Origin: Channa argus
Lineage: Eukaryota
Direction of reading: 5' to 3'
Assembly: GCF_033026475.1 (NCBI RefSeq)
Contig: NC_090210.1
Location: 19,947,894 to 19,995,893, forward strand
Length of the DNA: 48,000 nucleotides
How positions within the stretch are numbered: position 1 is the first letter of the stretch; every line of letters starts with the position of its first letter. Both the position numbers and the translations under genes were made by a program. Below are positions 1 to 48,000 of this stretch, one piece after another. The notes beneath the pieces are model-generated. The model made no database searches and was not told the DNA's origin. It was given only the letters and a program-made list of their open reading frames with translations.

Positions 1-384
1 AATAAGGTAAATGTTTTATCAGCTGTGCTTGTTGTGTTATTCTTTTTGTGTTGCTGTGTTTAATGTTTTTTCATTTTATCATTATTTGCAATAAACTGTA
101 AGCTAAGGTAACGTTACTCCCAAACGGGGTAGTGGGATTAAACATCTGACGCCCTTTTACAGATATCTTTGTGTTGAAATTCCGAGAACCCCTGAAATGG
201 TGTAACTGCTCATTTTCATACTATACACAAGATACTGTATATCATAGAAGGTGAAAATGAACATGATGCAAATATGTGCTGGTTTCTGTGGAGATTACAC
301 TTCACAGAGTTACTCTGTTAGAAGAAATGATAAGTCAGTTCAAAGATGAACGGATTCTCAATTACCCTTTAAAGTACAGCTTTA

Positions 385-1600
385 TTAACGAGAGGATGCG
401 CAGCAGGTGAGGCTGATTGGATGGAAATGTATTGACAAGGTGACGGGAAGATGGAAGGAGAACTTTGAAGAGTTGATGAATGAGGAGCATGAACGAGAAC
501 AAAGAGTAGAAGAGGTGACTGGTGTGGAGCAGGAAGTAGCAAAGATTATTAAGAGTGAAGTGAGGAGGACTTTGAAGAGGATGAAGAGTGGAAAGGTAGT
601 TGGTCCTGATGACATACCTGTGGAGGTATGGAAGTGTCTAGGACAGGTGGCAGTAGAGTTTCTGACTAGTTTGTTTAACAAGATCTTGGAGAGTGAGAGG
701 ATGCTGACGACTGGAGGAGAAGTGTACTGGTACCAATTTTTAAGAACAAGGGAGATGTGCAGAGCTGTGGCAGCTACAGAAGAATAAAGCTGATGAGACA
801 ATGAAGTTGTGGGAAAGAGTAGTGGAAGCTCGGCTAAGGGCAGAGGTGAGCAGCAATATGGTTTCATGCCTAGAAAGAGAACAACAGATGCAGTATTTGC
901 TTTGAGGATGCTGATGGAGAAGTACAGTGAAGGTCAGAGGGAGTTGCATTGTGTCTTCGTAGATTTAGAGAAAGTGTGTGACAGGGTGCTGAGAGAGGAG
1001 CTGTGGTATTGAATGAGGACGTCTGGAGCGGCAGAGACATATGTTAGAGTGGTGCAGGACATGTATGAGAGCTGTAAGACCGTGGTGAGGTGCTGTAGGT
1101 GTGACAGAGGAGTTCAAGGTGGAGGTGGGTCTGCATCAAGGATCGGCTCTGAGCCCCTTCTTGTTTGCTCTGGTGATGGACAGGCTGACAGATGAGGTTA
1201 GACAGGAATCTCCATGGACTATGATGTTTGCAGAAGACATTGTGATTTGTAGTGAGAGCAGGGAGCAGGTGGAGGAAAATCTAGAGAGGTGGAGGTCTGT
1301 TCTGGAAAACAGAGAATTGAAGCTTAGCCGCAGCAAGACAGAATACATGTGTGTCAATGAGAGGGACCCAGGGGGAACGGTGAGGTTACAGGGAGCAGAG
1401 GTGAAGAAGGTGCAGGACTTTAAGTACTTAAGGTCAACGGTTCAGAGCAACGGAGAGTTTGGAAAAGAGGTGAAGAGGCGAGTGCAGGCAGGTTGGAACG
1501 GGTGGAGGAAAGTGTCAGGTGTGTTTTGTGATAAAAGAGCAGCAAGAATGAAAGGAAAGTGTTCAAGACGGTGGTGAGACCAGAGATGTTGTACGACTTA
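385..1600 (+). mobile_element. Degenerate non-LTR retrotransposon (LINE) reverse-transcriptase fragment. The RT domain is split over 3 ORF pieces by an in-frame TGA at 1010-1012 and a frameshift near 1100-1195.
   Basis: Translation contains RT motifs: 'MKSGKVVGPDDIPVEVWK', 'YGFMPRKRTTDAVFALRMLMEKY...CVFVDLEKVCDRV', 'FKVEVGLHQGSALSPFLFALVMDRLTD', the 'MMFAEDIVICSES' (YADD-like) box, and the 'SKTEYMCVN' / 'KTVVRPEMLY' C-terminal region typical of CR1/L2/RTE-type LINEs. Stop and frameshift show it is a dead copy. It probably lies in a GLIS intron. Confidence 0.75.
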
Positions 1601-4600
1601 AAGGTTCTTAACATAAACACATTCAAGCATTTATTTGTTAAAAATTAATAGTTCTGATAATCAAATGTGTTAAACAATTAAGTGAATAGATGGTGCTAAT
1701 GAGCTTTTGTAGACTGGCTAAGGTAACTGTTGTCACGAGTCCATTAAACGACCTTTCAGTATTGTAACACTGGCCGGTGAAATGTTTTAGTTCAAACTGT
1801 GTCTCAAAGGTGCTTAGTCCTCACACACGTTTACTTAAATGGTCAATGAAAACAAAGTTATAATTATATGTCCTTTGTATGTTTCTCGTGCTTATGAGAT
1901 AAGGCCTCTATTTTTTTCTCTCTGCTGAATGCAATGCGACGCCGTAAAGGGGGATGCAAGCTTCTGAACCGATATAATTTTCATTGTTATTTTATGACAA
2001 TATTTTTGTACACACTGTGTCACTTCTGATGATTAAAGAACAATTGCACATTGTTAACATTTGACTTGTTTCCATTTCAAACTGAGGGGATGCAAAGCTT
2101 TTTACTTGAGTGAAGATTTTCAAGTTCAGATAGATCTGGCATCAGAGCAAGTACTTCTCTATAGTGTTTATGAAAAATTGTGCAATATTGTGGTCTTATG
2201 AAACAATTTCTGAGAAAAACTATCCCCTGGGAGACACACTCAGGACTCAAGAATAAATGAAGTGCTGAGTTTTTTATCATTGTACACATGAGCTTGGTGG
2301 AAAATAAAGGTCTGAAAAGGAAATTATGTGTCAAAATTACATAAGTGTGTACGGTTAATCCATATATATTTGGACAGTGACACAGTTTTCATAATTTTGG
2401 CTGTGTGCCACAACAGTGGATTTGCAATCAAACACCAAAGATGTGTTGTACTTGAAGTGTAATCTACAGGGGTTTAGGTCATTTAAGGTTTTTACTACTA
2501 ACGCATAAACTGTGTCGGGGTTTTTTGATGAATTGGCTCATAATTTTATGGTGTGCACGGTCATTGCTTAGTCGAATGTGCGTTACTCCTTCAACTATTT
2601 TACTAATAAGCAGATAATAGGTCTGCTGAAGATTTTAAGATGCTTAAAGGTTGTTGGGTTTTTTTTTATATTAGATGTTACAGTTTAAACAGTTAAGGCT
2701 GAAATGCTGTAACTTAACAATGACCAATCAGATTTTTAGGGCTAACCAGAAAACAAGTGAGCGTAATTCACCACAAACACAATCATTTTGCAAACGTAAC
2801 TTAATTATTACGGTCTTAAAAAAAAAAAAAAAAAAAAACACGCATCTGAAATGGATGCTGGTGTGAGGTAGAAGCTGTAGAGACACTTCGTTGTGAGACT
2901 GACCACTGCGGAAACAAATGGTACTTAGCACGCTATTATTCATAACATTAGTAACACAATACAAGTTATTTAGTCAAACTTAAATAGCAGCCTTTTTCTG
3001 GCTGCTTGTTATACTATATTCAGCAGTTACTTACACTCAGACAATCTTCCACTGGGCCTCCGTTATGGCGCCAGATGTGTCTGATTCTTGATTTGTGACG
3101 CAACTGTGAAGCCGCTATTAGCCAGCGTGAAACCACAAAAAGGAAAAAACAACTTTCTTCGTCTTGTTGTAATAACACAGCAGCGCAATGCACAGCTCCA
3201 TCTCATCCATGTAATAAGAGATCTGATTTGCTGGATTACTACTAAATCCTCTTTGCTTGTCAGCAGGAGTAAAAATAACTGTGGGTTTTTCAGAATAAAT
3301 CAACAGCAGGTATGGCGTTTCACAATCCTAAAGAATGTTCAGTGGCAAATATACAGAAAGAGGAGGAGAGAGGGGAGCAGTGGCACTTTAAACTGTAAAT
3401 GTAATTACATTTTTTTAGTGAGGGTATTGAGTGGGTTGACAACATTCCCATGCAAGAGCTACATCTACACTGGATAAAATATTTTTAGCTCTTGTTTATA
3501 TCTTCTCAAAGCTTTACTGCTCAATCTCTTCCAAACATATCGCAGGTCAAATTAAACCAAAATGAACCTATGCAAAATAAGAGGAATGAGTCTGATAACA
3601 AAATGATTCCAACTTTATGGGCAACAGTATAGATATATAGGAAGTGAATCAGAATTAGGTCGTCATTAAATGGTGGGTTTGTCTTGCCACAGAGTTCCAA
3701 TAGTGTTAAAGTGTAGGCAAGAAAAGTCTGTTAGGGTTAGAGAAACACGGTTTAGTTTAAATGTCTTATTCTTATTAAATGTCTTGTTGTGCTGTAAGAT
3801 CAGACAGTTTGGTGGACAACTATTTTCAGTCTACACATTTCTAAGTACACCTAGTTAGATGTAACAACTAGAGTTATTACATTTTATGTAACTTGAATAT
3901 CTTCACCTTTTGCTACTTTATGCAACTTTTTAGATGGAAATATTGTACTTTATTAATCTGATTTTGTCCTTTGACCCTTCTTGTCACATTTGAGTTGCCT
4001 ATGATTGACACAGAGAAAGGCTTTATTTTTGTCTTTCATGTTTGGAGACTAAAAGGGCAAACATTGTTTTTCTTCTTCTGCTTTTTCTTCTCCATTAAAT
4101 AAAGCATTTACATCCAACTCTAACTAGTGGTTAAAGAGCAAAATGCTGCTTATACACAAGTGAATGAACAAGGAGAATAGAAATTCTCAGGAAAGGTAAA
4201 AAGGAGCCTAAACACTATTTTGTACTTGAGTAAATGTTCTTTGTCACGATGAGACATTAAACAACATTCATAATAAGAACAGAAATGCATATCATGGCAT
4301 GATATTTGGCACCTGGTGCACGAGAAGAACCTGCGACCTAAAAAGTTTGGATTTCAAGGAAAAGCCTGCTTTCTGTTCTCTCTCAGGCTGCATTGGTGGA
4401 TTTCATAACTTTTGCGGTCAAAGCCTTAATTTATAGCCATTGTGAGCACGAGGGACACTCACCCCCGCTTCTCTAAGTCCCCTGATAACATTTCACATCA
4501 GTTGCATCATTTAACAGTTTTAGATGCTAAATTCTTCGGGCTGTTCTATGGAGTTTGACTTTCGATTCAATTCCTGCTTTTTAACCTCAATATTCATTCA

Positions 4601-5043
4601 TCATCCAAGTAGTTAAATTTAAATTTCTGTGCAAGTGAAAATTGGCGTGTTGCCCGGTTTATTTTCATTATTAAGGTTTCAATCAAGTGAAACAGTGATC
4701 TTACTAAAGTGGAACATTTCATCTCTTTCTGTGCAGGTTTTTTCACACTACGCTGCTGCAGCTTTGAGTTTGGACTTGAATGAACTCTAAATGAATTGTG
4801 AAGTGTGACAAGAAAACCACTTGTAATGAGGTAATGTCTGAAAGGGCCTAAAATGTTATGTTGTGTGTATTTGCACTTTGACTGAAGATGACGTCCAACA
4901 GTATAAATGAAACAAATCTGTATCCCTGCTTTCACTATATGAAATGACAATGCAGAGCTAGTGCCTTCTGTGCTACAGTAAGTTGCTACTTAAGTGCAAA
5001 GATTCTGTCAGACAGAGGAAACAGTGTGTTCCTTTTTACTGAC

Positions 5044-5205
5044 TGTGTCCAGGTGTGTGCGTTGGTGTTTGGCCCGGTCACTCGAGTTGCTGAAGGCCTT
5101 TAGGCAGCCGGGGTGCTGACAGATATACGGTTTCTCTCCTGTGTGGCTCCTCAGGTGGATCTTCAAGTTCTCCAAACGGGAGAATGCCTTGGAGCAGCCC
5201 TCAAA
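5044..5205 (-). CDS. glis1: GLIS-family zinc-finger internal coding exon covering zinc fingers 2 and 3 (162 nt, phase 0/0).
   Basis: Reverse-complement translates to [54 protein letters not shown], which matches the GLIS1/GLIS3 ZF2-ZF3 consensus. The acceptor is 'ctctcggtag|TTTGAGGGC' and the donor is 'GACACA|gtcagt'. It joins in frame to the upstream exon, giving ...EKPNKCM|FEGC... Confidence 0.85.
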
Positions 5206-8200
5206 CTACCGAGAGAAACATAAAACATATTACAAAAACAAGATTAATTCTTGTTCTTATACACTTATAAAACACAACACCATCATACAACAGACCCAAG
5301 CTTGAATATTGCAGGGCTGTTGTATTGGACAACACAAGTACAAGTGGTACCTTGTAAAGTGGCAGCTGTACAATACTACAAAGTACATGATGCATCAATG
5401 CATATTTGGATGCACATTTTATATATAGCATTGTAAATTTCATTGGAGCTTTATATGACTTCATATACCTGTACATCCCCGCCCATTAATCACAACTATA
5501 CATTCTAGGTTTATTCCACTTCTGGTGACAAGAAGGTATTAAAACATCAGAAGTTTTACCATCCTGCACAAATCAAATCCCTTTGGTACAGTTGAACTAT
5601 GTCGGCCTGCAACTCACGTATACTGAAATCACATTTTCACATTACAGATTGGTGAAGTCTGATCCAACAGGAACGAGTAATCACATGAAACAGCAAAATG
5701 AAACAAAACCACCCACCCACACCCACACCCACACGTACATGTAGGTTCTGGTAAAAGCGTTTCTGTTGTACTGTAGCCAGACAAGAAGCAATATCAGCGT
5801 CAGCTAAATACACTGCTGGGCCAAAACCAGACCTATATAACTTTATAGAAACTCTGTCACATTCAATCTCATCTCTCACGGAATTTCAAACGAGCCGCGG
5901 TGTCATAGTTGACATGCAAGTCAACGTTTCAATGGCAACATTTTTCAGCAGTTGTTTTAAACCTCCTGCAACAGAAAGGGGAATCACAGAAGGTTTAGAC
6001 ACGAAAACATCTGCATGGATTCACTTCATGTGATAAATTCAATAGATGTTGTATGTTGTCAAAAATCCCAAATAAGTGTCATCTGTGAATTACAATGATA
6101 CGTATAGATACAACACAAAGGCACGAAAAAAGGACCAGTGTTTTGTAAGTGGGAGTTTAGATGAGATCTTGGTCTGATTCTTATTAAGTGTTTCATCCTT
6201 TCTAAACTAATCCAGAGGGAAACATGGAAACAGTCTTTCTACCTAATATTCATTCCAGGTTTTTTTATTAGGTCTCGCTAATGAGTCAGTAAATGTCAGT
6301 CACCTCATTTACTTTAGTGAATAAACACTACATCATGCTGATTGATTAACGCAAGGCTTACAAAAAAAGCGCTCAGCACAAAACCTTAAAGGAATCTCCT
6401 ATAAAAATACAGAGCCGTAATTGAAATACATGTTCAGACATGCAACTGGGAACGAAGAGTCTTTGTGTCCTGGAAAACTGAATCGCACTAGATTTAACAT
6501 TTTGCATCTTTATGTTCACTGAACTGTGAGGCCAAAATCTACAGAAACAAGCAAGTGGGAGTCATTTGAAAAAAAAAAAAAAAAAAAAAAAAAGATGTTG
6601 TCTTGTGTTTTACCGCTTTAATACTGCAGTTAAAATGCTATAAAAATCAACCAAAGGAAACTGTGCTTAAATAGAAACAGATTTTAAAAATCCTTGAGTA
6701 GAAATTCAAGCACAGCTTTACTTAAACTCCGGTAATAGTTTACATACTTTATTTCCTCAGCATGACAGCATGCATGTGTCTTCCTAAAGTCTCTATTACT
6801 AAAAGTATAATGTTTCCTTCATTTTTATGTATGATGACAAAATGAAAAACAATACTAATAAACTCAAAGAAGCTGTACATTAATCTAAACCTCATATGTG
6901 ATCCTAAAGATCAGATACTGTTTTGTCTGTAATTTTAGATGTTTTTGTCATTACCTAAAATCAGTACGACCATTTGTCCTGTCTCCCATGTTAAATAATT
7001 GATTTGGGGGATGCTTTATTAATACTGTGCTATGTGTGTTTAAAGGATTCGGTTGCCAATATACTGTATTTTGTAATTGTCATTTCCGCTAGTCCCAAGA
7101 AAATGCCAACAACTCAGCCAACTGATAAATCTTTAAAAAACAATGAGGCTGAATGCTTTTCTGAATACAGGGTATTGTAGTTTTAACCAAACCTTAGTCC
7201 AACAGGACTATTTTCAGCTGTGGATTAATATACATTTCATGCATCAGTAGGGATGTTTGCCCCCCCAACATTGTTTACATTGTTTATAGTTGCTGAAACA
7301 CATTGTAAACACATTTATGACCGAAGTTAAGAACAACACTGGATCAGACAGTTATTGTCACTTAAATGCAAACATTTGTTGTTTTGGGCCAACAGCTAAA
7401 ATCACTGCCTCTGTTGTGTTCTGCTGGAAACATTCTAAACTGTATTTATGGGACGCACTCAAAATAAACTACAGTGCCCATGTTATGCCAGTTGAATTAT
7501 GAGTTTTTAATAGTTTACAGATAATGGAGCTCTGTGGCACAGAGGGATATCAGGATTGGCTACAGACAAAACTTAAATAGTTAGTTGTGATCATTTGACG
7601 GGAGTTGTTGACAGTATGAGAAGACTTATCCTTTAATTGAGTGCACATATGAATGTCATTTCAGCTTTATAAATTATGAATGATGGCTCCACCACGGTGC
7701 GTTTAAAACTGCCTTAGGAACGAGTGTTTAGTGTGGGAATGACACCTGTTTAATCTGAGACCTGACGTTACGAGCCGGTAAAAAAAAAAAAGAAAAGAAA
7801 AAAAAAGGCGGAATTCATTAAAAAACACTGACTACATTCATCCGATATATTCATTTTCCATTGCAGCACTAGGAATGATTTTATTTACATGTTTTGGCCG
7901 GAGAGCTTTATGAAAATGAAATGACGTTATTCACGTAGTTCGAGTGTGACTAATGACAATTTTTTTGTGTGTTGGTGTTGATTTATTCTTATTAATATGT
8001 TTGCAGGCAACTCTCCATAGTAATATATTTACAAGCTGGCAGCAGGTCATTTTAATGAATTAACTCATTTAAGTACGTGTCCCTCAGTGAAAACGTCTGC
8101 ATAAATTATAAATCAGAGACTAAGCTGATGACAGCTGTGGAGTCGCTAAGAGAGTTACTCACTTTCAGTGACAGGGATTTGGCACCGGACCCAAGGTCAT

Positions 8201-9809
8201 CATGGCACAAACGTGTTCAAGTTGCAACAGTTGTGTCTTACAAAATGACTCATGACAGGAGTGATGGAGGGTGACGCTACGCTGGGTCTCAAAGTTGTGA
8301 CTGTTATGACAAAATAATAAAGAAACATCACAGTCTCTGCCTAAACCCAGATGTGTCCTTGTTTTTTTTTTTGGTTTTTTTTTTGCCTTGTATGTGCAGC
8401 TTGATTTTTTCACAATGAAAAATTCTTTGTTGCAATTCACTGTGTCATTTTGCAATCATAGTTCTTTAGTTCTATAATTACATCTGTGCAATCTGGTCCA
8501 TTACGATACTGCTATAAAGTCTTCTTTTACACCTATAACTTTATTGTGTCAACACATATATAGAGGTGTTAATTCTATGGTTAATACACCGAATTGCCAC
8601 TGAAAACTCAGTGTTTAACACATAATTTAGTTCAGCTTATTTAAAGCTTCCTGCAGATTCACATTTAAAAGAATCTACTCTCAGAACACTGGGTAGCCTT
8701 TACTGTGAAGCAGCTGCAGGAAACAGTGTGTCTGTCACAGAAGACAGGAAATTGTCATTTACCTTTGTACAACACTAAACATGGAAACAAATGCTACCTA
8801 ATAACTGCAAATGAATTGCATTTGTCAGAATAAACACAGAGAGGGGTCAGCTGGTTCTTGAAGGCTCAGCTCTACAGACACATCCTCCATTCATTCAACA
8901 CTGCCACGTTTCTTCCTCTGGCATGCATGAGTAAGGGAAACCTGTTGTGGGGAGAGGAAACCGTTTGATCATGTCTCTACCAGACTGCTGAGCGAAGTCG
9001 AGACGCACTGTAAACAGGTTAATGCCTTTCAAACCCAGTTAAGGCCCTAAATGCACCATCTGAAATGAACATAACGTTGGAAAGGGATGAGATACACTGT
9101 ATTTTGCATGAAGCTGCATGAGTGAAGCGACTAAAGATGTTCTGTTCTTCACCGTGTCACCTCTGACTTAAAAGGTGAATCTCACCTCTGAACAACTGTA
9201 ATTGAATAGCTCAAAAAACTGATTACAACTTCATTAGTACAGTTTAGCAGTACAGCTTTTTCTTCAGCTGCATTCACTGAACTGATTGCATGTTGTAGTG
9301 GTCCTGTGTGAGACTCTTAGATTCTCCTCCAATGTAGCTTTATGCCTTATGGCTCAAACATATTGCTTAAACAATGCCAAATGTAACCGTAATTATTATA
9401 ACATGTTGAACACAATGCATGACAACTTTAAATTCAAATCACGTTGTAAATGCGTGCACGTGAGAGAGGCTCCCAGGAACAACAACCCTGGCGACTGTTC
9501 TCACAATAAAATATCATCATGGGCTCACACCCCTTTGCCCCCAACACCCCCCCTGCCTCTGGGGTGACTTAAAAGAGGGTCGACAATGCCCCCACACGCT
9601 GGTATGGTGCCTTTAATAAAGAATAGTGAATCCACACATTGCTGCAATAGTCCTGCCTTGAATGTGCAGAGTAAACACAGTACTTAGTGTCCAACCGACT
9701 GTTTTAGTGTGTGAAGTGCAGAAGAGTTACATTTGTCTTCAGTGAATGCTTAGCAGTCCAAAAATGTATTTCCTTAGAAATGAGAATCCTAAGAAAGACA
9801 CTGACTCAC

Positions 9810-10740
9810 CATGCATTTGTTTGGTTTTTCTCCAGAATGAACCCTCATGTGGATGAGCAGCTTGTAGCGAGCGTTGAATGGTTTGTGGCGCCGCACACAG
9901 CCGGCCCAGAAACACGCAAACTCCTCCCCTTTACGCTGGTCGATGTGAACCTTCTCGATGTGCCTCACCAGCTCCTCCTGACTGCTGTAAGTGGCACTGC
10001 AGTCAATCCAGTGACAGGGCTGCTCCCCTGTGGGGTCCTGTCCGATGGGCCTGTCAAGTCTAGGCGAGTGCAGGGGGGTCTGGGTGTTGTCCTGACTGTC
10101 GTGGCCCTGGAGAGGCTGGCCAAGGTGAAAGAGCTCGCCCTGATGGCTGTTCTGGTGAAACGGCTCCTTCTTACATGATGAGAAATCATCTGCAGGCTCC
10201 TGTTTTATGGAAAGATACTCTTCTTGTAACTTCAGTTGTTGCTGAGATGTTTTGTTGTTGACATCGGAAAGGGGCAAAGAAGTAGCAAAGAATAAAGGTG
10301 AGGTGGAGGTAGAGGAGAGAGAGGATGAGGGAGGGCAGAAAGAAGGAGATGTAGTACAGTTGGTGAGCATGTACGACAAAGGGAGAGAGGGCTGGGGGTA
10401 ACCACCAAACCTCTGGGTGTTGCTTTTAGCATCTGTGTGTGCTGCGGTGGCAAAGTCCTCCATAGACTTGTCTATGTGGGAGCCATTAGTCTTACAGTTG
10501 AGCAAGGAGGTGAGGTCTCGCCCGAGGGAGGACAGGGACAATGACGTCCTTGGAAGACAGCACAGGCCACCCGAATGAATTGACGACTGACAGAATCCGC
10601 CAGAAGACAACGGTGCCTGAGGGTCATCTGCATCTTCAAACACACTCCCGAAACCAGGAAGAGTCAGCTGGACGTCTGGAGGCCCCAGGTCGGGGGGCCA
10701 CATGCTAGCCCTTGCTCCCCTGACTTCCACCAAGTGATTG
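9810..10740 (-). CDS. glis1: GLIS-family zinc-finger large coding exon (N-terminal region plus zinc finger 1). The first in-frame ATG is at 10703; a possible acceptor at 10740/10741 would allow upstream coding exons (long isoform). The donor lies after 9810.
   Basis: ORF translation ...SIKQEPADDFSSC...CHWIDCSATYSSQEELVRHIEKVHIDQRKGEEFACFWAGCVRRHKPFNARYKLLIHMRVHSGEKPNKCM matches human GLIS1 (FLKQEPADEFSELF...; CRW.DC.AAYEQQEELVRHIEKSHIDQRKGEDFTCFWAGCVRRYKPFNARYKLLIHMRVHSGEKPNKCMFEGC). The donor is 'AAATGCATG|gtgagt'. The ORF-track 'M' at 10733 is a TTG; the real ATG is 'agcATGtggccc' at 10703-10701. An upstream in-frame TGA sits inside a 'ttttactgaag|CAATCAC' acceptor-like site. Confidence 0.85.
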
Positions 10741-13700
10741 CTTCAGTAAAATACTTGATGGCAACTTTAAAAATCCATTAAAGGCAAAACCCTCCACAGC
10801 GTCTTTCAGTATTCGGATGAAATCAAATTAGATGGAACTGCTGGCATCTTCTGCGTGTGCGATCGTCTGTTATTTGTTCCAAACTGCAGTGTGGTCAGGC
10901 ATCTCTCGTGCTCTGCGGGAGACAGCAGCCAAACCCATATGAGTCATCTTTAACGACAAAAATCACGAATAAAAAAAAAAAAAAAAACTTCTGAAACTAA
11001 TCATGTAACAGATTTTTGAACAAGTGATGGAAGACATACTCAGGCTTTTTACTTCAATACAAATAAAACTATATAACAGTACATCTATAAGTCCTGCATT
11101 CACAATTAACTCAAAGTACAGATCTATTAGCAGCTAAATGCAGTTGAAATATGAAAAGCAAAAGTACTTATATTGTTTCTTTAACAGTTCACAAACCAAC
11201 TAGTTTGGGAAACACTGGCTAAATATTTAATACGGTTTTGTCATTAATTTCATGGCATGGGATTAAAATTCGGTTGCCATACACGAATGCTCTATTTATA
11301 CCAATAGATGCCTCTGAATCATACACACTGCACTGCATTTTCCATGCGTTATTCTTCCTTGTCCTCCAACCACCTGCATCAACACTACGTCGTCCACAAT
11401 GCAACTTGAGACCACAGTTCGCTCAGTCAGGGATTTGGGTGTTTTATGCTAGAAAAATAGCAATGGACCTTTAGCCTCAGGCCGAGATGAGGAGTAGGCT
11501 ACAGAGATGTGATAAGATCACTTCTTACAAATTTCACACCCTTGGATTTGTTTTCCTTTTCACATTTATAGTCTTCAAACAATGTCAACTAAAATTATAT
11601 TTTTCATGAATAACTACTCAACAAGACCTGTGTACAGCATTCTCATCCGTGAAATTAGTGATGTACTTAAGTTTGTTATGTCCCACCACACTGTTGATAT
11701 CATTCAAAGGACTCAGGATGCTTTTTGTGACGATGCAAAGCAATGACTCGGCTATTTTGACCCTTTGCCACGCCATAAGGGCTGAAACATGAAACCCAAA
11801 ATGTGTCGCTCTGAAGGTCATTCCCTCATTCCCAACTTTTTGGTTAACCATTAACAACTAAGAAACCAGTGACCACATTTGGATGACTTAAAAACCCAAA
11901 CAAACTGCATGGCCGACCCTCTTCAAGCTTCAACCAAACTTTTCTAAGCGCAACACTGCAGCAAGTGTATACATGGATGTTGTTTCCTTTGAGCTGCTGC
12001 GACGGTCCAGACTGCTCATTCCTGCAGACATTAAGGCCACCACTGCAACAAACAGCCAGGCTTTGTGCGGCAGCTGATTGCCTGAAACCTGGTCCAGATG
12101 CTTGTTAGGAGAAGATGAGGAATGGACCACATCACTCTGCTAGTGATGCAAGACAGGGAGGCTGGAAAATGGTGGGTCAATCAGAAGTTGCCCCACCCCT
12201 GTTCGCAGATACAGTAGCTCTACTGTGCAAAACCCCTTGAGTGTGCATTGGAATAGACTGTTCCCTGCCAGATTGATTGATCTAATTTACAACAGGATCT
12301 CTGCCACTTGTAATTAGTCATTGGAAAGACTGAATCTGATTTTTATTCAGATGGCTATTTCATGAGCCAGAAAGTGACACAGCTCAGAAGATGAGTAAGT
12401 TCACTTCTGAAGTTATATTAGTGTATAAGTGTAGGTTCATGCCCATAGTTTCCTGGTATAGGCTGGTTTATAGTTTTATGATTCTTCCTGTAAATTGCTG
12501 GAGTTCCCCCCACCTTCCTCATGTAGCAGACCAGTCATGGGAACTGCGGTTAAACCCTAATTAGAGGGGTTTTGATATGTCTATGTGTGAATGGGTTGAG
12601 CCAGATTAATGATAAGAATGTAGCAGAAGGTGGTTTGGTATGTTTAAAATATAATAACTGCAAAGCAGTGCCCGCTAGCTCTGCAAGTTAAAACCAGTAG
12701 AGTTTTAAGGGCACACGATGGGATTTCACATGCAAATAAAACATTTCATGCACTAGAATTAAAGAATAAATGTGATTAACCATTTCTTTCTTTATCTACA
12801 CAGCATCACACTATCTGCATGTAAACATCCACTATGAGTGAAATGCAGCAGCAAATATAGCAAAAAGGGGATTTTTTTTTTTTTTTTTTTAGCAGTGTCT
12901 GGTCACAAACCACTTTGGTCCTAATCCAGAAAGAAGAGTCAGACAGTAAAACTAAGAAAAGTGACCCACAAAGCCTCAACTGAGCCAGCAAACGTTAGAA
13001 AATAGCAGACCCATCTCATGTGGTGTCTTTTAAAGTCTCACTTGCTGAGGTTAGCTAAACACAGCTGTGGCCTTTCAGGACAAGCAAATGTGTACTTGTC
13101 TCAACAATAAGCACTTTGGTGCTTGAATTACAAACTTTTTACAAACTTAAACATGGGAAAAAGATCCTTATTGAAATGAGAGATGTGAATACACAAACAA
13201 CATTTTCCTAATCCTCCTCCTACTGAATACTGAAACATTAGATCCTCTCAATACACTCTCACAAACGGGGGTACAGTTGGGGTCCATTTCTGTCTCCCAA
13301 AGTACATTCTAAATTAATGAATGAGTACAATTATTACTACAAGGGTACAAATAAGTACCAGTGTGAAGGGTATAAATGTGGCCTTCTTACGGGGTACAGC
13401 CCCAGTGACAAGGCGTTGTACACATAAAGGTAAAATAATGGCACAATGTTCTGTGAGTGTACAGCACATCTACAGTACCGTACATTATCTAAGGTATATT
13501 ATACAAATAAAATGTTTGTACACCATAGCTAATTATTTTATGTCAATGTTTTTAATGCGACATGTGGAAACAGCGGTGTACGTTTAGTAAGTCCGAAGAC
13601 AGAACCGCTCATCACTCCTGCTAGTCATTCTTTTACAGTTGCACTAATCAATATTGTGCATTAGCAATGGATTTAGGACACAAAATGATCACAAAGAGTG

Positions 13701-16029
13701 GACAATCTTCCAGTTTGTACAGTATTTAATTGCATATTTCTATGCATGGTTCCTTGCTTGTGTAGTACTTTTGGGCATTGCTTTTGATGCCACTAACAAA
13801 ATAAGATCACTGGCTTTATTATCATTTATTAAAATTCAAACCTGAAGCCGCAATCATGGCCGGACATAGCTTTTTCTGCATTTGAATTAAAACCATATGC
13901 AACCAAATGAGTTTAAGAAGACAAATCTGCGTGGAAGACTTTAAAACACAAGAGGACAGTTTTTGTATGTAGAAATACCAAGGTGTAGTATATTTTTGGT
14001 TAGAATTTTATGTTTGCAAAAGAAGTAAATCTCATAAATGAGCCTGGCTGCGCTTTAAACAAATGCGAATTATGTAACTAGTTTCATTACCGTCACTACA
14101 CAGGACATGAGAGGCCAGTATCCGGGTTGGCCAGAGACTGAGAGTTTACACTTCCCAAAATGATTTGTGTTTCAGGACCTCAGTTTTTAAAATGGGTAAT
14201 TCTGTGAAACCAATTTAGCAATTTAGTGGGATCGATCTTTGCTAATAAATCACAATTCACTCTACTTTTATTAGTTTATTTATCCAGAGGAAATTAAATG
14301 AGCACTTTTCTTGCCTACTGTAGACTACTACACCTTTTACACACATTTTGCACCTGGGAAATTTATTGCATGACTACATATTACTGGAAAACTCTGTGCA
14401 GTTGGTTGTTATTTAATCATTTCCCCCCAGCTATGATTCTAGCCTTGCAGATAAAACACATTGACTGTCCAGTATATAACATTAAACCTATCAAACATCA
14501 GGATGTACTGAAGACACTAATTTCCTAAAGAGGCCATATTATAGTTAATGTCAGCATTACAAATATGGCCAAAGGTTGAGGTGAACACATGTTTGCATGC
14601 TCACTAAGTGAAAAGTACAGGTTATAGTCTGCCCTATATAGGCTTGGGTCTGATCAGTCTTTCACCAAGTCCAAAAGGATGACATATGAACATCATAGAA
14701 GTCTATGCACAGACCTCTGTTTTGAGTTCTCACATCCGCTAAGTATACCAAGAGAACGGGTGGACAATAAAAGCCGAGTGGGCCTGGGGGAAGGGCTTTA
14801 AAGACACAGGAGCTAAAACAAACCATTTCAATCATTTGAACAGATGAGCTGTTTTTAAAATTGAAAATCACACAACTATTTCAATAATGCCACTCAATAA
14901 AATACGAGCACTAATTTATGCATATTATGGCCTCTTTGAGGAAACAGTTCTGCCAAGACTTGATTGGCCATCACAATGTTTTTTTTCATAAACTTGAAGT
15001 CTCTGCAGTTTATTCATTCATCTCATCATTTCAAGTTAAACAACTTCAAGTGAGAAGTCATGCAAGTTTTGTATTTTCAAAACTAATAAAATGCATTTAT
15101 GAAAACCATATGACATGGGATACTTGCATTTGTCTAAATGTAAGTGAACATGAAGAGCCTTTATAGACTACATATTTACCTGGTGTTCAAATGAATGAAT
15201 AGTGTGTAAGGTCATGTGAGCATCCAGGTGTATCAAGAATCTGGACAGATTCATGCCATTCCAGGCCTACATAGCTGGACGTTGCCACTTTGATGGTTCA
15301 AACTGATTCTTGTAGCCAGGTCTACTGACCGGGGGTTAAAAAGGTGATGATTTTTCCACACTAGTAGAAATCGGTGCACCGTCCGAATAAGTGGCCAGCC
15401 TAACGAAGAGGCACCAAAACCGTGATAAAATTCAGTGATGATACCAATGCCTTAAAGTATACTCAAAGACCTGTCCAGGGGACAAAACCACAGAGACAGA
15501 GGCACATCTTGAAACTGAAGTGAGGAATGCAAAGCTCCACCACAAGACCTCAACGGAGCAAAGCGTGTTGCTTTTTTGTGCCAAAGATAAAGATCCGGTG
15601 GATATTTACATGAAAAATAATCCGAGAGCCAAGGTTTACCGGGATAACTTGGTTCCTCCGTGAGTGGTCAATATTGGTGAAAGTCAAATTGTTATCCAAA
15701 TCAAACATAAGTGTGAGTCAAGCTTAAAAGGTCCATCACATCAGTCCTTTACAAATAACAATGATCAGATGGGAACAATAGTTATCCTGGATGGGTCTTC
15801 ACAAGTGGATAAATAATCCAGCCCCAACAAATGCCAAATTCCTTCTCTGTAAGCCATTGAGACTGATGTTTATTATATCATGTCAGGAAGGAAGAACCTC
15901 AAAATTTCATCCATCATCTTCCAGGATAACTGAAACAAGTGAATTTACTTATAATGGTTTTAATGTTGTGGCTAATTGGAATAAAAGTCCATAATTGTGT
16001 GACTGAAATAGAACCAGCCATTATTTGTA

Positions 16030-16380
16030 ATTGCTTATCCTCTTCAGGGTCATCGGGGGGCTGGAGCCTTCCCCAGCTGTCATTGGCCAGGTCTTCAGTC
16101 TATCTCATGGCCAACACAGACAGACACACACAGACAGACAACCTATCACACTCACATTCACACCTATAGGCAATTTAGAGTCACCAATTAGACCAACATG
16201 CATGTCTGTGGACTGTGGGTGGAAATAGGAGCACTTGGAGGAAACCCATGAAAGCATGAGAGAACATGCAAGTCCACACAGAAAGGCTGCAGCCAGCTGG
16301 TGGATTGGAAATGGGGACCACCACCGCGCTGCCCTGAACTTAACTATATAATGTGAAATTCGGTACCAGGGCTGGGTCAT
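16030..16380 (+). repeat. Copy of a high-copy teleost interspersed repeat (SINE/LINE-tail-like) with the motif '...cagggtcatcgggggg...ccccagctgtcattggc...'.
   Basis: Shares the core 'tcagggtca(c/t)cgggg-N-gga(g/a)cct(t/g)ccc-cagctgtcatt(g/a)g(c/a)c' with copies at 27885-27965 and 31040-31200, and continues into '...cacacctataggcaatttagagtcaccaattagacc...ggaggaaacccat...catgcaagtccacacagaaaggc', a widely dispersed fish repeat. Confidence 0.5.
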
Positions 16381-17529
16381 GACAGCCCTTTAGGTGTTTT
16401 GACCCTGTGCTGTGACCTGGTTTAATAGATGTGATTAATGCAGCTTCCCTGTGCCAAATGTGAAACTCACAGCCCTGCACTAATAAAATCTCTTTCTGTT
16501 ATTTTGATGAACTTGATATCACTTACTGCATGTGCAATTCCACAATACTGTAGGATATTGTGTTGTATGACTGCAGCCAGAAAAAGTTTTTTTGGCACTT
16601 TTCGGATTTTGAGGCTAAGTAAACTCAGTGAGAGCAGGTGAATAACACGGTGTCATGTTGCACAAAATGAGAATGTGTTTTGACAATTCAGTCATCTTTG
16701 TATGAGAATTAAATTACGGTTAACTTTAGAGACAGACATCCTCCCAGGACTCTCTCTCTACAGTGAGCCAGTTAATACGGCACACAGAGGTTTTAGAAAT
16801 GTGCAACCTACAGTGTCTGCAAGGCAAATGTTTATTTTCACTGGATGGAGCATTTTTATCTGCATTAAATTAAGCCATTTTCATTTACAATAAACAATTT
16901 TTTTCAGTTGACATCAGATAAGACACAGACGTCCATTTTGGAGGAGCTGAGCGTTTGATTTTTCACCGTACTGTTAAACTTTATTCTAGTGGAAAGTGTT
17001 TTGCTTTTCACTCCAAGAATGTACACATACAGAAGAAAAAGTAAAAGTATACTAAGAATTTATAATTAGCTCCACCACAACCACCTACAAAACTAATGTT
17101 GGAGCACTCTGGAGCTGAATGCTTATTGCAGAACCGCAGTCTCCTGGGTTCGAATCTAGCTGGGACCTCTTCTTCATGTTTCCTGGCTGCTCCTCACTTA
17201 CATTTATCTTATAAAGGCAAAAATTATCCCAAAATATTTTAAAGTACCATGTTGTATGCACATTTATGCATGTCTGATAGTAATAATATTTTGATATATC
17301 TATACTACATTTAATTTATTATGTTAATATGTCATTTTATATTTAATTAATAAATCAGAAACAGGGCCAATTTTACCTTTATATTTAAGTAAATTTTTCT
17401 GAATACTTTAAATGTTAAAGGTTTTTAAACGTTACTTGTCCTCCAAACAAAGCGTTAAGAAAATTTATTTAATCATTCGTTTATTCTCTTTTGACTTGTT
17501 CCTGTTATTACTACAGCAGATCTTGTGGT

Positions 17530-17740
17530 CAACACATTTATTTCACACTGGGCGCCCTTCCTTTGCACCTATCCCTTGTGACTGACAATAACAAAACCTT
17601 GACACCTGGGGTTGGGCTGTTTGGGAATTCGGTGTCTCGTCCAGACACTTCAACATATATCCAGGCCTCAGACCACAAGCCCTGTCGACGATGGGCGAGC
17701 ACTCAGTTACTGAGCCACTGCTGCACATTTAGAAAATAAC
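17530..17740 (-). mobile_element. tRNA-derived SINE copy, minus orientation.
   Basis: The reverse complement begins with a tRNA-like head 'gtgcagcagtggctcagtaactgagtgctcgcccatcgtcgacagggcttgtggtctgaggcc...' followed by the 'gaagtgtctggacgagacacc' core. A second SINE lies immediately downstream. Confidence 0.5.
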
Positions 17741-18059
17741 CCCCATAAAACCACAAAAAGCAATTTTCACTATTTGTCTTAAATGGAGACGCATAAACAA
17801 CGATTTGGTGGGCTAATTAGTTAGCTTTAGGTGGATTTTTATTACCGTTGTGGGAGAAAGGCTGTTTTTCCTCATTTCCAATTTTTATGCTAAGCTAAGC
17901 TAACTGACATACATATCAGCCTTACCTTAAAAATGAAAGTAAATAAGTGTGCGTCCTAAAAATACCAAATTTTCAAGTAAAAATTACTGTTGATACTTAT
18001 AGCTGTGTTTTTTTCATAGTTTTATTGCTAATTTGTTTTTACAACAGAGCTTCCAGCTT

Positions 18060-18290
18060 ATCCTGTGAGTTCAGGGTTGATTTGGCACAGTTTTTACTCT
18101 GGATGCCCCAATTTCTAGCGGGCTCGGGACCGGCACTGCAAAGCTAGGGATGTGGATGTGCCATATTGGGGTTCAGTGTCTTCCCCAGGGACACTTAGAC
18201 ATGTGGTCGCGATAAGCGGGTCACTAACCTCCGACCCTATGATTGGTAGGTGGCCACGCTACCAACTGAGCCACTGCCACCCCAAAAGAT
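18060..18290 (-). mobile_element. tRNA-derived SINE copy, same family as 28444-28723 and 43560-43850.
   Basis: The reverse complement reads 'ggggtggcagtggctcagttggtagcgtggccacctaccaatcatagggtcggaggttagtgacccgcttatcgcgaccacatgtctaagtgtccctggggaagacactgaacc...ttgccaaatcaaccctgaactcacaggataagctgg'. It has A and B box-like tRNA head motifs, a shared core and a LINE-like tail. Confidence 0.6.
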
Positions 18291-21200
18291 CGTAGCACAT
18301 TATTTATGATTATTAGGTATACGTGACGTTTGATTTTCTGTAACCTGTGTTAAAATATGCGATGTCATCTTTTTGTCTCAGTATCAGGGAAAATTCTCAA
18401 TACATTTAAGAACGTGTTAATGTTGTTTTCATTATATCTAAACTGCAAAAAGAAGCCTTATTTCCTCCTCCACCAGAGCTCACCTATCCCTCCACCTTCC
18501 CGTCCTGGCAGACCAAAACATTTACAAGCAGGTGTGGATCTGTGAGAAACTTTGACTGAGCACAGATGGCAGGAAATTCCAGTGAAATGACAGCGACTCG
18601 GTCCAAACCACAAGACAGTGTTAGCAGAGCCGATGAACGAGATAGATCAGGGCCAGGAGCAGCAGACTAGGGATTCGACTCGGACTTCCCCGTCCTGCCA
18701 GCGTCTTGAAATAGGAGCAGCTTCACAAGGCGTCTGTTTAAACTCTTCAACGATAGACTCTGGAGTCTGGTGTGGTGGGTACTGACTGACTCCAACATGT
18801 CTTTCCAAACTAATTTTGTGTGGTATTTGGTCTGAGAAACCTAGTGAAAATAAATTGTTTTACATGTACTGAATATATAGCCTATGTATGGTGAACCGTC
18901 AGCATTTTAGCCAATACATCGGTCAGGACTATATCAAGCATCACTTTCCAGCTGCATTCTTCCACATTATGTCATGGGAGAACTAGCAGACAGGAGAGTA
19001 TTAATATCCCTCATTAATAGTCAAAGAAGTACACTGGACCACAATATACAGTAGGCCCTCAAAAAGCCTGAAACCAAACGTTTGCTCAGAAATTCAGGAT
19101 TATAACAAAATGTTTACTGTTTGCTGGATTAACAGTTTGACAATTTCATCTAATTAAAACAAGTACCTTAATATTCACACCATCGAGGCACAAAAAACAA
19201 CTTCGGTTCGTCCGCTTTTGCAGATTGCGACAAAGTCTAACTGGAGGTGTGCAGAAAGTTTGCTTAAGACTCGATCGTTGAAGTAATGAATGTTGGATCC
19301 GACAGCCGACAGAACTCATGGACTTTATGCAATGTGGATGAAGTCCGGGAGATTCAGAGTCAATCTGCTTTAACTACCAGAAGAACTGACTCTTAATAGT
19401 TTAGGTTGTGCAGTAACATATTCATGCATTGGCTAAAACAACTCTCTGATCATACGTAGGAATCCTTTTGGGAGTTGTGCAAATTAAATTGGTACAAGCG
19501 ATTTACTTGAAACTACAATATGCAAATGCAGCTATCACTAGCACGAGACTCTAGCTGAAATCTATGATCAACTAATAAATTATGTTACCTTAATAACCAC
19601 TTAACAGCACAAAAAGAGAAGTACATATAAATCCACCTTAACCAGTTGGACAATTAGTTATGGTTATAAATGTATGCATCGATAATCAAAGTATATGGCA
19701 ATAAATATTCTTCTAAAATTAACCCTTGTCCATACCCATCCATGTCCCTTGTACTTACTGTGAGTATATTATTATTATTAAGAACTTTTTTTTTCAACTT
19801 CTTTTCACCATCTCTTCTTTATGTCCCTTTCACCCAAACAGATCATTTACTAGTTGAACTGATAAGACAAACATTACAGTGGCTCAGAGCTCCGTATGTT
19901 TGATCACATTTGTGCAGAAACAGGGGCTACTTTCAATTTATTTTAGTGTGAATACATCGGCAGTGCTCACAAGAACAGATACAGAGCATATGTGTGTTAA
20001 AAGTATCTGACAATGACTACCGATGCAGTTTCACTATTAAAGGAGTAAAGATGACAGTAGGTCTCTTAGGGAGATAGAATGCATTTTTTTTTTCAATCAT
20101 CTGTAAGGCATTATCTCAAATTGTATGAAGTAATGTATAGAAAAAGGTTTATCTCAAGTCCTGAAGCAGGACCACACCTCAAACACACTTCTTCCTGCCA
20201 TAGGGCTATAAAGGCCTTCTTGCCATACCCATTTCTCTCTTTGCTGTACCATCTTCCATGGTGAAACCTGGGGATCTGCTGAACACAGAAGCAACAGAAG
20301 ATTGAGACTGATGCCTTTCCCACACTTCACCCATCTTTCTGCTTCACCATAGCATTTGTCTTTTCGTGTGCCACCCATTGATTAAACTTTGTATCTTCAA
20401 AGAACAGTACTCAGATCTCATCGAATGGTCTGGTACTTGCTAGCAGAAGTCTAATGTAGACAGTAATGCGCCTTCATTGACAATGAAGGCGCATTACCAC
20501 CATTTAGTGAGGATGCCAGACAAGCTGAGCCCATGATGTGGCTGCTCAAATAATCTCAATCCACTATTTTCAGCAGTTTACAGTAAAAGGAATTTTTCCA
20601 CCGCAACTTCAAGTAGTCAGTTAAGCTGCTTCCTCTGCTGCCTGCAACAAACTGAGATGGCTCATTAACATCAAGCAAGTCGCTTAAAAAAAAAATGTTT
20701 GTTTTTAGGCAACGTAAGTGCAAAGATGATTATGTTTTGGGGGGAATGAAGTCACTGGATGATTATTTTCTGATGCAATGCATTTTTAAATAAATTGAGG
20801 ACAACATTTAGTAATGGAAAAAAAATGGACATATAGAATAAAAAAATTGCACAGTGTGATACTACAGACCCAAGTCTAAGTCCATACTCAATTTATCTGC
20901 TTATAATGCTTTAGTGAGACAAATTGGCTGTGGCACGATAAGAGTTGATATTTTGGAAGAAAAAATATGCTATGTGGGATTATGTTATTAAATGTTTTAT
21001 TATCAACATTTGTGAATAGCCACTTATGGTAAATGGTTAATGGTTAAGTTAAAAGAAAACATTTTTGGAATATTTTCAGTTTCTCCTCGTCAACCCTGTT
21101 GCGCATAAATATTCCACATGAAAAGTGATCGTAGAAAAATAATGGATAAAGTAACAAAACCTGGATTCTCTCTCCTCTCCGTCAATAGATGCTAAGGTCT

Positions 21201-24010
21201 TTTTGAAAGCTGCAACTCTCCATCTTTGTTTTACGTCACAATGAAGATCTAAAAACATGACAGAAATAATGTTCTAAAAGCTCACAGTGAGTGTAATTAC
21301 ACTATGTTCAGTAACATAAAAACATGCTTAATTGCTCTTAATTAAGGGCCTCATGAGGCTGCATTTTTGTGCCACACCACTGCTAAGAAATCAAAACAGC
21401 TTTATCCAAAGAGAAATTTTGGAGACAACTGCATATGTTTTTGAACAAATAAATTAAAAACTAAAAGTGTAATAGAGACAGAGCTAGAGCAAAGATAGAG
21501 TTTATAAAAAAAAAAACGATTAATACACATTTTCTAGCGTACAATTAGCCTATAACCTATAACTACAACAAGTATTTTGGCGAAAACAGCACTCTGACAA
21601 TTTTCTCTTTAAGCATGAAATCATGGAATCTCATATCATATCTAATTCGACATTTCTCTGTTTCTCACTGGACCTCTCAATGCTTTTTTATTTTTTCTGG
21701 TAATTAAACTAACTGTTTCCTCCGTGAGTGGATGAAATGGGGAACACTGTGTGTGCATCTGCTCTGCCGATTCTGCAAGGCGCTCATTAATCTTGACACC
21801 TAAATTTAACTGCTATATTTGTTATGCTTGTATGTTAGTCTTAGGTGGCTCCCAGTAATAATATTTAAACCTTACTGCAACAACTCCCTCCACACTGGGT
21901 CTGGTCCTCTCTTTAGTGTACACATCCCAACACTAACAGCATGATGCTACCGGCTGTGACCACATGCCCCATAAAATAAAGAATATGCTGTCGCTTTGAC
22001 ATGATAATATTCTAATTTTCCTTGGATTAGTCTTCTTTGTTGTTGAGTTTATTTGGCAATGTGTATGCTGTTATACTCTTTATTGCTTCTGTACTGTTTT
22101 AGTCAACCTCTGTGCTCTCTTGCTGCTGCAACTTCAACCTCCCACTGAGAACCACATGGGAAATAAACCCATTTGCCTTATTGCATTATCCTTCATAAAA
22201 CAACTTTATGTGCAAAAACTAATTTTTTTAGGAACACAGCTTTTATCGAGTTAGATTTACAGGTATCAAGAGGTTGGCAAACTGTCCTAACTTGTTTTCA
22301 CAACTGCACTGATCCTATTTCTTTAAATTTAAGCTACAGTATGTAATATTTTTAGTAGAACTTATGCTCTAAAGCTTACAGACGCAGAACAGCACTGGCA
22401 GCAGTGCAGAAATATTTTCCTCTAAACGTTTTTGAGCACGTCTCATCCTTCTAACTAATCAGAGAATTTAAGTTATTTTGGACTGATTATAAGGTTTTCT
22501 AGCAATTTTAAATTTGATAATTTTATGATAACTAATGGATGAGGGCCTGTGCTCAGTATGGCAGAAAGTAAGAGAGCAAAGAAATGGACAGCTTGGCTAA
22601 ATGGGATGAATTCATCCCAAGTCTTACTTTACTTTGGCTCAGTGGTTGGATCTTATGGACGGTTTTCATTAACCTTGTGTTGAGCATTAGCATGCAGCTG
22701 TTTTCAGTGAAAATGCTCAGATAAACCTACTGTAAACCATCTGCTCAGTACCAAACAGCAGATCTGTTCAACATTGTGAAGTAATTAATGGAATATCTGC
22801 CAAATACCTGTACAGTGTTTCCCCAGTAGTTGGTAGACACTAAATCAGGACTAAATGACTAGTACTTAAAGTAATTAAAGCCACAAGATGCAACCTAAGC
22901 TAGTGCAAGTATGACACAATCCACTCTGTTCTACCCAGTCCTCCCCCTCCCTGATTCTTTATGCTCTCTTACCTTTGCCCTGCTACACTCTGCCATACTC
23001 TGCACAGCACTTCAGGTATATCAAATTACAACCAATGAGAAGCTGCAAAACTTACAAATCAAGGTGAAAGAGTTGAAATTCTCTGATTGGTCAGAAGGGT
23101 GAGACTCTCGCAAGAACTTCTCAAAGTGAATATGTCAGCAACGGTGCTGCTCATTGAGTCTGAAATAAATATTTTAGCAAAAATATTGCATTGTGTCGCT
23201 TTAATAAAGCCCATCCAGCACATCTGAGAAATATTGCATCTGCAATCTGAAGACAAGTGTTCTGCTGGACTCATGGGGAATACACGTATATGGACAGTTG
23301 ATGTGTCTTTGTCGCTTAAAACACACTTTAAAACCAAGTGTTTACAGGGTCATAGTGGATGAAATGCAATACAGTACTTCACCTGGGGGACCTCACAATG
23401 TCCTTACACAAAGAAAAAAGGTGCCACACATTTTACAGCTTCCACAACACGCTGCGTGACGTTAATTACAAAGCACAGGCCGCTCATCTGCACACACCTG
23501 TAATCGAGTTAAAGTAGAGGAGGAGTGATGCGTGCGACAAGGTCAAAATGCAACAAGAAGAACATTTTGTGGAGCTATTGGAACAACACTCCTGATGAAA
23601 GCAGGAAGTGTATCTAGCTGGTCCTGCGCCTTCTTCCCATGGACATCACAAGTGAAGTGATTTTTAAGAAACAATGTGTACTCTGTTACATCTCATAAGC
23701 AGGTGACAGCATAAATTTATGTCTCTGTAATTGTCTGACAGTGAATATGTTATCAGACAAAATATTGTGTAATCTGGACCTGGCATTAGGCCACCTAGTT
23801 CATCTGCAGCATTAAACCAGTTTCAACAATCAAGTAAGAATCTCAAAGAGATCATTGTTCATAACGTCAACTTTTACTTTTCATTGAGATATTTGGCTGC
23901 TAACACTCTTCCCAACACTGAATCACTGAATTAGTGAATCTTTCAGCCAAGAAAAAGAACAGAAGTTTGCATGCAACTAAATATGGATTCAAATGTAAAC
24001 CAAATAGGCT

Positions 24011-24045
24011 ACACACACATAAATACACACACACACACACACACA
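24011..24045. repeat. (CA)n microsatellite.
   Basis: acacacacat aaatacacacacacacacacacacac is seen directly. Confidence 0.9.
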
Positions 24046-27000
24046 TTTCTCTAATACATTTGTTTTCTATTCGTGTATTGTGAGAATAACCCCAAGCAAG
24101 AATCTGGAGTTTATAATCATCGTGCAGAGATAAACTAACCTCCATGTTTTAACTGAAACTTATATTATCCCACTAATTCAATGAACTGCGCTCAGAAGAA
24201 AAGTCGTGGGAGTTGTAATAATTCCCCAAGTAAACACAATTTTAAAAGCCATTAGCCTGCAGTTAATAAACACCAGAAACAATGTCGAAACAGTTACCTC
24301 TGATACTCGCAGCGGGTTGTATTACCCCGCTGTGTCACTCTTGGGTGTTGCAAAAGAGCGAGCACCTCTGGCCAGGAATAACATTTCTGAACCAAACCAA
24401 AATGAGCTGTGCTTGTAGGGCAGTCACTGTTAATGTCCGTGAAAGGTATGGAAGGACCGAGCAGCTGAGAAAAACAAGTGACGAACCATTTCATCAGCAT
24501 GCTAAGAACACAGGCTCGGCTGTCATGAAACTGCAGTTCAAGCTTGCACGGGATCGGATGTGACAAATTCAGACTGTGGGCTGTTTTTTTAGAAGCATGG
24601 CAACAAATATTTTTGTAAGAGAAAGCTAATTTGTTTCTTGCCTAACACTAATAAGTCCCATATGATCAGAGTTTCTCGGGGACTTTGAACCCTTAATTAA
24701 ATGCATTAAGTCATCTTGCTCTACGTAATGTAAACAAAACCATGTAAAAAGCGATGACTTTAAATCACCCCTCTTGGCCACCGGAGGGAAATGCAGTAAG
24801 GGGTTTTCATTCAAACGATGCTCAAGATTTAATGAAACAAGTAAAAAAAAAAAAACAAAAAAAAAACCACAAACATTTGCATTAACAGGTGTTTCCATTA
24901 GCTGTTTCTTTATTCTGAGGTAAAAGAGCATCATTAGCTCATCTGTAACTTGGTATTCCATCATCGCTGCTTTCAAGATTTTACTGGGTTCTTCTACATG
25001 TGGTGTTTTTTATCTACTGCCATTTGTGGGTTTTTTTGTTGTTGTTGTTGTTTTGGGGGTTTTCTGGTAAAAGAAATGGTTTGACATATTGGGAAATACC
25101 CAAAGTTACACGAAAAGATCAGACCCACCCTCAAGTCTGTGCATAAGTCTGCTGTGAATCATTTTAAGCTGGTTCAACTTGAAAATACAATGTCCCCTTA
25201 TGCCTTGAAACATGAGTTAATTTAGGGTGAATAATTAGTAAAACCTAACAGTGCTGCTGATTTAACTGTTCATGAGAAAAACAAGTTCCATAAATTTTGC
25301 GTATTAAGTTACTGGCCACTGATGCTGAAATTGACTTTGTTTTCTCGTTTTCTCTCTTTGAACAGCCATTTATCCATTTAAGTCGAAGGACGTCAGCTGC
25401 ATATCTTCCTAGTGGAGCCACTCTGTGCCAGAATTGGTACCCAGATGAGGAGTGAGGCTCTACCCAATAACTCTGGTGAAGTCTAAGTGTACGGTGGTGC
25501 AGTAGGTATTGTGTTTCATGCTAACCACACAGCACACAAGCATTAAACTCTCAAACTGTGCAAGCTGCAAAAGTCTGTTAAAATGCTGCTTTTTTTAAAT
25601 AACTTTGACAGGTTGCGGGAGCAGCTGGTAAAGGTGCTGAGTCAAAAGTGAGAAAGTAAGATGAACTTGAATTAAATATTTGTGTATTTTTAGCCCTTTT
25701 TTTGGCCTCATTCAGATGGGGACAGAGAGAGTCACAGAACGTGCTCACTAATTGTCATATGCACGAGGTCCGACAGGACATTAAAGTGGTATATTTTTTT
25801 GTTTTGTGGGTTGAGCCTTTAAATAATGTCTGGTATTAATTATGAGAGCCCCAACCTGGGACAACAAGGCCAGTTAACAGCCAGCGTGCGTCATTGGCCA
25901 AAGTTTGCAAGAGCATCACTCTATACATTATGGAGGGAGATTAAAGAGACAAGTTCCTCGAGACACTGGAACCTAAACACTATAAATGCCATGGAAAAGT
26001 ACAGTATGTGCAGGTGAAATCTTTTGCACTTTGTATGAATTGAAATAACAAATAAAAATCATTAATGTCATTGTTTTGAAAGCAGTCGTTCTGTCCTTTT
26101 AGTGCCCGGAGCCTGTGCATAGTACTGTACAAAGGGTAGCAAAAGGACTAAATAAGTAACAAGTAATGTTAAGCCTCACAGCTTTGGCATTCACATTTTC
26201 ACTTCTAAACCAATGACATATTTTGACACGTTTTTGCAAAGTCAGCAACTGGAAGACAACCCACTAAAACTGAAATGCTTTTGTTATTTTATACCCACGG
26301 TGTGATATTAAGACGAGCGTTTGCTGCCAGGGCAAACAAATATTATAGGGTGAAACAAATCTTGGCTCGCTGCTGTCTCTTGCTCGCATCGCCATGCTCC
26401 ATCTGAGCACTTGCACAAACAATCTCGAGCATCTGGTGAAATAATCGGTGAGTCATTAGTATTGATCAACAACCCGATCAGCCTCCCGAAGGCATATTAT
26501 TGCAGTGAAATGTTTTGTTCGTGTTTATCACCCCTTTAATGGCCACATATATGGGATTAAACGGGGAAAATAATAACGTTAACTGTGATTTCATCCTCAT
26601 TGCACACACCTCTGTGCAATGGGAACTGTGGCCGAGGCCTGCGAGTATAAACCCTGATTCCCCAGCACAAGCTTCATGTCAGTGATACCATGAGACTAAT
26701 GATTAAAACAAGCCTCCTCATCTGTTTGACTTTCAGTAAGCCAGATTTCCACCCCCTGCGCAGCACTTTTCATTCCAGCTACATTACATAAATCAGTGGA
26801 CTGCAGAGGAGTGGAAAGGAAGAGTCCCATAAGTAATAAGGGTGGAAAAATATCACAGTGAACCATTTGGGTAAGAGTTCACTTCGCTATATGGTTGAAT
26901 ATCTATTAATTAGCTTCTTCAATTCCTTGTTGCGCAATAAGAACAAGTTCTTGTGTAATCCAAGATGCTGAGGTCCAATTAGAGATGAGAAGAGCAGTTC

Positions 27001-27229
27001 TTGACTTAAAGGTTTCCTCTATCTAGGGAGGTTTTTCCTCATCTATCATAAACTTCTGACAGCGGCTGCACATCTTCCCTCCACCAAACAATGGCTCATG
27101 TGTCAGCTGGAGTCTCTCTGACTGCTAACAGACAGCGTTAGAGTGATGCCTCATATCACTGGGTTAAGAACGAGCGTCGATCTCATTAATAAAAGAACGC
27201 TAAGTCCTGCAAACGCTTTTGGTTTCTTT

Positions 27230-27560
27230 TCATCTAAAGGACAACACGCATTTCCCGGCAACGTCTTCACCCGCGCTACAGCTCGTCCGTTTTCTGCAGG
27301 TTACAACATTAAAAGTTGCAGTAAACAATCGTCTTACCGTTTGGAGTCCGCTCCTAGCTCACGGCTCGTTGGTAGGTCTTCGCCTCGCGGTGGCTGCACG
27401 CGGATTGTGCTCTCCACTGTCTGCGCGACGCGAGCATCTGTTTTGCTGCGTGCGTGCGTGCGTGCACGCGCACCAGCCCGCACGCACCCGTTTTTCTTTC
27501 CCACTGAATAGAAGATTGGCATGCAGCCAGCGCTGTGCGCGCACGTAGGACTCAAGTGTT
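27230..27560. promoter_or_regulatory. Orphan CpG island, a candidate promoter. The minus strand has a putative non-coding first exon ending in a GTAAGA donor near 27343.
   Basis: Local CpG and GC density is far above the surroundings ('gcgcgacgcgagc...tgcgtgcgtgcgtgcgtgcacgcgcaccagcccgcacgcacccg...gcgctgtgcgcgcacgtagg'). The minus strand reads '...gagcggactccaaacg|gtaagacgattg', a consensus 5' splice site. There is no convincing ORF, which is consistent with a 5'UTR. Confidence 0.4.
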
Positions 27561-27884
27561 TGTGGCAATCAAATGCCCCCTCGATTCAAAACCCTCATTT
27601 GCTTATATTTTACTTCACGTTGCTGGCTAAGGGAAGTTTCTTTGGGCTCACATAAAATCTTGCAGATGTGCACAGGCAAGCGCAATTAGTGGAATCTAAA
27701 ATATTTTGGGGGCTAATGTCTGACTAACGAAATGCTTGAAGAGGTGTGATCCAAGTTGAAGCGCAACAAGTCCAATGTGTGAATCTATACTGAATTTAGT
27801 GCTGTTACCTATAGCAACTTGTTCTGGAACAAAAATTGCAAAACTGGTAAACAGGTTTCAACCAATAAAAGTACTGACATCCAT

Positions 27885-27965
27885 CATATTTATCCTCTTA
27901 TCCTGTTCAGGGTCACGGGGTGGAACCTGCCCTGTCCAGCTGTCATTGAGCGCGAGGTGGGTACT
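27885..27965 (+). repeat. Partial copy of the 'cagggtcacgggg...ccagctgtcatt' interspersed repeat.
   Basis: 'ctcttatcctgttcagggtcacggggtggaacctgccctgtccagctgtcattgagcgcgaggtggg' aligns to the copies at 16030 and 31040. Confidence 0.4.
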
Positions 27966-28443
27966 TTATGGTAATTTATGAGTTAATTGGATTTTGTTTT
28001 AGGAATCTTCAATTGCAAAAAGTAGGAACTAAAGCTAGAAAGTAAATGCAGCTGTGTAAAAGTATATTCAAATAGTAAAACTCCTGCGGAATTGTACTTA
28101 AGTACAGTGCTTATGTGAATGTTAGGTAACACTATGAACCTAGTGAAGCAACAATTCTTCAGTCTCGAATTTGAAGTTAAACAAAATATTTACGGAAAAG
28201 TACATTGCTAAAAACTAAAGTACATAAGTACAATTTTGATGTTCTTGACTGACTTTTTCCAAGTACCATTTTTTTAATATTTTACTTGAGTAGAATTGAA
28301 GGTACTTTGCCAGAGTATTTACATTTTTGCTTTTACTTCACCACATTTGAGAGTATTAGTTTCTAGTTACTTTTCAGATTCAGTTTATTAAAACAAAATA
28401 TAATCTGATAAATGTTGAGATTATTTGGGGCACCCAGCTGTCA

Positions 28444-28723
28444 GTAAATTTTTTTATCCTTTCGGCTTATCCCATGAGTTCAGTGTCGCCACAGCGGATC
28501 ATTGTCTGCATGTTGATTTGGCACAGTTTTTTTGCCCTTCCTGACGCAACCAACCCTCCAACCAACCCTCCCCAATTTCTACCAGGCTTGGACCAGCACT
28601 GCACAGCTGGGGATGGGAATGGCCTCTCTTGCCCAGAGACACTTCGACATATAGCCGGGACCGGGGATCGAACCACTGACACTGTGGTCAACTGCCTTTA
28701 CCAACTGAGCTAGAGCTGCCCCT
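28444..28723 (-). mobile_element. tRNA-derived SINE insertion flanked by an 11-bp target-site duplication 'cccagctgtca' (28433-28443 and 28724-28734).
   Basis: The reverse complement starts 'gcagctctagctcagttggtaaaggcagttgaccacagtgtcagtggttcgatccccggtcccggctatatgtcgaagtgtctctgggcaag...' (tRNA-like head, 'ggttcgatcc' T-arm motif) and ends in the LINE-like tail 'ccaaatcaacatgcagacaatgatccgctgtggcgacactgaactcatgggataagccg...aaaaaaatt'. Identical 11-mers directly flank the element. Confidence 0.7.
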
Positions 28724-29041
28724 CCCAGCTGTCATGAATAAAAAGATTAAAATCAACTCCACATTTACCAGTCGTCGTTTTTGGTTGATTAATTATTCAT
28801 TATTCGCTACCACAAATGCCACATTTTTCACATTTGAAAGTTTGTGGAACACATCTTGAACATTAATGAGATCAACAGCTTCAGGTTCAGGGCTGTTTAA
28901 AATACATTGTTTCCCTCATTATTCTAGCATACTGCAAGGTTGCAACTAACTGTATCATTATCTTATTTTAGACCAGTTGCTCAACTGTGTTTTAAGAAAA
29001 TAATAAATCTCACTACTTGCCAGTGGTAGTGTGGCTTAGGT

Positions 29042-29048
29042 TGTGTGT

Positions 29049-29079
<31 letters not shown>

Positions 29080-29093
29080 GGGGGGGGGGGGGG
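29042..29093. repeat. (GT)n microsatellite followed by a poly-G run.
   Basis: tgtgtgtgtgtatgtgtgtgtgtgtgtgtgtgtgtgtgggggggggggggg. Confidence 0.9.
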
Positions 29094-29099
29094 TAATAA

Positions 29100-29260
29100 A
29101 ACTGCTAGTGGGTCAACAAGTAGACTGGTGGCTTCGTGGTTAGAGCTCCTGTAGGACGCAGGATTTTCAAGGATCAAATCCCAACCCACTCACCAGGTGC
29201 TTTCCTTGAGTTGGACACTAGCTCCCCAGGCAGTATCATCAGCTCCCCACTGCTCCACTG
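29100..29260 (+). repeat. Possible SINE fragment with a tRNA-like head (not an intact tRNA).
   Basis: 'ggtggcttcgtggttagagctcctgtaggacgcaggattttcaaggatcaaatcccaaccc' has D-loop-like ('tggttagagc') and T-arm-like ('ggatcaaatccca') motifs. No 7-bp acceptor stem can form, so it was not called as a tRNA gene. Confidence 0.35.
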
Positions 29261-31039
29261 CACTGAACTTGATTTCTTGTACTAATACAGTGCATTCTCA
29301 CTACTTTACTTATAAGTATATATACAGTTTGAATCTACTGTAGGTTCTTTATGAAAGATTTGTTTGAGTGACATTAATCTCAGTTCAAATTAGGTCTATT
29401 TGCAGTATAATTCTTTTAATAATATCTCTGACCTCCTTTTAACCATATTCCAAATGATATAAAACTGTAAGTCAGCTTAGTTCTATTTCATTGTTTTATC
29501 CAGGACTTAAGTTTTAAGTTAATGGAAGCGGGTTCACAAACATACAAACAATATAGCACCTCAATCTTGAGTAGTGACTATAATTAATTTTCCTTTTGAT
29601 CTTATTATCGTTATTTTATAGAACCTCATATATATCGTAATCTGCTTCTTCTCCTTGATACATTTTAATGGCACCATTACTTGGCTGTTTGATAACCAGC
29701 CAATGCTCTACACAGGTTGAAAAGTTCTCATACAAGGTGTTAAACCTAAAATTCATACAATTCAACAATTTATTCTCTTCTAGCTGCCTCTCCTGAATGG
29801 CTAATAATATTATAACAGCTGACAGTGTCGTTAACACATTTCTAAGTCACACTTACTCACATCTTTCACTTTATGAAATTTTAATTTTTAAGTTTATACC
29901 TGCATTATACTGACTTTTCTGGGTTGTGATCTGCATAATTTCCTATGTCACCTCTGTAATTGTGAGCACTGTTTAATTTATGCAGGGATAAAAAAAATGC
30001 CCCCCTGTCAATGTCTGCACTGACATTCAGGACACGAGGTCGATCACACATTTGCACTCGTCACATCACATCTTTGACGGGATGTATGACATCCCGTCAA
30101 ACATCCGTCCCTTCGTTGCACAGTTAAGATCGACAGGAAAACACAAAGCAGGCAAACAAGCAGACAAACCTTTCATCTATGGATCTGTTTACACGTTGAA
30201 ACTGAAACTTGGACTTATATTTCTGATTCCTGAGATGATGCACAGAGCTGTAAACAAGTCCTCTGCGATGGTGCTCAAAGCAAAACCACATGAGCGAGAA
30301 CAATTCACAAAAGAACATATTCTCCATGAAAAATTGGGACATTGGAGAAGGTTTCATCTCTGGTAACTGGATACAGAAAACAGCTGGTATTGTTCTCTCT
30401 TAGTTGCCATCGTGTCTCTGCCCTTTTCTCTGCCTCCTCAGGTGCAATAATGTCGTTCAGAAACACTGGAAGCTGCCAGAGCAGATATATTGACTTGTGA
30501 AAGATGCACGGGTTTTGCTTATAACCACTTAAACATGGCAGTTTGATGGTGAGCCAACATGAGCAGCACCAAACTCTAAATCTGAAGCAGTTAAACTTAA
30601 TTCAATCATCAATAATTTATCATTTACAGCTGGAGTTTCTCCCTACTGTAACATACATGAGACTTATTTAATGTTTTTATGTATTTATTATAAATTAGGG
30701 TTTTAAAATACATTGGCAAACATTTCCAGTGGCCCCCTGCAGCCCAGGAGTGAACCAACTGTAAATTTTAAGGGTCAGCATGTCATTAACGACATAGGAA
30801 AAAATAACATATATTTATTTTACACAAATTGTCTTTCGACTGACTTGTTTGCAATTTTTGATTGTCTTTTTTGTGAATTACTATGAGATCTGTAGGAAAT
30901 TAACTAAAAGAAAGTTTATCCACAACTATATTGATGATCAATTGTTCCTCTCAACTATTAAGAAAAAAGCCAAACACAGTTGCATCTTCTCAAATGGAAG
31001 AATTTCATTCCTTCCTATCTTCCCTTGTCTATGAGTTGG

Positions 31040-31200
31040 GTCTTAATGTATATTCCATTCATCCATTATCTGTAACTGCTTATCAAGTTCAGGCGACCTG
31101 GGGTTGGAGAGTATCCCAGCTGTCATTAGACGAGAGGCAAGGTGCATCTCAGGGCCAACATAGACAGACAACCATTTTAACTCACGCTCTTATAAATGAT
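31040..31200 (+). repeat. Third copy of the 'cagg(c/t)ga(c)ctgggg...tcccagctgtcatt' interspersed repeat, followed by a poly-C/poly-T tract at 31305-31341.
   Basis: 'tcaagttcaggcgacctggggttggagagtatcccagctgtcattagacgagaggcaaggtgcatctcagggccaacatagacagacaaccatt' aligns with 16040-16150. Confidence 0.4.
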
Positions 31201-32699
31201 GTCTAATTGCCAAAGTTAAAATTGTTGCTTTTGCGGTTTTAGCCTATATGAAATAGAAGCATTGGACGTTTTTGTGAAACAGCTCCTCTGGTGTGTACCA
31301 TAAACCCCCCCCCCCCCCCCCCCCTTTTTTATTTTTTTTTTGATAGTCCAGTTTAGCTGAACAGTTCATCTGCTGCAGCAAAATTTTCAGATAGTCCTAC
31401 AAAGAGTTTTATTAGCCTTTTACTTAGACTGGAGAAAACAAAAGCACACTCATGTGCTCCCGCTTGGGGACATTCAGTAAATTAGTGTGATCAGTCCAAC
31501 ATGATGCTTTATTCTGACTCCAATCAGTGTCTGTGACTGATTTTATTTCAGTGTACCATACAGGTTTCTTGCAGAGGTTTATTTCTTTTTAATTTAGCTG
31601 ATTTAGAAAATGTTACACAACTGTTTAAGCTCACAAATCTTAAGCTTTTCCTAGTTTTATTTTTCTGATTTTCATCATTCATGTATATTTATAACAACAG
31701 TGCCTCCCCATGACTGACTGTGGTAATAGGAGAGTATTTAAAGAGGAACATTTTTATGTGTATATTTGGAACAACAAATGTTATCCATTTCAACTTAGTT
31801 TTGCTTTCAAAATAAGAAAATGTTCTGCAAGACTTAGGTTGCTGATGGTAGAGAAATTACTCAATACTCCACACAACGCAGACAAAAAAGAAAAACAAAC
31901 TATTAAATCAGATGCAAAAGTAACTTTTACAATAACACAGGTTCATATGATGTTAAATAGAGAATTTAATAATGTTTATTATTGTTTTTCTTGCCAAGAG
32001 AACCAAACCTTCGCGACAGCAGTTAACTTTGCAGTTAAAGGTTAGTGCATCCTTTATTTTGGTCGGAGTACTGTAAACATATTCATTTAGAAGTCCTCTA
32101 CTGGCTAGGCCAAATATGTACCCAAATTATAAAAGAAAATTGTATCTAATATATAATGTCTTAAAATGAAAGATTAAATGGAAAGTCGAATGCCCCATCT
32201 CACCGTTATATATACTCTATTTTATATTAATGCATAATGTATGTATGGTGCTAACTATTTTATATTGGATAACATGATTATATTTACTGTGGATTAATAT
32301 TCTCATTTGTTTGGTTTGTAAAAAGTAAGAAAGTAATTTTAGAAACACATACCTCAAAACTAACCAGAGCACCTTCACACAAACCTCAAATTAAATTTTA
32401 AAATAAAAATAAATTATTACTGCATTTTAAAACAAAGACAAAAACGACTTCCTAAGGTTCCACTTTCTGTATTTTGCACATATCAAAGCATCATATTTTA
32501 CAATCTCCTCGTATGTTTTGTATTTCTATTTAAAGTCTACATTTTCATATAAAGTAACATTAACTAAAGCTGTATAAATACTAAGCTAGATAAATAGTAA
32601 CTTATAATAAATATAAATAATTAATAATATAATAAGCTAGAGAAATACTGTGGTGCAGAAACAAAAGGTGGCGTGAAATTGTACTCAAACAATACAAGT

Positions 32700-33700
32700 A
32701 CCTGAAATTTGTTCATTAATAGCATTATAGGCTTTTGGAGGCAGGATCGACTGGCGCAGACAACGGGTGGGCTCGTTTTGATTTACAGGTTATAGTGGTA
32801 TTAGCAGTGATTGTTATCTGACTACTCAATCAAAGACCCCACTCTCTTGAACTGCTCTGTGACCCAAAACCAACGCCTCCTCCCATTGCTGCGCCATCGG
32901 CGGTTAGCATTACGTTAGCTCGGTGGCTAGAAGAAAGCTAGCTCACTGCGGCGGGGGGCTATTCGCTTGTGCTCCGAAGGGACCACCTAAGTAACAATTT
33001 GAGCGATATTACCGAAAGCAAGACATTTTACTCGTTAAGGTCGTGGTGAGTATTTTGTTCCCAGACATTTTTATTTTTATCTTCCTTTTTCTTTTTGGAT
33101 TTTTTTCAACGATGCTTTTTCTATTTTGCGAGTGGACAAAACGTATTGTGCTGGCTAGCGAGGTAGCTAGCTTAGCTGACTTGGAGACTCTCATCCACCT
33201 CAAAACACACAAACGCTGGTTGTGGTTTTTATAAGCACAGCACTTTGGATGCATCCTAGCCCCAATTTCACCCCCTTTTTCATGTTTGTGTAGCTTTATT
33301 TTTGTAGCAGTTATTGTGAAGACTTTTAATTGACGGGACTGATAATTTTTGGCAGACTTTTCGGCCAGTCCACCCGCTAGCTAACTAGCTAGCTAGCAGA
33401 AAAACCCCTTTGGTTTGATAATGGCAGCTTCACCCTTATCCGTGTTTGATTACAGATTATCAACTACAAGATTGTCAGAATTTTGCAGGTCTTATTTTTG
33501 CAAACAATGGAACTGGTCTGGTTGCGTTACATTTTTTTTTATGCTTTTCAATTGGTGGTTGGCTAACTTTAGCCATGCTAGCCGGCTTTGAGCCACCGAG
33601 GCTAACGCAGGGCCTGTGTTTCACAATAAACGTGATGATGACGCTGTCGAGGTCCAGGCGGGTGTGTTGTGGATGGTTTAGGTAATTTTTGATAATCCCC
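32700..33700 (+). promoter_or_regulatory. hnrnpc: CpG island, the likely hnRNP C-like promoter, with a putative non-coding first exon ending at the donor near 33045 ('aaggtcgtg|gtgagtatttt'). A possible alternative 5' exon ends near 33680 ('ggtttag|gtaatt').
   Basis: GC and CpG-rich block ('ggatcgactggcgcagacaacgggtgggctcg...ccattgctgcgccatcggcggttagc...cactgcggcggggggctattcgc') about 4 kb upstream of the ATG exon, on the same strand, with consensus GTGAGT donors. It contains at least 6 GCTAGC palindromes. Confidence 0.45.
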
Positions 33701-36700
33701 AGACTTTGATTTTCCGGTTCGTACTACTCAGTCAGCTTGTTTTTGATGTGGAGTGTTTTTGTTTTTTGTTTTTTCCCCCCCCCACATGATGAAGATTTTG
33801 GAAGTTTTGGACTGCTTCAGTTTTCTTACGTAACGATACAAATACACATAAATGATTAAACGTTTGTTTATCTGAAAGAGTATGTTGGCTCTTTGTGTAC
33901 CAAAATAAACTCTTGCCTTTACGTTCACTCATAGACTGCAGGTATATCCATACATAAACATTTATACCCATAAATCCAGTCGTGAGAATGGGACTGTGCA
34001 TGCATAATGCTTTTTGAAACATCTTTCGTGGGGATACAGGTTAGGACTTTTTATAGTTGGCAATTTAGCGGAAAATTGTCTGAAATGTGTCAGTGTACCC
34101 AATTTTCTGCCACCTATCTGCATTCGAGGCCCATTATTTTATTACTAAGAAAAAATTAATTGTCCACCTCATTACCTGGCTATTAAAATAGTTTTGTCAC
34201 ATTAAATATGGCCTACACTTCAGAAACACTGAATAAATTTAAAGTGGCTCTGTAAGGTCAGAGTCATTCTGCATCCCAGCCTTTATCATATTAAATTTAA
34301 ATTTAGCTTAATTATGTATAAATAGTAAATGCCATGCAACCTTACACAAATTTTAAGTTAGACTATTACTTTTATCAGGTTAATTATAATTAACATGATT
34401 TAACTTACTGGCATTCTATGTTATATGATATGATATGCTATGTATATTAGTTCTTATTTATTCCCAATATGTATATTGTTAATCCATGCAGAGATTCTGT
34501 GCTTAATAAGTCTCAAATAAAGGGCAATAAGTATATAAATTATGTGCCAACACTCCTGCCAGACATTTTCATATGAAATGCAGGTACCTCACTCATCTAG
34601 TCCTACCTGTCCTGCCACTACAATTGGTTAAATTTGACACCTTAGTGATGAGTCTGTGCATTCAATTTCCCTAAACATAAAAGTGCATTTGTTTGTTTTC
34701 AAATGATTTGTCGGAAAATTTCTGTTTATAGATTTTGCACAATGATTTACACACACACATACACACAGTTGAGCTTCAAGTTGATGCTGATGTTGCTCTG
34801 CACAAGCGCTTCACAAACTCCCATCTGGAGTCCTACAACCATATTTCATTAGGGCTACAGATACATGAGCATATGTGGAGCAGTTAGTCTTTTTAATTGA
34901 TTGAATTCTAACAGATTTTGTCACCGTTGTGTTTAGTCCCAGGTTTGTAGCTGCTAGATCTGTATTCTTTTGTGCTAGATATTACACTTAAACAAACATT
35001 TTGAGTTGATTTAGGTTCTAGAATTTTGTAGACCCTTTTTTTTTCTTAAAGATCTATGTCACTGTTTGCCTCCTCACTGAGCCCTGTACACAAATTCAAC
35101 CAGGTAAGATTGGTAAAAGATAACCCTGCTCAGCTTGACTGAGGTGTGTTTTCTGTCGCCTCAGTATAAATCGTGAGGGGCGAAGGTGAAGGTCAAGACA
35201 CCAGCCCAACCAAACTGAGCCCAGCCCACAGTGTCAAACATCAGACAGACGACAGCCCTGCACACAGACGTTATGGAGTGAGTGATGAATGTTAAGCCCC
35301 CTGTCAGCCAGGGGGTTACTGTTAATACCACCATTGTTTTCATGTTTGCTGCATCAGGGCACACAAAGGTTTGGGCTTCACTGAGCACTCACATCCTCCC
35401 TTCTGTCATTTTGAATGATAACATGCTCTGTTCATAGGGTATATGACTTGTAAGTGATACAGTACCAGAGGAGTAAATGTGTTCAGTCTTTAATTCCCTA
35501 GTAAATGTAAAGAAGTCTGGCATTGTTGGTTTTTTTACTAATACAGGTAAATATCCTTTGTTCAGAGGCAATACAGTGTGTTCATACTGTGATGATTTAT
35601 TTATCTACAGCAACGGTTTTCATTAATTGATTAATTTTTAGCCTTTCATTTATTTTTATTTTTAATCCAAATTAGTGCATGCACTGGTTCCAGCTTCTCA
35701 AATGTGAGGATTTTACGATTTGTCTGTCATGACAGTACGTTGAACGTCTCGGACAGTTGGTCAGACAAAACATATTTGACAATATCAACTCTAGGCTTTG
35801 TTTATTGGCAAACTAATGAAAGGGTAAAAAATATCGATTAAGGTAGAGTGTAATATGATGATGAGGCTGGATTTAAGTTAAAATACAAAATTATAAATAA
35901 TTGTTCTCTACTGGGGAAAAAAAAAACTTGCTGTGAGAAATAAAATGCTGCTCCTTCACCATGGCATTCTCCAGACAATGCCACCATGAATGTTTCTTAA
36001 AAAGGTGAGCTACATTCTTCGTATCACTTAAGCTACCAAAGCCTCAACTCAGACACTAAAGGCCGCTTCTCCACTGCTCAAGAAAACAGTAAAAACACAA
36101 TTTTGAAATGCTTTAAGCTCTATTTTTCACACGCTTCAAATATGTAGCGGGTTACATGTTCCATTTCTGTCTCAGGTGGAAGTGAGCGATGGTTAACTTG
36201 AGTTTAACTCTCCAGCTGTTGTCATGCCGACATCCAATAATGAACTGAAAGGTTTTCTTTCATAACACAGCCTCCTGTGGGAAACGCTGGCGATGTTTTA
36301 TTTCAGAAAGAATGTCAAGGCTGAAACTGCAACGTCTGTCAATATTTACCCTTTGAAATGAATCATGAATAACATTTGAGGTCACTTAAAATTTTCTGCA
36401 TGCAATAATCAAACAGTATGTGGACATTACTAATTCTTTTGAAATATGCTAATGTTAAGCCACCTGTTCAGCTGATCATGTTGGAAATAGTTTCTTATAC
36501 ACATGTAATATGATAACTCTAATAGTTATTCGATAGGCGTAGCACCACATCTCATACTGGAAAAGCTAATACAAATAAGCTGAGGATAATAACATTCTGA
36601 CTTGATGTTTCATCTGATACTGTTACAGGTTCTTCTGTATCAACAGTTATTTTCTTGTGGAGTAAAATTACTACTCTAAGTAGTATCAGTTTGAGTTTCA

Positions 36701-37009
36701 CAGTCTTCTAAATTGACCTAAATTATTTAATAACTTGGTGACAACTAACAGTTGTATTATTGTACTATTTATTTTTAAAACAAAGAAATTATGAAGCTTA
36801 TAAATTGTAACCATTAAAAGGCAATTCTTTAGCAATTTCAGAACATGGACACACCTGTACAAGAAGGGTAACCCATAACTTCACAAGTGTTTACTTTGTC
36901 ATTGATGTCTACTTTTTTTTTAACCTAACTTTCCAGGAAAGTCAGCTGATCATAAAGGCTGATGATGTTGGAGACTGTGCAACATTTGACTCATTAACAG
37001 CAGGAGTAG

Positions 37010-37399
<390 letters not shown>

Positions 37400-37439
37400 T
37401 AGTTGCTCGCATTACTGTATGCTAGTTTTAAACAGATTG

Positions 37440-39170
37440 TTTGCAAATTTGCCTCTTCTTGGTTCCCAAAAACCTTTGCCTATTAAAAGTTTCAGATTTT
37501 TACAAATCTGAAGTGTCAAATGTACTACAAAATTAGAAATGTTGAAAATCTGACACATGGTGTTAGAGAAAATATGTTGCCAAGATCCTGTCCGGATAGA
37601 TCCGTATATAACCCCAATTCTAAAAAAGGTAAAACATTAATAAAAACAGAATGCAATGAACAGTAATTCATATTTTATTCACAATAGAACGTAAACAACT
37701 TATCAGATGTTGAGACTGAGTAATTTTGCCATTTCATAGCAAGAATTAGCTCATTTTGAATTTGATGGCAGCAACACATCTCAAAAAAGTTGGAAGAGGG
37801 GCAACAAAATGCGGGAAAAGCACTTGGTGCGAATGGAGGAGCATTTGAAAACTACTTGGGTTAATTGGCAACAGGTCAGTAACATGGCTGAATGTTAAGA
37901 TGGGCATTCACCATACTGTGCCAAAAGATTGTGGAATAATTTCAGAAAAATGTTCCTCAATGTAAATTGCAAAGACTTTGCAGATCCCACCATATACAGT
38001 ATATAATATCATCAAAGGATTCAGAAAATCTGGAGGAATCTGCATAAGGGACAAGGCCAAAGTCAAAGCTGGAGATGTGTGATCTTGGGGCCCTCAAGTG
38101 GCACTGCATTAAAAACAGGCCTGATTCTCTACCTGACATCACTGCATGGGCTCAGAAACACTTCCAGAAATCACGGTCTGTGAAGACAGTTTGCTGTGCA
38201 ATCCACGAATATAAGTTAAAGCTGTATAATCCAAAGAAGAAGCCATATGTGAACCCAATCCAGAAACTCTGCCATGTTTTCTGTGCCAAATGTCATTTGA
38301 AATGGTCTGAGGCAAAATGGCAAACTGTTCTCTGGTCAGATGAATCAAGACTTTAAATTCTTTTTGGAAACCATGGACGCTCTGTTCAAAAAACAGGCTG
38401 TATCTCTGATGGTATTGGGGAGCATTAGTTCCTATGGTGTGGGCAGCTTACACATCTGGAAAGGAACCATCAATGCTGAAATCTACACAGAGGTTTTAAA
38501 ACAACATCTGCTCCCATCCAGACAATGTCTATTTCATGGAAGGACTTGAATATTTCAGCAAGACAATGCTAATCCACATGCTGCATCCATCATAACAGCA
38601 TGGCTTTACAGGAGAAGAGTCCGGGTGCTGAACTGACCTGCCTGCAGTCCAGACCTTTCACCAGTGGAAAACATTTGGCGCATCATAAGACGAAATAGCC
38701 GACAACAAAAGCCCAGGACTGTTGAGGAGCTAGAATCCCGCATTAGAGAAGAATGGAATAACATTGTTCACCTAAAACTGGTCTCCTTACTTCCCAGATG
38801 TTTACAGACAGTTGTTAAAAGAAGAGGGGATGCTACACAATGGTAAATATCACCCTGTTCCATTATTCCTTTATTGAGATGTGTTGCTGACATCAAATTC
38901 AAAGTGAGCTAATATTTTCCATGAAATCGCAAAATGTCTGTATCAACATCTGATTTATTATGTTCTATTGGGAATAAAATATGGCTGGTGAGATTTGCAA
39001 ATCATTGCATTCAGTTTAAAACGAAAGAGAAAGCAGTTTGCATGGACGCTGTGTTTGCGACACTCTGACCCGCTGACCCCGTGGGTGGAGTTGCCAAGGA
39101 AAAAAAAACACCAAATGATTAAAAATAATTGTGTAGGAGTTTCCAAATTTGCCAGTGTGTAAACAAATAA
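37440..39170 (+). mobile_element. Tc1/mariner-superfamily (Tc1-like) DNA transposon, about 1.7 kb, with a degenerate transposase ORF in the plus orientation. Boundaries are approximate.
   Basis: A multi-frame translation across 37900-38850 gives a Tc1 transposase: '...KWQTVLWSDESR', 'FGNHGR', 'HLLPSRQCLFHGRT', '(W)IFQQDNANPHAASI', 'RVLNWPACSPDLSPVENIWRIIRR', 'PRTVEELESRIREEWNNI', 'LPRCLQTVVKRRGDATQW' (a DD34E-type C-terminus). Stops and frameshifts show it is dead. Inverted-repeat arms: 37640-37700 ('gaatgcaatgaacagtaattcatattttattcacaatagaac') pairs with 38930-39010, and the outer 'tgtttgcaaatttgcc' (37438) pairs with the reverse complement of 'gtttccaaatttgccagtgtgtaaaca' (39140-39170). It is inserted in hnrnpc coding intron 1. 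Confidence 0.7.
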
Positions 39171-39962
39171 TTCTTCATGTTTATGTGGGATGCGTCATCA
39201 TTTCTTTCAGTGAAATTTGACATTAACGCCTGTATTTCACGTCTCCTCTTCACTTAACGGCACCATTATTTGCAGTTGCTTGTCACAGGTTGCAAATGTT
39301 TAATAGACAGACATGTCCATTACGGAGTAGTTTCAGGAGCCTGAGGAGGTGAAGTCAACCATTCATTCTTCCTTTTAATTCCTATTAATGTAACGTTCGC
39401 TCAGAACAATTGGATCTACAAACTGATATTTTGATTCCCAATAAACATTTCAAGTTCTGTTTCACTTTTAAAGTTGGACAGAATCCTAAAATTTCATCAG
39501 GTCCTTTTCCCTGCCTTTAAAAAAAATAAAAAAATAAATAAAATAAATAAAAATTGAACACGTTATGAGGACACATGAAACCTATATTTCACTTTGTTCC
39601 TCAAGTTGCAAAGCAGACCAAAAATATCCCAGAATCCTTCATGTAAATACAACTCAGACTTGCAGTGAGGTGAGCCCAGTGAAACTATTCATCACAAAGT
39701 AAATACTGAAAAAGCCTTCACTGTCTGGTTTGAATTTATAAGACCCAATCACTGCGTGAAGTAGCAATAAATGTAAGACTTCTGTGTTGGAGGGGTGCTT
39801 CAAATGTACAAATTTGTTTGGTGCAAACCTCCAGCAGCTGATATAATAGGATGGTTCACATTGAAAATGTTTTGGTAAATCATATAAGAAATTCCACTTT
39901 AATTGAACACACTGAGCTGGTTAAAGCCTAATGGATTTGCCCCCCCCCCCCCCCCCCTTCAG

Positions 39963-40035
39963 ACATCAATCTGGCTGGAGAACCCAAACCTCACAGGTCA
40001 AAAACCACCAAACGATCTGCTGGAGACATGTACAG
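39963..40035 (+). CDS. hnrnpc: hnRNP C-like coding exon 2.
   Basis: Acceptor 'cccccccttcag|ACATCAAT' and donor 'TACAG|gtcagt'. The phase-1 join gives DINLAGEPKPHRSKTTKRSAGDMY, compared with human [25 protein letters not shown]. Confidence 0.9.
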
Positions 40036-40177
40036 GTCAGTTATACTGTTACAGCTGTTACATTTAAATAAAATAATTCAAGTAAAATTTTAATTTAAAA
40101 GTCACATTTTGTAAAATTACTACATACAGTAACTTTCTGCATATGGTCTTACAAATACTTATCATTTTTCCTTTTAG

Positions 40178-40231
40178 CAGCAGTTCTTCCTTTGACCTTG
40201 ACTATGACTTTCAGAGAGATTATTATGACAG
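40178..40231 (+). CDS. hnrnpc: hnRNP C-like coding exon 3, with a NAGNAG tandem acceptor (tttagCAG|CAG).
   Basis: Encodes SSSSSFDLDYDFQRDYYDR, compared with human GSSFDLDYDFQRDYYDR. The donor is 'GACAG|gtaagt'. An alternative acceptor 3 nt downstream at 40181 would remove one Ser. Confidence 0.88.
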
Positions 40232-40454
40232 GTAAGTGGATATTTCCATTTTCTCTGAATTTTAAACAGAAATGAGATAAATTAGCTTTTTATCTGTCAG
40301 TTCACCTCCTTGTTCCTCATGAGCATTTAACCACAGTTACTCTTTTGCTTGTCTATGCCCACAATGTGGTCAACTGCACATGCAAATAGTGAGTTTGTAA
40401 GCAAAACATTTTTCCAACATTTCTTTTTACCTCACTAGGTGAAACCCTCACTAA

Positions 40455-40727
<273 letters not shown>

Positions 40728-40861
40728 TAAACGTAGTAACTAATCTTAAACAAGTTGAACATTGCGCATGACAATGGTGCATTAGTCCAAATCATGTCAT
40801 ATTTCTAGGTCTCCTCCAGTGTATGTGGGGCCTTTTTAGAAGCCAGAGGATTAATAAGTGA

Positions 40862-41104
<243 letters not shown>

Positions 41105-41365
41105 TAATCTTATTTCTCTAAGGGTGGGTCAAAAATAAATGCTCTAGTTTTTATCTAGATCGCTTCCAAACTGAAGCCCACTATCCTCAAAATGATCTCT
41201 ATTGGAAATCATGATCAAATAGTCTTGAAATACAACCACCAAAAGATCAAAAGGGCTACTGCCCTGCGTTTCATCAAAATGGGCAGAAACAACTCAGAAC
41301 CACCTGCTTTTTTTGATGGATGGATGGAAGGATAATAATTTCTGGGTGTGTTTCATGTTTGGCAG

Positions 41366-41526
41366 AAGCTAAGAGCACAAAAACTGAGCCAGGAGAGGTC
41401 ACATCACCTCCACACCAGAGCAACAAGAAGGATGATGGGTTGAAGAGGGAGCGGGACAGCCAGGAGATAAATGACTCAGATGAAGATGAGGAGGAAGAGG
41501 AGGGTGACCTGCTGGAGGAGGAAGAG
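41366..41526 (+). CDS. hnrnpc: hnRNP C-like coding exon 6 (acidic region).
   Basis: Acceptor 'tttcatgtttggcag|AAGCTAAG' and donor 'GAAGAG|gtaagg'. Encodes EAKSTKTEPGEVTSPPHQSNKKDDGLKRERDSQEINDSDEDEEEEEGDLLEEEE and ends in phase 0. Confidence 0.88.
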
Positions 41527-42461
41527 GTAAGGCTCAATCATCCAGCTATTGGAAAACATTACTTACATTACACAAAACAAACTGTGGCGGCGTCAGGTTT
41601 CACAAATTGAAATTAAACAACAACCATACAAGGTTCTTGTTTGCCCATTTATGGAATATAGCTTTGTCTTTATCAGTGAAATTTGTCAAAATTAATCAGA
41701 GGATTTTCCTGCTGCACAAAGTTGGCTCTGAAAAGTAATTTTGGCTGTTCATTTACATTATGTTCATTATGTTGCAGAGTAGTTCAGTCTGTCTCACCGG
41801 AGTCATGTACCATAACTTTCCTCATCAAGTGTTGAAGCATGGTTCTGTTAAAAAAAAAAAAAAAAATTTGCTGCTATTCTTTTTATGTCCTTGTAAATGA
41901 AACTGATGAAGCAAAGGATCAGATAACATGAAATTGGACATTTGGGACCAAATTTTACATCTCGGAGATGATGCAACTATTTACAGATCAACACTCTGCT
42001 TATAAATAAACAGTTTACGGTTTAATAGAGATTTGTGTATCATTTACTAATCGAGTCATAATGTACAACATTATTCAAATTTTATTATTAAAATATTATT
42101 TAACATTTGAGGATAGATGTGATGGATCCCTCTAGATATTTGCATCTGAGTGAGGCTCACCCTACTGACCAATCAGAGAAGAGCATTGTTTTCTGCTTAA
42201 TTAGAAGTTTTGTAGCATTCTTATTAGAATTTTGACAACTACAATTATCTGAAGGGCTGTGCAGATTGTGAGGGAGTTTAAATATGTTTTTTTCTTTTTC
42301 ATTTCCTATCTTTCCTATTAATTTGAATTGTAATTCAATCTATTTATGTTGCAAAATCCCACACAGGTTAAAAATACATAGATTCAGTACTTAACAGCCT
42401 TATGTATTTTCATTGTTGAATCATCTGATTCTGATACATGCATCTCTGTGAACCTGTGCAG

Positions 42462-42575
42462 GTGAAGAGTCAAGAGAGGGAGGAGGAGGAGGATGAGGAT
42501 GAGGAAGAGGAGGGAGAGCATGTGGAAGGTGACGATGATGATGCTGACAGTGTCAACGGTGAAGAAGACTCGTAG
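42462..42575 (+). CDS. hnrnpc: hnRNP C-like terminal coding exon, with the TAG stop at 42573-42575.
   Basis: Acceptor 'aacctgtgcag|GTGAAGAG'. Encodes VKSQEREEEEDEDEEEEGEHVEGDDDDADSVNGEEDS*, compared with the human C-terminus ...DDRDSANGEDDS*. A 3'UTR follows. Confidence 0.88.
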   Translation: MKSQEREEEEDEDEEEEGEHVEGDDDDADSVNGEEDS

Positions 42576-42674
42576 GCTCAGACCTCACCCGATGCATGCA
42601 GCATACCCACAGATGCCCATAGGACCTCGGACTCCTGTTTTAACACTCATTGTAGATACAAAGTGCAAAGATGT

Positions 42675-42690
42675 GCACACACTCGCACAC

Positions 42691-42723
<33 letters not shown>
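42675..42723. repeat. (TA)n(CA)n compound microsatellite inside the hnrnpc 3'UTR.
   Basis: cacatatatatatatacacacacacacacacacacaag. Confidence 0.9.
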
Positions 42724-42724
<1 letters not shown>

Positions 42725-43069
42725 GCATGATGTACACACTCAGTTGTTCCCTTGTCCCTAAAACCGATTTGGTTTGGTTATTTTGGCCAGTTGTCCAGTA
42801 TCGCTATAACAGGAATGACTAGCTGTAAGATTCAGTTTGTGTTTTTATTGGGCTGGTATTTGTCTTCAAGACAAGACAGAAACGTGGACTGTTGTCAGAG
42901 ACGACACCTCGACAGACATGTCTTAATGCAAAGACGGTAATTCACCCACAAAAGACCGTTTTTAAGTTCAATGTGTTTGTTTTCCTTTTTTGTGAGTTTG
43001 ACCTTGTGTGTCTGTATTTCAGTGTCAGTTTTTTATACTATTCAGTTTGTCTGTAAAGGAAAAAATTGC

Positions 43070-43075
43070 AATAAA
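43070..43075 (+). terminator. hnrnpc: Candidate polyadenylation signal (AATAAA) for the hnRNP C-like transcript, about 500 nt after the stop codon.
   Basis: 'aaaaaattgcAATAAAatattaaaattgg' is followed by a T/GT-rich stretch ('ggtttttttttgtttgtttgttttt') typical of a downstream element. Confidence 0.4.
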
Positions 43076-43559
43076 ATATTAAAATTGGAAGCACTCTAAA
43101 GGTTTTTTTTTGTTTGTTTGTTTTTCCAAACCGCATTGGGGATTTCTGGAATAATCATGCATAAGGTGCTGTTATGCAGGATTTTGCATAATTTGCTAGT
43201 AATTACTTTTTTCATTGAGGCTCATTACATTTGGAGGTGCGCTTGTTCATGGTGTCACTGGGTGTTTGCAGGGGTTATTGGTTTGGACCATATGTGTAGT
43301 GGGGAAACTGCTCTGTGATATGGAGGTACGGGGTCGGCTCTAGCTTCTATCTGAAAGGAAGAACTTGCTATTCAACATGGGTCAGTTAATTAGAGGAACA
43401 AGATAAGGCCTGGTTACAGACTGTTAGATATCCCCCCCCCCATATTTAAGCAGGTAATTGCTTTTAGTATCTGTATGGAGACCTTTAAAAATACTGTGGA
43501 TTTAGAAACTGACTGGTGTTGTACTTTTAAATGTGGTGTTTGCTTTCTTGGTTGTGTGG

Positions 43560-43850
43560 GCAGATGTTGGTTACAGCCATGTCTGCTTTCAGTCGTCACC
43601 TAGTCAGGTTTGCACTTATAAAGCGCTTTTCTACCTATTGGCACTCGAAACACTTTACACTGCTTCTCATTCACCCATTCGCACTCACAATCACGATGGG
43701 GATTCACCAGGAGCAACTAAGTTGAGGTTCAGTGTCTGGCTCAAGGACACTTCGACATGTGACCAGAGGAGCCGGGGATCGAACCAACAATTGTAGCACT
43801 AGTGGAAAATAAGGCTCTACCATCCTGTGCCACAGTCGCCACGGTCGAGT
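43560..43850 (-). mobile_element. tRNA-derived SINE copy, same family as 18060-18290 and 28444-28723.
   Basis: The reverse complement starts 'gtggcgactgtggcacaggatggtagagccttattttccactagtgctacaattgttggttcgatccccggctcctctggtcacatgtcgaagtgtccttgagccagacactgaacc...'. The 'cacttcgacatgtg...ccggggatcgaacc' core is shared with the other copies. Confidence 0.6.
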
Positions 43851-46739
43851 TGCACAACAAGTGACGTGTTTTCTTTCTTCTTGTGCCAAAAATTTGTTTC
43901 TAAGAGCTACTTACGTTACATATGGGTGACTCCTCAACATTTAGGGACAAATTTCTGTTCTTAAATAAGGAAGCTACCTGCAGAATTTGTTGTATTTAGC
44001 TGTCACACCCTCCCCATAAAAAGGTGGTGTCAGGATTTTTGGTTATGATCTAATCTGCCCTTGTTATGGTTGTGTGCACCGTGACACAATGCTTAGTTCC
44101 TTAAAAGGGTCAGTGAAGTGAAGACAACAGTGAATCATAGCTTGAGCTTTATTATTGTCTTTATCATTATTAATAGTACGTGCGCTTTCTAGTCACGCTT
44201 CAACACATTTACAGTCACAGTCCAAAATATGAATGTGTACATTTTTTAATAGCAGTCTCGAGTTTGCTTTGTTAAATGATGTTGGCTCTTTGTAGAGTTT
44301 TCTTGCCAACGTGTTCTGGAAAACAGCTCAAACTGAGTATGTTGAGTGGGACATTCTGCACAGTCTCAGTACATTTTTGATCATCCTATGCAGAAGAAAG
44401 TATTTTTTTGCTCACTAAAACTAGTAGTATAAACAGTGTTTTTGTTTTTTCTTGTTTTGGATCTCCTTAAATTTGTATCTGATATGAAAATAAGGACATG
44501 TCCACCATGTCTAAATAAATCAGTGTAACATAACTTATTTGTAGTCGACTGACACCTGTCATCTTATCGTTCATGCAACCACTGGCCCCTGGACTCTCAG
44601 GCGTTCTGCAGGATAGACCAGGTGAGGATGCTCAGCAGAAGAAGAAAAGCTGCCAGAGAAAGAGATGAGGAGTTATTCATGAAAGCTTTTCTTTTTGACT
44701 TTCTGTACCTTTTGTTTTCTTCTTTTACTCTGGAAATGCTTCCATTACAGCAAGACTCTATCAGCTGATCATCAGCTGATGAAGATCACATGATGTGATC
44801 ATCGCAATTCAGCAGCTACGAAAGTTTTCCTGCGTAAAAATGTTTTGGCAACAATCAGCCGACCTGTTGTGAACTGACCCAAAGATTCTGGCTGCGTACT
44901 GTCTCTGGTTCCCCTACAACTAGAACAAAAGCATTTTTTCCCAGAAATGTTCCTATTGATTAATCATATCTGCGTGTGACCAGCAAAAGTGACGTGGTTA
45001 TATTTCATGGAGATAATCTTGATAAATTCCTAGAAATTCGCTGCTGTTATTAGTAAATTAGAAGAATGTTTACTATAAACAGCAACAATATTTAATTTGC
45101 TATTAATAAGAGAAATTGAACTTGCTATATATTTTTTAAGTAAAAGGGATAATGGGTTATAAACAGACATCAAAAGCCACGAAGACTAGTTCTTCTTAAT
45201 CACATTGATGCTGCATCTTACATTTTATTTTACAAGTTTAGTTTGTGGAAATGAGACTTATGTTTTAAAGTACAAGTTCCTTAGTTGGTACAATTTTATA
45301 GCATGAATATTAAGATAATTATAATGAAAACTTACTGACATGTGTGAACAAGTATGATTATTCCAATTCATTCTTTTTTTTTTTTTTTTTACAGCAAAAT
45401 CTAATTTTACTGTCTGCTGTGCATGTGACATTAAATTGTGATTATTTCCTTAATTTATAACTAGCAATAATGTGCTGCAATTTGTGGAAAAACAAACTTG
45501 GCCAAAACTTCCAGGCCAACACAACTACAAGGCTGATGCTAGAACTGACGGAGTCCATTGACCGTGTTGTCTGACTTGAGGTGCTGGGGCTCGGATTGGA
45601 CTAGGACATTCCGATAAAGTAGTTTTGCCCAGCATGCACATTAAAACATCGAGCTAGTCGTGAGAATCTGCCTGGTGAATAGAAAGGAATTTAAGATGTG
45701 GTCAGCATCCCCTGACAGAAAGCAGAAGAACATGATGGTCTCCCAGTAACCAGGATGGAGTAAGACCAGTTCCAACTGAAAGCAGTTGATTAGAGGCTAC
45801 GTGGCAATGGGAGCACATGCCAAGCGATTCTGGGGAGATCCATGAGATGACCAGACGTATGAGCTTCTTGATTACGGCCATTCTGAGTCTGGGCCAACGT
45901 GTGGAACAAACCTGTGACACATTTTCCGTGGCTTCAAAACCTCTAGGCAACAACCAGGACCAGGTGCTGTGCAAATCAGCTGAGCTTGGTGCCAGGGCAC
46001 TGTCGCCCCAGTTGTTGTGGGGTGTCATACCCTGTTGCCACTGGTCAGACCTCACTCAGCAGCTTTTCTGCAGCTTCAGCACGCTGAATCTGTAGCAGGA
46101 CTGTTGGGATCTGACTGTCGTTTCGGATTTTTAAAAATCGGTGCATAAGAAGAGACTAGGACAATGTCTGTAGTGCCTTTTAAAACTTCTTACATTACAT
46201 ATTCTCCATCTATAACAATCCAGCCATAACTATCTGTGGTGTGAAAATGGTGAAAAGCAGGTGCTGCTTTGTTTCAGGTTTGTGTAGATACCTAGATCTT
46301 CCACTCTACCTTCTTCTCACGCAGGTGCATAACATGCTACTTGACTGTTGGGTGTTGTCTTTACAGCGTCTTCAAATGCCTATTTTTTTTTTTTTTTTTG
46401 CCCAGACCAAAGGTGACATGAGTTGACACAATCTGCTTTCATTGCACCTAGTTCTTTGTGTGTTTGTGTGCGCTAACAGAACCCATGAAGGTCAAAGCAA
46501 ACACTGACTCAAACATCTAGACATAGAACTTCTGCTGTTACACTTAAGCGAAGGCTACTCCCACTTGGCAAATAAGGCCCCGAAAATTATAATCCACAGC
46601 AATATATGTTTGTGACTTAAGAGTGACTTTAGAGCTGTGCTAATTTCACTTTCTCCATTTCTCTATAATTAGTACCAACTTTTATAGGTCAAGTGGGTTA
46701 TATTAGGTTATATTAAGACAACGTCCCCAAATAATAGGT

Positions 46740-48000
46740 ATATTTACCCTGAGCATGAAGACCTCCACTGGCTCCTTTAGTCGTTGTCATTGTCATCGTC
46801 GGGGTGTTGCTGACCATTGGTGTGGATGTTGCATTGGTAGTGACGTTGGTGGTTTGGTTGGCACTGGGGGTGGGGGGGGAAATCTGAGCTCCGCCTGAAT
46901 AAAATGAGTAAAAAGACTGGGAAGTTAAGGAATGACCTTGATGGCAACCGTGAGGGTGAGCAGTACAGAGTTTCTTTCCCACATTTCCCGTAATCCCACG
47001 TTTTCTCATTTTATATACAAATATGTTAAACAGCAGAATTGTCTTTGCAGGTATAGCAGTAATTCTATATTAAATGTGTGTATTTATATGTAAAATATAC
47101 AGGAAAGCTTTTATTAACTTCTCCTTAGTAAACAACTGGAATTATACAGAAATTCTTTATATAGTTTTTATACTTGATGTAATAAAGAGGCCTAGTTATT
47201 GATATCTATTTTCATATTGCATTTGTAACGTGTTTGAGTCCATCTAGATGTGAATGGGGCTCAAATGTGTTGTATTAGGACACTGAATCCTCACTTCAAA
47301 TATGAAAATGGTTTATTTACCACTGCTCCCATTAGTCATTGTCGTCGTGTTGCTGACCATTGGTGTGGATGTTGCATTGGTAGTGACGTTGGTGGTTTGG
47401 TTGGCATTGGGGGTGGGGGGGGAAATCTGAGCTCCGCCTGAATAAAATGAGTAATAAGACTGGGAAGTTAAGGAATGACCTTGATGGCAGCCGCGATGCT
47501 GAGCAGTACAGAGTCATAATACATTTACACTTTGAGTTTCTTTCCCACATTTCCCGTAATGTTTCTCATTTTATATACAAATATGTTAAACAGCAAAATT
47601 GTCTTTGCAGGTATAGCAGTAATTCTATATTAAATGTGTGTATTTATATGTAAAATATACAGGAAAGCTTTTATTAACTTCTCCTTAGTAAACAACTGGA
47701 ATTATACAGAAATTCTTTATATAGTTTTTATACTTGATGTAATAAAGAGGCTTAGTTATTGATATCTATTTTCATACTGCATTTGTAACGTGTTTGAGTC
47801 CATCTAGATGTGAATGGGGCTCAAATGTGTTGTATTAGGACACTGAATCCTCACTTCAAATATGAAAATGGTTTATTTACCACTGCTCCCATTAGTCATT
47901 ATCGTCGTGTTGCTGACCATTGGTGTGGATGTTGCTTTGGTAGTGACGTTGCTGGCTGGGATGGTTAAATCCACAGGATCAGTTTTCAGGGACAGGGTGA
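46740..48000. repeat. Tandem array of long repeats with a period of about 543-560 bp. There are at least 2.3 units in the window, the array runs off the window end, and it contains cassette-exon-like segments on the minus strand.
   Basis: 'gttgctgaccattggtgtggatgttgcattggtagtgacgttggtggtttggttggca' recurs at 46806, 47349 and 47909. The blocks 47040-47330 and 47600-47890 are almost identical. The units differ by a 30-nt indel and a 23-nt insertion. Confidence 0.85.

What the first reader, a model, noticed from the sequence alone, without database searches (positions are those of the whole stretch)
46740..48000. Tandem 550-bp repeat array in which each unit carries a frame-preserving, N-glycosylation-rich mucin-like cassette exon (minus strand)
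On the minus strand each repeat unit contains a segment bounded by a good acceptor ('tactcattttattcag|GCGGAGCTCAG...') and a GTAAAT donor ('...CTCAGG|gtaaatat' in unit 1; '...GCAGTG|gtaaataaac' in unit 2). Unit 1 segment is 46748-46894 (147 nt); unit 2 is about 47321-47437 (117 nt). Both lengths are multiples of 3 and share the same phase (2 nt in, 1 nt out), so copies can be spliced to each other or skipped without frameshift. The 30-nt difference between copies is also a multiple of 3. Encoded peptide is (G)GAQISPPTPSANQTTNVTTNATSTPMVSNTPTMTMTTTKGASGGLHAQ, which is Thr/Ser/Pro-rich with three N-x-T sequons in 12 residues. That is a mucin-like, heavily glycosylated extracellular stalk. This looks like a VNTR-type exon array of an undescribed mucin-like or sialomucin-like gene whose other exons lie outside the window (possibly 45.5-46.1 kb or beyond 48 kb), rather than a plain satellite.
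Basis: partly seen in the sequence, partly recalled or inferred. Interest (0 to 1): 0.65.

Follow-up and report, generated by a model that had tools for sequence, protein, structure and literature searches.

The report
Duplicated stalk exons of mucin-like gene
Three tandem copies of a small exon probably encode the sugar-coated stalk of an unnamed fish surface protein that looks GPI-anchored; the gene appears real and conserved in position, but exon duplication of this kind is ordinary.

Summary
Window 46741-47964 is a local tandem repeat with periods of 543 and 560 bp and 2.2 copies. Each copy carries a minus-strand segment with an AG acceptor, a GTAAAT donor, one shared open frame and phase 1 in/1 out.

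Taken alone this is weak: 46-73% of composition-matched shuffles also have an open frame. Comparative evidence settles it.

- The region lies tail-to-tail with an hnRNPC-like gene.
- At the same position Channa striata, Oryzias melastigma and an unidentified fish contig carry a gene built as signal peptide, Ser/Thr/Asn-rich stalk, then a 17-codon hydrophobic last exon.
- The window holds that last exon at 44649-44597 (AFLLLLSILTWSILQNA*). It is in phase with exon A and is the best six-frame match in all 48 kb.
- Across the predicted junction the product is 78% identical to Channa KAK2822729.1, annotated only as a hypothetical protein.

So these are stalk exons of an uncharacterised mucin-like protein that is probably GPI-anchored.

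Three points are not supported. It is not a long VNTR array, since there are only three exon copies. The tail is not a transmembrane sialomucin tail. The 45.5-46.1 kb stretch is intron, not exon.

Splicing of copies B and C, and any cassette use, remain untested. I rate it a new member of a known kind, of modest interest.

The parts
47881..48000 (-). Stalk exon copy C, partial because it is cut by the window end. Peptide: ..TLSLKTDPVDLTIPASNVTTKATSTPMVSNTTIMTNGSS, donor AGCAGTG|gtaaataaac, leaves in phase 1.
   Evidence: Open in the shared frame to the window edge. The 70-nt core is 87% identical to exon A's. By my own reading, its 5' part lines up in frame with the start of the Channa stalk exon. 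The acceptor was not seen, so it lies beyond 48000 or the exon is longer.
47438..47880 (-). Intron between copies C and B, 443 nt.
   Evidence: Matches the B-A intron apart from about 10 substitutions and two indels of 6 and 23 nt.
47321..47437 (-). Stalk exon copy B, 117 nt, phase 1 in and 1 out: (G)GAQISPPTPNANQTTNVTTNATSTPMVSNTTTMTNGSS. It is a hybrid: the 5' part resembles A, and the 3' part and donor resemble C.
   Evidence: One mismatch to A in the 5' 47 nt, two mismatches to C in the 3' 70 nt. Acceptor ttattcag|GC, donor AGTG|gtaaat.
46895..47320 (-). Intron between copies B and A, 426 nt.
   Evidence: Its last ~30 nt and the acceptor resemble the acceptor regions of the Channa and L005 stalk exons.
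46748..46894 (-). Stalk exon copy A, 147 nt, phase 1 in and 1 out: (G)GAQISPPTPSANQTTNVTTNATSTPMVSNTPTMTMTTTKGASGGLHAQ. It carries the candidate GPI attachment (omega) site, G-A-S-G-G.
   Evidence: Its 3' end and donor align with the end of Channa stalk exon 2 (blastn 85%, E 3e-13). All four exonic gaps in the local alignment are multiples of 3. It has the same phase and the same '..H..G|gtaaa' end as L005 exon 5 and the medaka exon.
44650..46747 (-). Last intron, 2098 nt.
   Evidence: The homologous Channa intron is 222 nt. Only short islands at 46147-46194 and 46737-46798 align, so the rest is lineage-specific insertion. The ORFs there have no Pfam hit.
44597..44649 (-). Terminal coding exon, entered in phase 1: (A)FLLLLSILTWSILQNA then TGA. 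It forms the hydrophobic tail of a GPI-anchor-type C-terminal signal.
   Evidence: It has the only strong polypyrimidine tract (17 of 20 pyrimidines) among the phase-1 candidate acceptors between 43.0 and 46.7 kb. It is the top six-frame match in the whole window to the L005 last exon: score 35 against 23 for the next best, and 0 of 20 block shuffles reach 35. Together with its 3' flank it is 78% identical to Channa over 347 nt, E 4e-75. BLASTP across the junction to KAK2822729.1 gives 21/27 identities, E 5e-8.
43847..44596 (-). Probable 3' UTR, with an AATAAA at 44153..44148. It converges on the 3' end of the hnRNPC-like gene on the plus strand. The extent is tentative.
   Evidence: Collinear with the sequence downstream of the Channa stop codon (66-78% identity). 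Sequence read.

Best explanation
The repeat consists of three tandem copies (C, B, A) of the stalk exon of a small, uncharacterised teleost cell-surface glycoprotein gene on the minus strand. Each copy is duplicated together with its flanking intron. The gene lies tail-to-tail with an hnRNPC-like (zgc:55733-type) gene.

Shown:
- The exon is symmetric (phase 1/1), so copies join in frame.
- Exon A joins in frame to a 17-codon terminal exon at 44649-44597.
- Orthologous genes exist at the same position in three other fish sequences.

Inferred:
- The protein is signal peptide (encoded beyond 48 kb), possibly a Cys-containing ectodomain, a Thr/Ser/Asn/Pro-rich stalk carrying N- and O-glycans, and a C-terminal GPI-attachment signal. 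That signal would be small omega residues (K-G-A-S-G-G), a short polar spacer (LHAQA) and a 13-residue hydrophobic tail.
- The tail would be cleaved and replaced by a GPI anchor, leaving a glycosylated stalk on the outer membrane leaflet.
- Duplication lengthened the stalk from about 49 residues to at least 127.
- Copy B is a recent C/A hybrid made by unequal crossing-over between two older copies.

Channa and medaka lengthened the same stalk differently, by repeats inside a single exon.
For: (1) Anatomy. Canonical AG and GTAAAT sites, a shared frame, phase 1/1. B is 5' A-like and 3' C-like.

(2) Orthologous locus.
- Window 18.4-37.4 kb is collinear with O. melastigma L001.
- Window 33.0-43.15 kb is collinear with L005.
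- Window 36.1-46.8 kb aligns by blastn with Channa L010 at 66-85% identity.

(3) In all three loci a gene lies downstream of the hnRNPC-like gene on the opposite strand.
- Signal-peptide exons are similar: MGRALILLIS.. in medaka, MERGLILLVS.. in L005, MEGRSILLLT.. in Channa.
- Each has a Ser/Thr-rich exon ending in phase 1 at G|gtaaa.
- The Channa exon (468 nt) and the medaka exon (1131 nt) are open far beyond chance: 77/2000 and 0/2000 shuffles.

(4) Terminal exon. It was found by a phase-aware scan. It is the best match in the window to the L005 last exon. Comparable matches occur only in the loci that carry this gene: score 55 in L010 and 35 in L005, against 24 or less elsewhere.

(5) An exhaustive HMMER search with the spliced product returns Channa KAK2822729.1. 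The match runs to the C-terminus, E 7.5e-5. BLASTP gives 21/27 identical across the exon A-terminal exon junction.

(6) All four gaps between exon A and the Channa exon are multiples of 3, whereas the adjacent intron gaps are 1 and 7 nt.

(7) The phase-1 acceptor 'tattcag|GCGG' resembles the L005 exon 5 acceptor 'tattcag|GTGG', which also follows a phase-1 donor.
Against: - No transcript evidence for this species. Use of copies B and C as exons rests only on splice-site consensus and frame.
- The open frames in the window segments are not significant by themselves.
- The three substitutions between copies are all non-synonymous, so there is no sign of purifying selection.
- The 5' end of the gene (signal peptide, any ectodomain, acceptor of exon C) lies outside the window.
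- GPI anchoring is inferred by eye from the rules for such signals. No predictor was run.
- The Channa protein is a computed gene model, and its N-terminal part looks mis-framed. The matching junction is therefore a prediction agreeing with a prediction.
- Word-indexed protein searches found nothing. A control showed that tool cannot see these low-complexity proteins.
Confidence: 0.78

Rival explanations
1. Only copy A, the direct counterpart of the single stalk exon of other fish, is a working exon. Copies B and C would then be young duplicates that are skipped, used only occasionally, or part of a gene decaying in this species.
For: - The duplication is recent: the introns match apart from about 10 substitutions and two indels.
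- All three exonic differences change an amino acid.
- Open frames of this size and composition arise by chance.
- A second AG 11 nt inside exons A and B (gctcag|ATTTCC, phase 0) aligns with the phase-0 acceptor used in Channa. A signal-peptide exon could therefore splice straight to one copy.
Against: - B and C keep intact acceptor and donor sites and the shared frame.
- The 12- and 18-nt differences between copies preserve the frame.
- Copies C and B lack the 18 nt encoding GGLHAQ. If those residues form part of the inferred GPI signal, only the last exon would need them.
- Copy C's 5' part continues open and aligns in frame with the start of the Channa stalk exon (my reading).
Confidence: 0.15
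2. A plain non-coding tandem duplication or minisatellite whose CA-rich composition leaves a frame open by chance. In that case there is no gene here.
For: - Composition-matched shuffles often have an open frame.
- No protein homologue was found by the word-indexed search.
- The genomic ORF is not in the gene index.
Against: - Orthologous genes with signal peptide, stalk and hydrophobic tail occur at the same syntenic position in three other fish sequences.
- An in-phase terminal exon is conserved with Channa at E 4e-75.
- There is a protein hit across the splice junction.
- The unit is not found elsewhere in the window.
- The negative protein search is uninformative, because its control failed.
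Confidence: 0.04
3. The C-terminal hydrophobic stretch is a conventional membrane anchor, making this a tail-less type I sialomucin, rather than a GPI-attachment signal.
For: - A hydrophobic C-terminus could in principle stay in the membrane.
- No GPI predictor or experiment was available.
Against: - The hydrophobic run is only 13-15 residues and is followed by 2-3 residues and a stop.
- There is no basic stop-transfer or cytoplasmic segment.
- It is preceded by small residues (G-A-S-G-G; S-G-A in L005) and a short polar spacer.
- This arrangement is conserved in the window, Channa and L005.
Confidence: 0.12
4. The extra copy is an assembly artefact, with two alleles or collapsed reads laid out in tandem.
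For: The copies are very similar (99% over 300 nt), and the array abuts the window end.
Against: - The copies differ by substitutions and by 6-, 23-, 12- and 18-nt indels.
- The three exon copies have distinct 5' or 3' ends. That is not what duplicated alleles would look like.
Confidence: 0.03

Closest known systems
KAK2822729.1, hypothetical protein Q5P01_022794 of Channa striata (UniRef A0AA88S448), with the unannotated orthologues in Oryzias melastigma WKFB01000293.1 and in ENA contig ERZ13706909 NODE_6907
   Same: - Same genomic position, tail-to-tail with the hnRNPC-like gene.
- Same last exon: 17 codons, entered in phase 1.
- Same stalk-exon end, ..KGASG.LH.Q G|gtaaata.
- 78% identity over the last 27 residues.

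   Different: - Channa and medaka encode the stalk in one exon (468 nt and 1131 nt) expanded by internal repeats. The window uses three exon-plus-intron units.
- In Channa and medaka the signal-peptide exon splices directly to the stalk in phase 0.
- The ENA contig has three extra exons for a ~165-residue Cys-containing domain.
- None of these genes has a name or a known function.
Small GPI-anchored mucin-type glycoproteins such as CD24 and CD52 (from general knowledge)
   Same: Same working plan: a signal peptide, a short Ser/Thr/Asn-rich and heavily glycosylated peptide with little or no folded domain (as in the Channa and medaka forms), and a C-terminal GPI signal.
   Different: No sequence relationship was shown or could be shown with such short, low-complexity sequences. 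The stalk here is longer and its length evolves by repeat or exon duplication. Membership is not claimed.
   Same: A Thr/Ser/Pro-rich extracellular region dense in N-x-S/T sequons.
   Different: Those proteins have a full membrane span and a cytoplasmic tail. This product stops 3 residues after a 13-residue hydrophobic run. No homology was detected.
VNTR mucins such as MUC1, and exon-duplication arrays built from symmetric phase 1-1 exons (from general knowledge of exon shuffling)
   Same: The length of a glycosylated spacer changes through tandem repetition. A symmetric exon allows in-frame duplication and skipping.
   Different: VNTR mucins repeat within one large exon, tens of times, and vary between individuals. 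Here there are only three copies, each with its own intron, and nothing is known about polymorphism.

Membership tests
Orthologue of Channa striata Q5P01_022794 (unnamed teleost gene) | Same genomic neighbourhood and orientation, convergent with the hnRNPC-like gene | tested here: met
   blastn collinearity of window 36.1-46.8 kb with L010. The RRM_1 gene lies on the opposite strand immediately downstream.
Orthologue of Channa striata Q5P01_022794 (unnamed teleost gene) | Sequence similarity of coding parts, with the same exon boundaries and phases | tested here: met
   HMMER E 7.5e-5 against 1.84 billion proteins. BLASTP 21/27 identical across the junction. Terminal exon plus flank E 4e-75, and end of exon A E 3e-13. 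Identical phases.
Mucin-like / sialomucin-type extracellular stalk | Ser+Thr+Pro-rich, low-complexity region with dense glycosylation motifs | tested here: met
   T 27%, S 13%, P 9%, N 10%; 11 N-x-S/T sequons in 127 residues.
Mucin-like / sialomucin-type extracellular stalk | N-terminal signal peptide that directs the protein to the secretory pathway | not testable with these tools
   The 5' end of the gene lies beyond 48000. The orthologues do have a signal-peptide exon.
Mucin-like / sialomucin-type extracellular stalk | Actual O- and N-glycosylation of the protein | not testable with these tools
   Needs biochemistry.
Transmembrane sialomucins (CD164 / endomucin / CD34 type) | Single membrane span of about 20 or more residues followed by a cytoplasmic tail | tested here: not met
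   The product ends AFLLLLSILTWSILQNA-stop, with no cytoplasmic segment. The same holds in Channa and L005.
GPI-anchored proteins | C-terminal signal made of small omega, omega+1 and omega+2 residues, a short polar spacer, and a hydrophobic tail reaching almost to the C-terminus | tested here: met
   By inspection: window K-G-A-S-G-G / LHAQA / FLLLLSILTWSIL-QNA; Channa KGASGA / LHPQA / LLLLLSILTVSVL-QKA; L005 M-S-G-A / DRPHA / VLLLLTVLTVPLML-RA. No dedicated predictor was available.
GPI-anchored proteins | Demonstrated lipid anchor (PI-PLC release or mass spectrometry) | not testable with these tools
   Needs an experiment.
VNTR coding array | Many head-to-tail units | tested here: not met
   2.2 units, i.e. 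three exon copies. The repeat ends after exon A, and copy C diverges from it at about 47965. Further copies beyond 48 kb cannot be excluded, but the sequence does not suggest them.
VNTR coding array | Copy number varies between individuals | not testable with these tools
   No population data.
Cassette (alternatively spliced) exons | Symmetric phase, so that skipping keeps the frame | tested here: met
   Exons B and A enter with 2 nt and leave with 1 nt, and their lengths are 117 and 147 nt.
Cassette (alternatively spliced) exons | Transcripts both with and without the exon | not testable with these tools
   No RNA data for this species. Skipping exon A would remove the omega-site and spacer, so A is probably constitutive (inference).
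DOMON-domain proteins (FRRS1 / FRRS1L type). This is only a recollection, prompted by the Cys motif of the extra domain in the L005 orthologue. | Match to the DOMON profile or fold | tested here: not met
   No Pfam family at E up to 10. No PDB sequence match. The domain is not encoded in the window.

The most novel reading that the evidence does not exclude
The stalk of this unnamed, probably GPI-anchored glycoprotein is a hotspot of independent length change in teleosts. Different lineages reach it by different mutational routes: exon-plus-intron unit duplication here, about 60-nt in-exon repeats in Channa, and 24-nt in-exon repeats in medaka. A Cys-containing ectodomain is also present or absent between lineages. 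Such a pattern would fit a fast-evolving surface-coat or decoy molecule under diversifying selection. The 543-560-bp unit might also vary in copy number within the species.
Probability: 0.3. Interest if true: 0.45.

Novelty: new member of a known kind. Interest (0 to 1): 0.3.

Why it matters
It turns a stretch that looks like a minisatellite into four coding exons of a gene that current annotation either misses or mis-frames; the Channa model is called 'hypothetical' and starts in the wrong frame. It is also a clean, small example of a symmetric exon being duplicated with its intron to lengthen a glycosylated stalk, in a gene whose orthologues did the same by in-exon repeats. The gene's function is unknown, so the practical value is mainly better annotation, plus a candidate for studies of fast-evolving fish surface glycoproteins.

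Tried and rejected
- Word-indexed protein search with the spliced stalk peptide gave no hit. I then ran the medaka orthologue's ORF as a control. Its gene model is in that collection, yet it also gave no hit. That tool therefore cannot see these low-complexity proteins, and I discard both negatives.
- Exact look-up of the genomic ORF 46713-47009(-) found nothing on record.
- First scan for a downstream transmembrane exon (at least 22 residues, 19-residue hydrophobic window) returned only 44775(-), which has a basic stretch before the hydrophobic run. I rejected it. A second scan for short terminal exons found 44649.
I rejected them as exons.
- Loci L002, L003 and L004 (Cebidichthys, Champsocephalus, Scleropages) are a paralogous hnRNPC gene next to an FH2-domain gene and lack the mucin-like gene.
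- L007 ends at the RRM exon. L008 and L009 show no homologue downstream.
- The medaka terminal exon could not be checked because it falls in an N gap at 19760-24260.
- Pfam and PDB searches of the extra Cys-containing domain of the L005 orthologue gave nothing. The DOMON idea stays an untested recollection.
- A Ka/Ks test between copies is not feasible with only three differences.
- Two literature searches (GPI/DOMON/teleost; Channa genome annotation) returned nothing relevant.
Full report
**Observation.** On the minus strand the window ends with three related segments.
- Exon C runs from the window edge at 48000 to 47881.
- Exon B is 47437..47321 (117 nt).
- Exon A is 46894..46748 (147 nt).
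- The introns between them are 443 and 426 nt.

The repeat finder gives start-to-start spacings of 543 and 560 bp. It finds 300 nt of intron at 99%, 180 nt at 95%, and a 70-nt exonic core present three times at 96% and 87%. Exons B and A begin at 'ttattcag|GCGGAGCTCAG'. C and B end at 'AGCAGTG|gtaaataaac', and A ends at 'CTCAGG|gtaaatat'. All three are open in one frame, entering with 2 nt and leaving with 1 nt. The spliced product has 11 N-x-S/T sequons in 127 residues and is 49% Thr+Ser+Pro. The unit occurs nowhere else in the 48 kb. The sequence after exon A's 'gtaaata' is unique, and copy C leaves the repeat at about 47965.

**Internal evidence is weak.** The strand is rich in C and A, so stop codons are rare. 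Between 46% and 73% of mononucleotide shuffles of each segment have at least one open frame. Only three substitutions separate the exon copies (K/N, I/T, N/S) and all change the amino acid. Exon A is longer by 12 + 18 nt, and the intron indels are 6 and 23 nt. This is compatible with coding but does not prove it.

**Context.**
- The window is teleost DNA.
- 407-1577 (+): a LINE reverse-transcriptase fragment.
- 9789-10733 (-): a GLIS-type zinc-finger exon.
- About 26.7 to 43.1 kb (+): an hnRNPC-like gene. Its RRM exon is at about 37.1-37.35 kb and an acidic exon lies at about 41.35-41.5 kb.

The repeat lies about 3.6 kb beyond the 3' end of the hnRNPC-like gene, on the opposite strand.

**Orthologous loci.** I used hnRNPC-like proteins as anchors.
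- *O. melastigma* (L001). Conserved blocks run collinear from window 18.4-37.4 kb to L001 0.7-18.8 kb. About 6 kb past the RRM exon, on the opposite strand, lies a signal-peptide exon (MGRALILLISTVILFVSWSVKAQ). A 1131-nt Ser/Thr/Pro-rich exon follows and ends '..SASCAMPHH G|gtaaaa' in phase 1. The rest is lost in an assembly gap.
- *Fish contig in an ENA metagenome assembly* (L005). It is collinear with window 33.0-43.15 kb. It carries a coherent six-exon gene on the opposite strand. The exons encode a signal peptide (MERGLILLVSALMAFMAAGVQG) and then, over three exons, a Cys-containing domain of about 165 residues. A 146-nt Thr-rich exon follows, entered and left in phase 1 ('tattcag|GTGG ... 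TTTMSGADRPH G|gtaaac'). The last exon encodes AVLLLLTVLTVPLMLRA-stop.
- *Not orthologous.* Loci next to an FH2-domain gene (L002-L004) are a paralogue and lack this gene.

**Terminal exon in the window.** I scanned 43.0-46.7 kb on the minus strand for AG sites that continue exon A's phase into a short hydrophobic ORF. Only one site had a strong polypyrimidine tract: 'ctcatctctttctctggcag|' at 44649, encoding (A)FLLLLSILTWSILQNA-stop. It has the same length and phase as the L005 last exon. I also scored the L005 17-mer plus stop against all six frames of the whole window. This site scores 35, the next best scores 23, and 20 block-shuffled windows reach at most 31. The reverse scan finds comparable matches only in L005 (35) and Channa (55). 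Paralogous and other loci score 24 or less.

**Protein-level confirmation.** The word-indexed protein search found nothing. A control with the medaka ORF failed as well, so those negatives carry no weight. The exhaustive HMMER search with the 144-residue spliced product returned a 126-residue protein aligned to its very C-terminus, with E 7.5e-5 against 1.84 billion sequences. It is KAK2822729.1, hypothetical protein Q5P01_022794 of *Channa striata*. BLASTP gives 21 of 27 identities for KGASGGLHAQAFLLLLSILTWSILQNA against KGASGALHPQALLLLLSILTVSVLQKA. That stretch spans the predicted exon A-terminal exon junction.

**The Channa locus (L010).** The gene is convergent with an RRM_1 gene. The locus aligns with the window by blastn from 36.1 to 46.8 kb. 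This includes the terminal exon plus 3' flank (78% over 347 nt, E 4e-75) and the end of exon A with its donor (85%, E 3e-13). Reading the Channa DNA gives three exons:
- signal peptide MEGRSILLLTLLMVFGTVDTQ;
- one 468-nt Ser/Thr/Asn-rich exon with internal repeats, ending '..TTKGASGALHPQ G|gtaaatacacc';
- a terminal exon after a 222-nt intron.

The window's last intron is 2098 nt, and most of it, including 45.5-46.1 kb, has no Channa counterpart. The Channa and medaka stalk exons are open far beyond chance: 77/2000 and 0/2000 shuffles. All four gaps between exon A and the Channa exon are multiples of three, whereas the neighbouring intron gaps are 1 and 7 nt.

**What it is and how it probably works.** The segments are stalk exons of a small secreted-pathway glycoprotein.
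- The C-terminus has small residues (G-A-S-G-G), a five-residue polar spacer, 13 hydrophobic residues, three more residues and a stop. This arrangement is conserved in Channa and L005. It is the textbook layout of a GPI-attachment signal, not of a membrane span with a cytoplasmic tail. This step is inferred, since no predictor or experiment was available.
- The stalk would carry many N-glycans and probably O-glycans.
- Because the exon is symmetric (phase 1/1), duplicating it with its intron adds stalk length in frame.
- Copy B matches A in its first 47 nt (one mismatch). It matches C in its last 70 nt and in the following intron (two mismatches). It is therefore best read as the product of a recent unequal crossover between two older copies.
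- Copies C and B lack the 18 nt that encode GGLHAQ in A. Those residues are part of the presumed GPI signal region, which only the last stalk exon would need.
- The acceptor 'tattcag|GCGG' resembles the L005 acceptor that follows a phase-1 donor. A second AG 11 nt downstream aligns with the phase-0 acceptor used in Channa. Alternative entry into the exon is therefore conceivable.

**Limits.**
- No transcript data exist here for this species.
- Inclusion of B and C, any cassette behaviour, the 5' exons, and whether this species keeps the Cys-containing domain of L005 all remain open.
- That domain has no Pfam or PDB sequence match.
- My impression that its first motif recalls DOMON domains is a recollection only.

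**Comparison and novelty.**
- The nearest relative is an unnamed hypothetical protein.
- In how it works, the nearest analogues are small GPI-anchored mucin-type glycoproteins such as CD24. No membership is claimed.
- Transmembrane sialomucins fail on the tail.
- VNTR mucins differ in repeating within one exon, which is what the Channa and medaka orthologues do.
- Exon duplication of a symmetric exon is a well-known process.

I therefore rate this a new member of a known kind, of modest interest.

Noticed in passing
window 18400-35400; for example 24185-24560, 26650-26890, 29990-30400, 33000-33720 and 35100-35390: A series of blocks conserved and collinear with medaka L001 and fish contig L005. 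They hit in several frames on both strands, so they are probably conserved non-coding elements or UTR exons upstream of, or inside the first intron of, the hnRNPC-like gene. The block at about 26.7 kb also matches the start of the paralogous gene in L003, so it is probably its 5' UTR exon.
   Followed up: partly
window 9789-10733 (-): A 314-codon open exon encoding a GLIS1/GLIS3-type C2H2 zinc-finger region (Pfam zf-C2H2_15, E 1e-18). The rest of that gene was not mapped.
   Followed up: no
window 407-1577 (+) and 38075-38356 (+): Transposon remnants. The first is a LINE reverse-transcriptase fragment (RVT_1, E 8e-15). The second is a weak Tc1/Tc3 transposase HTH match (E 0.0012) inside an hnRNPC-like intron.
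   Followed up: no
window 44666-46146, especially 45480-46130: A GC-richer insertion in the last intron of the mucin-like gene. It has 117-codon and 92-codon ORFs on opposite strands and no Pfam match. The homologous 222-nt Channa intron lacks it. It may be a degraded mobile element.
   Followed up: partly
L010 10001-15183 (Channa striata CM065185.1): The deposited gene model KAK2822729.1 appears mis-framed at its N-terminus. Residues 'NGRKIDPVAHSVDGVWDRGYT' are the +1 reading of the exon that in frame 0 encodes a good signal peptide, MEGRSILLLTLLMVFGTVDTQ. The model also skips part of the repeat exon. A three-exon model of about 194 residues fits better.
   Followed up: partly
L005 10891-12902 (-), compared with L010 and L001: The orthologue in the unidentified fish contig has three extra exons for a Cys-containing domain of about 165 residues between the signal peptide and the stalk. 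In Channa and medaka the signal-peptide exon splices straight to the stalk. An ectodomain has therefore been lost or gained between lineages. The domain has no Pfam or PDB sequence match.
   Followed up: partly
L001 24650-25780 (-): The medaka orthologue's stalk exon contains dozens of 24-nt repeats encoding TTVSTTSP. Channa uses repeats of about 60 nt encoding STSGNNSTPAASTSMSA. These are three different ways of lengthening the same stalk.
   Followed up: partly
method note: The word-indexed homology search returned nothing even for a query whose own gene model is in the collection. Strongly biased Ser/Thr-rich proteins appear to be invisible to it, whereas the exhaustive HMMER search did find the orthologue.
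   Followed up: yes
L010 1-9363 (+): In Channa the gene upstream of the mucin-like gene encodes a 1346-residue product with an ApoL domain. Whether the same neighbour lies beyond 48 kb in this window's species is unknown.
   Followed up: no
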